34,146 nucleotides of DNA, taken from Planctomycetales bacterium (GTDB taxonomy: Bacteria > Planctomycetota > Planctomycetia > Pirellulales > Pirellulaceae). The position numbers were made by a program, and so were the translations under genes. Where the stretch lies: the NCBI GenBank assembly GCA_020426845.1, contig JAGQPF010000123.1:1-34146 (forward strand), written 5' to 3'. Below, one piece after another: positions 1-34,146 of the stretch (within the stretch, counting starts at the first letter, position 1; each line of letters opens with the position of its first letter). The notes beneath the pieces are model-generated. The model ran no database searches. It saw only the letters and a program-made list of their open reading frames with translations, and was not told where the DNA came from.

Positions 1-1219
1 CGGGGGCAATCGCATCCGCAGTCCAAGCCCGACGGCTCTCGACCACCGTTCTGAACGCCTCCGGCTCGATCCATTCTCCAAGTTTTCGGCTGACTTCGGG
101 ACGTTCGTGCAGTCGCTCCGTCTCACCCGTTCTGAGCAGATCGATGACGGCTTTGGCGATCTCCTTGTGTTTCAAGAGATCGACGTGCTCGGAGACCGCG
201 TATCGCGTCGGCACTTCATCGAGCTCGCACATCTGCAACGGCACCGTCCCGTCGCCGCTGTCCGACTTGAAGTACTCGAACTCACCCGACTCGGCGCGTC
301 TCAAGTGGGTCACGGTCGGCTGGCCGAAGCCCGCGATCAGGCGAAATCGCTCGTCCGGATCGGCCAAGCCGGCGCGCGCTTCCTGCGCGGCCTTCAAGCG
401 CGCGGCGGTCGGACGGTAGGGCGAGGTGGGCCAGGACTGGCGATCAAACAGATCGAACTCGTCAAACACATCCGGCTGAGGAAGCATCTCGTAGACGGAC
501 GGAAACGTGCTGAACGTCGACTTGACCAAGTCGACTGGATCCGTGCGACTGATCTTGCCAATCAATTGCACGGTGGAGTTGAGCCCCTGCAGCACTTGCA
601 CCGGCGAGAAGGAGCCGTGGTTAGGAGTGCCCAACATCACGATTCGCTTGATCTTTTTACGCACCTTGGGCGAGGCGGCCTTGAGCGCCGCGCGGCTGAC
701 CAGCCCGCCCATGCTATGGGCGACGATCATCACCTCGTCGGCGCGATCCGCGGCGATAAACTCGGCCAGCCGCTTGCCGAGCTCGGGGATGCTGCGGCGC
801 CAGTCGTAATGAAAACTGAGCACACGGAAGCCGGCGATCGTCAGCCGAAAGCGGATAAAGTTGTGCTTGAGCGGCACGATGCCCAAGGACTTGACGGGCG
901 AAGACTCGGTCAATTTCAGTTCGGGCGCATCGCCCATGGCAATGGACACCGGATCAAACCAGATCGTGTCGTTGCCGAACAGGGCGCGCGGCTTGCCCAA
1001 ACTGGAGCCGAGAATGCCGGGCAAAAAAACGACCGTCCCCCGATCGCGTCGACGCGTGGCCGGCAGCGCCTCACGAGCCAGATCGCGAAGCTCGTCATAA
1101 TCGGCGCCGAACATCCGACGCAACCGCGGATCATCAGCCGTGGCCAGCAGCCGATCGACCTCATACTCCGACAGCTCCCACGGCTCCCGATTTTCCGCCA
1201 CTCCCTGCTCGTCGCTCAT
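1..1219 (-). CDS. alpha/beta-hydrolase lipase/esterase (PGAP1/LCAT-like), partial: C-terminus runs off the window start
   Basis: Minus-strand translation from the ATG at 1217-1219 (in-frame TGA just upstream) reads MSDEQGVAENREPWELSEY... The protein contains PGILGSSLG, the GxSxG nucleophile elbow VAHSMGGLVS and LGTPNHGS. I found no stop codon down to position 1. The listed + ORF 107..1252 is its codon-aligned antisense shadow (R/L/G/H-rich, no motifs). Confidence 0.75.
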   Translation of the reverse strand, partial: MSDEQGVAENREPWELSEYEVDRLLATADDPRLRRMFGADYDELRDLAREALPATRRRDRGTVVFLPGILGSSLGKPRALFGNDTIWFDPVSIAMGDAPELKLTESSPVKSLGIVPLKHNFIRFRLTIAGFRVLSFHYDWRRSIPELGKRLAEFIAADRADEVMIVAHSMGGLVSRAALKAASPKVRKKIKRIVMLGTPNHGSFSPVQVLQGLNSTVQLIGKISRTDPVDLVKSTFSTFPSVYEMLPQPDVFDEFDLFDRQSWPTSPYRPTAARLKAAQEARAGLADPDERFRLIAGFGQPTVTHLRRAESGEFEYFKSDSGDGTVPLQMCELDEVPTRYAVSEHVDLLKHKEIAKAVIDLLRTGETERLHERPEVSRKLGEWIEPEAFRTVVESRRAWTADAIAP

Positions 1220-1452
1220 CCCGATGCCCCCCGATGTACTGACAGTGTTTAGTCAGTTGGAGTATAAACCGGGCGCCGAGCTCGCTCAACTTTTTCCATC
1301 GCGCCGGGGGGCGACGACACCGCCCGCGAGCCCATTAAGCCCGCGTTCGCCCCTTGGCCAGGCAACTTCTCACGCAAAGTCGCAAAGACGCAGGGGAAGG
1401 ATATTAGCGATCAAGTTTCCGGCGAGAGGTCCTCTTACATGAATTTGGTGCT

Positions 1453-1490
1453 CATCCGTGTTTCAACCGTGTTCATCCGTGGCCAATGTT
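1453..1490 (-). repeat. Family-D element: about 36-nt motif TGGCCACGGATGAACACGGTTGAAACACGGATGAGCA (minus sense) placed immediately 3' of the SPFH gene stop codon, with a second copy at 10696-10731
   Basis: The + strand sequence gtgctcatccgtgtttcaaccgtgttcatccgtggcca has a near-identical copy (ctcatccgtgtttcatcggtgttgcatccgtggcca) at 10696-10731. It contains a direct repeat of CACGGATGA. Confidence 0.5.
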
Positions 1491-2905
1491 CAGTGTTGGT
1501 CGGCGCCGCCGCCGAGCTTCTCCTCAACCTTGTCGGCCTGCCAAGCGACGGCGGTGATCAGTCGCGTGACCTCGAGCGGGTCGGCGGTGTCGGCCAATTG
1601 ATTGGCCTGCACGACGATGAAGTCGCCGGCCTCCGTGGACTGAATCGCAAAGGCGCCGTGGACCATTTTCAGGTTGTACTTCAGCAGTTGGACGGCGAGT
1701 CCGTCCTTGGCGGCGCCGCAGATCGAAGTGTAGGAGATCACGCGATGTCCCTCTTCATCGAGGCCGGCAAAGTTGACCGCGACGGTCTGCTTGCGGAGCG
1801 TGCCCACCGGGATGGTGATTTGCCAATGGTCGGACGCGGTCTCCTGGATCTGCCAGCCAGCCGCTTGCGCGACGTTTCTCACCAGTTGTTGAGGATCAAT
1901 GCCGGTCGCCGCGGCGCCCGCGTCAGGCGCGCCCAGGTCGGCAAAGTCCAAGCCGCCCGAGGCCGCAACCGGAGCGACTGGCGCCGCGGAGGGCTGGGGG
2001 GCAGGAGGAGCGGCACCTGGCTGCATCGGCTGTCCCGCAACGCCGGGTTGGCCGAAGGCTTGGGGATTCATCGCCTGATTGATCATGCCGGGCATCATCA
2101 TGCCGAACCCAGCGCCCATGCCCATGCCCATCGCGCCGCCGCCGGCGCCTTGTTGCTCCGCCATCTTGGCCATGCTATTGGCGGCCTGGTACATCGTGAA
2201 CGCTCGCAGGTCGCCGATGGCGCCCATGCTGCTGCGTTGATCGATCGCCTTCTGCACTTCCTCGGGCGGGGTGATCGCGTTGATGAAGAAGTCGGTGAGC
2301 TCGAGCCCGTAGCGCGCGAACTCTTCGGCAACCTTCAGCCTCACGGCGGCTCCGACCTCGTCAAATTTCGCCGGCAGGTCGAGCAAGCTGACTTGCATCG
2401 TGCCCAGCAGGTCGGTCATCCGTGAGACGATCAAATCCTTCAAGTAAGCCGTGATGTCGTCGGTGGTGTACTTGCCCTGCGTGCCCACCAATCCGTTGAG
2501 CAGCAGCTCGGACTCGACCACGCGGAAGGCAAACTTGCCGAAGCTCCGCAGCCGGACAACGCCAAAGTCAGCGTCGCGCACCGTGATCGGCTGCTTGGTG
2601 CCCCATTTCTGGTCGAGGAACGTCTGCTTGCCGATGAAGTAAACCTGCGCCTGGAACGGCGACTTTTCCCAGGGGATTGTCAGCAGGCGAGTCAGGACCG
2701 GCACATTGGCGGTCGTCAGCGTGTACCGCCCCGGCCCGAATTTATCCATCGCCTTGCCGTCACGGAAGAACACCGCCTCCTGGTTCTCCTGGACGATCAG
2801 CTGGGCGCCGAGCTTGATGTCGGCCGAGCCTTGCGGCGGAATGCGATGGACCAGCGAGCGATTGGACTCGTCAAAATAGTCGATGACTTCCAGGCGAAGA
2901 CCCAT
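1490..2905 (-). CDS. SPFH/band-7 family protein with a Met/Gly/Pro-rich low-complexity linker and a C-terminal alpha/beta (YbjN-like?) domain
   Basis: The 471-aa ORF has an AAGGAA RBS 6 nt before its ATG. The N-terminal 280 aa look like the Band_7_1/SPFH fold (…[18 protein letters not shown]…). A linker [36 protein letters not shown]…[15 protein letters not shown] follows, then a C-terminal globular domain. Confidence 0.85.
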
Positions 2906-3105
2906 GGTTGTTCCTTTGCTTTGATGGCTTCAGTTGATTTGTCGTTGGGATGTCACGGCTACGCGTGACCTTGCGGAGACTTTGAGTGGCTGGCGATTGA
3001 GTTGGACCGCCCCCGCCAACGCAAGTTTCCGAGTGACAGTTAATCGGCAGTTGTTCGACAGTTGTTCGATGGTTATCGGCGCTACTGGCGCTATCGACGA
3101 TATCG

Positions 3106-3621
3106 TTATTCACCGCCGGAGACGCCTTGCAGCATCTCGCCGCGGACCTTGAACGCCTGCTCAAACTCGCTGATGCGACGGAGGAGGTCCGAGACGACTG
3201 ACGCGGGAGTGTCGCCTTTGACCTCGAGTTGGCGAATGGAGCTGGCCAGCGCCTCGCACTGCTCCACCATGCGAAGGTCATGTTCGTAGACGCGATCCAG
3301 CAGCCCCGCGTCAACGCGGACATAGTCGAAGAATCCGCTGTAGCCACGCACTTGAGCGCGAATCAGTCCGATCAGTTTGTCGAGATTGACGCGGATGCGA
3401 TCGATTTCCGGCAGGGCGTCGAGATGCCCCGAGTTGAGCAGCCCTCGCGCGTATTCATCCAGCGAGGGTTTGGCGGCCTGCAGTTGATCGGCCATCGTCG
3501 TCCGCAATAGGTAGTCGGCCTCGCGGCGGTATTCCTTCTCCAGGTAGCCTCGAAAACCGGGTATCCACCTCAAAATGGACTCCACGAAATTCCGGGATTC
3601 CGCGTGTTGATGAGGCTCCAC
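3106..3621 (-). CDS. hypothetical protein (171 aa), GTG start
   Basis: The ORF has a strong AAGGAG RBS 5-6 nt upstream of the GTG at 3619-3621. It lies 200 bp upstream of the SPFH gene and is co-directional with it. I recognised no domain. Confidence 0.55.
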   Translation of the reverse strand: MEPHQHAESRNFVESILRWIPGFRGYLEKEYRREADYLLRTTMADQLQAAKPSLDEYARGLLNSGHLDALPEIDRIRVNLDKLIGLIRAQVRGYSGFFDYVRVDAGLLDRVYEHDLRMVEQCEALASSIRQLEVKGDTPASVVSDLLRRISEFEQAFKVRGEMLQGVSGGE

Positions 3622-3903
3622 AGCGACTCCTTGTGCGATTGTCGTGACGAGAACGAAAGTCAGAGAGAATTCGGCTCGGCCACGGATTTATTTGCGGGAA
3701 TCGGCCACGATCCGCAAGGCGAGGGGCCCGCGCGAGCTCGCCCCCGCGACCGAACGTCCTGGAACGGGCTGGCATCACGGCAGAAATCATAGCGAACATC
3801 GCCGATTTCGGCCACACAAACGCCACGGCGCGCCTTCTGTAGGGCTGGTGCGATTGAATTGAATGTCTACCGGCGAGAGCAACGCACCTCGGGCTCGCGC
3901 CCG

Positions 3904-3937
3904 AGGCTAACAACTGTCGCCCCTGCCGGGGCTGGAG
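3904..3937. repeat. Family-C REP-like element, single copy (GGCTAACaaCTGTCGCCCCTGCCGGGGC)
   Basis: It matches the GGCTA(A/C)CGTCTGTCGCCCCTnnnGGGGC core seen at 22170-23000, 26996-27318 and 27938-27975, and contains the hairpin gcccct-gcc-ggggc. Confidence 0.5.
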
Positions 3938-4106
3938 CGTTTGAATTGATCTCAAACCTGCCTTGCGGCGTCTGCGCCACTTCCCTACGATCCCGCACCG
4001 ATACGCGGCGCAGTCTGCGCACTCGGCCCTGACCGCGCTGAACTTGAACGAACTTCATGGGCGGGGTCGGCGTGTTTCGTGACGTGAGGATTGGGAGCTA
4101 ACGAAA

Positions 4107-5885
4107 ATGGCACGGAAGCGATGCGCCCCGTCAAACGGGCTTTGGGTCCTGGCGACGGCCACCCTCACTGCAATGGGCTGCACCAATCACTGGACGGCGC
4201 CGCGGCGAGTGCCTGTGGACCCGACCGCCGATGTGGACCTGCCCTCGGCCAACGCCGCGCCGCGCGAGTTCACCGCTCCCAACGACGTCCTGCGGATGCC
4301 CGCGACAGTCGGTCTGCCCCAGGCGCCCAAGATCGCCTACCCGGTGACTCCGGCCACGTCATTTCAGGAACAGCCTGGCGGTGTCGCGCCCGCTCAGTAT
4401 CAACAAGAGCCGTCACAGGTCGCCGTGGCGTCCATTAGTGACACCGGCAGTGAGCTGGGCACCGCCAACCACGTCCCGTTGCCACCCTTGTCGGCGCCTC
4501 CGGGCTCCGCCGAGGCGTTGGGACAAGCGTTCGGGCCGATGCAGCGGCTGCCGGAGTTGCCCGTCGCCGGAGAAATCTCCGGGGCGCCGCCCGCCTTGGA
4601 CAATGCGTTGTTCCCCGCCGGTGGGCCGACGATGGAGCCGCCGCCGTTTGACCCTGGTCGCATGCCCGAGATCGATCTGGACGTGCCGGAAATGGTGACG
4701 CCCGATGCGTTGCCCGATCCGCCCGCCGTGGATCCGGTGCCGGGCAGTGTCGAGTTCGGGCCTGGAGAACCAACACCGCTCAACGACACGGCCGACCCCC
4801 TGGACCCGCCGAATTCGCTGTTGCCGGCCGCAAGCGCGGCGCCGCTGCGAGCCAATTCGCCGCAACCACTTTCCGATGTCGAAGCGACGCCGATCCGAGC
4901 GCCGCAGTACGGCGGCTTTGAACCGCCCAACTTGGCGCTGCCCGCCGAGCCGGACGAGCCAGCAACCACGGCCGGTCGTCAGCCACTGCTGCCGGCGGGC
5001 GAGCCCGTGGAGCGGTCCTTGAGCGATGTGCCCGCCGAGAGCGCGGCGCCAGTCGAAGGCCCTCCGGCCATGGACGTCACCCCCATCGAGCTTCAAACGC
5101 CGCCGACCGTGTCGCCACCGGGCTCCGCCACGACGGAAACCAATGAGTTGGCACAACCCGTTGGGCCGTCTCCCGAGACCATGGCAAACTCCGGTGGCAC
5201 AACCGCATTGCCGGCGCCGGCCTCGGCCGCCCAGTCGCTCGTGCAGACGCTAAGCCTGTTACGCAAAGAGGCTGCCAGCGAGCAAGCCGATCCGCTGGAC
5301 GTCAAGCTGCTGCAGTTGCTGGAGGTCATCGCACATCCCGATGCACAGTGGCCCGAGAAGCTGCCGGCTGACCCGCGCTGGCGCGCCGTGGCCACGGCCG
5401 CTGCGCTCGAGTTGCGCGGGCAGCAGACCGACCGGCAGCGCGAGGTGCTGCAATCCGCGTTGGCGACGCTCGAGAGCGAGGCGCCGTTGAAGCTGCAAAA
5501 CCTGGCGTTCTGCCGACAGATCGACGACTTCGGCATCTACGCCGAGTTCAAGTCGCAGTTCCGCCCCGGCCAAGAGCTGTTGCTATACGTCGAAGTCGAG
5601 AACTTCGCGCACACCGAGACGCCCAACGGCTACTGCGTTGAAATCGAAGGCGGCTACGAGATCGTCGACGCCAACGGCCAAGTGGTTGAGAAACGCGAGT
5701 TCCTGGCCGACAAACAAACCTTCCGCCGCGAGCGTCGCGACTACTACATCCCGTATCGACTGTTCGTGCCCAAGACGATTCCGCCCGGCAAGTACACGCT
5801 GCGGCTGAACCTGACCGATGTGGCGTCGAAAACTTCGGGCGTCGGCTCGATCGAGTTGCCCGTGATCGCCGGTGAGCAGCCATGA
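4107..5885 (+). CDS. proline-rich probable lipoprotein with a C-terminal globular domain of unknown function
   Basis: The N-terminus MARKRCAPSNGLWVLATATLTAMGC is a signal peptide plus lipobox-like Cys. About 300 aa of Pro/Ala/Glu-rich low complexity follow. The C-terminal 180 aa are non-repetitive. The stop overlaps the next start (ATGA at 5882-5885). Confidence 0.75.
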   Translation: MARKRCAPSNGLWVLATATLTAMGCTNHWTAPRRVPVDPTADVDLPSANAAPREFTAPNDVLRMPATVGLPQAPKIAYPVTPATSFQEQPGGVAPAQYQQEPSQVAVASISDTGSELGTANHVPLPPLSAPPGSAEALGQAFGPMQRLPELPVAGEISGAPPALDNALFPAGGPTMEPPPFDPGRMPEIDLDVPEMVTPDALPDPPAVDPVPGSVEFGPGEPTPLNDTADPLDPPNSLLPAASAAPLRANSPQPLSDVEATPIRAPQYGGFEPPNLALPAEPDEPATTAGRQPLLPAGEPVERSLSDVPAESAAPVEGPPAMDVTPIELQTPPTVSPPGSATTETNELAQPVGPSPETMANSGGTTALPAPASAAQSLVQTLSLLRKEAASEQADPLDVKLLQLLEVIAHPDAQWPEKLPADPRWRAVATAAALELRGQQTDRQREVLQSALATLESEAPLKLQNLAFCRQIDDFGIYAEFKSQFRPGQELLLYVEVENFAHTETPNGYCVEIEGGYEIVDANGQVVEKREFLADKQTFRRERRDYYIPYRLFVPKTIPPGKYTLRLNLTDVASKTSGVGSIELPVIAGEQP

Positions 5886-7030
5886 TCTCCTGCGACGTCT
5901 TGGTGCTCGGCGTCGGCGGAGTCGGCTCCGCCGCGTTGGCGCAGCTGGCGTCGCGCGGAATACGCGCTATTGGCATCGACCGCTTCGCGCCTCCGCATGA
6001 TCGAGGCAGCTCGCACGGCCACACGCGAGCAATTCGGCAGGCCTATTTCGAACACCCCAACTATGTGCCGCTGCTCCGTCGCGCCTATGAGTTGTGGGAC
6101 GAACTCGAGCAATCCGTCGAAAAACATCTGTTTCACCGCGTCGGCCTGCTCGAAGCCGGCATTCCCGACGGCGAAGTCGTTCCCGGCGTGCTGGCCAGCG
6201 CCGCTGAGCACAACCTGGCGGTCCAGCGCTACTCGGTAGAGGAGGCTCGACGCCGCTGGCCCATGTTGAACTTCGACGACTCGTTCGACGTCGTGTTCGA
6301 GGAGAACGCGGGCTACCTGCTGGTGGAGCAGTGCATCGAAGCCAGCTGCGACATCGCGCGGCGGCACGGAGCCGAAATTCACACCGACGAAGTCGTGAGC
6401 TGGCGGCCGAGCGGGGAGGGCGTCGAGGTCGAGACGACCCAATCGCGTTACACCGCCTCGCGGTTGATTGTCACAGCGGGCGCCTGGGCAAGCGATCTGC
6501 TGGCGACCGCTGGACTACAAACGCCGCTCCGCGTGCTGCGAAAGCACTTGCACTGGCACCGGACCGCTGACCCGCGTTATCGCAGCACGGCTGGGCACGA
6601 CAGTTTCCCCGTATTCTTCTTTGAAGAGCCCGCTGATTGCGACGGCGTCGTGCGATTCTTTTATGGGTTCCCGCAGTGCGATGAACGTGGCGTCAAGGTC
6701 GCCGAGCACACCGGCGGCAGCGAAACGCCGGACCCGCTCACTGACCCGCGGGACACCGAGGCGGACGACATCGCTCGCGTTTCGGCGTTTGTCGACAAGC
6801 GATTGTCGGGCGTGACGGCGACGCCTCACGACCATCGCGTCTGCTTCTACACGATGTCGCCCGACGGGCATTTCGTCATCGACCGGCTGCCAACCGCGCC
6901 CGCCGTGTGTTTCGCCGCCGGACTCTCCGGCCACGGCTTCAAGTTCGCGCCCGCGCTGGCAGAGGCGTTGTGCCGTCTGGCGCTCGACGAGCCGATCTCG
7001 CTGCCGCTGGACTTTCTCCGCATGCGCTAA
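5882..7030 (+). CDS. FAD-dependent sarcosine oxidase / N-methyl-L-tryptophan oxidase family oxidoreductase (MSOX/MTOX)
   Basis: The N-terminal Rossmann motif VLVLGVGGVGSAA and the segment HGSSHGHTRAIRQAYFEHPNYVPLLRRAYELW match the monomeric sarcosine oxidase/SolA family. It is 382 aa and translationally coupled to the upstream lipoprotein gene. Confidence 0.8.
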   Translation: MISCDVLVLGVGGVGSAALAQLASRGIRAIGIDRFAPPHDRGSSHGHTRAIRQAYFEHPNYVPLLRRAYELWDELEQSVEKHLFHRVGLLEAGIPDGEVVPGVLASAAEHNLAVQRYSVEEARRRWPMLNFDDSFDVVFEENAGYLLVEQCIEASCDIARRHGAEIHTDEVVSWRPSGEGVEVETTQSRYTASRLIVTAGAWASDLLATAGLQTPLRVLRKHLHWHRTADPRYRSTAGHDSFPVFFFEEPADCDGVVRFFYGFPQCDERGVKVAEHTGGSETPDPLTDPRDTEADDIARVSAFVDKRLSGVTATPHDHRVCFYTMSPDGHFVIDRLPTAPAVCFAAGLSGHGFKFAPALAEALCRLALDEPISLPLDFLRMR

Positions 7031-7084
7031 GGGCAGGCCGTGACGTCTTCGTTTGGCCTCCCAGAACGGATCGCGCAGACCGGT

Positions 7085-7305
7085 TTGCGCGCAAACCCCA
7101 ATCATCACAGGCTGGCAGCCTGTGCCACGTTGTGCGCAAACCCCCAATCGTCACAGGCTGGCAGCCTGTGCCACGTTGCGCGCAAACCCCAATCGTCACA
7201 GGCTGGCAGCCTGTGCCACGTTGCGCGCAACCCCCAATCATCACAGGCTGGCAGCCTGTGCCACGTTGCGTGCAACCCAAATCATCACAGGCTGAGCGGC
7301 CGGCC
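7085..7305. repeat. Family-A tandem array: five copies of a 45-bp unit, each carrying the 17-bp perfect palindrome ACAGGCTGGCAGCCTGT
   Basis: Copies of cacaggctggcagcctgtgccacgttgcgcgcaaaccccaatcgt begin at about 7106, 7152, 7197, 7242 and 7286. The last copy is degenerate. Confidence 0.85.
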
Positions 7306-7431
7306 AATTTCGACACCTGTCGAACAGGGGTTCCTTGGCTCACCAAATGCGGGCCATTGAGGGATTTTGGGGAAGTTTGGTGAGATTCGGTGAGGCACTT
7401 TCAAGGCGGTTTACGTTGTACCTAACAGTCG

Positions 7432-7461
7432 TTGAAAACAGCCTCCCAATCCCCCTATAAT
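7432..7461 (+). promoter_or_regulatory. near-consensus sigma70-type promoter (TTGAAA, 18-bp spacer, TATAAT), about 240 nt upstream of the protease-domain gene
   Basis: The sequence is gtTGAAAacagcctcccaatcccccTATAATcc in an AT-richer intergenic stretch. The next gene starts at 7702. Confidence 0.45.
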
Positions 7462-7701
7462 CCATCCCCAGCATACACCATCTCCACCCATATGCCGGGG
7501 TAGGTGCGCCAAGATATAACATCCCATGTGTGAACCTCGGGTCACATCCACGACGTGGATAATTCACAAACTTAATTAGCTCGATGGCCGGCCTGTCACG
7601 GCCTTCCAGCGTGTTGCCTGCTGCGGTGTCGGATCCGGAGAGGAGTCCCGCCAAACTCTTCGGATTCACCGCAAACAACACTCCGTTCAAGGGGCCTAGC
7701 T

Positions 7702-10494
7702 TTGAGTCAAATCGTTCTCGAGTGCCCGCACTGTAAGACCATTTTGTCCGGGCAGTCCATTCCCGCCGCCGGGACCAAACTGGACTGCCCCCAGTGCGAA
7801 CGCCCGTTTGTTGCGGAGCCGGTTCCGCTCGCGCAACTTCAAGCCCAGCGACAAGCCCAGCAGCAACAACGATTGCTTGCCGAACAGCAGCAACGATTGC
7901 TCGCCGAGCAGCAGCGTCAGCTAGCGATGCAAGAGGCGCAGCTGCGAGCACGCGCACAGGCCGAGGCGCAGCGGTCCGACCCGCTCAACCAGCCCACGCC
8001 ATCAACCTCGAGGCCGCGCACGCTCAAGGCACTCAACAAGCGCTCGCAGCCTCACATCCACCCAGCCGCGCTGATGGGGCTCGGCGCCGGCGCGGTCCTC
8101 GCCATTGCGCTGATGGTGATGATGTTCAGCGGCGGCGGAGACGAGTCGCCAAACGACGATTCCGAAACGCCGGCGAGCGGGTTGATCGCCCAGAACTCAA
8201 GCTCGGGACGATCCCCCGGCGACATCGCACAAGAGTTGCCCGTCAACTCCACGGAAGGCGGGTTTAGCGGTGGCAGCACGTTCGGCGGCGGCGGGCGTTT
8301 TGGCAGCGGTTCACCCGCCGCGTCACAACCGACCGCCTCCTCCAGCGGAAGCGAGCTTGCCTCGTCCGATTCTCCGTCGGTGAACGATTCTTCCACATCC
8401 GAGCCCGCCAACACGAGCTCGTCGCCCTCGCGCGGTGTCAGTCAATTCGCGCAATTGCCTGCATTGAAGATGGTGCCCGACACGCTGTATGGATGGCGGC
8501 CCGCACGCGAGTACATCTATCGCGTCACACTCTCCAAGAACGCCGACGGCAAAACCGAATCGCTGTCGGGCCGGATGATGTACAAGGTCAACGCCGAGGC
8601 GAGTCAGCCGATGGCGGGCACGGCCACGGGCACCGCGTTTGTCGTTCACAGCGATGGCATTTTGGTCACTTGCGCGCATGTGGTGGACTCCGCGTCCACC
8701 GTGCACGTGACGGTCGGCAACGAACGGTACCCCGCCGATGTGATCGGGTTCGACGACGAGCATGACTTGGCCGTGCTGCGCGTGCAGGCAACCGGGATGC
8801 CGTCGCTGCCGCTGGCCGACTCGGAACAAGTGCAGCTCGCCGAGGCGATTCGCGTGATCGGCTATCCGATCTCGGATATTCTCGGCACCAGCGTCAAAGT
8901 GACTCAGGGCTCAATCGCGGGCGTGGTGGACCAAGAAGTGAAGCTGTTGCAGGTGGACGCGACGGTGAATCCCGGCAATAGCGGCGGGCCGATGCTGAAC
9001 GATCGTGGCGAAGTGCTGGGAGTCGTGACTTCGGGCCTGTTTGGCAGCGACCTGGCGGAAGTGGGATTCTGCATGCCCGCCAATGACGTCCGCAACTTGT
9101 TGAAGAAAACCGGCGTGCCGTTCAAGACCGGCGGCTCCGCGGCCGCGATGGACGGCCCCGCGCTGGCCAAGGTCGCCGTGCCGAGCGTCGCCTTTGTCGA
9201 GGTGACACTTGGTGGAGGCGGAAGCGACGCGACGACCAAGCTGCTCACTTATGAAGGCGCGTTAAGCGGAGGAGTCATTCTCGGCGCGCTCGCTGCCAGC
9301 CCCTATGGCGAGGTGCTCAACGAAGAGCTGGAGTCGGAGAGCGACGAGGTCGGACTGTTCTCGGGCGACTTGGCCGGCGGTTTGTTCCAGAAAATCCCTC
9401 GCCCCGGCGTAAGCAGTTGGGAGGCCAATCGCGTCACCACCGCGATGGTCCGCAACGGAGAGAACACTCGAGAGGTTCCGGTCATGGAGCAGTCCGTCTC
9501 CGCGGTGAAGCAAGACGACAGCCAGGTGCTGGTCATCGAACGAAAGTACAGCGTCATGGCCATGGCGGACGGATCGATGGTGGAGCAACTCCCCAACGGC
9601 ACCGCGACCTGGGAGTTTGACAAAGCACAAAAGGTGCCACGCCTGGCGTCCGTCCAACTGCGTCGCCAGCGCGGCGGCCAAACCGAGTCCATCACGATCC
9701 GATACGAATTGGAGCCGCAGGGCACATCGTGGGCCACAACGCTCGAAGGCCGCACGATTATGGCGGTGAAAAGCGGCATCGCCAGAGAGGCGTTCGGTGG
9801 CGGCGCCACGCCTAGCTCGCCTAGCTCGCCGAGAACGCCGGCGCCAAGCTATGTCACCTTTACGGGTCTCGAGCCGAGCCAGAAGGTCGACTTGGCGGTC
9901 GTCACGCTCAAGGATGTCTCCAAACAATACAACCACGCCACTTGCTTGCGGGAGCTCGCGACGCTGGAGGTGATCCCCGAGCGCAAGGACGAGGTTTCCG
10001 AGGCGATCGAGGCGGCATTCCGCTACCGCCCCAACGCCCCCTACTGCATTCAGGCGTGTGTGGTGTGGGGAACCAAGCGGAACGTCGACTCGCTCCTCAC
10101 CCAGTTGGTCACGCTCAACGGCGTCACCTACGCTCGTGACGTGATCGCCGCGCTGAGAACCTGCGGGCCAACCCCCGACTCGGTCATGACCGTGATTGCG
10201 TTCTGTGGAGGCCTGTCCACTTCCAGGTCGATCTTGCTGAACGACGTGAAGCTCGAGGGGGTCAAGTTCCTCGCCGCGGCCCCGGAGTTGTCGGAGGAAG
10301 TCGCGTTGAGGCTGCTGAAGCATCCCAAGGATGAGTTGCGGATAGCCGCCTGCCAAGTCCTTGGCGCCGTCGGCAGTAAAGAAGCGCTGGTGCCGCTACG
10401 CACCGCCACCGCCAGCAACCGGGCCAACACCGCCTTGGTAAAAGCCGCCGCCAAAGAGGCTGCCAAAACGATTCAGTTCCGCATCGGCAGCTAA
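7702..10494 (+). CDS. multidomain protein: N-terminal MJ0042-type zinc ribbon, Gln-rich coiled coil, TM helix, S1C (HtrA-like) trypsin-family serine protease domain, C-terminal HEAT/PBS-lyase repeats
   Basis: The N-terminus has CPHC…CPQC, followed by the QQQRLLAEQQ repeat and the TM helix LMGLGAGAVLAIALMVMMF. The catalytic triad context is VTCAHVV, DLAVLRV and GNSGGPML. The C-terminal repeats read LRLLKHPKDELRIAACQVLGAVG. It is probably a TTG start with AAGGGG 8 nt upstream. Confidence 0.85.
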   Translation: MSQIVLECPHCKTILSGQSIPAAGTKLDCPQCERPFVAEPVPLAQLQAQRQAQQQQRLLAEQQQRLLAEQQRQLAMQEAQLRARAQAEAQRSDPLNQPTPSTSRPRTLKALNKRSQPHIHPAALMGLGAGAVLAIALMVMMFSGGGDESPNDDSETPASGLIAQNSSSGRSPGDIAQELPVNSTEGGFSGGSTFGGGGRFGSGSPAASQPTASSSGSELASSDSPSVNDSSTSEPANTSSSPSRGVSQFAQLPALKMVPDTLYGWRPAREYIYRVTLSKNADGKTESLSGRMMYKVNAEASQPMAGTATGTAFVVHSDGILVTCAHVVDSASTVHVTVGNERYPADVIGFDDEHDLAVLRVQATGMPSLPLADSEQVQLAEAIRVIGYPISDILGTSVKVTQGSIAGVVDQEVKLLQVDATVNPGNSGGPMLNDRGEVLGVVTSGLFGSDLAEVGFCMPANDVRNLLKKTGVPFKTGGSAAAMDGPALAKVAVPSVAFVEVTLGGGGSDATTKLLTYEGALSGGVILGALAASPYGEVLNEELESESDEVGLFSGDLAGGLFQKIPRPGVSSWEANRVTTAMVRNGENTREVPVMEQSVSAVKQDDSQVLVIERKYSVMAMADGSMVEQLPNGTATWEFDKAQKVPRLASVQLRRQRGGQTESITIRYELEPQGTSWATTLEGRTIMAVKSGIAREAFGGGATPSSPSSPRTPAPSYVTFTGLEPSQKVDLAVVTLKDVSKQYNHATCLRELATLEVIPERKDEVSEAIEAAFRYRPNAPYCIQACVVWGTKRNVDSLLTQLVTLNGVTYARDVIAALRTCGPTPDSVMTVIAFCGGLSTSRSILLNDVKLEGVKFLAAAPELSEEVALRLLKHPKDELRIAACQVLGAVGSKEALVPLRTATASNRANTALVKAAAKEAAKTIQFRIGS

Positions 10495-10509
10495 CCGCGA
10501 GCTCGCGCG

Positions 10510-10695
10510 CCTCGGCCGGCGCAAGTCGGCTGCGCAGTGCCGCACGGGCGAGGGCGCCCATGCTACGCGCGAAGCGTGCCTTCGCCGGCGCAAGTGGGCT
10601 GCGCAATGCCGCACGGGCGAGGGCGCCCATGCTACGCGCGAAGCGTGCCTTGGCCGGCGCAAGTGGGCTGCGCAGTGCCGCACGGGGCCTTGCTC
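10510..10695. repeat. Family-B tandem repeat: about 2.7 copies of an approximately 61-bp unit (GGCCGGCGCAAGTGGGCTGCGCAGTGCCGCACGGGCGAGGGCGCCCATGCTACGCGCGAAGCGTGCCTT)
   Basis: The direct repetition is visible in the sequence. It lies in the convergent intergenic region between the protease gene and ettA. A related copy at 14263-14380 is in the inverted orientation. Confidence 0.8.
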
Positions 10696-10731
10696 ATCCG
10701 TGTTTCATCGGTGTTGCATCCGTGGCCATTC
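10696..10731 (-). repeat. Family-D element, second copy, 11 nt 3' of the ettA stop codon
   Basis: The minus-sense sequence is TGGCCACGGATGCAACACCGATGAAACACGGATGAGCA, compared with TGGCCACGGATGAACACGGTTGAAACACGGATGAGCA at 1453-1490. Confidence 0.5.
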
Positions 10732-10741
10732 ATGGCGACGC

Positions 10742-12418
10742 TTAGCTTTGGGCCATGCGTTTGTAGCGGAAACGCTTGGGCTCGTCGTCGCTGATGCCGA
10801 GCCGCTCGCGACGCTGCGTCTCGTAGGCCTCGAAGTTGCCCTCGCACCAGTGCACATAGGCGTCGCCTTCGAAGGCCAAAATGTGCGTGGCGATGCGATC
10901 GAGGAACCAGCGGTCGTGGGTGATCACGACCACGCAGCCGGCGTAGTTGAGAATCGCCTCCTCTAGCGCCCGTAGCGTGTCGACGTCCAGGTCGTTCGTC
11001 GGCTCGTCCAACAGCAAGACGTTGGAGCCGCGCCGCAGCAGCTTGGCCAGGTGCACGCGATTCCGCTCGCCGCCGGAGAGATTGCCGACCTTCTTCTCCT
11101 GATCGGGGCCGCGGAAGTTGAACCGCGAGACGTACGCGCGGGCGTTCACCTTGCGGCCGCCCATCTCCAGCGTCTCGTGGCCGCCCGAGATCTCCTGAAA
11201 AACGGTCTTCTCCGGGTCCAGCGCATCTCGGTTCTGGTCCACGTAGCCCATCTCGACCGTCGCCCCAACTCGCAGCGTGCCGGAATCGGGCTCCTGCTCG
11301 CCGGTCATCATGCGGAACAGCGTCGTCTTGCCGGCGCCGTTGGGGCCGATCACACCGACGATGCCGCCCGCCGGCAAGCGAAAGGTCAGGTTCTCGACCA
11401 GCAGGTTCTCGCCGAACGACTTCGTGATGTTGCTGGCCTCGACCACCAAGTCGCCCAGGTGCTTGCCGGGCGGGATCTGGATTTCGAACTCGTCGGGCCG
11501 CTCCTCGAATTGCGCCGAGGCGAGCTCCTCGTATGCCTTCAAGCGGGCCTTGCTCTTGGCCTGCCGAGCTTTCGGGGCCATCCGCACCCACTCGAGCTCG
11601 CGAGCCAGCGTGCGTTGCCGCGCGACGTTCGAGCGTTCCTCCTGAGCCAGCCGCGCCTGCTTCTGCTCGAGCCAGGACGAGTAGTTGCCTTCCCAGGGAA
11701 TGCCCTTGCCGCGATCCAATTCGAGGATCCAGCCGGCGACATTGTCGAGGAAGTAGCGATCGTGCGTGACGGCGACGACCGTGCCCTGGTATTCGTGCAA
11801 GGTGCGTTCGAGCCAGGCGACCGCCTCGGCGTCCAGGTGGTTGGTCGGCTCGTCCAGCAACAGCAGATCGGGACGTCGCAGCAGCAACTTGCACAGCGCC
11901 ACTCGGCGCCGCTCGCCGCCGGAAAGTTTCGCGACGTCGGCGTCCTTGGCCGGGAGGTTCATCACGTCCATCGCGATTTCGACTTCCCGGTCCAGCTCCC
12001 AGGTGTTGTTGGCTTCGATCACATCCTGCAGCCGCGCCATCTCGTCGCACAGCTTTTGCATGCGGTCGTCATCCATCGGCTCGGCCAACAACACGCCGAT
12101 CTCGTTGTAGCGATCGAGCACGGCGCGTCGGTCGGCGACAGCCTCCTGCACATTGCCCCAAACATCTTTCTCGGGGTTCAGCTGCGGCTCTTGTGACAGA
12201 TACCCGCACGTGAAGCCGTCGGTCAGTCGCGCCTCGCCGTCAAACTCTTTGTCGAGCTCGGCCATGATTCGCAGCAGGGTGCTTTTGCCCGCCCCGTTGC
12301 GGCCGAGCACGCCGATTTTGGCGCCCGGATAAAAGGAGAGCCAGATCTCCTTTAGCACCTCGCGCTGGCCGTGCTTCTTGGTCAGGTTCGTGATCGTGTA
12401 GATGTATTGCTTTCCCAT
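10742..12418 (-). CDS. ettA: energy-dependent translational throttle protein EttA (ABC-F family ATPase)
   Basis: It is near-collinear with E. coli EttA/YjjK. Shared segments include [49 protein letters not shown] and [24 protein letters not shown], with two Walker A and two signature motifs. The true start is MGKQYIY (ATG 12416-12418, GGAGAGG RBS). The upstream ORF extension translates the family-A palindrome. Confidence 0.92.
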
Positions 12419-12440
12419 GACGGGAATTCCTCTCCGTAGC

Positions 12441-12513
12441 ACAGGCTGCCAGCCTGTGATCATTTTTGTTAACTAGGAACCTGTTGGGCCGCAGGTTGCA
12501 GGCTGGCAGCCTG
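12441..12513. repeat. Two further family-A palindrome copies (cacaggctgccagcctgtg at 12441-12463; gcaggctggcagcctgc at 12497-12513)
   Basis: These are the same CAGGCTGGCAGCCTG palindrome as the 7085-7305 array. They sit between the guaA stop and the ettA start. Confidence 0.8.
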
Positions 12514-12548
12514 CACTACGACGAGTTTTCAACGGGCTTCCCGGCTGC

Positions 12549-14138
12549 TCACTCCCACTCGATGGTGGCCGGTGGCTTGGAGCTGATGTCGTAACAAACT
12601 CGGTTCACGCCTTTGACTTCGTTAATGATTCGCGTCGAAATGCGAGCCAGCAAGTCGTAGGGCAGGTGGCTCCAGTCGGCGGTCATAAAATCTTCGGTGC
12701 TGACGCAACGAACCGCGATCGTGCTTTCGTAGGTACGCAGATCGCCCATGACTCCGACACTTTGCACCGGCAACAACACCGCGAACGCTTGCGACGTGGC
12801 GCGGTACCAACCGGCCGCCTTGATCTCGCCAACGACGATCGCGTCGGCCTCCCGCAGCATCCGCAGCCCCTCTTCGGTCACCTCGCCCAGGCACCGCACG
12901 GCGAGCCCCGGTCCGGGGAACGGGTGCCGCCAAACCAGCTCCTCGGGCAGGCCAAGCTCCAGCCCCAGCCGCCGCACTTCGTCTTTAAACAGGTCGCGGA
13001 GCGGCTCGATCAACTCAAAGCCCAGCTCGTCCGGCAGTCCGCCCACGTTGTGGTGCAGCTTGATGGTGGCCGCCGGGCCGTCGGGGGCCGCGCCGCTTTC
13101 GATCACGTCGGGATATAGCGTGCCTTGAGCGAGAAAGTGAGCGTTCTCGACCTTGCTCGCCTCTTCCTTGAAGCAGCGAATGAATTCAGCGCCGATGCGG
13201 CGACGCTTTTCCTGCGGCTCGGTGATGCCCGCCAGAACCTCCATAAAGCGGTCGCCGGCGTTGACGACGTGCAGATCGGTCTTGAAGTGGTTCGTGAACT
13301 CCTCGACCACCGACTCCTCCTCGGCCTTCCGCAGCAGTCCGTTGTCGACCAGGATGCAGGTCAACTGCGAGCCGATCGCCTTGGAGAGCAGGGCGGCGAC
13401 CACCGACGAGTCGACACCGCCGGAGAGTCCACAAATCACGCGAGCGTCACCAACTCGTCGGCGAACGTTTTCGATCACCTCGGCCGCGAAGTCGCCGAGT
13501 TTCCAGGTGCCTTCGCAGCCGCAGACGGCGCCGAGGAAATTGGCGAGCAACCTTTTGCCTTCGGGCGTGTGCGTCACCTCCGGGTGGAACTGCAACCCGT
13601 AAACGGGCAGCGACGTATGTTTCACCGCCGCAAACGGACAGGTGTCGGTCCGCGCCAGCGAGCGAAACTCGTCCGACACTTCGGAGACCTGATCGCCGTG
13701 GCTCATCCAGACTTCCGACTCGTCGGGGAAGCCGGCGAGCAACGGGTCCTCCGCGTCAACGACATAGCATTGCGAGCGACCGTACTCGCGGGATTCGGCG
13801 CTCTCGACTCGGCCGCCCAGAGCTTCGCAGGCCAGCTGCATCCCGTAACAAATGCCCAGCACGGGGATGCCGAGCTGAAACAGTTGCGGATCGCACTTGG
13901 GCGCCCCGTCGTCGTAAACACTCGACGGGCTGCCCGACAGGATCAAGCCCTTGGGTCGCCTCGCCAGCACCGCGTCGACGGCGATATCGTGTCGCACAAT
14001 TTCGCAGAACACCTCCTGCTCGCGGACCCGGCGCGCGATTAATTGTGCGTATTGGGAGCCAAAATCGAGGATCAAAACGCGTTGATCCGTCAGCGTCGTG
14101 TGCGCCGACTGAGGGGCGACCTGCGTCATCGCGCTCAT
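12549..14138 (-). CDS. guaA: GMP synthase (glutamine-hydrolysing)
   Basis: It is collinear with E. coli GuaA, with a class-I glutamine amidotransferase domain ([15 protein letters not shown]), the ATP-PPase motif [10 protein letters not shown] and the C-terminal KPPATIEWE. The start is MSAMTQ or MTQ (14138 or 14129). The listed 761-aa ORF is over-extended through repeat family B. Confidence 0.92.
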
Positions 14139-14262
14139 CCGTGGGTAAGCGGGCGAAGTGCTGCGAGTGCCGGCAATTGCTTGCATAACTCGCCTGTGAG
14201 GCGTTGGAAGCCCCGAATTATATGCGTTGATCGCCCGGCACACTACGGGGTGCCTGGCGGCG

Positions 14263-14380
14263 GACGCCCGTGACTTCGTGCCCTTCGCGTACCATGGGCG
14301 TCTCGCCCGTGACTTCGTGCCCTTCGCGTAGCATGGGCGTCTTGAGCGAGGACGCGCAAGGACGCCCATGCTACGGACGA
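14263..14380. repeat. Family-B related repeats: two copies of a 36-bp unit (CCCGTGACTTCGTGCCCTTCGCGTAnCATGGGCGTCT) plus an inverted partial copy
   Basis: The direct repeat is followed by gacgcccatgctacgg, the reverse complement of the unit's end. It lies in the divergent guaA/surE promoter region. Confidence 0.75.
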
Positions 14381-14463
14381 TCCAAGCGGCTGCTCGCTGC
14401 AAAACAGCGACGAACTGCGTGGGGATCTGTCGGAAGCCGCGTCGAGCCGTTAGATTCCCAAGC

Positions 14464-15219
14464 ATGAACATCCTCCTCACTAATGACGATGGCGTGTACG
14501 CGCCGGGTTTGGCCGCCCTGTACCAGGAACTCACTGCGCTCGGCGATGTGCACGTCGTGGCGCCGCTGACGGAGCAATCCGGCGTAGCCCACTCGATCAC
14601 CTTTCTGTCGCCGCTGGTTGTGCGCAAGATCTTCAACGGTCCCGGCGAGGTGTCGTGGGGCGTCGAAGGCAGTCCGGCCGACTGCGTGAAGTTGGGGCTA
14701 TTCGAGTGTTGCCCGGTGCGTCCCGACCTGGTCGTCAGCGGCATCAACGGCGGCTTGAACGCCGGCATCAACGTGCTGTATTCGGGAACCGTGGCCGCGG
14801 CCATCGAAGGCGCCTTCTTCGGCATCACCAGCATGGCGGTGTCGCTGGAGTACGACGAGCACGCCGACTTCCCGACTGCGGCGAAAATCGCGCGTCGGGT
14901 GCTCGAGCAGGTGCTGCCGCGAACGGAAGGCCCGCAACTCTACAATCTGAACATCCCGACCGTGGCGTTAAACGGCCCACGCGAGATCCACGTGACGCCG
15001 ATGGGTCTGGCTCGATACGGCGAGCACTTCATCAAGCGACAGGATCCCAAGGGCCGCGACTACTATTGGGCGACCACCGACCCGCCACCGTCCACCGAGG
15101 ACGCCGACACCGATCTGGCGGCATTGGAGCGGGGACACATCACGCTCACGCCGCTGGAGTTTGATTTGACCAAACGCGACCTCTTGGGCACGATGAAGGA
15201 TTGGCGGCTGGAGATATAA
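14464..15219 (+). CDS. surE: 5'/3'-nucleotidase SurE
   Basis: The N-terminus [16 protein letters not shown], together with SGINGGLN and the overall approximately 250-aa length, is typical of SurE. The ATG is at 14464 within the longer ORF 14368..15219. Confidence 0.9.
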
Positions 15220-15312
15220 TGATTCGGTTTAAGTCCAGTAGGGTGACGGGGTGGGCAATTCGATCCCTCGCTTACGCTAGCGCCAGCGACAGATAGGCCT
15301 CCGAAAAACCGT

Positions 15313-15335
15313 ACGACGGACTTCCAGTCCGTCGA
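15313..15335 (+). terminator. terminator-like hairpin (9-bp perfect stem, 3-nt loop) downstream of surE, with no U-tract
   Basis: The hairpin is cgacggact-tcc-agtccgtcg, about 95 nt after the surE stop. Confidence 0.3.
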
Positions 15336-15412
15336 GAACCTGCTGGGTTCCTTAGCCTCGATTCGCCATTAGTGGTTCCGTTACGGCCTTCTCCCTTCAC
15401 TCTCGGTGCCCC

Positions 15413-15904
15413 ATGACTGCTTTCGCTTCTCGCTTGTCGGCCATCCTGAGTCTGCTGGTGTTGCTGGTGTCGATCGTTGGCTGCGGTGGATCGGCCGAGT
15501 ACGACGCTGCCGCGAAGACGCCGCCCTCGGAGCCGACGCCAACTCCGGAGCCTGTCGAGAAAGCCGCGCCCAAGCCCGTGGAAACCGAGCGGGTGGTCGC
15601 CGATGTGGGCGTCGGAGCCAAGGGGCGGTCGCTGGATGAGTACGAGGGCGGCGTAGAGGGTGCAATTGCCGCTCCGGCCAAGGCCTTGTTCGCCGCCAAG
15701 GAGAACGCGGCGTATAACATCCAGGTCAAGCACGCGCTCGAACTCTACCGAGCGACCAGCGGCGACTACCCGAAGTCACACGACGATTTCATGCGGGATA
15801 TCATCAAGTTCAACCAAATCAAACTGCCGCCGCTGCCCGAAGGCCAACGCTACGTCTACGATCCGGAGCAGGCCAAGCTGATGGTCGAGCGTCCCAAGCG
15901 GTGA
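15413..15904 (+). CDS. small lipoprotein (163 aa), function unknown
   Basis: The signal peptide MTAFASRLSAILSLLVLLVSIVGC is followed by a Pro/Glu/Thr-rich linker and a globular C-terminal domain. Confidence 0.7.
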   Translation: MTAFASRLSAILSLLVLLVSIVGCGGSAEYDAAAKTPPSEPTPTPEPVEKAAPKPVETERVVADVGVGAKGRSLDEYEGGVEGAIAAPAKALFAAKENAAYNIQVKHALELYRATSGDYPKSHDDFMRDIIKFNQIKLPPLPEGQRYVYDPEQAKLMVERPKR

Positions 15905-16023
15905 AGAAGGCGTCGGGGGGCGGGGTCGCGGCTTGGACCGAAATGCGCTATGCTCATGGCAGTCGTTGCCGGCTCTATAGTGAGAGGCCGGATCGCAGCT
16001 TCCCGCATCTTTAAAGGTCGACT

Positions 16024-16836
16024 GTGCGAATCATGCTGGTGGGAGACGTGGTGGGCAAGCCCGGTCTCCAATTCACGGTCCGCTGCATTCGCGGTCTCAA
16101 GCGTCGGGAGTTAGTCGACATCGCCGTGGTCAACGCGGAGAACGCCGCCGATGGCTCGGGGCTGACCCCGCCGATGTTCCACTCGCTGATCGACGCGGGG
16201 GCGGACTGCGTCACGCTCGGCGATCACATCTATCGCCGCCGCGAAATCTTTGAAGTCCTGGAGAGCGACAACCGGATCGTCAAGCCGTGCAACTATCCGG
16301 ACGACGCCCCCGGCAAGCGTTGGACGGTAGTGTCCACTCCCAGTGGTGCCTCGGTAGGCATCTTCAGCGCCCTGGGACGAGTGTTCATGAAGCCGGTCGA
16401 CTGCCCGTTTCGAGCGGCCGACCGGGTGCTGGAGGAGATGCCGTCCGAGGCCAAAATCCGCCTGCTGGACTTTCATGCGGAAGCCACCAGCGACATGCAG
16501 CTGATGGGGCGGTACCTCGACGGACGCGTCTCCGCCGTGCTCGGCACACACACCCACGTGCCGACGGCCGACGAGCAGATTCTGCCGGGCGGCACCGCCT
16601 TTCAATCGGATGTCGGCATGACGGGCCCGCACGACAGCATCCTGGGCCGGCAAATCGACAAGGTGCAGGAGACGACGCTGACGTTTCGGCCCACGTTTTT
16701 TCAGGTCGCCAAAAACGACGTCAAGCTGCATGCCACGGTCGTCGACGTGAACGACCGGACCGGCGCTGCCACCGACATTCGCCGCGTGGTGGTGACTCAG
16801 GACGACGTCAAGGAACTCGAGCAGCTCATCGCTTGA
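16024..16836 (+). CDS. YmdB-like metallophosphoesterase (TIGR00282; 2',3'-cyclic-nucleotide phosphodiesterase family)
   Basis: The GTG start gives MRIMLVGDVVGKPG. The segments VNAENAADGSG, LGDH and GTHTHVPTAD are as in B. subtilis YmdB. Confidence 0.85.
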   Translation: MRIMLVGDVVGKPGLQFTVRCIRGLKRRELVDIAVVNAENAADGSGLTPPMFHSLIDAGADCVTLGDHIYRRREIFEVLESDNRIVKPCNYPDDAPGKRWTVVSTPSGASVGIFSALGRVFMKPVDCPFRAADRVLEEMPSEAKIRLLDFHAEATSDMQLMGRYLDGRVSAVLGTHTHVPTADEQILPGGTAFQSDVGMTGPHDSILGRQIDKVQETTLTFRPTFFQVAKNDVKLHATVVDVNDRTGAATDIRRVVVTQDDVKELEQLIA

Positions 16837-16904
16837 GCCGCCACGGTTCGCGATATAATGCGGCGGCTTCGCGCCGCTGATGCCGTCACCGCGAGATCCG
16901 ACCG

Positions 16905-17960
16905 ATGCCCCGCCACCATGTCTTTGAATTCCTCGAATCCACGCCGACCGAGCCGACCGTGGCGGCGATCTACGGCAACGTCTCTCTGCTGCGTGGACTA
17001 GGTCGCAAGCACTTTCTCGACCACTGCGCGGCCGACGCCGACGTGACCTATTTCGATGGCGCGAAAGCGGCCGTGCCGTGGCGCGACGTGCGCGACGAGA
17101 TGGCGACCGGATCGTTGTTCAGCCAAGGCAAGCGTTACGTCTGGATCCGTGACGCGGACGACTTCGTCTCGCAAAATCGACGGACGCTCGAGACCTATCT
17201 GGAGTTGCCGCTGGCGACGAGCGTGCTGGTGCTCGAGCTTTCGGCATTCGCCGCCAATACCAATGTCTACCGGCGCATCAACGAAATCGGCTTGATCGTC
17301 GACTGCCGCGAGCCGCTCTTGGAGCGTCGCGCGGGCAAGCCCGCCCCGGATATGCAGCGGATCGCCAAGTGGCTTTGTTGGCGGGCACAAACCGCCTACC
17401 AGTGTCAGCTGGAGTTGACCGGGGCGCAGGCGATGCTCGAACTGGTCGGGCTCGAGTTCGGGCTGCTGGATCAGGAGCTGGCCCGGCTGGCGTTGTTTGC
17501 CGAAGTCGGCGCCAAGATGACCGCCAAGGACGTCCGCAAACATTGCGGCGGCTGGCGTTCCCAAACGACTTGGACGATGTTGGACGCGATGCTGGACGGC
17601 GATGTGCGGGACGCGATGCTCCAGCTGCATCAGCTGCTGCTGTCCGGCGAAGTCCCCAACGCGTTGTTCGGACAGATCAGTTGGTCGCTGCGGCGATTCG
17701 CGGTCGCCGTGCGACTGTTCCGCCGCGCCCAGCGTCACGGCGATCGGATGTCTCTGACCGACGCGCTGAAGCAGGCCGGCTTCCAGCCGTTTTTGGTCGC
17801 CAAAGCGGAGAAGCAGCTCCGACGCCTCGGCGCCGCGCGGGCCGGACTGCTGGCCGATCAGTTGATGGAGCTGGACTTGGCCCTGAAGGGCTCTCACTCC
17901 CATGGCACTCGAGCGCGATTCGCGCTGGAGCAACTGGTCCTGCAGATCGCCAAGCCATGA
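16905..17960 (+). CDS. holA: DNA polymerase III delta subunit
   Basis: At 351 aa, it shows the delta-subunit N-terminal pattern (…YGNVSLL…, …SVLVLEL…) and a helical C-terminal domain. The stop overlaps the next start (ATGA). Confidence 0.65.
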   Translation: MPRHHVFEFLESTPTEPTVAAIYGNVSLLRGLGRKHFLDHCAADADVTYFDGAKAAVPWRDVRDEMATGSLFSQGKRYVWIRDADDFVSQNRRTLETYLELPLATSVLVLELSAFAANTNVYRRINEIGLIVDCREPLLERRAGKPAPDMQRIAKWLCWRAQTAYQCQLELTGAQAMLELVGLEFGLLDQELARLALFAEVGAKMTAKDVRKHCGGWRSQTTWTMLDAMLDGDVRDAMLQLHQLLLSGEVPNALFGQISWSLRRFAVAVRLFRRAQRHGDRMSLTDALKQAGFQPFLVAKAEKQLRRLGAARAGLLADQLMELDLALKGSHSHGTRARFALEQLVLQIAKP

Positions 17961-18799
17961 TCTGCCCCATGACTCATCCCACTCTCGCCGCCACCATCAC
18001 GCTGGCTGCATTGATCTCCACGGGCTGCCGCCCCACGTCCCCAAGCCCCGTCGCCTCGCCGGCTAACAGCTGGCGAGTGGCCTGTTCGCCGCAGCTGACC
18101 GACACACGGCATGTCGATGACTTGCCCGTCGAAGTGGCGCAGTTCGAGACCGTCTTCTGGGACGAAGCGGACACCCGCTCGCTCCGCGAGTTGCTCCGGC
18201 AGACGGGATGTCGCGGCGAAAGCGTGCTGGAGATCGGCGTCGGCACGGGCCTGTTGTCGCTGTGCTGCCTTCAGGCCGGCGCCGGCGCCGTCATTGGCAC
18301 CGACATCAACCCCAACGCGCTTTGCAACGCGGCTTACAACGCCGAGCGGATTCTGGGGCTGCCGATGTCCCAACCCTCGACGAGGTGGTCAGCAAGGTCG
18401 CCGGGGGCGGATGTCGCTCCGCGACTCCAGCTACGGTGGGTCTCTCGCGACGATCCGGAAGCGTTTGCGGTCATCGAGCCCAGCGAAAAGTTCGACTTGA
18501 TTGTCTCCAACCCCCCGTGGGAAGATGGAAAGCCACAACAGTGGGCCGACTACGCGTTCTACGACGAGGACTTCCGCTTGCTTGACTCGCTGTTGGCGGG
18601 GCTGCCAAGTCGGCTGAACCGCGGCGGGCGTTGCCTGTTGGCCTACGGTTGCGTGACTGCGGTCCGCACCGCGCTGGAGCGTGCGCCTCGATATGGCCTG
18701 CGCGCCGAAATTCGAGACGACCGGGACCTCAATTCGCTGCCGGAAATTTTTACCCCCGGGATGCTGATTGAGGTTCGCCTGACGGGCAGCCGGGAATGA
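17957..18799 (+). CDS. class I SAM-dependent methyltransferase (HemK/PrmC-like, NPPW motif) with a hydrophobic N-terminal segment
   Basis: The SAM-binding motif is VLEIGVGTGLLS and the substrate motif is VSNPPW. The N-terminus MICPMTHPTLAATITLAALISTGC is hydrophobic. The listed ORF 17369..18799 is an upstream extension in the same frame that overlaps holA. Confidence 0.7.
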   Translation: MICPMTHPTLAATITLAALISTGCRPTSPSPVASPANSWRVACSPQLTDTRHVDDLPVEVAQFETVFWDEADTRSLRELLRQTGCRGESVLEIGVGTGLLSLCCLQAGAGAVIGTDINPNALCNAAYNAERILGLPMSQPSTRWSARSPGADVAPRLQLRWVSRDDPEAFAVIEPSEKFDLIVSNPPWEDGKPQQWADYAFYDEDFRLLDSLLAGLPSRLNRGGRCLLAYGCVTAVRTALERAPRYGLRAEIRDDRDLNSLPEIFTPGMLIEVRLTGSRE

Positions 18800-18808
18800 G
18801 GATGGAAC

Positions 18809-18837
18809 TTGACCTCTCGGACGGTCAATTCTAAAAA
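18809..18837 (+). promoter_or_regulatory. sigma70-like promoter (TTGACC, 17-bp spacer, TAAAAA) for the small Lys-rich protein gene
   Basis: The sequence is aacTTGACCtctcggacggtcaattcTAAAAAcg, in an AT-rich intergenic stretch after the methyltransferase gene. Confidence 0.4.
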
Positions 18838-18922
18838 CGAAAGACATTGTAAAATCGACTATTCGGCGTCGACGTTGGTCGCGACCCGAACACTATTTCC
18901 AATTTGGTGAGGAAGAGTAGCC

Positions 18923-19090
18923 GTGAGTATTATCCGCGTTGGATCGAACGAAAAATATGCCGAAGGTTGGGACAAGGCATTCGGCGGAGCTTCGTCCACA
19001 GGCAAAAAGAAGAAGGCGACCGAGAAGAAGTCAGCCGCGGCGTCCGGCGCGAAAAAGGCCAAGAAGAAAAAGAAAAAGAAGAAGGCGTAA
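18923..19090 (+). CDS. small basic protein (55 aa) with a poly-Lys tail, absent from the ORF track because of its size
   Basis: A GAGGAAGAG RBS lies 7 nt before the GTG. The product is MSIIRVGSNEKYAEGWDKAFGGASSTGKKKKATEKKSAAASGAKKAKKKKKKKKA. Its codon usage is better than the overlapping listed ORF 18904..19128, which uses ata/agg/cga codons. Confidence 0.55.
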   Translation: MSIIRVGSNEKYAEGWDKAFGGASSTGKKKKATEKKSAAASGAKKAKKKKKKKKA

Positions 19091-19126
19091 GCCGAGCGGC
19101 GACAAGTAACAGCGACGCAAAAAGTT

Positions 19127-19155
19127 GAGCCCGGCCGTGGGGAACGACCGGGCTC
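19127..19155 (+). terminator. GC-rich hairpin terminator candidate after the small-protein gene
   Basis: The hairpin gagcccggcc-gtggggaac-gaccgggctc sits 37 nt after the TAA. There is no U-tract. Confidence 0.35.
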
Positions 19156-19397
19156 GCGACGTGCAATGCATCCCCTCCAATCAGGCAGACTAGCGAGCGG
19201 GCCGATGCTCGATGCCGTTTCGGAAGGGACGGGGGTGAGGATTTCCGCGGCTGTCAAACCGCACCTATAGGATCGACCTGCGCGCAGAGAATAAGCAAGA
19301 TTTCCGCACCCCACGCCAAACCTTGCACACTCGTCAAAACCTCGCCCGCGCGCCCGGCTTGATCAATCCATACAGTTTCACACCGGGACTCGGGTCC

Positions 19398-21614
19398 ATG
19401 ATCCTCGCGCGCTGGCTGTCCTTGGCTCTCCTTCTTGCCTTCGTCGCCGAGTGTGGCGCCGAAGTGGGGCAGAAGATCGACGACTTTGAACTGCGGGACT
19501 TTCGGGGCAAGACGTGGTCGTTGCGAGAGTCGGGCGACCGCACCATCGTGCTGGCGTTTCTCGGCACCGAATGCCCGCTGGTGCAGTTCTACGCCAAACG
19601 GCTCGAAGAATTGCAAGCCGAGTACGCGGAGCGAGGCGTCGTGGTGGTTGGCATCGACTCCAACCTGCAGGACTCGTTGGCCGAGCTGGCGTCGTTCGCG
19701 CGCCGCCACGATCTCACCTACCCGCTGCTCAAGGACCCCGGCAACCGCGTGGCCGATCAGTTGGGCGCCGAGCGCACGCCCGAAGTGTTTCTGCTCGATC
19801 GTCAACGACACGTTCGCTATCGCGGGCGAATCGACGATCAGTACACCTACGGCATCGCTCGCACCAAGCCCACTCAGCGTTATCTGCGCGACGCGATCGA
19901 AGCCTTGCTCGGCAACCGCCCGGTGGCCTTGGCGGAAACCGAGACCGTGGGCTGTCACATCGGTCGTGTGCTGACGCCGCAAACCGACAGTGACGTCACC
20001 TACTCGAATCAGATCGCCCGCATCTTTCAGCAGCGGTGCGTCGAATGCCACCGCCCCGGCGAGATCGCTCCGTTCCCGCTGACCACTTACGAGGAGACTT
20101 TGGGCTGGGCCGAGATGATCGACGAGGTCACCTCCGAGCGACGCATGCCGCCATGGCACGCCGAGCCGGGTCATCAACAATATGCCAACGACGCCCACTT
20201 GAGCGACGAGGAGCTCCGGACCATTCGAAAATGGGTCGCCGCCGGCGCTCCCGAAGGCGATCCCAAGGAGCTGCCTCAGCCAGTTCAATTCACCGAAGGC
20301 TGGCGAATCGGCGAGCCCGATCGCATCGTTTGGATGTCGGAGAAGTCGTTTTCCGTGCCGGCCGAGGGAGAGGTCAAGTACCAATACTTCACGGTCGACC
20401 CGAAGTTCGAAACCGACATGTGGGTGCAGGCGGCGGAATGCCGACCGGGCAATCGAGCGGTCGTGCATCACATTATCGTCGGCATCAAATCCCCGAATGA
20501 GGATCAAGACGGCGTGCACGGCGTTCGCTCGGAATGGCTCGCTGCCACCGCGCCGGGCGCCCAGCCGATGATTTTGCCATCAGGACAAGCGAAGCTCATT
20601 CCTGCCCGATCGAAGCTCGTCTTTCAAATGCACTACACGCCCAACGGCACCAAGCAGACCGATCGCAGTTCCATCGGCTTGCGTTTCATCGAGGCGTCAG
20701 CGGTGAAACATCGCGTGGCCACCCACAAGGCGATCAACACCCGATTCCGCATTCCCCCGCACGCGGCAAATCACAAGGAAACCACTCGGCCGTACACTTT
20801 CGGCTCCGCCGGCTACTTGGTGTCGATGTTTCCCCACATGCATCTACGCGGCAAGTCGTTCACTTATGTGGCCCACTTCCCCGATGGACGCCCCGATCAA
20901 ACTCTGCTGCATGTGCCGCGCTATGACTTCAATTGGCAGAACGGCTACCTGTTGAAAGAGCCGATGCTGATGCCCAAAGGGACTCAGATCGTCTGTGACG
21001 CGGTCTTCGACAACTCGGAGGACAACCTGGCCAATCCCGATCCCAAACAGACCGTGAGCTGGGGAGACCAGACCGACGAGGAGATGATGATCGGCTACTT
21101 CGACATCTACGACGCGGAAGACGCCAGCCGCACCCAAGAGTTCATCGGCCGACTCGACCAACTCCAGCGGAAGTCGCTCGCCGACGCAGCTCGCGGTTCG
21201 TTGCATGCCGAGCGACAATTCACGCGCTTTGCCCAACAGCTTCGACTGGCCATGCCACAGGTCGATCGCGTCGATTGGACCGTCCATGAACAGCGCAAGT
21301 TGAAGGTGCTGCTGGTGGCCCAAGACGCCTCCACCAGGCGAACGCTGCTCGGGCAATTGGTCACCAGCGACGCCGAGATGGCGTTGCCGACCGTGGCAAG
21401 CCAAACCGAGCCGGTGGTGCACGCGAACCTTGCCAGCGTTCCCGGCAAGGACTTTGCGCACATGCGCAGACTGATGGCCTCCAGCGCGCATTTCCCGATC
21501 GAGTTGGATGGCAAGCGTGGCGTGATCAGCTTCTGGAGCACGGAGCGCAACGCGTTTCCCGATTCGGCGGTGAAGCTGCTGCAAGAGCTGGCTCCGATCA
21601 TGGCGACTCCGTGA
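19398..21614 (+). CDS. secreted redox fusion protein: thioredoxin-fold (redoxin/AhpC-TSA-like, single Cys) + c-type cytochrome (CxxCH) + copper type-II ascorbate-dependent monooxygenase-like (PHM/DBH-like) domain + C-terminal extension
   Basis: The signal peptide is MILARWLSLALLLAFVAEC. Redox motifs include FLGTECPLV and the heme site CVECH. The His/Met ligand pattern is VVHHIIVG … QMHYTPNG … FPHMHLRG … DEEMMIGYF, with spacings like the PHM CuH/CuM sites. The stop overlaps the mug start (GTGA). Confidence 0.8.
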   Translation: MILARWLSLALLLAFVAECGAEVGQKIDDFELRDFRGKTWSLRESGDRTIVLAFLGTECPLVQFYAKRLEELQAEYAERGVVVVGIDSNLQDSLAELASFARRHDLTYPLLKDPGNRVADQLGAERTPEVFLLDRQRHVRYRGRIDDQYTYGIARTKPTQRYLRDAIEALLGNRPVALAETETVGCHIGRVLTPQTDSDVTYSNQIARIFQQRCVECHRPGEIAPFPLTTYEETLGWAEMIDEVTSERRMPPWHAEPGHQQYANDAHLSDEELRTIRKWVAAGAPEGDPKELPQPVQFTEGWRIGEPDRIVWMSEKSFSVPAEGEVKYQYFTVDPKFETDMWVQAAECRPGNRAVVHHIIVGIKSPNEDQDGVHGVRSEWLAATAPGAQPMILPSGQAKLIPARSKLVFQMHYTPNGTKQTDRSSIGLRFIEASAVKHRVATHKAINTRFRIPPHAANHKETTRPYTFGSAGYLVSMFPHMHLRGKSFTYVAHFPDGRPDQTLLHVPRYDFNWQNGYLLKEPMLMPKGTQIVCDAVFDNSEDNLANPDPKQTVSWGDQTDEEMMIGYFDIYDAEDASRTQEFIGRLDQLQRKSLADAARGSLHAERQFTRFAQQLRLAMPQVDRVDWTVHEQRKLKVLLVAQDASTRRTLLGQLVTSDAEMALPTVASQTEPVVHANLASVPGKDFAHMRRLMASSAHFPIELDGKRGVISFWSTERNAFPDSAVKLLQELAPIMATP

Positions 21615-22228
21615 GAGCCGTCGCGTCACGCCGGCCGACTCGCGCCGAACTCGAAGCGGCTCGGGACAAGCTGGTTCCCGACGTGATTGCGGACGATCTC
21701 GAGTTGCTGTTTGTCGGCATCAACCCCAGCTTGTATTCCGCCGCGCTCGGTCAACACTTCGCCCGCCCCGGCAATCGATTCTGGCCCGCGTTGCACGGAG
21801 CCGGCTTCACACCGCGACTCTGGTCGCCCCCCGAGCAAGCGAATCTGGTGGAGCAGGGCATCGGGATCACGAACGTGGTTGCACGAGCCACCGCGCGAGC
21901 CGATGAGCTATCCCGCGACGAACTTGTGCAAGGCATGCAGCGTCTGACGGCGCTGGCAGAACAACATCGAATCGTGCACATCGCGTTTCTGGGCATCACG
22001 GCATATCGCACCGGGTGCGACCGCCAACAGGCCGTCATCGGGCCGCAGGCAGAGCGTATCGGCAACGCCGCCGTCAGTGTGCTGCCCAATCCCAGCGGGC
22101 TCAACGCCCATTATCAGCTGGCCGATCATATCGCGTTGCTCAAGGCGCTTCGACAGCGGATCCGAGGCTCGAGGGCGCGAGCCTGTGGAGTCGCATGCAC
22201 AGGCCCCGCCAAGGGCGACAGACGGTAG
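21611..22228 (+). CDS. mug: G/U mismatch-specific uracil-DNA glycosylase (Mug/TDG, UDG family 2)
   Basis: LLFVGINPSLYSAALGQHFARPGNRFW matches the Mug active-site region (GINPG…PANRFW), and NPSGLN lies near the C-terminus. It is a GTG start. The last approximately 12 codons run into the repeat array, so the stop is uncertain. Confidence 0.75.
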   Translation: MRAVASRRPTRAELEAARDKLVPDVIADDLELLFVGINPSLYSAALGQHFARPGNRFWPALHGAGFTPRLWSPPEQANLVEQGIGITNVVARATARADELSRDELVQGMQRLTALAEQHRIVHIAFLGITAYRTGCDRQQAVIGPQAERIGNAAVSVLPNPSGLNAHYQLADHIALLKALRQRIRGSRARACGVACTGPAKGDRR

Positions 22229-22690
22229 CCCCAGGCGCAAGCCGGCGCAAGCCCGTGGAGTGGCGCGGGCCGCGCGCAAAAAGCCCCGGAGGGCCGGAGG
22301 GGCGACAGACGGTAGCCGTGGGCGCAAGCCGGCGCAAGCCCAGGGAATGAGGCGCGGGCCGCGCGCAAAAAGCCCCGGAGGGGCGACAGACGGTAGCCTT
22401 GGGCGCAAGCCCAAGGAATGAGGCGCGGGCCGCGCGCAAAAAGCCCAGGAGGGGCGACAGACGTTTGCCCTGGGCGCGAGCCGGCGCAAGCCCAGGGAAT
22501 GAGGCCCGGGCCGCGCGCAAAAAGCCCCGGAGGGGCGACAGACGGTAGCCTTGGGCGCAAGCCCAAGGAATGAGGCGCGGGCCGCGCGCAAAAAGCCCCG
22601 GAGGGGCGACAGACGGTAGCCCTGGGCGTAAGCCGGCGTAAGCCCAGGGAATGAGGCGCGCAAGCCGCGCAGCGCCGGCGGCTCGCGCGG
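22170..22690. repeat. Family-C tandem array, orientation 1: about 6 copies of a 66-78-bp unit (GCGCGGGCCGCGCGCAAAAAGCCCCGGAGGGGCGACAGACGGTAGCCnnGGGCGCAAGCC[GGCGCAAGCC]CAGGGAATGAG)
   Basis: The repetition is visible in the sequence. Each unit holds two palindromes (gcgcgg-g-ccgcgc; gcccc-gga-ggggc) flanked by an A5 run, which reads as a hairpin + U5 on the minus strand. Peptides repeat in the shadow ORFs on both strands. Confidence 0.9.
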
Positions 22691-22735
22691 TTCAATGAAC
22701 ACGTCGCCCCGCAAGGCAGAGCCAACTCGCACAAC

Positions 22736-23000
22736 TCCACGGGCTTGCGCCCGTGGCTACCTTCTGTCGCCCCTTGCGGGGCTGGTGCGCGTGGTGTGCG
22801 CGACTCCACGGGCTTGCGCCCGTGGCTACCTTCTGTCGCCCCTTGCGGGGCTGGTGCGCGTGGCGTGCGCGACTCCACGGGCTTGCGCCCGTGGCTACCT
22901 TCTGTCGCCCCTTGCGGGGCCTGGTGCGCGTGGTGTGCGCGACTCCACGGGCTTACGCCCGTGGCTACCTTCTGTCGCCCCTTGCGGGGCCGGTGCGCAT
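22736..23000. repeat. Family-C tandem array, inverted orientation: 4 copies of a 69-bp unit (CACGGGCTTGCGCCCGTGGCTACCTTCTGTCGCCCCTTGCGGGGCTGGTGCGCGTGGTGTGCGCGACTC)
   Basis: The units are roughly the reverse complement of those in 22170-22690 and lie about 45 bp from them. This creates an approximately 800-bp quasi-palindromic region between mug and the propeller gene. Confidence 0.9.
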
Positions 23001-23083
23001 CGTTGCTACTGACTTGCATCCGCCGCAGGCTCGGCGGAAAATACAAATCCAAGCAATTTCCCTCCATTCGCTCAGGCCTACCC

Positions 23084-24307
23084 ATGTCGCGACGCGCACT
23101 CTTTGCCACCTCACTTGCCCTGCTGGCGTCCGGTCTCCTTCATTCCTCACACGTCAGTGGCGAGCAGCCGTGGACGCAGTGGCGTGGCCCGCATGGCGAC
23201 GGGCACTCGGACGCCCCGGCGCTGCTTCGTTGGAATGACGAGAACGTGACCTGGAAGACGGCATTGCCGGGGCTCGGCCAATCGTCGCCGGTCGTTTGGG
23301 GCGACCGTATCTTCTTGACCGGCGCCGAGAACGATGGCGCCAAGCGGATCGTGTTCTGCGTCTCGCGGAAAAACGGCAAACTGCTCTGGCAGCAGACCGC
23401 CTGGACGGGCGACGCGGAGAAGACGCACCAGATGAATCGTTGGGCGTCCGCGACGTGCGCCACCGACGGCGAGCGGGTCGTGGCCTTCTTTGGCCGCGGC
23501 GGGCTGCACTGTTATTCGATGGACGGCACGCGGCTCTGGTCGCGCGAGCTGGGCGATTTTGAAAACGTCTGGGGCACTGCCGCGTCGCCGATCATCGCGG
23601 GCGAGCTCGTGATTCAAAATTGTGACGCCGAGGACAGCGGGTCATGCCTGGTCGCCCTGAACAAGGAGACGGGGGCCGAGGTGTGGCGCACGGCCCGCGA
23701 GCAACTGCGTGGCTGGTCAACGCCGGTCGTGGTGGCCAACGGTGACAAGCAAGAGCTGGTGCTCAACGGCGAGACCGGAGTGTTTGGCTACGACTTGGCC
23801 AGCGGCGCCCAACTCTGGTTCAGCAAGGGCGACACCGGCCGCGGCACCCCCACCGTGACGCCGACGGGCGACGGGCTGCTGGTCGTCGTCAACGGACGGC
23901 CTGGCGACATGTTCGCCGTGCAAGCGGACGGCAAGGAAGTCTGGCGGACCAAGCGCAAAGGCGGCCGCGACTTGCCCTCGCCGATCGTGCTCGACGGCCA
24001 GGTGATCGTCGTCAGCTTGCGCCCCGGCACCGCGACCAGCTACATCGCCTCCAGTGGCAAGGAGACCGCTCGGCTGCGGCTGGACGGCAGCTTCTCCGCG
24101 TCGCCGATCGCCGTCTCGGGACACGCGATCATCCCCAACGAAGATGGCTTGGTCTATGTGCTCAAGGCCGGCGACCAGGGCGTGGAGGTGGTTTCGAAGA
24201 ACAAGATCACCTTGCGAGCGGAAAACGAGATCTTCCGCGCTTGCGTGACGCCGCTGGAGGACGGACTGCTGCTGCGGTCCGACCAGACGCTGTACCTGAT
24301 CCAGTAA
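23084..24307 (+). CDS. secreted PQQ-like beta-propeller repeat protein (BamB-like fold)
   Basis: The signal peptide is MSRRALFATSLALLASGLL. Repeated …DG.(L/V)W… blades (GKLLWQQT, GTRLWSREL, GAEVWRT, GAQLWFS, GKEVWRT) are present. The listed 520-aa ORF is over-extended through the repeat array. Confidence 0.8.
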   Translation: MSRRALFATSLALLASGLLHSSHVSGEQPWTQWRGPHGDGHSDAPALLRWNDENVTWKTALPGLGQSSPVVWGDRIFLTGAENDGAKRIVFCVSRKNGKLLWQQTAWTGDAEKTHQMNRWASATCATDGERVVAFFGRGGLHCYSMDGTRLWSRELGDFENVWGTAASPIIAGELVIQNCDAEDSGSCLVALNKETGAEVWRTAREQLRGWSTPVVVANGDKQELVLNGETGVFGYDLASGAQLWFSKGDTGRGTPTVTPTGDGLLVVVNGRPGDMFAVQADGKEVWRTKRKGGRDLPSPIVLDGQVIVVSLRPGTATSYIASSGKETARLRLDGSFSASPIAVSGHAIIPNEDGLVYVLKAGDQGVEVVSKNKITLRAENEIFRACVTPLEDGLLLRSDQTLYLIQ

Positions 24308-24319
24308 GGTGACTGCAAC

Positions 24320-24775
24320 ATGTCACGACCTGCCCCCGAGCCGGTGGACGTCAGCCGCCTGCGCGAGCTTGCTTCGGCGGTCGTCGCGGCCGACCGCTTT
24401 CCCATGCTGGCCACGATCGACGGCGACCAGCCGCGCGTGCGCCCGGTGTCGCCCGTGCGCACCGACGGCTTCACCGTGTACATCGCCAATCTCCGCAGCT
24501 ACCACAAGACGGGCGAGATCGCGGCCAACCCCAACGTCGAGCTGTGCTATCTCGACGACCGCCACGACCAAGTGCGAATCACCGGACGCGCCGAGCCGCT
24601 GACCGACCGACCGCTGCTCGAGCAGATCTGGGAGGACAACCCGCTGCTCCGCCAGTACCTCGGCTCGCTCGACAACCCCGAATTGATCGTCTACCGAGTC
24701 GAGCCCCTGGCGGTCCGATTCATGCGAGAGTGGGCGTTGGAGTATCTGGAAGTCCCCTTAAATATCGATCAGTAG
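24320..24775 (+). CDS. pyridoxamine 5'-phosphate oxidase-like FMN-binding split-barrel protein
   Basis: At 151 aa, …RVRPVSPVRTDGFTVYIANLRSYHKTGEIAANPNVELCY… has the PNPOx-family pattern. It lies 12 bp after the propeller gene, with an AAGGTGA RBS. Confidence 0.7.
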   Translation: MSRPAPEPVDVSRLRELASAVVAADRFPMLATIDGDQPRVRPVSPVRTDGFTVYIANLRSYHKTGEIAANPNVELCYLDDRHDQVRITGRAEPLTDRPLLEQIWEDNPLLRQYLGSLDNPELIVYRVEPLAVRFMREWALEYLEVPLNIDQ

Positions 24776-24842
24776 GGTGCAAGGCCTATAGAGCTTCGCC
24801 GGTTTTGACCCGATACCGATTCACTCCGGCGGGTTTTCGGTC

Positions 24843-25325
24843 ATGCCTAAACGATTTTCGATCTCCCAACTTCAACTTTGGATCTTGGCTGCGGCAGTAC
24901 TGGCAGCGATCCTCGTTGCACTTCCGTGTTCGCCACTGGCAGGCGCCGGAGCAGCCATCTTTGTCGCAATGTTTGGCACCGCCGATCTGCTTCTTCTTTC
25001 GATATCGTCCCAAAGCAAAGGGCTCGCCATTTCTTACACGGCGTTTTCCCTCTCCGTGTCACTTGTTGTGGCATTCCTGCTTTGCTTCCTCATGCCACCG
25101 AGCTTCGCTCCAACTGCTTCGAACCTCCTTGACGCTCTCGGCCATACTTTGACGTTTGTCTTGGGCTACTGGTTGTTTTTTTGCCTACTGACACTCGCAA
25201 GCTTCACTGCGGCCATTTGCAGTTGGAATCAGTCGAAGATCGCCAAGTGGCTCGTGCTGGCCAACACGCCCGGCATATTCTTGGCTGGGTGGTTGGTGGC
25301 CGTCGTTATCTACGAAAGTAGTTAG
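24843..25325 (+). CDS. hypothetical integral membrane protein (4 predicted TM helices) in a low-GC islet
   Basis: It is 160 aa with four hydrophobic stretches. Local GC is about 50-52%, against about 65% in the neighbours. Confidence 0.55.
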   Translation: MPKRFSISQLQLWILAAAVLAAILVALPCSPLAGAGAAIFVAMFGTADLLLLSISSQSKGLAISYTAFSLSVSLVVAFLLCFLMPPSFAPTASNLLDALGHTLTFVLGYWLFFCLLTLASFTAAICSWNQSKIAKWLVLANTPGIFLAGWLVAVVIYESS

Positions 25326-25431
25326 TCGGCCGCCGCTGGTTTGTACGTCAGGGCTAGGAGAGCAGTGAGTGCGTTTCATCGCTCCAGGGCTTGGGCATTG
25401 GAGTACTACGACGTGAAGCTCTGAGCCACAC

Positions 25432-26730
25432 TCAAGCCTTGGCGACGTCCTCCAAGAACTCGGTGAGCACGTCGCGGCTGACGTGCGGCATGACGACGAC
25501 GTGCGAGTAAAGCTCGGACTTGCCGTCGCGTTCCAGATGCATGGTCGCCAGCGAGTACTTCTTCACCAGTTCGGCGGACGGGCAGCGGAAGTAGACGGTG
25601 TTCGACAACGCATTGGCGCGTGTCGCCCCCAGTTGCGGGAACCGCGACCGGAGTTGTTCGAGCAAGTGCTCGGCATTGGCGAGCATCAGCTTGGCGTCGG
25701 CAACTTGTCGGGCGCGCGCCGGTGGCGTGGTGAAGTAGAAGAACTCCGCCGGCTTCACCGCGTCGCGCGAGCAAGTGATCGTGCCCGGCACGTGGTCAAT
25801 GTACTCCGGATTGTGGATGCGACTGAATCGATCGTTGAACTCGTCGTACACACTTCGCCGCATCACGTACAAGCCTGCCGGCGAGGGAAAGCCGAAAAAC
25901 TTGTGGCAGGAGACCGCGATCGAGTCGTAGCGATCCGCGCCCGCGACTCGCTGCAGCACCTCGGCCGCGTGGTCGGTGAACGGCAGGTAGCCGCCGAACA
26001 ACGCCGCGTCGAGGTGTAGGTAGGACGGGTGGCCGGCGAGCTGGCGCTGAATCGCGTCGACATTGTCGATCGCGCCTTTAAAGGTTGTGCCGATTGTCGC
26101 CACCACCAGCGCCGGCGCCTCCCGATGACGCGCGAGCTGAGCGGCAAGGTCGTCGGGATCCATGGCGCCGTCGGCGAGCGTGCCCACCTCCACCGTCTCC
26201 ATTCCCAACAGATCTCGCAAGATCTGCACCGAGTAATGAGCCTCGCGAGTGAAATAGGCATTGGGCTTCAGACCGGTGCGGCCCTCGAGCAACGTTCGCC
26301 CCATATACATCCCGTGCATGTTGCTGTCCGTGCCGCTGTGAGAAAGAAAGCCCCACGTGTCGTCCTCGGGAAATCCGAACAGCTTGCCGAACTCACGGAT
26401 CGTCGCCGCCTCGTAATCGTGTGTGTTGTAGGGGATCGGACTCTCCTTGAACGGATTGCCCACATTGTTGAAGGCGAAGGCGTCCACGCCGGCGGCAAAC
26501 AGTTGTTTTCGCCAGGCGAAAAACTCGGCAGGCGGAGAGTTCATGTTGATCGGATAGCCCAGCAAGCGATCCTTGACTGCGATCAACTCGGCGCGGCGGC
26601 GCAATCCCTCCGGGGTCAGATCGTCTCCGTACGCCAATTGCTCGTGCCCCGGAAAGCGACAACCGGAGGCGACAGCCAACGCGCCGATTCCGCCCATGCC
26701 CATGCCCAAAAACCGTCGTCGCGAAAGCAT
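25432..26730 (-). CDS. PLP-dependent group II decarboxylase, a histidine-decarboxylase (HdcA) homologue, with a twin-arginine/lipoprotein-type signal peptide
   Basis: It aligns along its length with Gram-negative histidine decarboxylase. GFLSHSGTDSNMHGMYMGR, TIGTTFKGAIDNVDAIQRQL and the PLP-lysine motif SCHKFFG all match. The N-terminus is MLSRRRFLGMGMGGIGALAVASGC. A strong GGTGAGGAG RBS is present. Confidence 0.85.
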   Translation of the reverse strand: MLSRRRFLGMGMGGIGALAVASGCRFPGHEQLAYGDDLTPEGLRRRAELIAVKDRLLGYPINMNSPPAEFFAWRKQLFAAGVDAFAFNNVGNPFKESPIPYNTHDYEAATIREFGKLFGFPEDDTWGFLSHSGTDSNMHGMYMGRTLLEGRTGLKPNAYFTREAHYSVQILRDLLGMETVEVGTLADGAMDPDDLAAQLARHREAPALVVATIGTTFKGAIDNVDAIQRQLAGHPSYLHLDAALFGGYLPFTDHAAEVLQRVAGADRYDSIAVSCHKFFGFPSPAGLYVMRRSVYDEFNDRFSRIHNPEYIDHVPGTITCSRDAVKPAEFFYFTTPPARARQVADAKLMLANAEHLLEQLRSRFPQLGATRANALSNTVYFRCPSAELVKKYSLATMHLERDGKSELYSHVVVMPHVSRDVLTEFLEDVAKA

Positions 26731-26995
26731 GACAAGCTCCTCACCTAAAGGCCCAAGTGACGTGGAATCCTTCGGATGACGGGAAAAGGGGTTCCCCGGA
26801 TGGAGAAGGTGCTTTTCCTCGTCTTGTTAGAAAACAAGCAATTCTCGCGCCGGCAGGCAATGTCGAAGCGACCGTTGGAACCCGGCCTTGCAGTCAACAC
26901 GTTGAAGGTGGATTCGATTGCCAGTTGGCGCCTAGACGTCGCGAAGCGTCACGGCAGAACACAACCGCGCTGTGCGTTCACGCACGCCACGGCTC

Positions 26996-27318
26996 CACGG
27001 GCTCGCGCCCGTGGCTAACGTCTGTCGCCCCTCCGGGGCTTTTTAGCGTAATGAACTTGAGCGAAGTTCGACCGGTTTGCGCCACGTTTCCACAGGCGCG
27101 CTCGCAGATTCACGGGCGCGCACGCCGATCCACGGGCTCACGCCCGTGGCTAACGTCTGTCGCCCTTGGGGGCTTTTTCAGCGTTATGAACTTGAGCGAA
27201 GTTCGACCGGTTTGCGCCGCATTTCCACGGGCGCGCACGCAGATACATGGGCGCGCACGCCACGCGCACAAGCCCCGAAGGGGCGACAGACGTTAGCCAC
27301 GGGCGCGAGCGCGTGGAA
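26996..27318. repeat. Family-C composite repeats: two copies of an approximately 135-bp unit plus one inverted core copy
   Basis: cacgggctcgcgcccgtggctaacgtctgtcgcccctccggggctttttagcgtaatgaacttgagcgaagttcgaccggtttgcgcc… repeats at 26996 and 27131. The inverted core agccccgaaggggcgacagacgttagccacgggcgcgagcgcgtgg is at 27270-27318. Each unit has a hairpin + T5. Confidence 0.85.
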
Positions 27319-27398
27319 CCGCGCGCAACCCCGTTGATCCATCCACGCGACTGCAATTGCTCACTGATGCGCGCGAGTTCATGGAATCAGCGCAAACG

Positions 27399-27875
27399 TT
27401 AGCCGCCCGTCAGGGAGGACATGAGAAATCCCAGGCTGACCCAGCCTCCTTGTCCGATCCCCGCGAGCGCGAACACCATCTGCCCGACGGCGGCGACAGC
27501 GAGTGTCATTTGGCCCAGAGCTAACGGCGCGACGGCGAGCTGCCCGATGGCAAGAATTCGCCCGGTGGCAAGTTGGCCGATGCCGATATAGCCCTGTGCC
27601 ATCTGGCCAATCGCAATTCCGCCGACGGCGAACTGGCCGATCGCGACCACGCCTCGAGCCACTTCTCGCTTGCCCGTTTCGGGATTAATCCCCCGAATGA
27701 TCTGCAACATCGGCAGACCGAAAAGAGAAGTTTCGGAGGTGTACTCCCGGTAGGTCGCCCCATCGTAGTGCACGAACTCGCGAATGGTGCCGTGGGCTGT
27801 GCGCGTCACCGTAAATTTGGGATGCGAGACCAGATACGACTGCTTGACGTGCGAATTGCTGCGTTTGACGACCAT
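27399..27875 (-). CDS. hypothetical protein with a C-terminal hydrophobic heptad (A/G)IGQ(L/M/F)A repeat domain
   Basis: It probably starts at MVVKRSN (AGGAGAA RBS); the listed ORF begins 50 codons upstream inside repeat DNA. The C-terminal 90 aa read AIGQFAVGGIAIGQMAQGYIGIGQLATGRILAIGQLAVAPLALGQMTLAVAAVGQMVFALAGIGQGG. Confidence 0.6.
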   Translation of the reverse strand: MVVKRSNSHVKQSYLVSHPKFTVTRTAHGTIREFVHYDGATYREYTSETSLFGLPMLQIIRGINPETGKREVARGVVAIGQFAVGGIAIGQMAQGYIGIGQLATGRILAIGQLAVAPLALGQMTLAVAAVGQMVFALAGIGQGGWVSLGFLMSSLTGG

Positions 27876-27937
27876 AAGTTCTCCTGTGGCGAGCCAACTT
27901 CGCCAAGCTGCTTTCCCGCTTTTCCCCGAGCTCGCGC

Positions 27938-27975
27938 TCGAGGCTAACGTCTGTCGCCCCTGCAGGGGCTTTGCT
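27938..27975. repeat. Family-C REP-like element, single copy (GGCTAACGTCTGTCGCCCCTGCAGGGGC)
   Basis: It has the same core as the arrays. It is followed by G-tracts. Confidence 0.6.
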
Positions 27976-28007
27976 CGTGGGGGAGCGCGGGGGGAGCGCG
28001 GGGGGGC
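27966..28007 (+). other. G-quadruplex-forming motif (G4-N10-G5-N5-G6-N5-G7) in the divergent intergenic region
   Basis: The sequence is caGGGGctttgctcgtGGGGGagcgcGGGGGGagcgcGGGGGGGcac. It includes the direct repeat GGGGGAGCGCG twice. Confidence 0.35.
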
Positions 28008-28431
28008 ACGCGATTCCACGGCCACGGCATCCTCCCCATTCGCCGACGGGATTCAATTCTTGGCTGCCTGTTTCGGATTTCGTCAATGATTCCCTTCGCT
28101 GCCTCTAGGACCGATAGTGGCACCGCCAACGTGGGCGTGAGATAGTGGGGGGTCCCCATTGCCCCATACCCATGCCTCGCCTCTGACAAGGCATGCCGAA
28201 CACCTCATCCGGCAATCGGCCCCACACGTGGCGGCACGACGAAGACCATTCCCATTGCCAGTGGGGCTTTTTAAACAGGCTGTTACCCGCATGAATGCTC
28301 GCTCCACCATCTATACTTCCACGAAACGTTGCCGTCAACGCTTGCCGTTGCTACGCCCGCATGTCCGTGCTTCCGGGGCACGTCGTTCGGCCACGATGCA
28401 TTACGGAATCTCTCCCCATGCACAAGCGAGC

Positions 28432-29985
28432 ATGTCAACGCTCGTGTTGGGGGTCGTAGTTTGTCCGTTGCTGGCGTTGCTCGTGGCTGCCATGGCCAAC
28501 GCCGACGTAGTCAAGCGGCCGAACATTCTGTTGGCCATCTCCGACGACCAGTCGTTTCCTCATGCCGGCGCCTATGGTGACCGAGCAGCGGTGACTCCCC
28601 ATTTCGACCGCTTGGCCAAACAAGGCGTGTTGTTTTGGCGAGCCTATGCGGGCTCTCCCGGCTGCAGTCCGTCGCGAGCCGCACTGTTGACGGGGCGTCA
28701 TCATTGGCAGGTCGAGCATGCTGGCACCCACGGCAGCTCCTTCTCCGCTCGCTTTGCCACCTACCCCGACCTGCTCGAAGCGGCCGGCTACTTTGTCGGC
28801 CACACCGGCAAAGGCTGGGGTCCGGGGGTGCCCGGGCCGGGTCGAGAAAGCAATCCGGCGGGGCCCGCTTTCAACAAACTTCGCTTAAAGCCGCCGCACT
28901 CGGGCTTTCGCAACACCGACTACGCAGCCAACTTCGCGGACTTCCTGAGCCAGCGTCCCGAGGGTGCGCCGTTCTGCTTCTGGTACGGCGGCTCCGAGCC
29001 GCATCGCGGCTTCACTGCGGGCTCGGGACTCAAGGACGGCGGCGATCCCGACAAAGTCTCCGTGCCGGGCTATCTGCCCGACGTGCCCGAGGTCCGTTCC
29101 GACCTGCTCGACTACGCGCGCGAAGTGCAGCACTTCGACGAACACCTGGGCCGGATGGTGAAGCTGCTCGAGGAGCGAGGCGAGCTCGACAATACGTTGA
29201 TCATCGTGACCAGTGACAACGGCATGGCATTTCCGCGCGCCAAGGCGAATTGTTATGAGCATGGTGTGCACGTGCCGCTGGCCATCAGCTGGCCTCAACA
29301 AGTCGGCGGCGGACGGGAGATTCGCGACTTGGTTGGCTTCGTCGATCTCGCGCCGACCATCCTCGCAGCGGCCGGCCTGCCGGGCCTTGCGAGTCGGTCC
29401 AACATGAGCGGCAGCAGTCTGTTGGACTTGCTGACCTCCGACCGCACTGGCCTGGTCGACGCACAGCGTCGCGCCTACGCGGGGCGCGAACGGCATTCGT
29501 CGTCGCGCTACAACAACTCGGCCTATCCGCAGCGTTGCATGCGGAGCGATCGCTGGCTGCTGGTGCATAACTTCCGCCCCACTCGGTGGCCGGCCGGCAC
29601 GCCCTGGAAGTTTGAGGGCAGCCGCGCGGGTCCGCCGCACGGTGGCTACCACGACATCGATGCGTGCCCCACCCTGAGCTTGCTGGTGGAGCGCCGAAGC
29701 GATCCCGATTTCCGACGATTCCTGGAGCTCGCCGTGGCCAAGCGCCCCGAATTCGAATTGTTCGATGTCGAAGCGGATCCCGATTGCCTCGAGAATCTCG
29801 CCAGCCATCCGGAGCACCGATCGCTGTTGGCGCGTCTGCAATCGGAGTTGCACGAGTACCTGCGCCGCACCGGCGATCCGCGCGCCTTGGATGGAGGCGA
29901 GGTGTTCGAAACCTACGCGCGGCTTAGCGGATCGATCCGTCGTTTTCCCTCCGCTCGCGAAGAGGCGGAGCGCACGGCGCCTTAG
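28432..29985 (+). CDS. secreted sulfatase (formylglycine-dependent arylsulfatase family)
   Basis: The signal peptide is MSTLVLGVVVCPLLALLVAAMANA. The FGly motif is SPGCSPSRAALLTGR, with the metal-binding pattern AISDDQ. An alternative ATG at 28396 is possible. The listed ORF starts farther upstream. Confidence 0.85.
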   Translation: MSTLVLGVVVCPLLALLVAAMANADVVKRPNILLAISDDQSFPHAGAYGDRAAVTPHFDRLAKQGVLFWRAYAGSPGCSPSRAALLTGRHHWQVEHAGTHGSSFSARFATYPDLLEAAGYFVGHTGKGWGPGVPGPGRESNPAGPAFNKLRLKPPHSGFRNTDYAANFADFLSQRPEGAPFCFWYGGSEPHRGFTAGSGLKDGGDPDKVSVPGYLPDVPEVRSDLLDYAREVQHFDEHLGRMVKLLEERGELDNTLIIVTSDNGMAFPRAKANCYEHGVHVPLAISWPQQVGGGREIRDLVGFVDLAPTILAAAGLPGLASRSNMSGSSLLDLLTSDRTGLVDAQRRAYAGRERHSSSRYNNSAYPQRCMRSDRWLLVHNFRPTRWPAGTPWKFEGSRAGPPHGGYHDIDACPTLSLLVERRSDPDFRRFLELAVAKRPEFELFDVEADPDCLENLASHPEHRSLLARLQSELHEYLRRTGDPRALDGGEVFETYARLSGSIRRFPSAREEAERTAP

Positions 29986-29999
29986 CCACCGCAATTGAG

Positions 30000-31199
30000 T
30001 TATCGAGTTGGATTCTCGTACCAGAACAATCCGAGGTTGTCGCGTTCCTCACAGGTCATTAGATCGAGATCGCCGTCCTCGTCGATGTCGATCGCTTGAA
30101 TCAGGTCAAACTTGACGCCGCGCTCGCCGCTGATGTCGTGTGTCTTCCAACCCTCGGCGGTTCGCTCGAGCCAAGCGGCGCCACGGTGCATTCGATTGCC
30201 GCCATTGTTGGCGGTGTGCATGAGATCGGGCTTCCCGTCCAGATTCACGTCCGCAATGGCGACAGCCTTGCCATTGGGCGCGGCGAATGGATTGGGAATC
30301 GTCGTCGTGGCCCACTGCTGCCCAGCGGCGTCAGTTTGACGCGAGTGCAGAATGACCCCATTGCGCGTGGCTGTCACGATGTCGAGCTGGTCGTCGCCAT
30401 CGAAGTCTCCTGCGTCGAGAAACATCACTTCCTTGTCCTCGCCGGCGACGCGCTGCTCGCGCCACGGCTTGCCTTGTCGCACTGCCTCGGTGCCCGGGTT
30501 TTCCAGCCACAACACGCCACGATGCGCGCCCTTCCGGTCGCTCACGAGCACATCCAGGTCGCCGTCACGATCGAAGTCCAACGGATGGAGCGACATCACC
30601 CAGCCTGCTTGGTAAAGCGACTGCAGCCGATAGGCCGTCAGCTCACGTCGCCGACTCTTCTCGGACGGCCCCATGAGCAAGGACACCGTGGCGCCAGTTC
30701 CCTTGCTAGCGACGATCATCTCCGGGCCCGGCCGACCATCAAGCTCCAGCGGCAGAGCAAACATCCACATTTGGTTGCCCGTCGCAGCGGGAATCGCCTC
30801 GGTTTTCCATGCGTCCGGGTCGAGCAACTTGTCGCGAAGCGGCGCCCAATGGACAAACAACATGCGGCTGCGTCCCTCCGTCGAGCTCAACACATCAATG
30901 TTGCCATCGAGATCCAGGTCGGCGAACACGGCATCCTCGGGCGAAGGCACTTGGCCCGCTGTAACGGCCGGCCACGGTTGCTGACGCTCGGCGCGAGCTG
31001 GCTGGAGATAGACGCGGATGACTCCGCCCTCCTCCCAGCCGCAGACCAGATCTTGCCGACTGTCGCCGTTCACGTCCGCTAGTCGCACGCCGTCGGCCCC
31101 GCGCGACGACGCGTCGATGGTATGCCGCCGCCACTGTGCTTCGGCTCGAGGCAGGAAGAGGCACACACTCAGCGCGCACATCACCAACAGCTTCAACAT
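30000..31199 (-). CDS. secreted FG-GAP/VCBS repeat beta-propeller protein
   Basis: A good signal peptide MLKLLVMCALSVCLFLPRAEA is followed by Ca-binding-type DxDxDG loops (DVNGDSRQDLV, DLDGNIDVL, DFDRDGDLDVLV, DFDGDDQLDIV, DVNLDGKPDLM, DIDEDGDLDLM). The listed ORF extends 107 codons upstream of this Met. Confidence 0.8.
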   Translation of the reverse strand: MLKLLVMCALSVCLFLPRAEAQWRRHTIDASSRGADGVRLADVNGDSRQDLVCGWEEGGVIRVYLQPARAERQQPWPAVTAGQVPSPEDAVFADLDLDGNIDVLSSTEGRSRMLFVHWAPLRDKLLDPDAWKTEAIPAATGNQMWMFALPLELDGRPGPEMIVASKGTGATVSLLMGPSEKSRRRELTAYRLQSLYQAGWVMSLHPLDFDRDGDLDVLVSDRKGAHRGVLWLENPGTEAVRQGKPWREQRVAGEDKEVMFLDAGDFDGDDQLDIVTATRNGVILHSRQTDAAGQQWATTTIPNPFAAPNGKAVAIADVNLDGKPDLMHTANNGGNRMHRGAAWLERTAEGWKTHDISGERGVKFDLIQAIDIDEDGDLDLMTCEERDNLGLFWYENPTR

Positions 31200-31913
31200 C
31201 GGCCATCGAGGGAATCGAGTGTGCTGCGGGCGCAGGGCAGGGGAGTTGATATCAGTTGCAAGAAAGGACCTGGCGGAATGGCGTTCACACCTCGCCGCGA
31301 TCGGTTTGACCGGCTGCACGCTTCGTTGATCTCTCACGGAGGCACCAAGACACGGAGTTTGATGGAAAAAGAAACTTGCCGAGCATCCCCAAACGTCGCG
31401 AAGAAAGTCCAGCGTTGAAACGTGAGAAATTTTCTCGGAGCGACGTTGTGGGCACTTCGCCGCCAGAGGTTTGACCGGCTTGGGGTCCTGACTTGAGCGA
31501 AAAACGATGAGGAAAGGCAATTATGCGGATTAGTGGGGCAAGAGTGGGGATTATAGCGGCGGCAAAGCCGATTTGAGGCGATTTCCCGAGGCTCAACATG
31601 GGTTTTCGACCTAGGTTTTCGACATCGCTTGCTCCCTTCACTTTCAGTTTGAGCCGATTTGGCGCGTCGTTCACGCCCCTGGTCGGCTTGTTCCGCATCT
31701 GCCGATTCCGGTGAGCTGCGGACGGAGCGGGTCGTGTCGATGATCAGGCGTTCGCCACTCGCGATGGATCAGTACTTCTGACACCCATCCTGCTTCCGCA
31801 TCGCACGCAATCCCGCTTCCATTTGCTGAACAGGATGGGGTGTGCAGGCCGGAGCGACGGCTCTGGTCCGCAAGCGCTCTCTTTGACGCTCCCCCAGACC
31901 CAGAGGCCGCCCC

Positions 31914-34146
31914 CGTGAGTCAACAACCGTTCGACGATCTCTTTGCCGACAGCCCGACCAATCGGAACACCTCCTCCAATCGGAACAATCAGCAACCCAA
32001 CAGCCCCACCTTAAAGGTCGACTCCCTCGAGCCTCGCGTGCTGCTCTCGGGGACGTGCCTCCCCGGCGCTGACTTGGACTATGACGTCGAACCGCAAGGC
32101 GAGGTGTTCGATGGCGCCGCATACGGAGACGATGCCGACTTCCTGGGACACGACGGACACGTCGCCGACAGTGCCCACCACGGAGGTTATGGCAAGCACG
32201 ATGGTGGCGGACATCATGACTTGGGCCTGAACGACTATGACGACGGCGGCCACGATCAGCCCGTGGCCAAACACGGCGGACATGATGGCGGCGACGGACA
32301 CAAAGTCGACGATGGCGGCCATCACGCCAATGCGAAGCAGTACGGCGGCGATAGCCACGACAGCCACGACAAGCCGCATCAAGAAGTGCATGCCAAGTAC
32401 GGCGGTGACGACGGCGATGGCGACGGCCACGACAGCGGCAAACATCAGCCGGTCGCACAGAAATATGACGATCATGGCGATGATGGCGCCAACGAGAGTC
32501 ACGAAAAGCCCCACCAAGAGGCGCATGCGAAGTATGGACACGGTGGCGGCGATGACGGTGGCGACCATGACAAGCCCCACCAAGGAGTGCATGCCAAGCA
32601 CGGCAGTGACGACGGCGGCGGCGATGACCATGACGGCGGCGGCAAATATCAGCCGGTCGAGCAGAAGCATGATGACGGCGGCGACCACGATAAGCCCCAC
32701 CAGGAAGTGCATGCCAAGTACGACGGTGGCGACGACGGTGGCGATGACCATGACGGCGGCGACAAATATCAGCCGGTCGAGCAGAAGCATGATGACGGCG
32801 GCGACCACGACAAGCCCGAGGTGCATGCCAAGTACGCTGGCACCGACGACGGTGGCGACGACAATGACGGCGGCGACAAATATCAGCCGGTCGAACAGAA
32901 GCATGATGACGGCGGCGACCACGACAAGCCCGAGGTGCATGCTAAGTACGCCGGTACCGACGACGGTGGCGATGGCCATGACGGCGGCGACAAGTATCAG
33001 CCGGTCGAGCAGAAGCATGATGACGGCGGCGACCATGACAAGCCCCACCAAGAAGTGCATGCCAAGTACGACAGTGGCGACGACGGTGGCGATGACCATG
33101 ACGGCGGCGACAAATATCAGCCGGTCGAGCAGAAGCATGACGACGGTGGCGATGGCCATGGCGGCGGCGACAAGTATCAGCCGCTCGAGCAGAAGCATGA
33201 TGACGACTTCAAAGTCAGTCACGACAAGTCGCAGCAAGAAGCCAATTACGGCGGCGGTGACGACAGTCCGTCGGATGCGACTTGGGCCGCCGACGTTAGC
33301 ACCACTGACGACTCAACCGACTCAGGCACTGTAGCGACAGAGGGAACCGACGACGGCAACCCGGGATCCAGTAACGACACCTACGGCGGAGATTCGCAAT
33401 CGCAATCTTCCTGGGTGTCCGATCATTCGGCAGCAGACGACACGGACAACGGCGAGGACACTCCTGCCGGGTATGGTGTCACGATCACCGAATCAGGCCC
33501 CTCGACTCCCGCGACGGACAGTTCGACAACGAGCAATGCTGAAGGTTACGGAACCGACGATTCAAAGGTGACCAACCACAGTGATGAAGTTAACGGCTCC
33601 GACGACAACGGCTGGGCAGCTGCCACCGACGACAGTAGCAGCGGAACCAATGACACCACCTACGGTTCCGGCGACACGGAAGTGATCGACGAAGGCGGCG
33701 ATGACAGCTCCGACGACACCGATTGGACGGTGGACGACATCGCTGACACCGACGATGGTGGAATCGACGACTCCGGAGGTTCCACCTACGGCGCCGGCGA
33801 CTCGGACGTGACCAACGACGATGGCGACGACACCGGTTGGACAGCGGACAACGTCGTCGCTGACACTGACGACAGCGGCAGCGACGCTGGCGAAACGGAC
33901 GTGACCAACGACACTAGTTGGACTGCGGACGACTCGGCTGGCACCGACGACAGCGGAAACTCCGACTCCGGTGATTCGACTTACGGCGCCGGCGAAACGG
34001 ACGTGACCAACGACGTCGGCGACGACAGCTCCGACGACACCGGCTGGACCGCGGACGACTCGGCTAGCACCGACGACACCGACGACGGTGGAAGCGATGA
34101 CTCCGGTGATTCGACCTATGGCGCCGGCGACTCGGACGTGACCAAC
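31914..34146 (+). CDS. partial giant repetitive protein: LEPR-XLL-like N-terminal motif, His/Asp-rich 37-40-aa tandem repeats, then acidic Asp/Thr/Ser/Gly repeats; 3' end beyond the window
   Basis: One frame stays open from the GTG at 31914 (in-frame TGA at 31884) to the window end (about 744 codons). The N-terminus carries …TLKVDSLEPRVLLSGT…. About 8 repeats of DKYQPVEQKHDDGGDHDKPHQEVHAKYDGGDDGGDDHDGG follow, then GWTADDSAGTDDSGNSDSGDSTYGAGETDVTND-type repeats. The listed ORFs 32011..33237(-) and 32237..33334(+) are shadow frames of these repeats. Confidence 0.75.
32290..33240 (+). repeat. Intragenic tandem coding repeats (111-120-nt units, about 8 copies, the last five more than 90% identical at DNA level)
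   Basis: GACAA(A/G)TATCAGCCGGTCGAGCAGAAGCATGATGACGGCGGCGACCACGACAAGCCC… recurs at about 32644, 32764, 32875, 32989, 33109 and 33169. Confidence 0.85.

Follow-up and report, generated by a model that had tools for sequence, protein, structure and literature searches.

The palindromic repeats found at two intergenic sites of the window, that is, the whole stretch of 34,146 nucleotides that was analyzed, are most probably copies of a GTAG-type REP, an element of a kind already known. According to this explanation, to which we give a probability of roughly 0.87, the copies would be intergenic DNA seeded by a RAYT, and one group of them would have been reiterated locally to form an array. The source contig contains six complete copies at its two sites in 34 kb. 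The architecture of the copies, their intergenic placement, the geometry of the dimer, the spread of the core across genomes and the flanking of RAYT genes by one-nucleotide variants were all observed directly. The first-pass annotation had proposed either a second REP family or a high-affinity operator array, and the first of these proposals is borne out: the copies possess a GT[AG]G tag and a short hairpin, they are intergenic, two of them form a dimer with the tags outward, and near-identical variants flank RAYT genes elsewhere. Other GTAG-tagged families are also present in the window.

Structure and genomic context of the repeats

Each complete copy is a 23-mer when read on the C-centred strand, in which GT[AG]G is followed by the first arm of an 8-bp stem, a loop of 3 nt and the second arm. 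The REP unit of about 23 nt can thus be written GT[AG]G-CACAGGCT-GCC-AGCCTGTG, with a stem of 8–9 bp and a loop of 3 nt. The tags of the six complete copies are GTGG in four cases and GTAG in two, and they abut the fully paired 8-bp stem with an offset of 0. The tag is unpaired and is found at one end only; the opposite flanks in the window read ATCA, GATC or GGTT. As RNA, a single hairpin has a predicted stability of -11.9 to -13.3 kcal/mol.

The head-to-tail array extends from 7085 to 7294, with the GTGG tags read on the minus strand, and was described by Tandem Repeats Finder with a period of 45, 4.7 copies, 93% matches and a score of 362. Its 45-bp unit comprises a 20-nt spacer and a 25-nt REP including the tag. 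Within the array ACAGGCTGGCAGCCTGT occurs exactly four times, with starts at 7107, 7153, 7198 and 7243, and the four complete REP copies, all with the same minus-strand 23-mer GTGG-CACAGGCT-GCC-AGCCTGTG, are located at 7106–7128, 7152–7174, 7197–7219 and 7242–7264. Five tandem 45-bp units had been claimed for this region. The period of 45 is confirmed, but only four palindromes are complete, and the fifth unit, also on the minus strand, is represented by a single arm at 7286–7294, CACAGGCTG in plus-strand letters. This unit breaks off in the hairpin loop, without the second arm and without the tag, and is followed by the unrelated AGCGG. Similarly, the description of a 17-bp perfect palindrome is correct as to its 8+1+8 symmetry, which becomes 9+1+9 with the addition of the flanking C/G pair, the core then being written CACAGGCTGGCAGCCTGTG. 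The palindrome is not strictly perfect, however, because its length is odd and the central base is not self-complementary, so that the reverse strand carries one mismatch.

The two parts of the unit differ in their variability. The array spacers contain eight differences in about 100 nt, compared with none in 108 nt of REP and tag (Fisher p = 0.0025). Moreover, the spacer of about 20 nt was absent from the rest of the window and from 160 fetched loci. Since it is private to the array, the 45-bp unit represents a local amplification of the REP together with adjacent DNA. The spacer also includes a 10-bp palindrome, TTGCGCGCAA, which was given no role because it is broken in units 2 and 5. Two other classifications of the array were considered and rejected. 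A CRISPR array has identical repeats and unique spacers, whereas the 20-nt spacers found here are copies of one another with 0–3 differences each. BIMEs have an alternating orientation and defined linkers, whereas all copies of the array share the same orientation at a period of 45 bp.

The array is located between an oxidase gene and the promoter-like site upstream of a protease-domain gene, as originally noted. The former (5882–7030, plus strand) encodes an FAD-dependent oxidoreductase with the Pfam domain DAO (E = 2.6e-40), which one source names N-methyl-L-tryptophan oxidase; in a homologue search, its nearest homologue was just 58% identical. The stop codon of this gene lies 55 nt ahead of the array. 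On the other side, 138 nt past the array and upstream of a Trypsin_2 ORF (7702–10494, plus strand), a sigma-70-like promoter match, TTGAAA-18-TATAAT, is found at 7432–7461 on the plus strand. It agrees with the consensus at 11 of 12 positions and is the sole promoter-like site near the array. A likeness to a sigma-54 promoter (TGGCA..TGC) was rejected by inspection, the spacing from GG to GC being 10 rather than 12.

Two further copies had been reported near 12441–12513, and they were found at 12440–12458 and 12498–12514. They do not bracket the junction of guaA and ettA, as had been suggested. Instead, both lie within the spacer of 130 nt that separates the guaA stop codon (12549–12551) from the ettA ATG (12418). 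Both genes are on the minus strand: the EttA-type ABC-F protein is encoded at 10742–12418, the listed ORF extending to 12463 through a repeat copy, and the ORF of the GMP synthase gene guaA ends at 12549. The copy at 12441–12457 is exact on the minus strand, and its orientation is therefore opposite to that of the array match. The copy at 12498–12514, GCAGGCTGGCAGCCTGC, has its outermost pair altered on both sides, from A..T to G..C, and the palindrome is kept. With their tags, the left half (12436–12458, plus strand) is GTAG-CACAGGCT-GCC-AGCCTGTG, located 18 nt from the ettA ATG, and the right half (12497–12519, minus strand) is the compensatory stem variant GTAG-TGCAGGCT-GCC-AGCCTGCA, located 30 nt from the guaA stop.

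Together the halves make up an 84-bp tags-outward (HH) REP dimer, or REPIN, at 12436–12519. The two halves, separated by a spacer of 38 nt, pair with each other in a predicted stem of about 22 bp. When folded as RNA, the 141-nt intergenic sequence has an energy of -65.4 kcal/mol (z = -5.84), and none of 200 shuffled sequences was equally stable. This is the one doublet in the window, which is the sole contig of the source genome examined.

Relationship to known REPs and RAYT genes

REPs have been defined by a GTAG or GTGG located 0–2 nt from a stem of 7–20 bp with a loop of 2–5 nt (PMC6006769, Methods). The window copies conform to this definition in their tag, stem and loop, and they are intergenic as well. 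They depart from the filter used in the search of the same study, in which at least three of the first four basal stem bases had to be G or C, because their basal bases are CACA, with two of four. This filter is a rule of the pipeline and not a biological criterion, so the present family could have escaped a pipeline of this sort.

One of the closest described groups is the GTAG superfamily, whose 24 families include repeats of Rhodopirellula baltica, Planctomyces spp. and Opitutus terrae, according to the text of Di Nocera, De Gregorio and Rocco (2013; PMC3733652). As that text describes them, these repeats share with the window copies an unpaired GTAG or GTGG at one end, a stem of 6–13 bp and a loop of 2–3 nt. 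They likewise occur as singles, as HH dimers 20–100 bp apart and as clusters reiterated with flanking DNA, mainly between unidirectional or convergent genes, and they flank RAYT genes. In the same text, HH dimers with the tags outside are the commonest type and the GTGG tag is found in an Opitutus family. In contrast, the window array is purely head-to-tail; head-to-tail dimers are described there as under-represented, and a pure direct array is therefore the less usual form. The stem CACAGGCT/AGCCTGTG with a GCC loop does not appear in the text and readable supplements of that paper, whose Figure 1, with the consensus sequences, falls outside this comparison. The SMAG repeats of Stenotrophomonas maltophilia, which constitute GTAG families 6–9 in the text of PMC3733652, are also short GTAG-tagged stem-loops that occur as singles, dimers and clusters. 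They have other stems and, as presented there, are confined to S. maltophilia, in another phylum, while the window core is found in genomes labelled with several phyla. The inverted pair can be compared with the REPINs of Pseudomonas fluorescens, which are defined as two inverted REPs with a short spacer that form one long hairpin (Bertels and Rainey, 2011, PMC3116915; PMC3337134). The sequence at 12436–12519 has each of these structural features.

No RAYT gene was found within the window, which is one whole contig (34,146 nt) of a metagenome-assembled Planctomycetales genome. The association with these genes is instead seen in other genomes. One contig that contains the exact 19-mer, L008, encodes a Y1_Tnp protein (Pfam, 32.7 bits against a cut-off of 23), which was located by means of a regular expression for the HuH motif and which scores 74.9 bits against the NCBIfam model REP_Tyr_transpos, just under the cut-off of 80. 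The gene is flanked upstream by ACAGGCTTCCAGCCTGT and GTAGC-GCAGGCTTCCAGCCTGC, and downstream by GCAGGCTGGAAGCCTGC-ACTAC and ACAGGCAGGATGCCTGT-GCTAC. The downstream copy GCAGGCTGGAAGCCTGCACTAC is one base from the window copy at 12498. In addition, at three loci (L108, L113 and L123) GTGGCACAGGCTTCCAGCCTGTG precedes the RAYT match by 56 nt, and at L162, where the RAYT is labelled Planctomycetes, GTAGCACAGGCTTCCAGCCTGTG precedes the called ORF by about 40 nt. Both GTGGCACAGGCTTCCAGCCTGTG and GTAGCACAGGCTTCCAGCCTGTG differ from window copies by a single loop base, T for G. The exact GCC-loop sequence was not found beside any RAYT gene, the flanking sequences being variants one or two nucleotides away. 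Judged by this near-identity of sequence, the window element belongs to the REP family that flanks RAYT genes.

The L008 protein is a member of a large clade, with 6288 proteins at E <= 1e-10, many of which were named 'REP element-mobilizing transposase RayT' by JGI. The source labels of the clade include Planctomycetes, Verrucomicrobiota, Hydrogenedentes and Sumerlaeota. Nearly all of the clade genes examined, including those from a metagenome scan of 80 loci, have on either side, and in both orientations, GT[AG]G-tagged hairpins of like build, with a stem of 8–9 bp and a loop that is mostly TCC or TCT. Among 34 metagenome loci with full flanks, 88 tagged hairpins are located within 250 bp of the gene, compared with 36 in the other ~4.5 kb per locus. 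The resulting density is about 22 times higher near the gene; because this figure counts GT[AG]G palindromes of any stem, it describes the clade as a whole and not the window REP. Head-to-tail REP arrays also abut RAYT genes of the clade at the loci L102 (27-bp period, five copies), L126 (57-bp period, five copies), L156 (92-bp period, three copies), L075 and L076.

The hairpins of the clade are diverse in sequence. From 88 sequences, comprising 87 RAYT loci and the window, 149 distinct tagged 23-mers were obtained. In an alignment of 81 of these 23-mers, all eight stem pairs vary on both sides, while in the loop T13 is present in at least 90% and C14 is invariant, and the closing pair C11-G17 is nearly fixed. 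Since the 23-mers were picked as tagged palindromes, counts of pairing and of the tag are circular, and it is the conservation of the loop and the diversity of the stem that are informative.

The best PDB match of the clade profile is 4ER8, the TnpA_REP of Escherichia coli (E = 5.5e-5, 25.8 bits), with the HuH, WQ and Y motifs aligned. The E. coli enzyme (RayT/YafM) belongs to the same superfamily as the associated RAYT clade. The clade, which is found in PVC, Acidobacteriota and related phyla, is only distantly related to it. Searches by phmmer with approximate sequences of E. coli YafM and IS608 TnpA found only one locus, L050, where a different REP, GGCAAGCG..CGCTTGCC-CTAC, flanks the RAYT. 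The repeats themselves show a similar mixture of likeness and difference. The REPs and BIMEs of E. coli have a GTAG guide at the foot of the hairpin, as do the window REPs, and E. coli REPs flank the TnpA_REP gene to form the REPtron, just as REPs flank the genes of the associated clade. However, the stems of E. coli REPs are longer and bulged, and the BIMEs alternate REP orientation with defined linkers, while the window array is direct. A likeness is also apparent to the subterminal hairpins of the IS200/IS605 elements, in which a hairpin and a short guide or target tetranucleotide are read on single-stranded DNA by an HUH-Y1 enzyme. Unlike those, the window copies are about 23 nt long, dispersed and without a transposase between them, and thus do not form the pair of termini of an insertion sequence.

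Distribution of the core sequence and alternative explanations

An exact scan for the 19-mer CACAGGCTGGCAGCCTGTG on both strands of a collection with one genome per species (596 Gb) identified the core in at least 73 loci of other genomes, compared with about four expected under equal base frequencies. When phyla are assigned by record titles, the matches carry the labels of about nine phyla. Among the matches listed, 28 loci are from Planctomycetota, including 16 from a single Pirellulaceae assembly (PLA7), 19 from Verrucomicrobiota, seven from Acidobacteriota, three each from Nitrospirota and from Deltaproteobacteria or Desulfobaccales, two each from Binatota, Armatimonadota and Bacteroidota or Ignavibacteriota, and one from Chloroflexota; six have unclear or improbable labels. 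Some single matches may be due to chance. Several are located on contigs of 0.1–1.5 Mb, which makes mis-binning unlikely as a general explanation. In a collection of viral contigs only two had the 19-mer, and there is thus no sign of phage carriage. A full-text search for the core as a 15-mer, in DNA or RNA letters, retrieved no paper.

The sequence context of these copies was examined without selection for a tag. Following the bare 19-mer, 51 of 77 copies have YYAC (CTAC in 30, CCAC in 13 and TCAC in 6), and 12 of the 77, mostly on contigs labelled Verrucomicrobiota, have CTCC. The opposite flank is complementary in only seven of the 77. Because the tag emerges unselected and the opposite flank is rarely complementary, the tag is real, one-sided and unpaired. 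All 23 of the close pairs, with copies no more than 110 nt apart and with the window pair included, have their tags outward. According to a rough, GC3-based gene model applied to the 73 loci, 11% of copies are inside gene bodies, compared with 60% of random positions. Where both neighbors were called by this rough model, 26 intervals are tandem, 13 convergent and four divergent.

The preference for tandem and convergent intervals would also fit hairpins that are kept for their effects on RNA, stabilizing mRNA or attenuating read-through independently of any transposase, with the array acting on the oxidase mRNA and the pair on the guaA-ettA transcript. The hairpins are stable as RNA, both sites are reached by transcription shortly after a stop codon, and many REPs have been argued to act as RNA in the text of PMC3733652. 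Nevertheless, this explanation is improbable. No Rfam family was matched above chance: at gathering scores neither repeat site had a match, and at permissive E-values the region 6950–7750 yielded only chance-level matches to miRNA models (E >= 0.4). The array has no U-tract, and no terminator-like site was found near it; at the inverted pair, the only terminator-like match is on the strand antisense to both guaA and ettA. A function confined to RNA also leaves unexplained both the strand-specific GT[AG]G tag and the tight flanking of RAYT genes. A role in RNA is compatible with the REP explanation as a secondary effect, not as a replacement for it.

Less probable still is an operator array, the second proposal of the first-pass annotation, which is not supported. 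In this reading, a dimeric transcription factor would bind the palindromes as duplex DNA and so control the protease-domain gene and ettA. The dyad symmetry of 8–9 bp per half would suit such a protein, as would the invariance of the REP part beside variable spacers within the array, its location 138 nt upstream of a strong promoter-like site and the presence of one copy 18 nt upstream of the ettA start. The array, however, ends more than 130 nt upstream of the -35 element and does not overlap the promoter. Furthermore, a duplex operator should be tied to the promoters of one regulon, whereas the identical core is found beside unrelated genes in about nine phyla by label, and its copies favor gene ends and convergent intervals, with divergent intervals being the rarest. 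The conserved flank is one-sided and unpaired. In the RAYT clade the stems vary freely with compensatory changes, which fits recognition of a hairpin shape rather than of a fixed duplex, and the E. coli TnpA_REP, the best solved relative of the associated enzyme, has been described as a monomer acting on single-stranded hairpins (PMC6006769). The proposal of operators thus founders on the single-sided tag, on the bias in placement and on the cross-phylum spread beside unrelated genes. Finally, a local minisatellite, in which slippage produced tandem duplicates of a palindrome that had arisen by chance and the repeats near 12.4 kb are coincidental, would account for the private 20-nt spacer and the local amplification of the 45-bp unit, but is scarcely credible given that the 23-nt core and tag recur 5 kb away in both orientations, that the core with the same tag is found in at least 73 loci of other genomes, and that 11 matches with at most two mismatches were observed where dinucleotide shuffles of the window expect 0.01.

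Proposed mechanism and implications

By homology, the REP would be the single-stranded DNA substrate of a RAYT or TnpA_REP, a domesticated transposase and single-copy HUH-tyrosine nuclease related to the IS200/IS605 transposases. Such an enzyme would recognize the tag and hairpin and would cut and rejoin the DNA, seeding REPs and REPINs through the intergenic regions. Mobilization by a RAYT in the source genome is suggested by homology with the E. coli TnpA_REP, and the sequence at 12436–12519 would be one such inverted pair with its tags outward. The array most likely originated by local reiteration, in which a REP and 20 nt of adjacent DNA would have been repeated head-to-tail by one of three routes: hairpin-promoted slippage, unequal exchange or RAYT-mediated rejoining.

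Once in place, the repeats could also affect the transcripts that contain them. When transcribed, the hairpins of the array, each of about -12 kcal/mol, would become part of the 3' untranslated region of the oxidase message. The inverted pair would separate guaA from ettA on a single transcript and would closely precede the ribosome-binding site of ettA. By analogy with REPs of other bacteria, hairpins in these positions might block 3' exonucleases or attenuate read-through. A stack of 3' hairpins on the oxidase mRNA and a structured ettA leader are thus plausible secondary consequences of the repeats.

The kind of element described here is already known, and the unexpected point is the identical REP of 19–23 nt across phyla. 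REPs have been described as species-specific (PMC6006769). Here, the 19-nt core CACAGGCTGGCAGCCTGTG and its YYAC tag may have been retained unchanged in genomes with the labels Planctomycetota, Verrucomicrobiota, Acidobacteriota, Nitrospirota, Binatota, Armatimonadota and others, a proposition that we regard as possible but rather doubtful. The clade tolerates many stems, as the 149 distinct 23-mers in 88 sequences indicate, and an identical core is therefore not forced by the enzyme. If the cross-phylum identity is true, it would point either to repeated transfer of the REP/RAYT system between phyla or to an ancient 'consensus' REP under unusual constraint. The present data do not distinguish horizontal spread from consensus retention.

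For annotation, it is best to mask as REPs both the repeats and the spurious ORFs that cross them (such as 7053–7295 and the 5' extension of ettA to 12463), rather than to take them for genes or regulatory sites. The Rfam family Acido-Lenti-1, which is also found here in the form of GTAG-tagged tandem arrays, may be REP DNA rather than a small RNA. The 45-bp array is likely to be a variable-number marker that could serve in strain typing.

REP/RAYT systems have been studied mainly in Proteobacteria. The repeats of the window add a well-defined REP family, in which a stem of 8 bp carries a triloop of TCC or GCC and which is tied, by near-identity of its variants, to a very large RAYT clade. REP/RAYT systems are otherwise thought to be vertically inherited, and the cross-phylum identity of the core, if upheld, would provide a concrete test case for whether that inheritance is always vertical.

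Additional tagged hairpins and repeats in the window

The window contains ten matches to Acido-Lenti-1 (RF01687) at the Rfam gathering score, located at 3887-3933, 22371-22991 and 26995-27316. The copies form tandem arrays with periods of 69-71 and 152 bp and are found on both strands. At least six of them, every one within the 22371-22991 arrays, open with the tagged hairpin GTAG-CCACGGGC-GCAA-GCCCGTGG. Rfam classifies Acido-Lenti-1 as a small RNA, and the one descriptive paper found gives the family as a list entry. The motif in the window looks like a further REP family rather than a small-RNA gene.

A third GTAG-tagged family occurs in the window at 10515-10686 and 14265-14342, and also at 695 and 14352. 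One site is a 69-bp tandem repeat with 2.5 copies (10515-10686) that separates the convergent protease and ettA genes and contains the hairpin GTAG-CATGGGCG-CCCT-CGCCCGTG. The same arms recur upstream of guaA in a 39-bp repeat of two copies (14265-14342) as GTAC-CATGGGCG-TCT-CGCCCGTG. In addition, a lone hairpin at 15311, GTAC-GACGGACT-TCC-AGTCCGTC, possesses the TCC triloop typical of REPs that flank genes for RAYTs, the REP-associated HUH-tyrosine transposases.

Near the contig end, repeats lie at 32344-33205 and 33600-34146, beginning with a tandem repeat that has a period of 120 bp and about 5-8 copies. Its AT skew is 0.37, and long open frames are present on the plus and minus strands alike. 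If translated, the minus strand would give a reiterated hydrophobic peptide (MLLLDRLIFVAAVMVIATVV...). This repeat is followed by others, spaced 135-321 bp apart, that continue past the contig end.

A possible composite form and a lineage-specific form of the REP core

The exact 19-mer, the REP core sequence shared with loci of other genomes, is also found within larger elements. In three loci of a Nitrospiraceae MAG (L028, L040 and L051), a longer conserved inverted repeat is centred on it, with the layout ..CTCACGCAGAGGCGCAGAG..[REP]..TTTGCGCCTCTGCGTGAAG.., which suggests a composite, MITE-like element built around the REP. At loci labelled Verrucomicrobiota (e.g., L012, L016, L033, L037, L046 and L050), CTCCCC(A/G)G takes the place of CTAC after the 19-mer, and a second, variable hairpin with the pattern CGGC..GCCG precedes it. 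These loci carry a two-hairpin form that is specific to the lineage and has a tag of the GGAG type.

Possible insertion and vertical retention of RAYT genes

In contig L074 (966-5110), a RAYT gene and its flanking REPs are enclosed by gene fragments: on the upstream side these encode PHP and DNA_pol3_alpha domains, and on the downstream side HHH_6 and OB-fold domains. This arrangement looks like an insertion within dnaE, and insertion of REPs into dnaE and into repair genes has been reported (PMC3733652). P0123, the RAYT product as called, starts with about 80 additional residues, absent from all other aligned clade members, followed by REP-encoded residues. The additional residues presumably come from reading of the upstream gene. 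Many other RAYT gene calls in the clade likewise extend into REP-encoded peptides (GTGVPPV, GQASRLS, RQDACAT). In L008 (320-4357, minus strand), the RAYT domain lies within a stop-free frame of 1345 codons, with REPs at both of its bounds and a weak UDPGP match farther downstream in the same frame. An in-frame insertion could account for this, as could a frame that is open by chance.

In three sets of contigs (L108 vs. L123; L094, L098 and L100; L087, L090 and L096), synteny extends over the RAYT genes and the REPs that flank them, at DNA identities of only 81-89%. Moreover, a REP at the same position among syntenic contigs carries a compensatory change, GTGGCACAGG..CCTGTG vs. GTGGTACAGG..CCTGTA. 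Together, the synteny and the compensatory change are consistent with long-term vertical retention.

Follow-up and report, generated by a model that had tools for sequence, protein, structure and literature searches.

Does the gene at 19398-21614 of the window, the whole 34,146-nucleotide stretch of Planctomycetales DNA that we analysed, encode a redoxin, as its database name states, or an enzyme of another kind? From the ATG at 19398 the frame in the program-made list runs to 21614 on the forward strand and encodes 738 residues plus a stop codon, and not the 739 residues counted in the initial annotation; its longest version, 19323..21614(+), begins with a TTG. The product is 100 % identical to the NCBI nr entry P0001, "redoxin domain-containing protein [Planctomycetales]", and its AF2 model has a pLDDT of 83.8. 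Along the chain follow a signal peptide, a single-Cys thioredoxin fold, a mono-haem cytochrome c, a two-subdomain copper core, a helical linker and a GAF-like domain. The initial annotation had proposed the combination of thioredoxin fold, c-type haem and PHM/DBH-like two-copper domain; Pfam, Foldseek and hhalign showed this anatomy to be correct, and the observed domain combination is confirmed as real. The features, all numbered on the window, are the following.

19398..21614, forward strand: whole ORF, 738 aa, exported redoxin - cytochrome c - PHM/DBH-like copper domain - GAF-like protein (NCBI nr identity)
19398..19460, forward strand: probable Sec signal peptide, aa 1-21, MILARWLSLALLLAFVAECGA
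19461..19967, forward strand: atypical thioredoxin-fold ('redoxin') domain, aa 22-190 (Pfam AhpC-TSA 2e-20, Redoxin 4e-14; PDB 3u5r, 2cvb, 2ywi)
19572-19574, forward strand: Cys59, the only active-site Cys, in the motif GTECP (G56-T57-E58-C59-P60)
19953-19955, forward strand: Cys186, invariant, in the motif GCHIG (G-C-x-I), closing the redoxin domain
19989..20252, forward strand: predicted mono-haem cytochrome c domain, aa 198-285 (Cytochrome_CBB3 E 4.6e-4, Haem_bd E 4.9e-3)
20037-20051, forward strand: CxxCH haem attachment motif, C214-V-E-C-H218
20145-20147, forward strand: Met250, probable distal ligand, in R-M-P-P-W
20283..20693, forward strand: N-terminal jelly-roll, CuH subdomain, aa 296-432
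20466-20471, forward strand: putative CuH ligands H357-H358, aligned with PHM H107/H108
20625-20627, forward strand: Q410, second-shell counterpart of PHM Q170
20631-20633, forward strand: putative CuH ligand H412, aligned with PHM H172
20703..21122, forward strand: C-terminal jelly-roll, CuM subdomain, aa 436-575 (Pfam Cu2_monoox_C over 473-573, 17 bits)
20835-20843, forward strand: putative CuM ligands H480-M-H482, aligned with PHM H242/H244 (hhalign)
21009-21044, forward strand: DNSxxNxxNPDP, family-specific motif in the CuM subdomain
21084-21086, forward strand: putative CuM ligand M563, aligned with PHM M314 (hhalign)
21096-21098, forward strand: Y567, second shell, aligned with PHM Y318 (hhalign)
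21123..21257, forward strand: helical linker, aa 576-620 (AF2 helices 578-584, 591-598, 605-618)
21258..21611, forward strand: GAF-like alpha/beta domain, aa 621-738 (GAF_2 profile)

Read by eye, the N-terminus, in which the signal segment is followed by EV, looks like a Sec-type signal peptide, and orthologues likewise begin with a hydrophobic stretch. Export is a prerequisite for covalent haem attachment.

The thioredoxin-fold domain provides the strongest Pfam match of the protein, AhpC-TSA, which extends across residues 23-141. As the initial annotation had stated, the motif GTECP offers a single active-site Cys in place of CxxC; a second invariant cysteine, C186, had been overlooked. In diverse relatives C59-P60 is kept in 80/85 sequences and G185-C186 in 85/89, and R126, the arginine compared with the conserved Arg of peroxiredoxins, in only 60/87. 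CxxC is absent from the redoxin domain of all 85 relatives examined, position -3 being occupied by G, S or A. The description 'peroxiredoxin-like' could not be upheld: the signature PxxxTxxC is absent (the motif reads A-F-L-G-T-E-C, with Thr at -2 and no Pro at -7), and its closest solved structures are those of uncharacterised Trx-like proteins (E 7e-19 to 2e-12; Foldseek TM ~0.8). The domain shares C-P-x-V, R-T-P-E and a terminal G-C-x-I with SMc02350 (3U5R), the TTHA0593-type proteins (2CVB/2YWO) and 2YWI. Like the window domain, 3U5R lacks the first Cys (SNRC), whereas 2CVB and 2YWI have a complete CxxC. In contrast to the multidomain window protein, all of these are stand-alone, single-domain proteins of uncharacterised function.

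The redoxin domain is also optional, being present in 43/64 representatives and in 20/92 genes of the metagenome set. No redoxin gene was found beside the short haem-copper forms of that set: two apparent cases are tandem paralogues, and the ORFs adjoining P0186 are unrelated. In Chondrinema the redoxin and the cytochrome c-copper part are encoded by a split, neighbouring gene pair. The electron path through a thiol that the initial annotation had drawn is not supported, as the domain is optional and never CxxC and no sign of transfer from redoxin to haem was found.

The cytochrome domain behaves in the opposite manner to the optional redoxin. C214, C217 and H218 are kept in 104/104 sequences and M250 in 109/110, and H254 in only 51/110; the proposed CxxCH cytochrome c module is thereby borne out, with an invariant CVECH and, in addition, Met250. 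The window protein scores 20.9 with Cytochrome_CBB3, below the cut-off of 27, and among 64 relatives this profile matches 24 (best 3.6e-8) and Haem_bd 20. The region is helical over 202-281 in the AF2 model, so that the protein combines CxxCH, a distal Met and a small helical domain, as class I c-type cytochromes do. On these motifs, CVECH and Met250 would bind the haem.

The fold and the alignment of the central 280 residues show a predicted PHM/DBH double jelly-roll with all six putative copper ligands as well as Q410 and Y567. A two-subdomain beta-sandwich, a His-His pair plus His for CuH, and His-x-His plus Met for CuM were all found. The resemblance goes well beyond coincidence. Foldseek matched the full model to DBH (4zel) with E 1e-12 and to many PHM entries with E between 1e-11 and 1e-9; PNGase F ranked next among the folds. 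The hhalign alignment of a 109-sequence bacterial profile with rat PHM covered 263 columns, at a probability of 95.6 % and E 4.6e-9, each copper ligand pairing one to one with a PHM ligand and Q170, E313-M314 and Y318 being matched too. A shallow profile of 17 sequences reached only 16 % probability, with the same register for 3/4 motifs. None of the ligands varies among 52 orthologues. In a wider set of 139 representatives sharing at most 50 % mutual identity, H357, H358 and H412 are kept in 136-138/139, H480 and H482 in 139/139, and M563 in 133/139, where the six exceptions are truncated. The ligand pattern HH…H…HxH…M of the initial annotation was correct; the spacings, given there as about 52/71/78 residues, are 54/68/81, compared with 64/70/70 in rat PHM. 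The motifs suggest that these six residues bind copper; their clustering and the distance from haem to CuH are expected by homology.

Sequence searches recovered this relationship less readily. The HMM scan proposed with the initial annotation gave 17.0 bits (E 0.004) for PF03712 (Cu2_monoox_C), under the cut-off of 23, and no match to PF01082 on the window protein, a formally borderline outcome for the refuting condition named there; the family-level profile alignment, fold and ligands override it. Cu2_monoox_C matches 18/64 relatives (best E 3.3e-7), and the relative at locus L095 passes the 23-bit cut-off with 29.1 bits. Since the window protein falls under the cut-offs while relatives pass them, its sequence places it in a divergent branch of the superfamily, outside the curated Pfam families PF01082 and PF03712 (clan CL0612). 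Searched on its own against PDB sequence profiles, the central domain had no match even at E 10, the full-length profile retrieved only thioredoxin-fold matches, and NCBIfam holds no model for the copper domain.

The protein also departs from its animal counterparts. It is only 14-16 % identical to PHM, the catalytic core of PAM (1PHM, 1SDW), from which it differs in being bacterial, predicted to be periplasmic, fused to cytochrome c and presumably not ascorbate-dependent, and the bacterial family has an additional invariant loop, DNSxxNxxNPDP. R240, N316 and Y318 of PHM are, we take it from the published PHM-substrate structure, the anchors of the substrate carboxylate and backbone. By hhalign, R240 corresponds to F478, at a position that varies in the family (M/F/L/T/S/A), and N316 to I565; of the three anchors Y318 alone persists, as Y567 (in the family Y/F/W), which sets the protein apart from PHM proper. 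Unlike DBH (PDB 4ZEL), it lacks a dimerisation domain, and its accessory domain is a covalent c-type cytochrome with CxxCH in place of DOMON.

Haem and copper domains are almost always fused. In 107/109 representatives a CxxCH precedes the copper domain by at most 130 aa: the constant module of the family is the fusion of haem and copper domains, and the redoxin and C-terminal domains are optional. Because this fusion is near-obligatory, the proposal of the initial annotation that haem takes the place of ascorbate as reductant of the copper core is well supported by sequence, and with a cytochrome c fused to the core ascorbate dependence appears unlikely. The label 'self-sufficient' does not hold, since a domain with one haem still requires an electron donor from outside. 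Haem-fed copper enzymes are known elsewhere, as cytochrome c-fused copper nitrite reductases and as LPMOs fed by the cytochrome domain of cellobiose dehydrogenase. These systems follow the same logic, with a tethered or docking one-electron haem carrier that replaces a small-molecule reductant, but their copper folds and chemistry are unrelated to those of the window protein.

The last ~160 aa, left as 170 uncharacterised residues in the initial annotation, consist of the helical linker and the putative GAF-like domain. GAF_2 scores 30.9 bits on the isolated segment (cut-off 28.6) and 27.5 bits in the full protein, and matches 12/16 orthologues (best E 2.1e-8); a weak PDB profile match links the segment to Ta0848. 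C-terminal ends vary across the family: among 64 relatives, EF-hands occur in 16, four end in AMPK1_CBM/CBM48, three end in pullulanase X25 modules, and one has a 3-keto-disaccharide hydrolase domain. Ten long members carry as added domains an SGNH hydrolase, an alpha/beta hydrolase, a PQQ_2 propeller or GAF, and none of the ten is a PHM-like/PAL-like fusion.

The family comprises 12,687 clusters at E <= 1e-3, spread over Planctomycetota and Bacteroidota, and databases name it merely 'redoxin' or 'peroxiredoxin'. The neighbours of the window gene are housekeeping genes. Across 80 planctomycete genome loci no neighbour recurs in more than 11; sulfatases, ABC ATPases and EF-P are the commonest. 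In Planctomycetes, PQQ_2 propellers lie near the gene in 7/81 loci, about the rate expected by chance for an abundant family, and they were discounted as evidence. In the metagenome loci, genes for PQQ-dependent dehydrogenases occur in 9/80; in L155, L152, L156 and L141 they directly adjoin the family gene on its own strand.

The overall interpretation of the initial annotation is thus supported in part. We consider it reasonably likely that the window gene encodes a periplasmic copper monooxygenase of the PHM/DBH type, with two uncoupled copper sites and its own electron-input module. The protein would be exported by Sec and then receive its haem, which would accept single electrons from a periplasmic donor, either a soluble cytochrome or a quinoprotein dehydrogenase such as those that adjoin some relatives. 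Electrons would pass from haem to CuH, where the animal enzymes use ascorbate, and O2 would bind at the reduced CuM and hydroxylate the substrate at a C-H bond. The thioredoxin-fold domain with its single Cys and the GAF-like domain may be accessory, possibly serving in peroxide scavenging or protection and in ligand binding or oligomerisation.

The neighbours of several relatives suggest what the substrate may be. PAL-like NHL propellers lie beside the family gene in L095, L124, L126, L152 and L120, and these proteins keep PAL H585, Y654, H690, R706 and H786. The L095 enzyme has the same architecture as the window protein and is 44 % identical to it over 564 aa; its PAL-like gene lies 112 bp downstream of the PHM-like gene. 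This adjacency mirrors the PHM-PAL pair of PAM; it is a hint that bacteria may have an equivalent of that two-step enzyme of peptide amidation, and it suggests hydroxylation of the carbon beside an amide nitrogen, as in PHM. Against a PHM-type substrate, the carboxylate-holding R240 and N316 are not kept in the window protein. Bacterial PAL-like proteins occur in the same phyla as the PHM-like family (Pirellulaceae, Gemmataceae, Verrucomicrobia), but they are separate proteins and the majority of copies have no PHM-like gene beside them: no PAL-like gene was found in the 34-kb window or the 80 planctomycete genome loci, and a PHM-like neighbour is missing from the three that were looked up (in Novipirellula, a Gemmataceae MAG and another MAG). 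The PAL-like lyase has already been named by NCBI, without a known partner; NCBIfam contains no model for it. It is conceivable, although we regard it as doubtful, that in Planctomycetes and their relatives the equivalent of PAM is split into a cytochrome c-driven PHM-like hydroxylase and a separate zinc PAL-like lyase, which between them would alpha-hydroxylate and N-dealkylate periplasmic substrates, either glycine-extended peptides or N-acylglycines, fed by the respiratory chain and not by ascorbate.

Other readings were weighed against a monooxygenase. The protein could handle peroxides, either through a Prx-like Cys that reacts with H2O2 or organic peroxides and is recycled by the haem and copper domains, or through a copper-site peroxygenase using H2O2 as co-substrate, a mode that has been proposed for LPMOs. 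The prominence of AhpC-TSA among the Pfam matches and the name 'peroxiredoxin' used by sources fit such a role, as do a di-haem cytochrome c peroxidase-type gene upstream in 10/80 planctomycete loci and a 'cytochrome c peroxidase' near the split pair of Chondrinema. We nevertheless judge it unlikely, as GTEC is not the PxxxTxxC of peroxiredoxins, at least a third of the family lacks the redoxin while the haem-copper pair is constant, and a peroxidase would not need the complete PHM ligand set. For a thiol-disulfide oxidoreductase of the ResA/TlpA type, engaged in maturation of cytochrome c or copper proteins with the remaining chain as a passenger, one can cite PDB matches to ResA and weak NCBIfam matches to ResA and DsbE. 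This is scarcely credible: all NCBIfam scores are far under their cut-offs (49.6 vs 170), the defining CxxC is missing from every member examined, and the conserved haem-copper module would be left unexplained.

Two further proposals give the copper core another task. It might be a non-catalytic copper-binding, electron-transfer or sensing protein, used for storage, buffering or redox relay and signalling through its GAF or EF-hand ends, a proposal in keeping with the variable, regulatory-looking C-termini and with Y318 being the sole PHM substrate-binding residue kept. That is decidedly improbable given the strong purifying selection that Q170, Y318 and both copper sites show over more than 12,000 clusters, the hydrolases and PAL-like lyases fused or adjacent to relatives, an arrangement in line with a catalytic pathway, and the absence of an output domain. 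Very improbable, too, is a copper oxidase that acts on polysaccharides or glycans, an LPMO analogue with a cytochrome donor exploiting the jelly-roll common to PNGase F and carbohydrate-binding modules. The rank of PNGase F among the folds, the carbohydrate-related domains of some relatives and the sulfatases often found near the gene in Planctomycetes point towards it, but such modules are rare in the family and absent from the window protein, the ligands form the PHM set and not a histidine brace, and sulfatases abound throughout planctomycete genomes.

A literature search turned up no account of a bacterial protein that joins cytochrome c to PHM, nor of a haem-fed arrangement in the PHM/DBH class. 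Two papers group PHM/DBM with eukaryotes, one of them in a table of cuproproteins that places both under eukaryotes only (PMC7435645). For amidation in bacteria, a 2026 paper considers alpha-KG/iron and MNIO enzymes only, with PAM cited merely for comparison (PMC12912966).

PHM, DBH and TBM, with their two uncoupled copper sites, are treated as eukaryotic and ascorbate-dependent, yet more than 12,000 bacterial clusters keep the full two-copper site. The core that makes amidated hormones and noradrenaline in animals thus has a bacterial version fused to its own cytochrome c. If the monooxygenase reading is true, the family would show how PHM/DBH chemistry runs without ascorbate, and the haem would be a built-in, triggerable one-electron donor for spectroscopy of the long-debated electron transfer from CuH to CuM. 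It would also give the orphan bacterial proteins of the PAL family a candidate partner and, possibly, add a third bacterial route to C-terminal amides.

The window (GC ~0.62) contains an ORF at 19323-21614 (+), in which an ATG at 19398 opens a protein of 738 residues. The initial annotation had the coordinates 19398-21614 right, as the ORF list of the window shows, and gave one residue too many by including the stop codon. The NCBI sequence P0001, entitled 'MAG: redoxin domain-containing protein [Planctomycetales bacterium]', is exactly this protein. Judged from the sequence, its N-terminus, MILARWLSLALLLAFVAECGA, is probably a Sec signal peptide. Pfam profiles matched AhpC-TSA (E 2e-20, residues 23-141), Cytochrome_CBB3 (E 4.6e-4, residues 205-256, sub-threshold), Cu2_monoox_C (E 0.004, residues 473-573, 17 bits for a cut-off of 23) and GAF_2 (E 4e-6, residues 665-736, 27.5 bits for a cut-off of 28.6). 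The NCBIfam scan returned ResA/Prx matches only, all far under cut-off. A 55-codon ORF encoding a lysine-rich peptide (VSIIRVGSNEKYAEGWDKAFGG...KKAKKKKKKKKA; 18923-19090, +), with a GC-rich hairpin after it near 19127-19156, lies just upstream of the gene.

PDB sequence-profile searches were blind to the PHM/DBH likeness of the middle domain. The AF2 model of the whole protein has a pLDDT of 83.8, and a structure search with it retrieved human DBH (E 1e-12) and about thirty PHM entries (1e-11 to 1e-8) over 270-340 columns. Residue equivalence was analysed by aligning the rat PHM core sequence, taken from the PDB, with bacterial profiles. A 17-sequence profile scored weakly and paired H412 with H172, H480/H482 with H242/H244 and M563 with M314; a 109-sequence profile aligned over 263 columns with 95.6% probability (E 4.6e-9) and added H357/H358 = H107/H108, Q410 = Q170 and Y567 = Y318. 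In the latter alignment, R240 and N316 of PHM, which we take from the PHM-substrate structure to hold the glycine carboxylate and backbone, face F478 and I565. The matching ligands and the replacement of R240/N316 argue that the middle domain is a core of PHM/DBH type, complete with both copper sites, and not a PHM orthologue. Each of the six ligands is retained by 133-139 of 139 domain matches drawn from the top 150 representatives, the gaps being truncated sequences. M563 is assigned as the ligand because its neighbour M564 varies freely among these matches. The ligand pattern noticed initially is thus present, but its spacings are 54/68/81 and not 52/71/78. In the CuM subdomain, residues 538-549 (window 21009-21044) carry a motif, D-N-S-x-x-N-x-x-N-P-D-P, that is invariant or nearly so in the whole bacterial family, whereas PHM has no counterpart; it could form a metal site, perhaps for Ca, or a substrate loop.

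The closest structures to the N-terminal domain are uncharacterised thioredoxin-like proteins (3u5r, 2cvb, 2ywi). The C-P of its active-site helix is kept in 80/85 diverse relatives and a further Cys, within a G-C-x-I motif at the end of the domain, in 85/89; none of these 85-89 sequences has the first Cys of a CxxC. The single redoxin Cys had been seen correctly, but the second one, C186, was overlooked; a peroxiredoxin nature is unsupported, the motif PxxxTxxC being absent. At the other end, the AF2 model shows the last 160 residues as three helices and then an alpha/beta domain, which, scanned alone, exceeds the GAF_2 cut-off with 30.9 bits, as it also does in 12/16 orthologues.

More than 100 full-length relatives, nearly all from Planctomycetota, share 52-57% identity with the target; databases give them the names 'redoxin domain-containing protein', 'peroxiredoxin' and 'mono/diheme cytochrome c family protein'. 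Residues invariant in a 52-sequence alignment include C59, C186, C214, C217, H218, M250, H357, H358, H412, H480, H482 and M563. Searching 1.84 billion representative proteins with the copper-domain profile yielded 12,687 clusters with E <= 1e-3, of which 8,030 also reach E <= 1e-10. A CxxCH lies at most 130 residues upstream of the copper domain in 107 of the 109 representatives that have at least 100 residues ahead of it. M250, in R-M-P-P-W, is kept in 109/110 sequences whereas H254 is found in only 51/110, which points to His/Met ligation of the haem. The redoxin domain occurs in 43/64 representatives, and their C-terminal ends carry EF-hands (16), AMPK1_CBM/CBM48 modules (4) or GAF domains (3); other members end in an SGNH hydrolase, an alpha/beta hydrolase or a PQQ_2 propeller. 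Cu2_monoox_C is matched by 18 of the 64 (best E 3.3e-7). Since everything outside the haem-copper pair varies, comparison of sequences indicates that the conserved functional module is the cytochrome c with the two-copper core. In the relatives P0002-P0007 (1,250 aa), each with a terminal transmembrane helix, the entire redoxin-cytochrome-copper unit is duplicated in tandem, and a metagenome contig (L150, 1964-7185) carries three paralogues in succession. Such duplications and rows suggest substrate diversification.

Genes neighbouring the target in the window are housekeeping ones (guaA, ymdB, holA, a methyltransferase and a UDG-family gene). The best 80 genome loci are Planctomycetota throughout, among them those of two cultured strains, Kolteria novifilia Pan216 and Anatilimnocola sp. 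NA78. No neighbouring gene is conserved across the 80; 10 of them have a di-haem peroxidase-type gene on the upstream side of the orthologue. The GTG start of the UDG-superfamily (mismatch glycosylase-like) gene (21611-22228, +) overlaps the TGA of the target (GTGA, 21611-21614), an arrangement suggestive of co-transcription; nothing evident links the two in function. The gap between this gene and a PQQ_2-type beta-propeller gene (23090-24307, +), 1.5 kb downstream of the target, is occupied by two opposed tandem arrays (22200-22660 and 22734-22998) of a GC-rich unit of ~70 nt with the core AGGGGCGACAGACGGTAGCC...GGGCGCAAGCC. The unit is repeated about six times in one direction and four times in the opposite one, with a GC of 0.71 and arms 75-91% complementary. 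In locus L095, the ORF immediately preceding the PHM-like gene shares 32% identity with this propeller (E 2e-60), and the propeller fused to the C-terminus of the relative P0174 shares 28% (E 4e-9). The position of the window's propeller near the target is not counted as evidence of a link: PQQ_2 propellers, an abundant family, occur near orthologues in 7/81 loci, no more than by chance.

Two loci outside Planctomycetota, a plasmid of Chondrinema litorale (Bacteroidota; L085, NZ_CP111057) and Nonomuraea gerenzanensis (Actinomycetota; L086), show other arrangements:
L085, 7237-7899, redoxin gene
L085, 7908-9290, cytochrome c-PHM-like gene
L085, 3023-4987 (-), 654-aa cytochrome c peroxidase near this pair
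L086, 7605-8933 (+), lipoprotein with PHM-like core
On the plasmid, the redoxin gene ends 9 nt upstream of the haem-copper gene, the family protein being split into two adjacent genes; the redoxin has the same single Cys (DCP), the G-C motif and a His-rich C-terminal tail, HKEHHSQKEKHDSHQHHNK. The lipoprotein has the full ligand set (VHH, QVHY, HMH, SDEMC) and no CxxCH; haem-less bacterial versions therefore exist too. Its stretch is missing from the PLSDB gene table, which is itself incomplete.

A metagenome scan seeded with short forms of the family gave 80 further loci, in which the redoxin is fused in 20/92 genes and otherwise absent. PQQ-dependent dehydrogenases (PF01011, E 2.6e-59) occur in 9 of the 80; in four, they sit immediately beside a short haem-copper gene and are co-oriented with it:
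L155, 3634-5400 (+), PF01011 gene
L152, 1952-3766 (+), PF01011 gene
L156, 2-898 (+), PF01011 gene
L141, 4035-5933 (+), PF01011 gene
These quinoproteins are candidate electron donors to the haem in some relatives. TonB-dependent-receptor-like proteins, found in 11/80 loci, often accompany them.

Six of the 80 metagenome loci contain a six-bladed NHL propeller. PAL-like ones adjoin PHM-like genes as follows:
L095, 7246-8280 (+), PAL-like gene
L124, 2174-3304, PAL-like gene
L126, 3348-4466, PAL-like gene
L152, 2-1228, PAL-like gene
L120, 2-517, PAL-like gene
They align with rat PAL (3fvz) at E ~1e-22 to 1e-25 in one unbroken stretch, not as scattered blades. H585, H690, H786, Y654 and R706, which we take to be the zinc ligands and catalytic residues of PAL, are identical in L095, L124, L126 and L152, and in as much of L120 as the sequence covers; a generic NHL neighbour (L134) does not match them. 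By rough estimate, not a computed statistic, ~0.4 such adjacencies would arise by chance in 80 loci. L095, a planctomycete-type genome as judged from its PSD1/DUF1501/PSCyt flanks, encodes, in four closely spaced genes of one strand, an alpha/beta hydrolase, a PQQ_2 propeller, the redoxin-cytochrome c-PHM-like protein and the PAL-like protein. Its PHM-like protein passes the Cu2_monoox_C cut-off (29.1 bits) and is 44% identical to the target over 564 residues; counterparts of the hydrolase and propeller are fused to the family members P0151 and P0174. The three PAL-like genes that we looked up all stand alone, and neither the window nor the 80 planctomycete loci contain one.

By fold and metal sites, the target belongs to the PHM/DBH superfamily and is predicted to work alike. 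It differs in lacking the substrate anchors of PHM and in falling under the thresholds of the curated Pfam families; we therefore class it as a bacterial branch, fused to cytochrome c, that stands outside them. PHM/DBM are placed under eukaryotes in a table (PMC7435645) and likewise assigned to eukaryotes elsewhere (PMC8812541), and a 2026 account of bacterial C-terminal amidation deals with iron enzymes only, with PAM for comparison (PMC12912966). The full-text literature searched, whose coverage is incomplete, gave no description of a bacterial cytochrome c-PHM fusion; earlier notice elsewhere is possible.

The domain anatomy first proposed (thioredoxin fold, c-type haem, PHM/DBH-like core) is confirmed, and its interpretation is partly supported: haem in place of ascorbate holds, while a thiol relay and self-sufficiency find no support. 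The fold, the identity and conservation of the ligands and the obligatory haem module are established. The protein would be exported and bind haem c through His218/Met250 and two copper ions in its core; single electrons would pass from the haem to CuH, O2 would be activated at CuM and a C-H bond of the substrate would be hydroxylated. The redoxin and GAF-like domains are probably accessory. Since catalase is required in assays of PHM and DBH, the redoxin may plausibly have a protective role as a scavenger of peroxide. From the PAL-like partners of relatives, hydroxylation beside an amide nitrogen is the most specific guess at the reaction, albeit a rather doubtful one; the PAL-like propeller may provide the second step of a PAM-like pathway in bacteria.

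Follow-up and report, generated by a model that had tools for sequence, protein, structure and literature searches.

Facing hairpin arrays in a planctomycete contig probably represent a gene-less, tandemly expanded doublet of a REP-type DNA element

Between a mug gene and a β-propeller gene of a Planctomycetales bacterium, two arrays of a short GC-rich hairpin unit face each other head to head in a 34,146-nucleotide stretch of DNA (contig JAGQPF010000123.1, assembly GCA_020426845.1), which we analysed as a whole and call the window. What is the repeated unit, and what kind of locus do two opposed arrays make? A sequence-only reading had likened the region to a BIME/REP-type mosaic rather than a CRISPR array. 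The motif proved to be a known one, Acido-Lenti-1, and because copies of Acido-Lenti-1 in other bacteria nearly always lie on either side of a small IS200-like tyrosine transposase gene, a REP-type DNA element is its most likely identity. We consider it probable that the unit is a REP/REPtron-type element and that the locus in the window is a gene-less inverted doublet with its arms expanded in tandem.

Our own covariance model, R1, run with filters off, found six minus-strand and four plus-strand copies of one element in two opposed arrays (Table 1), close to where the sequence-only reading had seen them, and Tandem Repeats Finder also reported both arrays. Copies in the left array were spaced by 87, 84, 81, 71, and 81 nt, giving units of 71–87 nt rather than the 66–78 bp first estimated, and the alternation of long (81–87 nt) and short (71 nt) units creates a 152-nt higher-order period; on the minus strand, T5 and a GC-hairpin spacer come after each copy. 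Tandem Repeats Finder described positions 22294–22660 either with a period of 71 (score 524) or with the 152-nt period (93% matches, score 678). Right-array copies were spaced by 69, 69, and 70 nt, each with a 22-nt GC-hairpin spacer that lacks a T run, and positions 22734–22998 were reported as period 69 × 3.8 (96% matches, score 500); several further tandem repeats occur elsewhere in the contig. The gap between the arrays, put earlier at ~45 bp, measured 83 nt between the innermost motif copies. Identity within each array was 93–96%. The two arrays, which had been called approximately complementary, were so at 85–91% over a 33–47-nt core but at only 72–78% over 53–66 nt. The proposed long fold-back is energetically possible as single-stranded DNA, as the left array paired with the right in the predicted fold of 22160–23010 (–340.5 kcal/mol, with z = –13.8 relative to 20 shuffles). 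The region is not a CRISPR array because the DNA between copies is itself repeated, at 93–96%, leaving no unique spacers, and no cas-like Pfam matches were found among the window ORFs scanned. REP-type character thus stood, whereas likeness to a strict E. coli BIME did not, as these are long direct tandem arrays and BIMEs are alternating mosaics with defined linkers.

Table 1. Positions of the arrays, their copies, and neighbouring features in the window.
Feature	Position	Strand	Basis and remarks
mug / G:U mismatch DNA glycosylase gene	21611-22228	+	Pfam PF03167, E 4e-19, aa 24-170
Possible degenerate outermost remnant	22163-22196	-	resembles reverse complement of hairpin-1 half (GGGCGCGAGCCTGTGGAGT); start of Mug tail; read by eye
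Left array	22197-22651	-	6 direct copies of two-hairpin motif; R1 28-72 bits; Tandem Repeats Finder
Left-array copies	22197-22247, 22277-22334, 22366-22418, 22437-22499, 22518-22570, 22589-22651	-	R1
Terminator-like hairpin GCCCCTCCGGGGC + TTTTT	22372-22384	-	terminator scan
Other terminator-like hairpins	22524-22536, 22595-22607, 22284-22299	-	terminator scan
Array centre	22652-22734	.	83 nt between innermost minus and plus copies; related loci carry transposase gene here
Degenerate inner module ACGTCGCCCCGCAAGGCAG	about 22703-22722	.	in array centre; from sequence, compared with doublets and gene-bearing loci
Right array	22735-22996	+	4 direct copies; R1 57-61 bits; Rfam 40.2, 40.2, 37.4 bits
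Right-array copies	22735-22788, 22804-22857, 22873-22926, 22943-22996	+	R1
PQQ/BamB-like beta-propeller gene	23084-24307	+	Pfam PF13360, E 8e-30; outside element
Single copy	3885-3938	+	R1 56.5 bits; Rfam 42.5 bits
Cluster copy 1	26993-27045	+	R1 70.8 bits; Rfam 49.2 bits
Cluster copy 2	27128-27179	+	R1 57.9 bits; Rfam 39.7 bits
Cluster copy 3	27266-27318	-	R1 64.6 bits; Rfam 40.8 bits
Single copy, upstream of sulfatase gene	27922-27975	+	R1 57.9 bits; exact core match

The 46-nt core of the unit is Rfam family RF01687 (Acido-Lenti-1), which Rfam types as "Gene; sRNA" with function unknown. Ten matches in the window reached the RF01687 gathering score of 37 bits (37.4–52.5 bits), seven of them in the two arrays, including three left-array copies at 52.5, 52.5, and 44.6 bits; the remaining three array copies were detected by R1 alone. 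The core comprises two covarying hairpins and a conserved linker, GGCUAnCnUCUGUCG. Hairpin 1 has 8 bp, a CC...GG foot, and a UNRC loop, the conserved linker between the hairpins spans 12 nt (CUAnCnUCUGUC), and hairpin 2 has the form GCCCC-loop-GGGGC. Both palindromes described earlier (GCGCGG-G-CCGCGC and GCCCC-GGA-GGGGC) are present in the sequence, as is the A5 run; overlooked at that stage was the main hairpin, which reads CCTTGGGC-TTGC-GCCCAAGG along the minus strand. A count of the core GGCTA(A/C)C(G/T)TCTGTCGCCCC gave 15 occurrences in the window compared to a mean of 0.16 in 100 dinucleotide shuffles, none of which reached 15. In hairpin 1, 97.1% of alignment cells were paired and 90 were double-change cells, a result as high in 0/500 shuffles. 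In an independent set covering hairpins 1 and 2, 98.2% of cells were paired and 12 of 13 pairs had changes on both sides, again matched by 0/500 shuffles. Folds of single units as RNA barely beat shuffles (z from 0 to –2.8), so energy alone is no argument for structure, but covariation is.

Several lines of evidence link this motif to a transposase gene. First, in an unbiased clustering of ORFs around motif loci, the top recurrent neighbour was an ORF of ~150 aa lying between minus and plus copies (5 loci). Its product is a Y1 HUH transposase (Pfam PF01797, Y1_Tnp; E 5e-31 to 7e-23) that exceeded the cutoff of the NCBIfam model transpos_IS200 (NF033573; 86.8 and 63.2 bits versus 55) and fell below that of REP_Tyr_transpos for the RAYT / TnpA-REP clade (NF047646; 23.1 bits versus 80). 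These proteins of 145–150 aa show no variation in the HUH motif or in Y...Q..HH, and D54-H55-x-H57, W95-Q96, Y115, Q119, H122, and H123 are likewise invariant in our alignment A4; the closest solved structures are the ISDra2 and IS608 TnpA proteins (best PDB entries 2xm3 and 2a6m). Second, in a reverse test on 80 metagenome loci picked by transposase protein only, 57 of 69 testable loci had a minus copy upstream and 63 of 75 had a plus copy downstream, at median distances of 46 and 51 nt; both copies were present in 45 of the 64 loci with flanks on either side, and copies in the wrong orientation only were seen in 1 and 2 loci. Third, Rfam's own model confirmed 60 transposase-flanking copies at 20 loci. 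Finally, the geometry of the window recurs with the gene present at two loci, one on a 245-kb contig (L095; the transposase gene is flanked by 8–9 minus and 8 plus copies in tandem) and one with 7 copies (L094). The suggestion that a RAYT-type gene be sought was borne out to the extent that a Y1 transposase adjoins the motif in other genomes. These genes come from Acidobacteriota, Planctomycetota, and Chloroflexota MAGs and from many soil and peat metagenomes, and clusters of the proteins at 90% each contain 1–4 contigs. No transposase gene or remnant was found in the 34-kb window (tblastn, E ≤ 1).

The units might instead be sRNA genes, forming tandem batteries transcribed outward from the centre with the left units ending at their own hairpin + U5 terminators. 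The Rfam typing and scores above gathering, the strong covariation of both helices, and a linker conserved across phyla to a degree that would suit a protein-bound RNA are in keeping with such genes, as are four terminator-like hairpin + T5 sites that follow left-array copies on the motif strand (1.0 expected; all four lie in the left array, on its minus strand). The sequence-only reading had placed hairpin + U5 modules antisense to both flanking genes; this holds for four left units only, and the right array runs in the sense direction and has no T run. Most foreign copies also lack the T run, which counts against transcribed units, as do the absence of sigma-70-like promoters in 21900–23200 (0 found by a scan that covers planctomycete promoters poorly) and the occurrence of copies in either orientation relative to neighbouring genes. 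The helices are ~97–99% Watson-Crick, and on the supposed RNA strand, the Rfam sense strand, G-U was rarer than A-C (5 versus 19 and 4 versus 12 cells; 9 versus 31 in total), a modest asymmetry when counted per locus (5 versus 15, p = 0.04; 4 versus 10, p = 0.18). Acido-Lenti-1 was originally described from Acidobacteria and Lentisphaerae, sometimes near group II introns, with closely spaced repeat instances within one genome in the RF01687 seed alignment (Weinberg et al., 2010; PMC2864571), and that study gives no expression evidence. Moreover, sRNA genes would give no reason for copies to flank a Y1 gene in a stereotyped inverted arrangement, as they do at 45 of 64 independent loci. We therefore regard sRNA genes as an unlikely explanation. 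An RNA gene model, which the sequence-only reading had named as grounds for abandoning its proposal, formally exists by virtue of the RF01687 match, but our evidence indicates that RF01687 itself represents a REP-type DNA element. The array unit shares with RF01687 the 46-nt core, two hairpins, and GGCUA...UGUCG linker; whereas Rfam presents a trans-acting sRNA, the motif was found here in a Planctomycetales MAG and in MAGs from at least eight phyla, is arrayed both in tandem and in inverted order, and flanks a Y1 gene in relatives, which suggests a DNA-level element. A CsrA/RsmZ-like sponge, considered for the plus-strand loop GGA, was rejected because the loop varies across the family (TCC, TGC, TAC, GTT, TTGC).

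The motif is multi-copy in the contig and found in relatives. Five dispersed copies, homologous to the array units by R1, bring the total in the 34-kb contig to 15 copies, distributed over five sites; apart from the Mug tail, they lie outside Pfam-supported coding sequence. In other genomes (genome_contigs), exact-core matches fell in MAGs whose assignments span at least eight phyla, the two-hairpin architecture was complete in about 70 of 76 exact-core loci, and single MAGs carried the motif on multiple separate contigs; the core had 0 matches in viral_contigs, and a phage origin was set aside. The usual foreign arrangement is a divergent inverted pair, which makes one composite palindrome with the hairpin-2 modules inside. 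Opposite-strand neighbours were divergent rather than convergent in 29 versus 7 cases at motif-selected loci and 42 versus 9 at gene-selected loci, and there were at least 21 foreign inverted doublets, many of ~200–300 nt with a short centre.

This distribution also bears on a still less probable idea, that the arrays are a local satellite or minisatellite generated solely by replication slippage and unequal recombination of a GC-rich hairpin sequence, with no tie to any transposase and its resemblance to a Y1-associated element being incidental. Identity within arrays that far exceeds that between them, the 152-nt higher-order period of the left array, unit variants between assemblies, and the contig's other tandem repeats would all fit, but a local satellite does not predict 15 copies at five contig sites with scores of up to 72 bits, a motif known from dozens of unrelated genomes, or a fixed geometry around a Y1 gene. 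Slippage accounts for expansion and not for origin or dispersal; within the REP-type reading, the tandem expansion itself could be plain replication slippage without an enzyme.

A MITE derived from a DDE-type transposon, with the inverted copies serving as TIRs and moving by cut-and-paste with target-site duplications, is very improbable. Many inverted doublets do have MITE-like lengths and short centres, and tyrosine transposase genes flanked by TIRs that form repeat families have been described as TIRtrons (Di Nocera et al., 2013; PMC3733652), but the sole recurrent enclosed gene here is HUH/Y1 rather than DDE, and direct tandem arrays of a "TIR" are no feature of MITEs. Equally improbable is a collapsed or chimeric repeat join in the MAG contig: many transposase contigs are just 1–3 kb, and two other public assemblies (~1-kb ENA contigs with an identical mug gene) break off within the array, at ~22384 and ~22403 in window coordinates, and one carries a different second unit, but both independently reproduce the mug-to-array junction and first two units (99.9% and 97.4% identity), intact genes lie on either side, and head-to-head arrays also occur on unrelated long contigs such as L095. 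Because the junction is reproduced in this way, the array itself is real; the copy number of 6 + 4 is as assembled here, given that the other two assemblies end within the array.

How does a REP-type element of this kind compare with known systems? REP, REPIN, and REPtron-RAYT systems were reportedly described by Nunvar in 2010, Bertels and Rainey in 2011, and Ton-Hoang in 2012. The Acido-Lenti-1 element resembles them in its short, high-copy, mostly intergenic palindromes, in its inverted doublets with a short spacer, in the single small HUH/Y1 gene within inverted copies, and in its clusters, tandem reiteration, occasional overlap with gene ends, and (N)TAG at the hairpin foot. A Y1 gene between inverted copies, the mark of a REPtron, is present in relatives and absent from the window. 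The foreign doublets are REPIN-like, as are the window arrays, which pair in the single-stranded fold, with each arm multiplied. Differences are equally clear. The enzyme is IS200-like class 1, with subclass-1.2-like motifs, and not a class-2 RAYT, in line with its score against NF047646; the unit consists of two hairpins plus a conserved 12-nt linker; and its sequence is conserved across phyla, whereas REPs are species-specific. The foot also departs from the canonical REP form GT[AG]G, having the consensus NTAG: the complement of the hairpin-1 3' flank reads GTAG in 50% and 35% of copies in two sets and TTAG, ATAG, or CTAG in the rest, and in the window it is GTAG in 9/15 and TTAG in 5/15 copies. 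That a 17-nt core is conserved almost exactly between phyla is also not usual among REPs, and could be explained just as well by a conserved RNA-protein interaction.

With the IS200/IS605 family, the element shares the transposase fold and family (NF033573; 2xm3, 2a6m) and hairpins by the gene ends. IS200 sequesters its RBS, and a hairpin with GGAGG directly before the transposase start codon is reminiscent of that arrangement. In IS200/IS605 elements, however, one strand carries both end hairpins, directly oriented, and it is the entire gene-bearing element that occurs in many copies; in our loci the flanking copies are inverted, the multi-copy entity is the short element and not the low-copy gene, and no tnpB was seen. 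By their signature motifs, the transposases appear to be TnpAY1 subclass 1.2-like. Proteins of that subclass have a median length of 148 aa and carry DH[IV]H, WQ, and YIKNQKEHH (Y---Q--HH) (Quentin et al., 2018; PMC6006769, Table 1), and our proteins carry DH[LVT]H, WQ, and YIxNQxxHH, the middle HUH residue being slightly broader than the published I/V, at a matching length. Subclass 1.2 was described as having neither REPs nor IS properties, mainly in Cyanobacteria and Bacteroidetes, at low copy number (PMC6006769). The 1–4 contigs per cluster fit that low copy number, but the genes here are mostly flanked by inverted Acido-Lenti-1 and come from Acidobacteriota, Planctomycetota, and Chloroflexota and from soil and peat metagenomes. 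Three other candidates were discarded: class 3 TnpAY1 of Planctomycetes and Acidobacteria, whose motifs (NHVH, YV..EQ) and 178-aa length do not fit; the acidobacterial TIRYTs (Di Nocera et al., 2013), most of which Quentin et al. placed in the 238-aa subclass 2.1; and the R. baltica GTAG-20/21/22 REPs, for which the supplement contains no link to the Acido-Lenti-1 motif.

How might such an element have produced the locus in the window? In many bacteria, two inverted arms with hairpin 1 inward bracket the ~150-aa IS200-like HUH/Y1 transposase gene, and doublets without the gene, scattered through genomes, would stand in a REPtron/REPIN relationship to it. The Y1 enzyme may recognise folded hairpins on single-stranded DNA and cut and rejoin beside them, spreading the element, an action modelled on TnpA of IS608/ISDra2 and TnpA-REP of E. 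coli. Units of ~69 nt would be gained or lost where DNA is cut and rejoined, or slips, between one hairpin-2 module and the next, and each arm of the doublet in the window has probably grown on its own into a direct tandem array, with six units in the left arm and four in the right. A more specific version, which we offer tentatively, is that Acido-Lenti-1 is not an sRNA but the DNA partner of IS200-like TnpAY1 of subclass 1.2, in a REPtron-like system with a ~46-nt bipartite target conserved almost to the base in at least eight phyla; head-to-head arrays would arise from enzyme-mediated excision and reinsertion of ~69–90-nt units between successive hairpin-2 modules, and the system would be intermediate between true IS200 and domesticated RAYT.

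Locally, the array was thought to have replaced the native 3' end of mug, but Mug homologues align through ALRQRI (aa 184, nt 22162; alignment A5), and only the 21-aa tail beyond, which has no counterpart, and the stop codon (codons 185–205 plus stop, 22163–22228) lie in repeat-derived DNA. A protein on record as 'mismatch-specific DNA-glycosylase [Planctomycetales bacterium]' is 100% identical. Judged from these alignments, the Mug domain is intact and has gained only the ~21-aa repeat-encoded tail. The segment at 22163–22196, in which R1 found no match, is tentatively a degenerate remnant of an outermost copy. Side effects of the element at this locus are a repeat-encoded tail and stop codon for Mug, a succession of stable hairpins towards the 3' end of mug, and four hairpin + U5 terminator-like sites that would halt antisense transcription.

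For annotation and assembly, these results mean that pipelines will call copies of the element sRNA genes, that the element breaks short-read assemblies, and that it can append tails to proteins, as in Mug. An orphan family in Rfam, lacking a function ever since 2010, acquires a concrete, testable identity, and a Y1 subclass described without IS ends or REPs gains a candidate for its missing DNA substrate, for which oligonucleotides can be defined. A REP-type element that is near-identical across phyla is unusual, and raises the question of whether horizontal spread or strong constraint by the enzyme has kept it so.

The window is one whole contig (34,146 bp) of a 'Planctomycetales bacterium' MAG. 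In an Rfam scan at the gathering threshold it had ten matches, every one to the 46-nt model RF01687 (Acido-Lenti-1), which Rfam types as an sRNA; the array units are homologous to this motif. On the motif strand, each unit comprises hairpin 1 (8 bp, with CC...GG at its foot and four bases in the loop, e.g. CCUUGGGC-UUGC-GCCCAAGG), the linker CUAnCnUCUGUC, hairpin 2 (5 bp, GCCCC-loop-GGGGC), and a 22-26-nt spacer containing a small GC hairpin. Of these three hairpins, the sequence-only reading had missed hairpin 1 and seen the other two. Its array positions and its approximately six and four copies were recovered by Tandem Repeats Finder and the covariance model, respectively, and the two blocks were, as it had proposed, mutually reverse-complementary in a repeat finder (72-78% over 53-66 nt, 85-91% over the 33-47-nt core). 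The core in its spelling, GGCTANCNTCTGTCGCCCC, occurred 15 times in the window compared to 0.16 times expected from shuffles. Because within-array identity (93-96%) far exceeded between-array identity and the left array had a dimeric 152-nt period, we infer that the two arms grew independently and recently by tandem duplication rather than as one large inverted duplication. Two other assemblies with the same mug gene break off within the array, and in one of them the second unit is shorter; the array is real and its unit count uncertain.

Features of the window, by repeat family
Feature	Position	Strand	Description	Source
Left-array tandem repeat	22294-22660		period 71 nt, better 152-nt higher-order (93% matches)	Tandem Repeats Finder
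Right-array tandem repeat	22734-22998		period 69 nt, 3.8 copies, 96% matches	Tandem Repeats Finder
Left array	22197-22651	minus	six copies, spacing 71-87 nt	covariance model without filters
Right array	22735-22996	plus	four copies, spacing 69-70 nt	covariance model without filters
Motif copies outside arrays	starts 3885, 26993, 27128, 27266, 27922			covariance model
Second-family unit	10515-10686	minus	69 nt x 2.5; GTAG + CATGGGCG-CCCT-CGCCCGTG	
Related second-family unit	14265-14342	plus	39 nt x 2; GTAC + CATGGGCG-TCT-CGCCCGTG	
45-nt tandem repeat	7085-7294		x 4.7 (93% matches); hairpin CACAGGCTG-GCAGCCTGTG + palindrome TTGCGCGCAA in each unit	
20-nt repeats	27089-27262		CACGGGCGCGCACGC-type, interleaved with three Acido-Lenti-1 copies	
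Higher-order repeat	26994-27261		135 nt x 2, formed by 20-nt repeats and Acido-Lenti-1 copies	
120-nt tandem repeat	32551-33152		x 5.1 (88% matches), under long ORFs on both strands	
ORF over 120-nt repeat	32011-33237	minus	translation a very hydrophobic repeat	
ORF over 120-nt repeat	32237-33334	plus		
159-aa ORF	27399-27878	minus	GGAGAA ribosome-binding site; glycine/alanine-rich repetitive C-terminal half	
Motif copy	27922-27975		just upstream of the 159-aa ORF start	

When the 851-nt region was folded as a single strand, the two arrays paired with each other (-340.5 kcal/mol, z -13.8), in line with the stem-loop proposed earlier, but the cruciform proposed with it is doubtful in duplex DNA because the arms are imperfect and flank an 83-nt centre. 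T5 followed hairpin 2 only in left-array units, and a terminator scan found four such sites, all on the minus strand. The array was also thought to have replaced the native 3' end of mug. Instead, the ORF has been extended: the Mug domain is intact, its alignment with homologues runs through ALRQRI (aa 184), and the last 21 residues and stop codon lack counterparts in homologues and lie in repeat-derived DNA.

The second tandem-repeat family of the window has a canonical GTAG-tagged REP look and is possibly a separate REP family of the same genome. The 45-nt repeat, between FAD oxidoreductase and trypsin-like protease genes, had no Rfam match at the gathering threshold, and neither the two ORFs over the 120-nt repeat nor the 159-aa ORF had a Pfam match.

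A search for the core elsewhere, as the sequence-only reading had advised, found at least 76 loci in one-genome-per-species contigs and no match in viral contigs. The loci listed came from Planctomycetota (including Phycisphaerae, Gemmataceae, and Tepidisphaeraceae), Acidobacteriota, Chloroflexota, Verrucomicrobiota, Bacteroidales, Victivallales, Sumerlaeia, and Thermodesulfobacteriota, assignments taken from MAG record titles and subject to MAG binning caveats. The full architecture was present in about 70 of the 76 listed loci, where hairpin 1 showed abundant compensatory changes (97.1% paired, 90 double-change cells, matched by no shuffle); the element is dispersed across genomes and its helices covary. 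In Gemmataceae (L015, L022, L040, L050, L063) and Phycisphaerae (L023, L026, L059, L070) loci, a longer hairpin with an insertion takes the place of hairpin 1; model matches there span 63-76 nt, linker and hairpin 2 are unchanged, and the longer form is a lineage-specific variant. The motif's discoverers described it only as present in Acidobacteria and Lentisphaerae and sometimes near group II introns (PMC2864571). The motif had 89 representatives, with several seed members ~200 nt apart on one contig. In a full-text search, five papers named Acido-Lenti-1, and none of the four listed has transposases as the topic of its title or abstract.

Our own covariance model, trained on pattern-selected sequences but in agreement with the independent Rfam model, found 155 copies among the 76 loci listed, with a minus copy followed ~100-150 nt on by a plus copy in at least 20 loci. 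In printed loci, this doublet is a single composite palindrome. The left half runs outer hairpin 2', linker', hairpin 1', ~22 nt, and inner hairpin 2' with GACAGA; after a short centre, the right half runs TCUGUC with inner hairpin 2, ~22 nt, hairpin 1, linker, and outer hairpin 2. One doublet arm thus shares the register of the ~69-nt tandem unit of the window.

Several results associate these doublets with a Y1 transposase gene. First, when all ORFs of the loci were clustered without a prior, the top recurrent neighbour was a ~150-aa ORF lying exactly between minus and plus copies in five loci of different lineages. It encodes a Y1 HUH transposase (Pfam PF01797, E 5e-31 to 7e-23) with invariant H-x-H and Y...Q..HH motifs, passes the NCBIfam IS200 model, and is closest among solved structures to ISDra2 TnpA and IS608 TnpA. 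The RAYT gene sought by the sequence-only reading was matched by a Y1 transposase in relatives, but one below the pass mark of the NCBIfam REP_Tyr_transpos model, and tblastn found no transposase remnant in the window. Second, 80 metagenome loci chosen by Y1 protein alone (52-68% identity) contained 222 motif copies by our model; Rfam's own model confirmed 60 copies in 20 loci and found no other family. Among the 64 loci with at least 150 nt on both sides of the gene, 45 had a minus copy upstream and a plus copy downstream, 15 had a copy on one side only, and 4 had neither, several with weak model matches; copies in the wrong orientation only were seen upstream in 1 locus and downstream in 2. 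Median copy-to-gene distances were 46 nt upstream and 51 nt downstream, and the gene's start and stop codons each directly adjoin an inner hairpin-2 module. Third, tandem copies surround the gene in L095 (8-9 minus, 8 plus), L094 (seven), and L049, from a Planctomycetaceae MAG (two and three). The head-to-head arrays of the window therefore have the family's normal geometry, at the large end of its size range, with the gene absent.

Most contigs with a RayT-like gene (many of P0121-P0240) are only ~1-3 kb, and ENA contigs L157 and L158, with identical mug, end in the array. The element evidently breaks short-read assemblies, and its copy numbers in MAGs are thus probably underestimated.

The Y1 proteins found next to the motif fit the motifs (DH[IV]H, WQ, YIKNQKEHH) and length (median 148 aa) of TnpAY1 subclass 1.2, described as low copy, 'REP: no', and mainly from Cyanobacteria and Bacteroidetes (Table 1, Quentin et al., 2018, PMC6006769). 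The family is large: at E <= 1e-20 it falls into 4985 clusters at 90% identity, almost all of them 150 aa and each on 1-4 contigs, named 'RayT' generically by JGI and 'IS200/IS605 family transposase' by NCBI. Within the literature searched, we found no report of REP-like partners of subclass 1.2 or of a link to Acido-Lenti-1.

Covariation cannot tell whether a hairpin forms in RNA or in single-stranded DNA, and three observations lean to DNA: the fixed inverted placement around the gene of a single-stranded-DNA transposase, helices that are 97-99% Watson-Crick, and scarce G-U pairs. On the Rfam sense strand, G-U pairs were rarer than A-C mismatches (5 vs 19 and 4 vs 12 cells; by locus, 5 vs 15, p = 0.04, and 4 vs 10, p = 0.18). 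Wobble, if tolerated on any strand, would be tolerated on the complement. On that complement strand, (N)TAG precedes hairpin 1, as it does in canonical REPs, a point that is no more than suggestive.

By analogy with the established chemistry of IS608/ISDra2 TnpA and E. coli TnpA-REP (see also PMC6006769), the Y1 enzyme would recognise hairpins folded in single-stranded DNA. It would act probably at the replication fork, cutting and rejoining beside the hairpins and so copying doublets to new sites. Because its flanks are inverted, the gene itself would not be mobilised, in keeping with its low copy number. Successive direct copies, taken two at a time, could serve as same-strand sites for excision and reinsertion; alternatively, simple slippage between the ~20-nt TCUGUC + hairpin-2 modules could occur. 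Either process would add or delete ~69-90-nt units.

Possible effects on the host are speculative. Among them are hairpins at the 3' end of the mug mRNA, termination of antisense transcription at the four hairpin + U5 sites and, in gene-bearing loci, masking of the ribosome-binding site by a GGAGG-bearing hairpin. In L131, L146, L095, and L112 (~3975-4003), the inner hairpin AGCCCC-GGA-GGGGC lies 6-8 nt before the tnpA ATG and contains GGAGG, so that a hairpin would sequester the likely tnpA ribosome-binding site, recalling IS200 translational control.

Rfam already has an entry for the motif itself, and the window locus alone is an ordinary, if large, element cluster. The element works like a REP/REPIN/REPtron system. 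It differs from REPs in that the strict GT[AG]G foot is present in only 35-50% of motif copies and the enzyme is not a class-2 RAYT, and from IS200/IS605 in that the ends flanking the Y1 gene are not on the same strand. We class it as a REPtron variant that combines an IS200-like enzyme of subclass 1.2 with a bipartite target whose conservation spans phyla.

Follow-up and report, generated by a model that had tools for sequence, protein, structure and literature searches.

The locus and its product

The window, by which we mean the whole 34,146-nt stretch of DNA that was analysed, has in its ORF list an ATG-initiated open reading frame (ORF 25432-26730, reverse strand) with a product of 432 aa. 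The features of the gene are collected in Table 1. M1 is the earliest possible start downstream of an in-frame stop, and it is preceded by a Shine-Dalgarno-like GAGGAG at a spacing of 6 nt. The next Met residues are 10 and 12, which lie within the hydrophobic core of the N-terminus, and Met63, which lies within the conserved fold. Orthologues do not begin at an internal Met, and the twin-arginine (RR) segment is kept across at least six bacterial lineages.

The product matches PF00282 (E 5e-15, 55.4 bits vs a cut-off of 27) and, among the PDB sequences, 8jik (E 4e-46) and 7erv (E 3e-40). Homology to group II decarboxylases extends over approximately residues 48-432 in the comparison with plant SerDC and over residues 81-399 in that with the Photobacterium HDC; roughly the first 47 residues have no counterpart in a group II decarboxylase enzyme. 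An AlphaFold monomer model built on a 136-sequence alignment reached a pLDDT of 92.7 and a pTM of 0.90 (an 18-sequence alignment yielded an unusable pLDDT of 53). Foldseek matched this model to AlaDC, SerDC and HDC with TM values of 0.78-0.88, and to solved decarboxylases overall with 0.75-0.88, and together the two show the three-domain fold of the group II decarboxylases. Judged by its residue set and its modelled fold, the product is a complete group II PLP-dependent decarboxylase. Established for ORF 25432-26730 are the integrity of the gene, the fold, the catalytic residue set, the conservation of the Tat motif and the separate clade.

Table 1. Features of ORF 25432-26730 and its product (positions in the window).
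Feature	Positions	Strand	Evidence
Complete gene, 432-aa precursor of a predicted exported group II PLP-dependent decarboxylase	25432..26730	-	ORF, PF00282, PDB matches, AlphaFold
Predicted signal peptide, residues 1-24: S-R-R-R-F-L-G (3-9), Gly/Ala-rich h-region (10-20), A-S-G-C (21-24)	26659..26730	-	TIGR01409, conservation
Variable linker/tether, residues 25-52, from Cys24 to the first conserved core motif K53-x-x-L-L-G-Y-P	26575..26658	-	entropy, pLDDT
G58-Y-P-I61-N62 motif with Ile61 at the putative substrate-specifying position	26545..26559	-	alignments, profile alignment to 8jg7
S274-C-H-K277: PLP Schiff-base lysine K277 and phosphate-binding H276	25900..25911	-	invariant in alignment
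Catalytic loop and neighbouring-subunit contacts (Y310, S321)	25765..25803	-	invariant Y310, S321, R322

Catalytic residues and the substrate-specificity position

All group II PLP-binding and catalytic residues, i.e. H165, D241, A243, T215/T216, G133-T134, H276, K277, Y310 and S321, are invariant in the 18-sequence family alignment and thus compatible with decarboxylation of an amino acid. Their counterparts are the PLP-binding and catalytic residues of AtSerDC and CsAlaDC (PMC11407765). The PLP lysine motif, in full S274-C-H-K277-F-F-G, aligns to the S-G-H-K of AtSerDC (Lys314) and of HDC. The catalytic loop reads N-P-E-Y-I-D-H-V-P-G-T-I-T-C-S-R and includes Y310, the proton-donor Tyr, which is conserved in at least 90% of 136 relatives. 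Y310 and S321 correspond to Tyr341* and Ser352* of AtSerDC, and S321 makes its contact across the subunit interface, with the phosphate of the partner's PLP. The catalytic-loop Tyr protonates the carbanion, and its loss leads to aldehyde synthases or inactive enzymes. For the non-decarboxylase function that the sequence-only reading had offered as an option we found nothing in support, Tyr310 being invariant. An inter-subunit disulfide between Cys275 and Cys320 was considered as a periplasmic adaptation and not adopted, as Cys320 is present in signal-less relatives too and the model is that of a monomer.

The position that matches Ile61 specifies the substrate in the plant enzymes, being Tyr111 in AtSerDC and Phe106 in CsAlaDC (PMC11407765). 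The equivalent residue is Glu in bacterial HDC; among the 170 family members 74% have Ile, and in the 18-sequence alignment Val and Met are the alternatives to it. Since the pocket for the side chain appears non-polar (Ile61), we expect the substrate to be neither histidine nor serine, and the substrate class would be a non-polar L-amino acid, as far as one specificity position borrowed from plant enzymes of ~30% identity can indicate. Close to the entrance of the active site there are clade-specific insertions, namely residues 65-79 and a catalytic loop with 6-7 residues more than that of HDC and SerDC.

The twin-arginine signal

The N-terminus reads M-L-S-R-R-R-F-L-G and is followed by a weakly hydrophobic core (best 12-residue Kyte-Doolittle mean 1.7) that runs to A-S-G-Cys24. 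The S-R-R-R-F-L-G stretch fits the Tat consensus S/T-R-R-x-F-L-K in the n-region with a moderately hydrophobic h-region behind it. All motifs that had been named from the sequence are indeed present (S3-R-R-R-F-L-G9, A21-S-G-C24 and S274-C-H-K277-F-F-G). Against the curated Tat-signal HMM TIGR01409 the product scores 17.3 bits, marginally above the cut-off of 16.7, which six of the seven family N-termini scored exceed; the score for Pfam PF10518 is below the cut-off (14.1 vs 22.7 bits).

The pattern [ST]RR.F[LFI] occurs in 114/120 close homologues, the remaining six being truncated gene calls, and in 65 of the 74 genome-derived sequences, where the others have a truncated call, a degenerate motif or an unclear start. 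Orthologues with the motif come from the Planctomycetota, Methylococcales, Nitrosomonadaceae (Nitrosomonas), Nitrotoga, Cyclobacteriaceae and Puniceicoccaceae; the single orthologue from Enhygromyxa has only a degenerate H-R-R-D-L-L. In a sister subfamily 42 of the 46 members carry the RR motif, which is absent from all 86 distant full-length relatives (25-40% identity), and the RR-bearing sequences make up one clade. Conservation over 170 aligned members is 99% for F7, 98% for L8 and 95% for C24, and the signal region as a whole is better conserved than the linker after it. In the AlphaFold model residues 1-30 are unstructured (pLDDT <50), and residues 31-40 have a pLDDT of ~62. No tat genes are present within the 34,146 nt of the window. 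We consider Tat export of the product well supported by the conservation of the motif, and the enzyme, with so conserved an export signal, probably works outside the cytoplasm.

Lipobox and linker

The cysteine that follows the hydrophobic core, present at the above 95%, is preceded in our protein by V-A-S-G. Gly at -1 and Ser at -2 fit the pattern [LVI][ASTVI][GAS]-C, and Ala at -3 is to be set against the strict L/V/I. A relaxed PROSITE-type lipobox pattern is matched by 96/120 close homologues. The lipobox varies with the clade: in its relaxed form it is canonical in our protein and in 25/27 Methylococcales (-1 is Gly, Ala or Ser), and the -1 residue is non-canonical in 17/23 Nitrosomonadaceae and 36/42 sister-subfamily sequences, where an AxA-like signal-peptidase-I site follows. 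The Halieaceae-type relatives likewise have a non-canonical -1 residue and then an AxA-like site. Given this combination in some clades, lipidation of the conserved Cys may not be universal. The mean column entropy is 2.79 bits for the linker, vs 1.01 for the catalytic body. Lipid anchoring at Cys24 is thus only moderately supported by these patterns. Of the Tat lipoprotein predicted in the sequence-only reading the Tat signal has held, and the lipid anchor is less certain (Ala/Ser at -3, clade-dependent -1).

Relation to known decarboxylases

The best NCBIfam match of the product is NF002748, the HDC equivalog, with 220.7 bits vs a cut-off of 305; members of the family score 216-224, a true HDC representative 605. 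HdcA of Photobacterium phosphoreum (7ERV) has the fold and the group II subfamily in common with our protein (Foldseek TMt 0.88, 29% identity), and likewise the PLP-binding His, Asp and Lys and the catalytic-loop Tyr. It differs in being cytoplasmic, in lacking a signal peptide and in its shorter catalytic loop. Its motifs are G-G-T-E-G-N, S-G-H-K and G-S-R-N-G, whereas those of the family are S-G-T-D-S-N, S-C-H-K and C-S-R-D-A, and the Glu of its G-Y-P-E is replaced by Ile in our protein. HdcA is moreover paired with a histidine/histamine antiporter or sits in a siderophore cluster, whereas such an antiporter was found neither in the window nor in nine annotated contexts. Because the score is below the NF002748 cut-off, the family forms a clade separate from HDC and Ile takes the place of Glu at the specificity position, the product is, on sequence criteria, not an HdcA orthologue; the homology to HdcA that had been noted earlier stands. 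The family is a previously undescribed one, with members chiefly among planctomycetes and the oxidisers of methane and ammonia. In the public records its members are labelled "histidine decarboxylase" (several) or "pyridoxal-dependent decarboxylase". The former name is probably mistaken as to the substrate, and neither of them points to the predicted location.

The plant enzymes AtSerDC (8JG7) and CsAlaDC (8JIJ/8JIK) are the best matches in sequence as well as in structure (E 4e-46, TM 0.78-0.82). Their PLP-binding and catalytic residues are identical to those of our protein, and the concept of a Y-P-x specificity position is common to both. They carry a C-terminal zinc finger (Cys3-His loop), whereas the ORF product ends at residue 432 without a Cys/His cluster, and at the specificity position they have Tyr (Ser-specific) or Phe (Ala-specific) instead of Ile61. 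Plant SerDC and AlaDC are cytosolic. The L-methionine decarboxylase of Streptomyces (7CIF) belongs to the HDC/SDC-like branch of group II as well and acts on a non-polar substrate (Foldseek E ~1e-27). It is, however, a protein of 557 aa that has a large additional N-terminal portion and is 24% identical, with significant sequence similarity to the ORF product over the C-terminal 165 residues only, and an export signal has not been reported for it.

To our knowledge the characterised group II PLP decarboxylases are all cytoplasmic. In the literature searched we found no natural exported PLP decarboxylase, nor a report on our protein from Nitrosomonas or from methanotrophs. As natural PLP enzymes with Tat export this literature gave PvdN and PtaA, which belong to the class V aminotransferase-like family and not to the group II decarboxylases. 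Both are pyoverdine-tailoring enzymes of Pseudomonas that are exported by Tat, folded and with their cofactor, and act in the periplasm, and PvdN also carries out a decarboxylation (PMC6206403). They act on peptide-bound glutamate and not on free amino acids. Tat export of a cofactor-loaded PLP enzyme is thus unusual, as had been remarked from the sequence, and has a precedent in these two.

Gene context

A gene for an amino-acid/amine antiporter was found adjacent neither in nine annotated contexts nor in the window, and all-against-all clustering of the ORFs around 80 loci gave no neighbour that is conserved across taxa. In two of four contexts of the sister subfamily the gene lies beside, and on the same strand as, genes that encode catabolic enzymes and a TonB-dependent receptor of the outer membrane, and sister-subfamily genes also adjoin a FecI/FecR-type sigma/anti-sigma pair. 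The annotated contexts of the main family show no TonB receptor as a neighbour.

In the Nitrosomonadaceae an SMR transporter gene is located directly 3' of the gene in 20 loci, in a convergent and not a co-oriented arrangement; this is lineage-specific synteny. Three further connections were considered and dropped. A periplasmic route from amino acid via amine to ammonia, through an adjoining flavin amine oxidase of N. nitrosa, was rejected as that enzyme lacks a signal peptide and the arrangement is limited to three loci. Co-transcription with the upstream gene for a 208-aa protein (27399-28025) is unlikely in view of a gap of ~670 nt with repeat hairpins, and for a functional tie with the PNPOx-like gene at 24320-24775 there is no support, since none of the other annotated contexts shows that arrangement.

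Proposed mechanism and alternatives

We propose, with a probability of roughly 0.7, that the protein is exported by Tat as a holo-dimer, is probably tethered by a lipid, and acts in the periplasm as the decarboxylase of a non-polar L-amino acid. The precursor would fold in the cytoplasm, load PLP on Lys277 and dimerise; the dimer would be needed because Tyr310 and Ser321 complete the active site of the partner subunit. The Tat translocase would read S-R-R-R-F-L and move the folded holo-enzyme out, after which the signal would, in our protein, probably be cut before Cys24 and a lipid on this residue would tether the enzyme to a membrane, with residues 25 to about 40-52 as a flexible linker to the folded body. 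In the periplasm it would remove the alpha-carboxyl from an L-amino acid, or from a free amino-acid moiety that forms part of a larger molecule, and thus yield a primary amine and CO2. That the protein is exported, lipidated and dimeric is inferred, as are the class of its substrate and its physiological role; most likely this role is to process amino acids or amino-acid conjugates that are supplied from outside, with which the TonB-dependent receptors next to the gene in two of the four sister-subfamily contexts agree. A periplasmic PLP enzyme that loses its cofactor by abortive transamination cannot be reloaded. Ammonia and methane oxidisers, moreover, make hydroxylamine in the periplasm, a classical PLP poison, which counts against a PLP enzyme in that compartment.

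An ordinary cytoplasmic HdcA, with an N-terminal extension that is merely a mis-called start or a non-functional leftover, would agree with NF002748 being the top NCBIfam match and with the naming of several homologues in the public records. We regard it as highly improbable, since the score is below the cut-off and below that of a true HDC, the clade is separate, Ile61 replaces the HDC Glu, and a histidine/histamine antiporter is not adjacent. M1 is moreover the earliest start and has its GAGGAG, the later Mets being in the core and the fold, and the N-terminus is kept across phyla. It is less improbable, but still unlikely, that the enzyme is exported by Tat and remains unlipidated, with signal peptidase I releasing a soluble periplasmic protein and the Cys having some other role, such as closing the h-region or forming a disulfide. 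About eight of the 120 close homologues have the RR motif and lack the Cys, the Nitrosomonadaceae and the sister subfamily have Val, Thr or Leu at -1 and their AxA-like sites 3-8 residues past the Cys, and even the A-S-G ahead of Cys24 fits the -3/-1 small-residue rule of signal peptidase I. However, such strong conservation of a Cys at the exact end of the h-region is unexpected for the +1 residue of signal peptidase I, the -1 residue is Gly, Ala or Ser in the window protein and in the 25 Methylococcales orthologues mentioned above, and the variable, unstructured linker of 25-30 residues after the Cys is typical of lipoprotein tethers.

The exported enzyme might also act as a tailoring enzyme, on an amino-acid moiety with free alpha-amino and alpha-carboxyl groups in a larger periplasmic, envelope or imported molecule, for example a peptide, the head group of a lipid or a compound that resembles a siderophore, in the way that PvdN and PtaA act on pyoverdine. 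That these two, the only natural Tat-exported PLP enzymes known, work so, that sister-subfamily genes lie by a FecI/FecR-type pair and by TonB-dependent receptors, which are typical of the uptake of siderophores and other large substrates, and that the insertions (residues 65-79 and the longer catalytic loop) are located by the active-site entrance, all speak for it. Nevertheless, the main family has neither a biosynthetic cluster nor a cross-taxa neighbour in the 80 loci, fold and pocket residues are those of the decarboxylases of free amino acids, and the link to the TonB receptor is confined to half of the four sister contexts, with no annotated main-family context showing it. We consider this reading quite unlikely, and retain the probably lipid-tethered periplasmic decarboxylase of a non-polar L-amino acid as the preferred one.

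Implications for the family

The group II decarboxylases in acid resistance and energy conservation depend on a precursor/product antiporter. A family with a conserved Tat signal would shift this decarboxylase chemistry to the periplasm. A naturally export-competent decarboxylase may also be of use in biotechnology.

Members of the family are concentrated among methanotrophs and among ammonia oxidisers, groups with a central part in the cycling of methane and nitrogen; planctomycetes have them too. In methanotrophs and ammonia oxidisers the key oxidations take place in the periplasm, where proteins are exposed to hydroxylamine, a poison of PLP enzymes. Only tentatively, as a possibility that we ourselves rather doubt, might one go further and suppose that a horizontally spread and unrecognised periplasmic decarboxylation exists in methane and ammonia oxidisers, planctomycetes and some marine heterotrophs, with a dedicated role and no need of a transporter partner. 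On this reading the enzyme would be the first group II PLP decarboxylase to work naturally outside the cytoplasm, forming amines and CO2 and consuming protons beyond the cytoplasmic membrane, and its role might be to condition the periplasm of organisms that run copper monooxygenase chemistry there or to pre-process external amino-acid substrates. The identity of the substrate could reveal a new route of extracytoplasmic amine formation or of amino-acid scavenging.

Gene start and predicted export signal

The window protein, a predicted exported group II PLP decarboxylase of 432 residues (N-terminus MLSRRRFLGMGMGGIGALAVASGC), begins at an ATG that is the first possible start after an upstream in-frame stop and is preceded by GAGGAG with a spacer of 6 nt. 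The GC3 of its frame (0.80) is typical of real genes here (window GC 63%). The features named in the sequence-only reading, i.e. a twin-arginine motif, a hydrophobic core, a lipobox-like Cys and the PLP-lysine motif (S-C-H-K-F-F-G, residues 274-280), were all recovered at their positions, and the overall finding of a decarboxylase homologue predicted to be exported stands.

Tested against starts at an internal Met, the RR segment proved to be kept in the orthologues: of the 120 nearest homologues in the database (60-74% identity), 114 carry [ST]RR.F[LFI] near the N-terminus, and the other six are truncated gene calls beginning within the hydrophobic core or the fold. Among species-representative genomes the motif occurs in orthologues from Pirellulaceae and other Planctomycetota, many Methylococcales genera, many Nitrosomonas species, Ca. 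Nitrotoga fabula, Cyclobacteriaceae and Puniceicoccaceae; the single orthologue from Enhygromyxa retains no more than a degenerate H-R-R-D-L-L. An RR motif is also found in a sister subfamily at ~50% identity (42/46; Halieaceae and other marine gammaproteobacteria). Of 86 full-length relatives that share 25-40% identity, none showed an RR motif; in two proteins of a neighbouring clade the N-terminus is of the Sec-type hydrophobic kind. Column entropy is low in the RR motif, intermediate in the h-region and highest in the linker (residues 25-52), but the RR columns of that alignment are 100% by selection, so that the unselected 114/120 is the relevant figure. The curated Tat-signal model TIGR01409 was passed by six of seven N-termini tested, marginally by the window protein (17.3 versus 16.7 bits), which did not reach the cut-off of the Pfam model PF10518. 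Taken together, the signal evidence makes it likely (roughly 0.8) that the window protein is Tat-targeted.

A Cys, usually with x-Pro next, ends the h-region in 95% of the aligned members, and a relaxed PROSITE-type lipobox pattern is matched by 96 of the 120, with Ala or Ser rather than Leu/Val/Ile at -3. The -1 residue is Gly/Ala/Ser in the majority of Planctomycete and Methylococcales orthologues, the window protein (V-A-S-G-C) included. It is Val/Thr/Leu in Nitrosomonadaceae (17/23) and the sister subfamily (36/42), where an AxA-like signal-peptidase-I site lies a few residues past the Cys; the Cys is missing from about eight close homologues. Because the Cys is so frequent and the relaxed pattern fits here, but other members deviate in these ways, lipidation of the window protein is probable, though less secure than the Tat signal, and across the whole family it is not a certainty.

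Fold, catalytic residues and substrate pocket

The only Pfam match is PF00282, the pyridoxal-dependent decarboxylase domain. The top solved relatives by sequence, 8JIK, 8JIJ and 8JG7 (E 4e-46), are tea alanine decarboxylase and Arabidopsis serine decarboxylase, all labelled 'serine decarboxylase' in the sequence table; a Streptomyces methionine decarboxylase matches more weakly. The AlphaFold model (136-sequence alignment; mean pLDDT 92.7, pTM 0.90) falls below pLDDT 50 only in residues 1-30, and Foldseek again picked out these enzymes, along with the Photobacterium histidine decarboxylase (TM 0.75-0.88). The residues that contact PLP or act in catalysis in AtSerDC/CsAlaDC (His201, Asp282, Ala284, Thr252, Gly174-Thr175, His313, Lys314, Ser352* and Tyr341*; PMC11407765) align with H165, D241, A243, T215/216, G133-T134, H276, K277, S321 and Y310, all invariant in the family. 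As judged from the alignment, the window protein has everything needed for decarboxylation. The suggested non-decarboxylase function found no support, since these residues are invariant and there is no sign of another reaction type.

Two further family-invariant residues are Cys275, beside the PLP lysine, and Cys320, beside the partner-subunit phosphate-binding Ser321. Both positions are Gly in HDC and SerDC, and Cys320 is shared with related clades that lack the signal. The pair might form an inter-subunit disulfide; the structural model is of a monomer.

The proposed relation to histidine decarboxylase holds as homology (Photobacterium phosphoreum enzyme, E 3e-40) but not as orthology. The NCBIfam HDC equivalog, whose cut-off is 305 bits, gives the window protein 220.7 (family members 216-224, SDC-like proteins 426-461, a genuine HDC 605), and neighbour-joining of 103 sequences puts the family in a tight clade distant from HDC and the SDC-like group. 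The family has its own S-G-T-D-S-N, S-C-H-K and T-I-T-C-S-R-D-A, replacing G-G-T-E-G-N, S-G-H-K and T-I-x-G-S-R-N-G respectively. An insertion following the G-Y-P motif and a catalytic loop longer by 6-7 residues are family-specific, and the C-terminal zinc finger of the plant enzymes is missing from the window protein. By these sequence measures, orthology to histidine decarboxylase is rejected.

In the plant enzymes the third residue of Y-P-x decides the substrate (Tyr111, serine; Phe106, alanine; PMC11407765). This residue is Glu in HDC, Ile61 in the window protein and Ile/Val/Met across the family; in the sister-subfamily decarboxylases of L086 and L090 it is Gly or Ser. Ile61 might point to a non-polar L-amino acid as substrate, an assignment of low confidence. 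The Y111I mutant of AtSerDC lost serine activity and gained alanine activity only marginally (PMC11407765).

Gene contexts and distribution

Features in the window and at related loci (L-handles)
Feature	Locus	Coordinates	Strand	Remark
Decarboxylase	window	25432-26730	-	
Cys320 codon	window	25780-25782	-	
Cys275 codon	window	25915-25917	-	
PQQ-like/BamB-type beta-propeller ORF	window	22745-24307	+	flanking; listed ORF begins within repeat array
PNPOx-like (PNPOx_N) protein	window	24320-24775	+	~650 nt past decarboxylase 3' end
208-aa repeat-rich membrane protein	window	27399-28025	-	upstream of decarboxylase; no Pfam match
Small membrane protein	window			flanking; no family match
Sulfatase	window			flanking
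FG-GAP protein	window			flanking
Double-hairpin repeats	window	22192-23003, 26967-27340, 27912-27982		
Sister-subfamily locus	L086	3251-11065		ECF sigma factor, FecR, TonB receptor, decarboxylase, FAA hydrolase, HpcH aldolase
Sister-subfamily locus	L090	8001-17323		decarboxylase, TonB receptor, Amdase-family, TPP enzyme, UbiD-family, aldehyde dehydrogenase
SMR transporter	L071	7334-7696	-	
Puniceicoccaceae locus	L049	5424-9212		

The pairing of a pyridoxamine-5'-phosphate-oxidase-like gene with the PLP decarboxylase is probably coincidental, because it was not seen in the other annotated contexts. The real start of the propeller gene is probably the internal MSRRALFATSLALLASG, itself resembling a signal peptide that contains an RR pair, and the 208-aa protein carries a C-terminal run of A-I-G-Q-x-A glycine-zipper-like repeats. 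A GC-rich intergenic double hairpin of ~60-70 nt (core TCCACGGGCTTGCGCCCGTGGCTA..TCTGTCGCCCCTTGCGGGGC) looks REP- or MITE-like; at least 12 copies occur in both orientations, including tandem arrays of 69-nt and 152-nt period, and one cluster lies ~240 nt upstream of the decarboxylase start.

Five close-homologue contexts were each unlike the others, and when all ORFs surrounding 80 genomic loci were clustered, no neighbour proved conserved across taxa, the decarboxylase alone being shared. Whereas classical cytoplasmic decarboxylase systems have an adjacent antiporter, no amino-acid/amine antiporter adjoins the gene in the annotated contexts, which fits an enzyme meeting its substrate beyond the cytoplasmic membrane. 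A same-strand TonB-dependent receptor and catabolic genes accompany the sister subfamily in two of four contexts (L086 and L090), which look like uptake-plus-catabolism loci; the arrangement hints that a compound taken up through the outer membrane is processed.

In 20 Nitrosomonadaceae loci (L058-L085) a convergent gene for an SMR-family (EmrE-like, PF00893) transporter is found within ~10-20 nt of the decarboxylase stop, followed in N. nitrosa and two other loci by a flavin amine oxidase without signal peptide. Nitrosomonas communis Nm44 has two family copies on different contigs (L065, L072). At L049 gamma-glutamyl cyclotransferase-like, kynureninase-like and GDSL hydrolase genes flank the decarboxylase on the same strand with short gaps, an arrangement absent from a second Puniceicoccaceae locus.

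Since ~34 of the best 80 loci belong to Methylococcales or to unnamed gammaproteobacterial MAGs whose sequences resemble those of Methylococcales, and ~25 to Nitrosomonadaceae, the family is concentrated in, not restricted to, users of copper membrane monooxygenases. The identities between Planctomycetota and Proteobacteria (53-66%) suggest horizontal spread.

Proposed function and alternatives

The precursor would fold, bind PLP and dimerise in the cytoplasm, after which Tat would carry the folded holo-enzyme out. A flexible linker and an acylated Cys24 would probably tether it, and in the periplasm it would decarboxylate an L-amino acid, perhaps one whose side chain is non-polar. PvdN and PtaA are an existing precedent: both are PLP enzymes established to be exported by Tat with their cofactor bound (PMC6206403).

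A soluble, non-lipidated periplasmic form, to which the AxA-like sites of other members would be suited, is rather unlikely. A PvdN-like tailoring of a larger molecule would share the export route and is somewhat less likely still. An ordinary cytoplasmic HDC would agree with the homology and with some record names, but is highly improbable in view of the RR motif and the HDC scores. Two general points are in tension with the periplasmic reading: a periplasmic PLP enzyme is not rechargeable after abortive transamination, and ammonia and methane oxidisers make periplasmic hydroxylamine, a classical inhibitor of PLP enzymes.

In public records the members of this family appear as 'pyridoxal-dependent decarboxylase' or 'histidine decarboxylase', no NCBIfam model covers the family, and full-text literature searches turned up no account of a group II decarboxylase that is naturally exported. 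The predicted export would place a familiar enzyme fold and chemistry in an unusual compartment, in a family that is coherent and widespread.

Follow-up and report, generated by a model that had tools for sequence, protein, structure and literature searches.

The short repeats scattered through the analysed window, that is, the whole 34,146-nt stretch of planctomycete DNA, are members of the Acido-Lenti-1 family and probably DNA repeats of the REP/REPIN (BIME-like) type, rather than small RNA genes or terminators. Elsewhere the same unit forms the inverted ends of a small Y1/HUH transposase gene, and the repeats are therefore most likely REP-like and mobile, not terminator modules. This assignment is based on the anatomy of the unit, the covariation in its stems, the orientation bias of its doublets, the bracketing of the transposase gene and the signature of the transposase clade. 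As a sequence family it dates from 2010, and systems of this kind, in which REP-like repeats are combined with a Y1 enzyme, are known too; the link between Acido-Lenti-1 units and TnpA-Y1 subclass 1.2 appears to be unreported.

Acido-Lenti-1 units in the window

The gathering score of the Rfam model RF01687 (Acido-Lenti-1), 37 bits, was reached in the window by ten copies with full-length matches of 37.4–52.5 bits, three further copies scored 25–33 bits, below the gathering score, and no other Rfam family matched in the window even at E < 1. With the 18-nt core pattern GGCTAMCGTCTGTCGCCC, 15 matches were obtained in the window versus 0.06 by chance, and alignment of all 15 window copies of the 46-nt two-hairpin unit showed conservation limited to approximately 50 nt. 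The Acido-Lenti-1 motif was described from 89 sequences, most of which come from Lentisphaera araneosa and Koribacter and two of which belong to Rhodopirellula baltica, and was rated a probable non-coding RNA ('RNA? y') from covariation alone; the sole published remark on it is that it occurs 'sometimes near group II introns' (Weinberg et al. 2010, PMC2864571). Rfam lists it as type 'Gene; sRNA' with function unknown, and no function is given to it in the accessible literature mentioning the name. The 46-nt two-hairpin consensus of RF01687 is the same as the window unit, and the published seed, which includes the planctomycete R. baltica (NC_005027), also has tandem copies, 74–200 nt apart. 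The window subfamilies differ by adding a T5 tail and P1-loop duplications, both outside the family consensus, and, whereas the family is labelled an sRNA gene, the unit here shows the behaviour of a DNA repeat that is linked with a Y1 transposase. That the core is a catalogued Rfam family had been missed in the initial annotation of this DNA.

Each unit consists of an 8-bp hairpin P1 (e.g., CCACGGGC-TCGC-GCCCGTGG), a 12-nt linker CTA(A/C)C(G/T)TCTGTC and a 5-bp hairpin P2 (GCCCC-TCC-GGGGC). The P1 variants present in the window, CCACGGGC, CCTTGGGC, CCCTGGGC and CCTCGGGC, are each accompanied by the matching 3′ arm, so that the changes are compensatory. Several window copies carry a 10–11-nt duplication in the P1 loop. 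Folding of the unit at 26995–27040 gave −28.7 kcal/mol (z = −3.7).

All five places at which the initial annotation had located the core were recovered by covariance-model or Rfam matches (the units starting at 3887, 26995, 27130, 27271 and 27924 in Table 1), while ten copies at 22.2–23.0 kb had been left out. These ten make up the largest cluster, a head-to-head array of six (−) units at ~22203–22649 against four (+) units at 22737–22991, the innermost pair of which, 22594–22649(−) and 22737–22783(+), is separated by 87 nt. The two-copy 135-bp composite noted at 26996–27265 was confirmed as a directly duplicated 133-nt unit (26994–27126 and 27129–27261; repeat family D15) with 89% identity and 135-nt spacing. 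The copies had further been described as always intergenic, and this held for nearly all of the 15 in the 34 kb, including the four (+) units upstream of the PQQ-propeller gene, whose true ATG is at 23084. The one exception is the leftmost (−) unit, which overlaps the 3′ end of a UDG ORF (21611–22228) and supplies its last codons, the stop codon (22226–22228) being the TAG of the GGTAG tag.

Two copies lie between divergent genes, namely the solo unit at 3887, flanked by genes 3106–3621(−) and 4107–5885(+), and the unit at 27924, which stands 46 nt upstream of the start of ORF 27399–27878(−). On the other side of this ORF, the unit at 27271 lies 83 nt past the stop codon. A consistent target-site duplication was not seen, and a possible 12-nt direct repeat surrounds the solo 3887 copy. 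The best homologues of the neighbouring decarboxylase are 74% identical (Planctomycetaceae MAGs), and that of Aporhodopirellula is 68% identical. Protein similarity places the source of the window among the planctomycetes, with no close relative found in the databases.

Non-canonical layouts prevail in the window, i.e., tandem arrays, a convergent (+)(+)(−) cluster and one composite with a degenerate centre. Periods of 69–71 nt and 135–152 nt were found among the copies, and these match the arrays of 'unit + ~22-nt spacer' that stand beside Y1 genes elsewhere, as BIME-like clusters. The content of the window is non-autonomous copies only: the solo unit, the degenerate head-to-head composite with arrays on both sides, and the (+)(+)(−) cluster.

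Table 1. Acido-Lenti-1 units and related features of the window. RF01687, score with the Rfam model; R1, score with a covariance model built from the Rfam seed sequences and the window copies.
Feature	Position	Strand	Scores and remarks
Solo unit	3887–3933	+	P1 CCTCGGGC/GCCCGAGG, linker CTAACAACTGTC, P2 GCCCC/GGGGC; RF01687 42.5 bits; R1 48.4 bits
Leftmost degenerate unit	22203–22262	−	10-nt P1-loop duplication; pattern match 22213–22230; P2 module 22203–22221
Unit with duplicated P2 arm and P1-loop duplication, then T5	22284–22349	−	Pattern match 22300–22317; terminator-like scan match 22299–22284
Canonical unit with T5 tail	22371–22416	−	RF01687 52.5 bits; R1 58.8 bits; folds into two hairpins
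P1-loop-insertion unit with T5 tail	22442–22497	−	RF01687 25.1 bits, sub-threshold, E = 0.08; R1 30.6 bits
Canonical unit with T5 tail	22523–22568	−	RF01687 52.5 bits
Unit with 11-nt P1-loop insertion and T5 tail	22594–22649	−	RF01687 44.6 bits
Degenerate head-to-head composite centre	22650–22736	.	Inner P2 module reduced to remnant GTCGCCCCGCAAGG compared with canonical composites of other genomes
Four tandem units, 69–70-nt period	22737–22783, 22806–22852, 22875–22921, 22945–22991	+	RF01687 40.2, 40.2, 33.0 and 37.4 bits; repeat families D3 and D4
Canonical unit with T5 tail, opening the first 135-nt composite repeat	26995–27040	+	RF01687 49.2 bits; terminator-like scan match
Unit with 4-bp P2 and T5 tail, opening the second 135-nt composite repeat	27130–27174	+	RF01687 39.7 bits; family D15
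Unit with one P1 mismatch, tail CTTGTG	27271–27316	−	RF01687 40.8 bits; inverted repeat I4, 90% complementary to 26990–27049
Unit with C.A mismatch in P1, tail CTTTGC	27924–27970	+	RF01687 32.7 bits, sub-threshold, E = 7e-4; R1 41.4 bits

Pairing, strand and arrangement of the units across genomes

A genome collection was scanned with the core pattern, and 80 loci were obtained from Planctomycetota, Lentisphaeria/Victivallales, Acidobacteriota, Chloroflexota, Verrucomicrobiota, Bacteroidales and others. As the pattern was drawn from the window variant, these genome loci are biased to similar sequences, and the metagenomic Y1 loci described below are free of this bias. The covariance model detected 143 copies in the window plus the 80 genome loci, and 117 more in the metagenomic loci. 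Viral contigs gave just 2 pattern matches, by which a phage link was ruled out.

Among 124 distinct copies, 98.1% of the stem cells were paired and double compensatory changes occurred in 12 of the 13 pairs, a level of covariation that was reached by 0 of 500 shuffles. Such covariation is compatible with RNA hairpins as well as with single-stranded DNA hairpins. When read on the strand opposite to that of Rfam, the unit has the layout of a REP, with a GTAG/TTAG tag ahead of a GC-rich palindrome. An NTAG tag abuts P1 in 239 of 260 copies (GTAG 152, TTAG 48, ATAG 33, CTAG 6), and in the window it reads GGTAG or GTTAG. Mismatches in the stems, counted on the Rfam strand, were more often A.C than G.T (33 vs. 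14; binomial p = 0.008, the copies not being independent), and the 36 Rfam seed sequences likewise contained 15 A.C and 6 G.T. This excess suggests a tolerated wobble on the GTAG strand, as expected if the hairpin is read there, although with non-independent copies the sequence pattern is suggestive only.

The arrangement of neighbouring units was strongly oriented, with 33 head-to-head (−)(+) pairs versus 6 tail-to-tail (+)(−) pairs and a modal head-to-head gap of ~101 nt, and same-strand tandem neighbours were separated by gaps of 22–27 nt. Outside the window the units are mostly arranged as inverted pairs, in a stereotyped dyad element of ~240 nt that was found in Planctomycetota, Chloroflexota, Bacteroidales and other groups. 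Its left half reads P2′-GACAGAnG-GTAG-P1′, a variable spacer of ~22 nt, and P2′-GACAGA leading into a loop of 15–25 nt; its right half leaves the loop with TCTGTC-P2, which is followed by a second variable spacer of ~22 nt and by P1-CTAC-nTCTGTC-P2. The inverted ends of these composites are ~46 nt long, and the spacers show neither conservation nor mutual complementarity. The two P1 hairpins of one composite are often unlike each other but each is perfectly self-complementary, indicating selection for the local hairpins rather than for a long fold-back. The composite as one long fold-back hairpin was rejected accordingly, with its differing halves, perfect local hairpins and non-complementary spacers. 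In other genomes, gene-less ~240-nt composites, solo units and tandem arrays of 'unit + ~22-nt spacer' are scattered among unrelated genes.

Several other classes of repeated or structured elements were considered and rejected from their anatomy: CRISPR, because the array 'spacers' are repeated themselves; integron attC sites, as there are two separate short hairpins instead of one long imperfect one and no cassettes; and type III toxin-antitoxin RNA arrays, as no toxin gene lies next to the units.

The same data bear on the Rfam classification, according to which the units would be trans-acting small RNA genes, each transcribed and acting as a structured RNA. This classification draws on the strong covariation and on the published rating derived from it, but the flanks of the units are not conserved, and the short tandem gaps leave no promoter room between units. 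No sigma-70-like promoter was found in 21.5–28.3 kb of the window. Further, the units lie on both strands and form mirror-image pairs, a transposase gene is systematically flanked by them on both sides, and A.C exceeds G.U on the annotated strand, the reverse of what is expected for an RNA on that strand. That the units are small RNA genes is therefore very improbable in our judgement.

T5 tails and gene orientation

A GC stem followed by T5 had been attributed to every core by the initial annotation, and the copies were proposed to be mobile terminators or insulators. Of the five cores it named, only those at 26995 and 27130 are followed by T5 (2/5), and the others end in GGGGCTGGAG, GGGGCTTGTG and GGGGCTTTGC. 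Across the window, T5 follows P2 in 6 of the 13 model-detected copies and in one pattern-only copy (7/15). The solo 3887 unit and the four (+) units at 22737–22991 are among the copies with no T-run. Outside the window, a T-run of at least five after P2 was found in 0 of 247 copies, one of which has four T. The T-run is thus specific to subfamilies of this genome.

The orientation of the T5 copies relative to genes was also determined. The (−) copies at 22284–22649 lie between two (+) genes, UDG and the PQQ-propeller gene, and the (+) copies at 26995 and 27130 have a (−) gene on either side, so that none of the T5 copies is placed behind a gene of its own orientation. The sole copy placed just downstream of a co-oriented ORF, 27271–27316, has no T-run.

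A rho-independent terminator is nevertheless resembled by 7 of the 15 window copies, which have a 5-bp GC stem, a 3-nt loop and then T5. Five copies were flagged as terminator-like by a simple terminator scan, and the predicted RNA fold (−25 to −29 kcal/mol) places P2 immediately ahead of the U-run, from which incidental termination by some copies is possible. If the units were mobile intrinsic terminator or insulator modules, P2 with U5 would terminate transcription and the repeats would have spread by insulating neighbour genes. The (+) unit downstream of Y1 genes could then be their terminator, and classical REPs are known to influence termination and mRNA stability (Di Nocera 2013, PMC3733652). 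Against this stand the T-run that is not conserved in the family, the wrong orientation to genes, the position of the 3887 and 27924 copies between divergent gene starts, and the conserved P1, tag and linker, for which a terminator has no need and which have no role in termination. We therefore regard a terminator or insulator nature as unlikely, and this part of the earlier proposal was not upheld, given that T5 is absent from all outside copies and about half of the window copies. Its other part, a MITE/REP-like mobile module, is well supported by the REP anatomy, by the inverted doublets and tandem clusters, and by the inverted ends of the Y1 gene elsewhere. As a subfamily feature of this genome, the T5 tail could lend some copies incidental terminator activity, which is not the nature of the element. 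A role at the RNA level, for example in stabilising or terminating transcripts, may exist alongside the repeat nature.

The probable Y1 transposase partner and related systems

In the genome loci, 1,010 ORFs lie no more than 2.5 kb from a unit, and their all-vs-all comparison revealed only one notable family that recurs across genomes. The top ORF clusters comprised three loci each, and the one that stood out was an ORF of 145–150 aa in loci L014, L015 and L038, which matched Pfam Y1_Tnp (PF01797) at E = 1e-27 to 1e-31 and has an intact HUH motif and catalytic tyrosine. In L014, the Y1 gene exactly replaces the central loop of the composite, the order being outer (−) unit, spacer, inner P2′, ATG, stop, inner P2, spacer and outer (+) unit. 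In other genomes, the region upstream of the Y1 gene consists of at least one (−) unit, a spacer of ~22 nt and an additional P2 module, and the mirror image of this arrangement lies downstream. The Y1 gene is present in only 3 of the 80 unit-selected loci, indicating that gene-less copies predominate.

Relatives of the Y1 protein (40–77% identity) were then retrieved from 80 metagenomic loci, a sampling that is independent of the repeat sequence. Units were present in 50 of them, and on both sides of the gene in 25. The nearest upstream unit was (−) in 32/38 loci and the nearest downstream unit (+) in 28/34. Unit density was 2.40 per kb at ≤250 nt from the Y1 gene versus 0.17 per kb beyond, a 14-fold difference, and the official Rfam model by itself gave 47 above-threshold matches in 20 of the metagenomic loci. 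Most of ten inspected 'no-hit' loci had the same architecture with a large P1-loop insertion that the model cannot bridge; the true association between units and Y1 genes therefore lies above the raw count.

In the window, tblastn with four Y1 proteins detected no Y1 gene, the matches being at chance level (E > 0.7). ORF 27399–27878, which has inverted units on either side as in a REPtron, was considered as a diverged Y1 transposase and rejected, as it has no Pfam match even at E = 10. Its product is a small AIGQ-repeat membrane-like protein. From the partnership in other organisms we infer a Y1 partner for the window copies as well; the enzyme, if this genome has one, is encoded outside the window.

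The class of the Y1 protein was assessed with family models and motifs. It passes the NCBIfam transpos_IS200 model (NF033573) with 82–87 bits against a cutoff of 55 and fails the RAYT model NF047646 with 19–23 bits against a cutoff of 80, so that the enzyme does not count as a canonical RAYT. The Y motif of the protein reads YI.NQ..HH, and 76 of the 80 metagenomic Y1 loci show the Y...Q..HH signature that belongs to TnpA-Y1 subclass 1.2. Subclass 1.2 was defined by the signature Y---Q--HH and is close to IS200 transposases; it was described as low in copy number, devoid of IS200-type ends and 'not sharing IS properties', with no associated repeats reported, and mostly from Cyanobacteria and Bacteroidetes (Quentin et al. 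2018, PMC6006769). The proteins here share this signature and a short length with a conserved C-terminal tail, and they differ in being flanked by Acido-Lenti-1 units and in coming from Planctomycetota and other MAGs.

In IS200/IS605 elements the subterminal hairpins differ between the left and the right side and point in the same direction, with no inverted ends. The ends here are mirror images, the upstream units being (−) and the downstream ones (+). The partner protein matches PF01797 and NF033573 as those of IS200/IS605 do. For a MITE of a DDE-type IS, terminal inverted repeats plus target-site duplications would be expected; the composites do have inverted ends, and the partner enzyme here is HUH and not DDE. 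The units might still be the ends and miniature derivatives of an ordinary active IS of the IS200/IS605 type, in which case the system would be neither domesticated nor REP-like and the window copies would be dead MITE-like relics with no host role. Passage of the IS200 equivalog model would fit this, as would the composites, which match the gene-bearing element exactly except that they lack the gene, and the distribution over many phyla, including GC-rich copies in Bacteroidales MAGs, suggests horizontal transfer. However, the inverted arrangement of the ends, the scarcity of the gene among unit-selected loci, and tandem BIME-like arrays, which characterise REP systems rather than IS relics, make such an origin improbable, and subclass 1.2 itself is low-copy and lacks IS200 ends (PMC6006769).

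The units were also compared with REP/BIME/REPIN-RAYT systems (Nunvar 2010; Bertels & Rainey 2011; Ton-Hoang 2012; Di Nocera 2013). Shared features are a GTAG-type tag abutting a GC-rich palindrome, inverted doublets and clusters with spacers conserved in length and variable in sequence, a mostly extragenic position, here among the 15 copies of the 34 kb, and, in other genomes and metagenomes, a Y1 HUH gene bracketed by inverted units. The differences are that the enzyme here is not a class-2 RAYT and lacks the YIxxNP motif, that P2 is present in the unit as a second hairpin, together with a conserved linker of 12 nt, and that an extra P2-only module adjoins the gene. The system would thus work like a REPtron and is not a canonical RAYT system. 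GTAG-tagged REPs were found in the PVC superphylum and Chloroflexi, and 'TIRtrons' with double-palindromic inverted ends were described (Di Nocera 2013, PMC3733652). TnpA-Y1 class 3 is a REPtron-like system of Planctomycetes and Acidobacteria (Quentin 2018, PMC6006769). TIRtrons/TIRYTs and class 3 resemble the present system in having Y1 genes flanked by long inverted repeats, some 'double palindromic' (Di Nocera 2013; Quentin 2018), and moderately to highly abundant dispersed copies in Acidobacteria and Planctomycetes. Subclass 2.1, which has HTH tails and a GGGGWSAS motif, includes most of the TIRYTs, and these mismatch the enzyme and tag here; so do the NHVH and YV..EQ motifs and the CnGA foot of class 3.

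By analogy with IS200/IS605 TnpA and RAYT/TnpA-REP, the Y1 enzyme would bind the hairpins in single-stranded DNA, e.g., on the lagging-strand template, and would cleave and rejoin beside them, with the tag and linker as a guide or cleavage context. Such cleavage and rejoining could spread or maintain gene-less copies in trans. As in the other organisms, this genome would possess an enzyme of this kind, which would act on the hairpins of its copies and would have moved or maintained them.

Implications

Going one step further, we lean slightly towards the view that RF01687 is the single-stranded DNA recognition end of TnpA-Y1 subclass 1.2 and not an sRNA; the two would together form a third REP/RAYT-like system beside class-2 RAYTs and class 3, the T5-tailed subfamily of this planctomycete maybe having been co-opted as strand-specific transcription stops. 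If this is true, the mark of the third system would be the two-hairpin GTAG-tagged unit in Planctomycetota, Lentisphaerota, Acidobacteriota, Chloroflexota and Bacteroidota.

For this window, the novel 'mobile terminator' suggestion is removed. An orphan Rfam 'sRNA' family gains a concrete identity as REP-like hairpin DNA that is predicted to be bound by a Y1 HUH transposase, and an orphan transposase clade gains a candidate for its missing DNA partner. Annotation pipelines that call Acido-Lenti-1 an sRNA gene are probably labelling repeat DNA. The two-hairpin substrate could show how Y1 enzymes choose their sites, and REP/REPIN-type systems would be extended into the PVC superphylum and other poorly studied phyla.

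P1-loop insertions and P2-only modules

In the units, that is, the 46-nt copies of the two-hairpin repeat Acido-Lenti-1 (Rfam RF01687; hairpins P1 and P2), the P1 loop was found to be an insertion hotspot, both in the window copies and at metagenomic loci encoding Y1 (IS200-like, HUH) transposases. The window copies carry P1-loop duplications of 10-11 nt of GGCTTGCGCC, and the Y1-flanking units at some metagenomic loci (L084, L091, L107, and L128) carry 30-50-nt P1-loop inserts that form hairpins themselves. At a further Y1 locus outside the window, L038, the Y1 gene has on either side three repeats, at ~31-33-nt spacing, of a P2-only module that GAAGA follows (AGCCCGGAGGGC / GCCCTCCGGGCTGAAGA); therefore, P2 is able to multiply without P1.

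Coordinates of the features (window positions unless a locus is named)
Feature	Coordinates	Strand	Location
P1-loop duplications	22231-22262, 22318-22349, 22470-22497, 22622-22649		
P2-only modules, then GAAGA	L038:740-880 and 1440-1510		both sides of Y1 gene
Possible ~12-nt direct repeat, GCGATTGAATTGA / GCGTTTGAATTGA	3851-3866 and 3939-3953		solo-unit flanks
Bracketed ORF, 159 aa	27399-27878	minus	between units 27271-27316 (-) and 27924-27970 (+)
UDG-family ORF	21611-22228		
Repeat-derived end of UDG-family ORF	22150-22228		
45-46-nt tandem repeats	7085-7280		between two (+) genes
Related solo palindrome	12499-12520		
69-nt tandem repeats	10505-10711		directly after 930-aa ORF ending at 10494
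114-120-nt-period region	32230-33330 and 33600-34146 (including the following 135-195-nt repeats)		

Units next to and within genes

The bracketed ORF has a unit 46 nt before its start and another 83 nt after its stop, the same spacing as around Y1 genes elsewhere. It was ruled out as a transposase; its product is short and hydrophobic, contains the AIGQ motif repeatedly, and gave zero matches in a Pfam search. Repeat-derived sequence encodes the final ~20 codons of the uracil-DNA-glycosylase (UDG)-family ORF, which terminates at the TAG within the GGTAG tag abutting P1 of the leftmost unit.

The possible direct repeat lies on both sides of a stretch made up of the solo unit (3887-3933) and ~27 nt of repeat-related sequence upstream of it. 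It may reflect target duplication or have arisen by chance; target duplication is not expected from HUH transposition.

Other repeats in the window

Each of the four 45-46-nt tandem repeats contains two palindromes, TTGCGCGCAA and CACAGGC-TGGCA-GCCTGTG. These repeats and the solo palindrome form a second REP-like family, which is unrelated to the Acido-Lenti-1 units and had no Rfam match. The three 69-nt repeats are GC-rich, and the other two share 93% and 67% identity with the first. The 114-120-nt-period region is highly repetitive with strong AT skew and encodes His/Asp/Gly-rich repeats in one frame. Behind it comes another group of repeats, 135-195 nt long and enriched in Asp/Thr/Gly codons, that continues past the window end (34146).

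Relatives at other loci

A different tandem repeat, GCGCTAAAATAATGTCGCAC, of ~30-nt period, comes after an AT-rich Y1-gene relative at L148:2424-2680; Acido-Lenti-1 units are absent from this locus, and the tandem repeat may be a diverged partner repeat of the Y1 relative. Two Bacteroidales MAGs carry a complete composite, a head-to-head unit pair, of 63-70% GC at orthologous positions (L026:1534-1726 and L037:6482-6674), which hints that the repeat or its carrier was transferred horizontally into a different phylum.

Follow-up and report, generated by a model that had tools for sequence, protein, structure and literature searches.

What kind of protein is encoded by a long, acidic, repeat-filled reading frame that runs off the end of a contig from a Planctomycetales bacterium, and what might its repeats do? 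The window, that is, the whole stretch of DNA analysed here, is the complete 34,146-bp MAG contig, as established via an FG-GAP neighbour (accession MCA9174068.1). An in-frame stop at 31741 is followed by an open frame that extends to the final base, 34146, giving 794 codons without a stop, in agreement with the uninterrupted coding frame reported in the first-pass annotation. ATG is absent throughout this frame, and the only in-frame start candidates upstream of the LEPR motif are GTG 31915, with AGAGG read from the sequence 8 nt on its 5′ side, and GTG 31840, which would yield 769 codons. The contig terminates within the second of two repeat arrays, rich in Asp, Ser and Thr, its final 27 nt being an exact duplicate of 33790–33816, and the visible product thus comprises 744–769 aa. 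Indels and repeat spacings come in multiples of three, and third-position variation is in excess, as expected of translated sequence. Together with the LEPR-XLL HMM score, which exceeds its cut-off in the same frame, the length of the stop-free stretch, and a GC distribution over codon positions (0.70/0.44/0.72) similar to that of the neighbouring sulfatase gene (0.67/0.52/0.74), these features identify the frame as a genuine protein-coding gene of this MAG.

The visible part of the product is the N-terminal region of a LEPR-XLL domain-containing protein, a member of a known family. The 24-position HMM NF012209.1 (curated cut-off, 17 bits) matches near the N-terminus with 20.8 bits (E 2.1e-4) when the 744-aa product is searched and with 24.6 bits (E 1.3e-5) when its N-terminal 115 aa are searched alone, confirming the earlier assignment of SLEPRVLLSG to this motif. 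A six-frame scan of the window gives no match to LE.R.LL other than this string; counted from GTG 31840 rather than GTG 31915, the motif would occupy residues 58–78 instead of 33–53. The motif had been regarded as planctomycete, a view that is too narrow, given that the domain is also reported from proteins of Vibrio, Limnohabitans and Chlorobium chlorochromatii (PMC10868602; PMC9611531; bioRxiv 10.64898/2026.03.19.712371). The family is defined by a 24-residue N-terminal motif, and its few published members span ~8,000 to 37,000 aa and lack Sec signals, two of the published cases being tied to type-1-secretion-like features. In particular, Cag_663 (36,806 aa) and Cag_665 (20,647 aa), both with a LEPRxLL domain at the N-terminus, have no known transport signal and are encoded next to sapC/tolC-type genes (bioRxiv 10.64898/2026.03.19.712371). 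For the motif itself, the literature search returned passing mentions and no paper describing its function. The planctomycete product resembles Cag_663, Cag_665 and the ~8,000-aa Vibrio protein in having an N-terminal motif above the cut-off and no Sec signal peptide, and in being repetitive and acidic. By contrast, only 744 aa are visible here, short of any C-terminal RTX, β-helix or serralysin-type parts, and we found no description of arrays such as those detailed below for any LEPR-XLL member. The complete protein is probably large and exported.

Table 1. Coordinates of the LEPR-XLL gene, its domain and its repeats in the window.
Feature	Position	Strand	Description
Partial CDS	31915..34146	+	744 codons from GTG 31915; 5′ end included, 3′ end cut by contig end
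LEPR-XLL domain	32011..32073	+	aa 33–53, LKVDSLEPRVLLSGTCLPGAD; NCBIfam NF012209.1 LEPR-8K, profile positions 1–21 of 24
Older degenerate His/Asp/Gly/Lys copies	32185..32640	+	aa 91–242; 73–91% nucleotide identity to central units
Units U1–U4	32641..33108	+	120, 114, 114, 120 nt (38–40 aa); consensus DKYQPVEQKHDDGGDHDKP(HQ)EVHAKYDGGDDGGDDHDGG
Half unit	33109..33168	+	DKYQPVEQKHDDGGDGHGGG; 88–94% nucleotide identity to U1–U4
Degenerate terminal His-array unit	33169..33288	+	DKYQPLEQKHDDDFKVSHDKSQQEANYGGGDDSPSDATWA; 76–85% nucleotide identity to other units, 76–81% to U1–U4
Asp/Ser/Thr-rich array	33283..34146	+	seven W-anchored units, 27–67 aa; runs past contig end

The first array, rich in His, Asp, Gly and Lys, is a bona fide tandem array, as had been proposed: TRF recovers a 120-nt period (5.1 copies, 88% matches, score 890), along with a 60-nt sub-period over 32959–33205, and the degenerate core pattern K[YH]QP..QK[HY]DD occurs seven times in the window against zero expected. 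The earlier count of about eight repeats holds only if degenerate copies are included, the array consisting of four good units, one half unit and three to four degenerate ones. The four central units are 91–95% identical to each other at the nucleotide level, against 73–87% for the copies at the edges, consistent with the recent expansion suggested previously or with homogenisation. It is these central copies that are homogeneous, rather than the last five, for which more than 90% identity had been claimed, because the terminal unit has diverged from all the others (Table 1). The variable columns among U1–U4 distribute over the three codon positions as 3/4/10, i.e., 10 of 17 are third positions, and the sole indel, a 6-nt pair of HQ codons, is deleted in two of the units, leaving each short of one His. 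His16, Lys18 and Tyr27 are invariant in seven units, a set that takes in the old degenerate copies. In the latter, H[DE]K[PS] serves as an anchor at aa 151, 196 and 218, as does KHQPVAQKYDD at aa 176. The array contains ten H...H spacings, and in its core, HDKPHQEVHAKY, His residues recur at i, i+4 and i+8. The consensus unit is 12.5% His, compared with 13% for the His block and 7% for the partial product as a whole, well below the ~20% initially given; Asp plus Glu make up 32.5% of the consensus unit. Overall, the His block (335 aa) contains 43 His, 22.5% Asp and 21% Gly and carries a net charge of -57. The longest exact repeat within this array, at 67 nt, is short enough to be resolved with 150-nt reads and the usual assembler k-mers.

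The second array has the consensus WTADDSADTDDSGSDDSGDSTYGAGDTDVTNDxGDDSSxDT, with conserved W and TYG anchors, and is looser than the first, its DNA repeat families being 61–87% identical, although every start-to-start spacing is a multiple of 3. The acidic Thr/Ser repeats described downstream of the His array do exist, but the DxDxDG patterning attributed to them does not: in the partial product, D.D.DG and GG.G.D each occur once and D.[DN].[DN]G..D does not occur, which is the noise level. The proposed thrombospondin type-3 or dockerin-like Ca-binding identity is likewise unsupported. Searches of the whole product and of each block separately against Pfam at E≤10 yielded no family, including TSP_3, Dockerin_1 (the duplicated EF-hand-like 22-residue segment of type I dockerins), Dehydrin (K-segment) and the RTX family HemolysinCabind, and NCBIfam searches with the same queries and threshold detected no TSP3, dockerin, RTX or other array domain. 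Likewise, no domain was found in either array by searching the PDB with the sequence and with repeat-unit profiles; a glyoxalase (E 0.45) and a metallothionein, the top repeat-unit profile match (E=1), were both dismissed as noise.

The biophysical profile of the partial product is extreme, with a pI of 4.05, a net charge of -156, a single Cys and no Met. No segment is hydrophobic: the 19-residue Kyte-Doolittle mean peaks at 0.43, on the LEPR motif itself. The N-terminus is polar from either GTG, with RR followed by only ~8 semi-hydrophobic residues when translation starts at GTG 31840, and the hydropathy scan from both starts detected no Sec or Tat signal peptide with a hydrophobic core, in line with the original observation that a classical signal peptide is missing. 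This combination of pI, charge, single Cys and absence of hydrophobic stretches is typical of exported non-Sec proteins and compatible with a type-1-secretion substrate, for which, however, such traits are non-diagnostic; of the features of type-1-secreted RTX proteins, the visible part contains one GG.G.D and no HemolysinCabind match. Mean hydropathy lies far under the Uversky boundary in every block, and an AlphaFold2 model computed in single-sequence mode has a mean pLDDT of 35 and neither helix nor strand, a low confidence that the lack of an alignment is enough to cause on its own. Taken together, these predictions suggest that the visible, very acidic stretch is probably unstructured.

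Searches of 1.84 billion representative proteins, of JGI metagenome contigs, of plasmids and of the PDB revealed no true relative of the repeats. A word-indexed search with the whole product gave no match, and no candidate had a word in common with the N-terminal 83 aa. Exhaustive phmmer comparison with the 1.84 billion representatives returned a single match (P0001; E 5.5e-6), which is an unrelated membrane protein carrying TKAQSEQGRNDAGNDNDTGS repeats and was rejected as compositional. The repeat core, searched as a degenerate DNA pattern that recovered its 7 matches in the window as a positive control, was not found in the JGI metagenomes; tblastn against plasmids produced no match; and the exact N-terminal 43-mer is missing from the genome-contig and metagenome-contig collections. 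The partial product is not present in a collection of 15 billion proteins either, so that no independent call of the gene was found there. By these searches, both sets of repeats appear to be orphans, and conservation therefore cannot be used as an argument for function.

What, then, could the arrays be for? We propose, with a probability of roughly 55%, that the visible product forms the N-terminal end of a surface or secreted LEPR-XLL protein exported by a non-Sec route, and that it serves there as a disordered, polyanionic spacer. The low-complexity region downstream of the motif, namely, the His/Asp/Gly/Lys array followed by the Asp/Ser/Thr array, would be intrinsically disordered and would act as a highly charged brush or spacer, extended and flexible, that keeps functional domains located further downstream clear of the cell surface. 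By virtue of its chemistry, such a spacer would be a low-affinity, high-capacity binder of divalent cations, with Ca2+ and Mg2+ on carboxylates and Zn2+, Ni2+ and Cu2+ on His/Asp clusters, e.g., H-x3-H-x3-H; judging by composition, metal binding by the repeats is plausible. The array would gain and lose whole-codon units through unequal recombination or slippage, which is expected to keep the central copies homogeneous while the copies at the edges decay. Conservation of aromatic anchors (W, TYG, KY) and invariance of certain His and Lys residues hint at something more than a featureless spacer.

Several known systems offer partial parallels. The Ehrlichia proteins TRP32, TRP47 and TRP120 are type-1-secretion substrates (PMC3417381). 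Like the planctomycete product, they are strongly acidic and Ser/Asp-rich, with tandem, low-complexity, species-specific repeats and no N-terminal signal peptide, but they are small proteins that an intracellular pathogen uses as effectors, and their sequences show no similarity to that of the planctomycete product. In the staphylococcal Sdr/Clf adhesins, a Ser-Asp repeat stalk of variable copy number serves as an extended surface-protein spacer. The long Asp/Ser-rich low-complexity region described here is similar in kind; however, the stalks consist of strict SD dipeptides and belong to Sec-exported, LPXTG-anchored proteins of Gram-positive bacteria, whereas the units analysed here are 27–67 aa long, have W/TYG anchors and lie on the N-terminal side. 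With the ZnuA loop, histidine-rich glycoprotein (PMC5372734) and dehydrins (PMC10358736), the product has in common disordered His clusters beside Asp/Glu and Gly, with HxxxH spacings, but there is no homology and no Pfam dehydrin match, and His density is lower here (13%). Finally, RTX, thrombospondin type-3 and dockerin repeats are also acidic, Gly/Asp-rich and extracellular, and it is their defining motifs and HMMs that the planctomycete product lacks.

In the spacer scenario, cation binding would be a by-product. Conversely, it could be the function itself, in line with the initial proposal of high-capacity metal binding, if the arrays constitute a dedicated metal-handling module, with the His/Asp array selected to capture, buffer or store Zn, Ni, Cu or Co at the cell surface, and Ca bound by the Asp/Ser/Thr array. 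The composition of the His block, the His spacings in its core and the three invariant positions over seven units would all fit such a module, and His/Asp-rich loops of ZnuA, histidine-rich glycoprotein and dehydrins indeed bind Zn, Ni and Cu. However, the HQ deletion removed a His from two of the four best-conserved units, the window contains no metal-related domain, metal transporter, chaperone, metalloregulator or Fur-box-like site, and, with no homologues, there is no cross-species evidence for conservation of the His residues. Given further that composition alone cannot set this array apart from any acidic low-complexity region, we regard a dedicated module as unlikely. A more speculative and still less probable idea is that the His/Asp/Lys array is an undescribed, lineage-specific, pH- and metal-switchable polyampholyte, through which a giant non-Sec surface protein changes its extension, condenses or buffers extracellular metal, with the LEPR-XLL motif marking the export or anchoring route. 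Its 335 aa carry a net charge of -57 and include 43 His, so that protonation or loading with Zn, Ni or Cu would nearly neutralise the array.

Comparably improbable is the possibility that the second array, and perhaps the first, consists of divergent TSP3-, dockerin- or RTX-like repeats that remain disordered without Ca and form a solenoid or rod outside the cell. RTX blocks of type-1-secretion substrates behave in this manner, RTX or cation-binding β-helix regions are found in published LEPR-XLL proteins, and aromatic or hydrophobic anchors recur at regular spacing (W ... TYGAG ... DVTN) amid the acidic sequence. Nevertheless, the absence of any repeat-domain match, the noise-level motif counts, a PDB repeat-unit profile search topped by a metallothionein at E=1 and the lack of predicted strands in the single-sequence AlphaFold model all speak against this scenario, and units of 27–67 aa are a poor fit to a regular solenoid. 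Least probable of all is that there is no functional gene, i.e., that the locus is a decaying pseudogene, a chance-open, non-coding GC-rich satellite or a chimeric or collapsed repeat assembly: three frames are open over the array (the plus-strand frame, a 365-aa +2 ORF and a 408-aa minus-strand ORF), no ATG is present, the product is missing from the protein collection, the contig breaks within a repeat and the FG-GAP relatives lack an adjoining orthologue, yet the LEPR-XLL domain sits at the expected N-terminal place in the coding frame only, repeat changes are in phase with the codons and fall preferentially at third positions, a further ~1.5 kb of the frame, outside the four near-identical units, is likewise open, and the His array is resolvable by standard assembly.

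A planctomycete protein with a His-studded polyanion over its N-terminal 700+ residues would represent a new module type in a family whose members rank among the largest bacterial proteins, and would provide a small, expressible fragment for studying metal or pH responsiveness. For now, the data concern an orphan, partial low-complexity sequence from a fragmented MAG, and their main practical value lies in the right annotation, namely, LEPR-XLL domain-containing protein, partial; caution is due because the data back neither the TSP3/dockerin reading nor the word “giant”.

The genomic neighbourhood adds context. The window contains no T1SS or other secretion genes. Relatives of the FG-GAP neighbour were found on genome contigs (L001–L003; 28–49% identity) and on ENA contigs (L004 and L005; 64–66%), none of the five carrying a LEPR-XLL or His/Asp ORF. 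The lone LE.R.LL match, in L004, is spurious, being antisense to an S1-domain gene and preceded by a stop. Upstream of the LEPR-XLL gene, there is no Rfam family, and no σ70-like promoter or terminator was detected at 31400–32100; a single weak inverted repeat is present at 31652–31688.

The plus-strand frame of GTG 31915 is free of stops from 31741 to the end of the window at 34146. Ahead of the LEPR motif, this open stretch contains no ATG and only two in-frame starts, GTG 31840 and GTG 31915, the latter with AGAGG 8 nt 5' of it. Three frames are open across the repeat array. We conclude that the GTG 31915 frame is a real coding sequence, because it contains the sole LE.R.LL motif in the six frames of the window and matches the corresponding NCBIfam model; because the unit lengths of the His/Asp/Gly/Lys-rich (His) array (120, 114, and 60 nt, plus a 6-nt HQ indel) differ only by multiples of three, as is each start-to-start spacing in the second, Asp/Ser/Thr-rich array (195, 135, 321, 117, 15, 63, 111, 114, 81, 126, and 279); because third codon positions account for 10 of the 17 variable columns among U1-U4, the four near-identical units of the His array; and because GC content by codon position (0.70/0.44/0.72) is similar to that of the neighbouring sulfatase gene (0.67/0.52/0.74). 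Neither partial product, from either GTG, was found in a collection of 15 billion proteins, where the product of the neighbouring gene is present. Two shadow ORFs over the array (408 and 365 aa) are by-products of the periodic, GC-rich sequence that gene callers could mistake for genes.

The LEPR-XLL-like N-terminal motif reported in the first-pass annotation is borne out: SLEPRVLLSG matches NF012209.1 (LEPR-8K, LEPR-XLL domain-containing protein) with scores of 20.8 bits when all 744 residues are searched and 24.6 bits (E 1.3e-5) when only the N-terminal 115 aa are, above the curated cut-off of 17 bits, so that both HMM score and N-terminal position agree with the family. In the literature found, very large proteins bear this motif N-terminally (PMC10868602; bioRxiv 10.64898/2026.03.19.712371). 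In a Vibrio protein of ~8,000 aa, RTX and serralysin domains lie at the C-terminus (PMC10868602); Cag_663 and Cag_665 of Chlorobium chlorochromatii (36,806 and 20,647 aa) are without known transport signals and adjoin sapC/tolC-type genes (bioRxiv 10.64898/2026.03.19.712371); and a Limnohabitans protein is likewise annotated LEPR-XLL (PMC9611531). Giant size is here what family membership leads one to expect, not an observation. The window corresponds to one complete 34,146-bp MAG contig, whose end cuts the gene exactly in frame. The terminal 27 nt (34120-34146) are an exact copy of 33790-33816; thus, the assembly broke inside the Asp/Ser/Thr-rich array.

Segments of the partial LEPR-XLL product and features of the contig
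Feature	Position	Strand	Remark
Polar N-terminus	aa 1-60		contains SLEPRVLLSG
His/Asp/Gly/Lys-rich copies	aa about 61-242		regularity rising
Four 38-40-aa units, 20-aa half unit, degenerate last unit	aa 243-458		GKYQPVEQKHDDGGDHDKPHQEVHAKYDGGDDGGDDHDGG and variants
Asp/Ser/Thr-rich array	aa 457-744		seven W-anchored units
FG-GAP/VCBS protein	30000-31199	-	divergent neighbour; 100% identical to P0002, the stored protein MCA9174068.1 ('VCBS repeat-containing protein')
Shadow ORF, 408 aa	32011-33237	-	
Shadow ORF, 365 aa	32237-33334	+	
PLP-dependent decarboxylase	25432-26730	-	
Divergent intergenic region	31200-31914		~715 bp
Inverted repeat	31652-31688		single, weak
RF01687 matches	22371-22991, 26995-27316, 3887-3933	both	Rfam

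The tandem repeat itself is real, as TRF (period 120 nt, 5.1 copies, 88% matches, score 890, with a 60-nt sub-period), the degenerate pattern K[YH]QP..QK[HY]DD (7 matches versus 0.00 expected from shuffles), and the pairwise DNA identity of 91-95% among U1-U4 all attest. The half unit shares 88-94% identity with U1-U4, and identity drops to 73-87% in flanking copies; such a homogeneous centre with decaying edges is typical of arrays that evolve through unequal exchange. The earlier claim that the last five repeats exceed 90% identity holds for U1-U4, but the last unit lies outside this near-identical set. Exact repeats within the His array reach at most 67 nt, so k-mers and reads of ordinary length could resolve the array. 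His16, Lys18, Glu22, Ala25, and Tyr27 are invariant in seven units, old ones included; in the core HDKPHQEVHAKY, His residues stand at i, i+4, and i+8, but the HQ indel removes one of these residues in two of the four best units. His accounts for 5/40 residues (12.5%) in the consensus, 13% across the His block, and 7% of the whole partial product, rather than the ~20% initially estimated, and Asp plus Glu 13/40 of the unit. The consensus of the second array is WTADDSADTDDSGSDDSGDSTYGAGDTDVTNDxGDDSSxDT.

The LEPR-XLL family is already known, and both repeat modules carried by this member are orphans. A word-indexed search with the whole product yielded nothing at E<=1e-3, none of 5.8 billion clusters has three words in common with the N-terminal 83 aa, and no relative was found in the plasmids searched or, by sequence and repeat-unit profile, in the PDB. 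The degenerate repeat-core pattern was not found in JGI metagenome contigs. At E<=10, neither the whole protein nor either block matched a Pfam family, and NCBIfam gave only the LEPR-XLL match. Exhaustive phmmer against 1.84 billion representatives gave one match (E 5.5e-6), to an unrelated membrane protein whose Asn/Asp/Gly repeat is not the same; the match is hence compositional. Orphan status is not very surprising for fast-evolving, low-complexity sequence; without detectable relatives of the arrays, however, conservation cannot argue for any function.

The 744 residues (no Met, one Cys, three Arg) have a pI of 4.05, a net charge (Lys+Arg minus Asp+Glu) of -156, and a GRAVY of -1.49, and in charge-hydropathy terms every block falls clearly into the disordered range. 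Predicted disorder is consistent with AlphaFold2 run without an alignment (mean pLDDT 35, zero helix or strand), although a single-sequence run is weak evidence. The most hydrophobic 19-residue window, averaging only 0.43, is the LEPR motif itself, and features of a Sec signal were not found, in agreement with the annotated lack of a classical signal peptide. Taken with the very acidic pI and near-absent Cys, this would fit LEPR-XLL-type export without Sec. Features of RTX proteins and dehydrins were likewise not found in the visible part.

We favour, at a probability of roughly 0.55, reading the visible part as the N-terminal region, disordered and polyanionic, of a LEPR-XLL protein that is secreted or displayed at the surface. 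Such a region would form an extended charged spacer, inevitably binding divalent cations and changing in length by whole units. Functionally it would most resemble acidic tandem-repeat T1SS substrates (for example the Ehrlichia TRPs; PMC3417381), the Ser-Asp stalks found in Gram-positive adhesins, and His/Asp-rich metal-binding loops, in each case by analogy rather than homology. That the repeats constitute a dedicated metal-capture module, an argument from composition only, appears unlikely. Still less probable are a polyampholyte module that pH or metal would switch, carried by a giant planctomycete surface protein, and, to a similar degree, Ca-dependent folded repeats. The supposedly DxDxDG-like second array has a single D.D.DG, a single GG.G.D, and no match to the TSP3-type pattern, and for folded Ca-binding repeats every motif and HMM test run, including those for the suggested TSP3 and dockerin Ca-binding patterns, was negative. 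Non-functional or mis-assembled sequence is the least credible reading, given that repeat evolution respects codon phase and the family motif is correctly placed.

The contig resembles an ordinary planctomycete chromosome (~62% GC). Pfam and NCBIfam identify a trypsin-HEAT protease, ABC-F ATPase, GMP synthase, SurE, YmdB, DNA polymerase III delta subunit, AhpC/TSA-cytochrome c fusion, UDG, PQQ_2 beta-propeller, PNPOx, histidine-decarboxylase-like PLP enzyme, sulfatase, and FG-GAP protein; they identify no genes for a secretion system, for metal transport, or for metalloregulation. Among available relatives of the FG-GAP gene, the closest (contigs L004 and L005) show 64-66% identity and remoter ones (L001-L003) 28-49%; on none of the five contigs does a LEPR-XLL or His/Asp ORF adjoin that gene, so that the LEPR-XLL gene is lineage-specific, or at least not syntenic. 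L005, an ENA metagenome contig, is partially syntenic (1839-7248 versus 22745-31199 of the window: PQQ_2, PNPOx, small ORF, sulfatase, FG-GAP), with the FG-GAP gene oppositely oriented and the decarboxylase and LEPR-XLL genes missing. The decarboxylase, ~5 kb from the gene for the His-rich protein with no sign of a link found, has histidine decarboxylase NF002748 as its best model (220.7 bits, under the 305 cut-off).

The intergenic region between the FG-GAP and LEPR-XLL genes is unusually long and has no Rfam match; no sigma-70-like promoter was found in the scanned 31400-32100. The real start of the FG-GAP gene is probably ATG 31199, with the signal-peptide-like MLKLLVMCALSVCLFLPRAEA. Elsewhere, Rfam RF01687 (Acido-Lenti-1 RNA, 46 nt) has ten matches above the gathering score, with two tight clusters, one located where the PQQ_2 ORF begins, in a stretch of 71% GC, and the other inside an ORF (26757-27296) without a Pfam match. 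This looks like a clustered palindromic repeat element rather than a single sRNA gene, and its host here, recorded as a planctomycete (Planctomycetales bacterium), lies outside the two phyla in the family's name.
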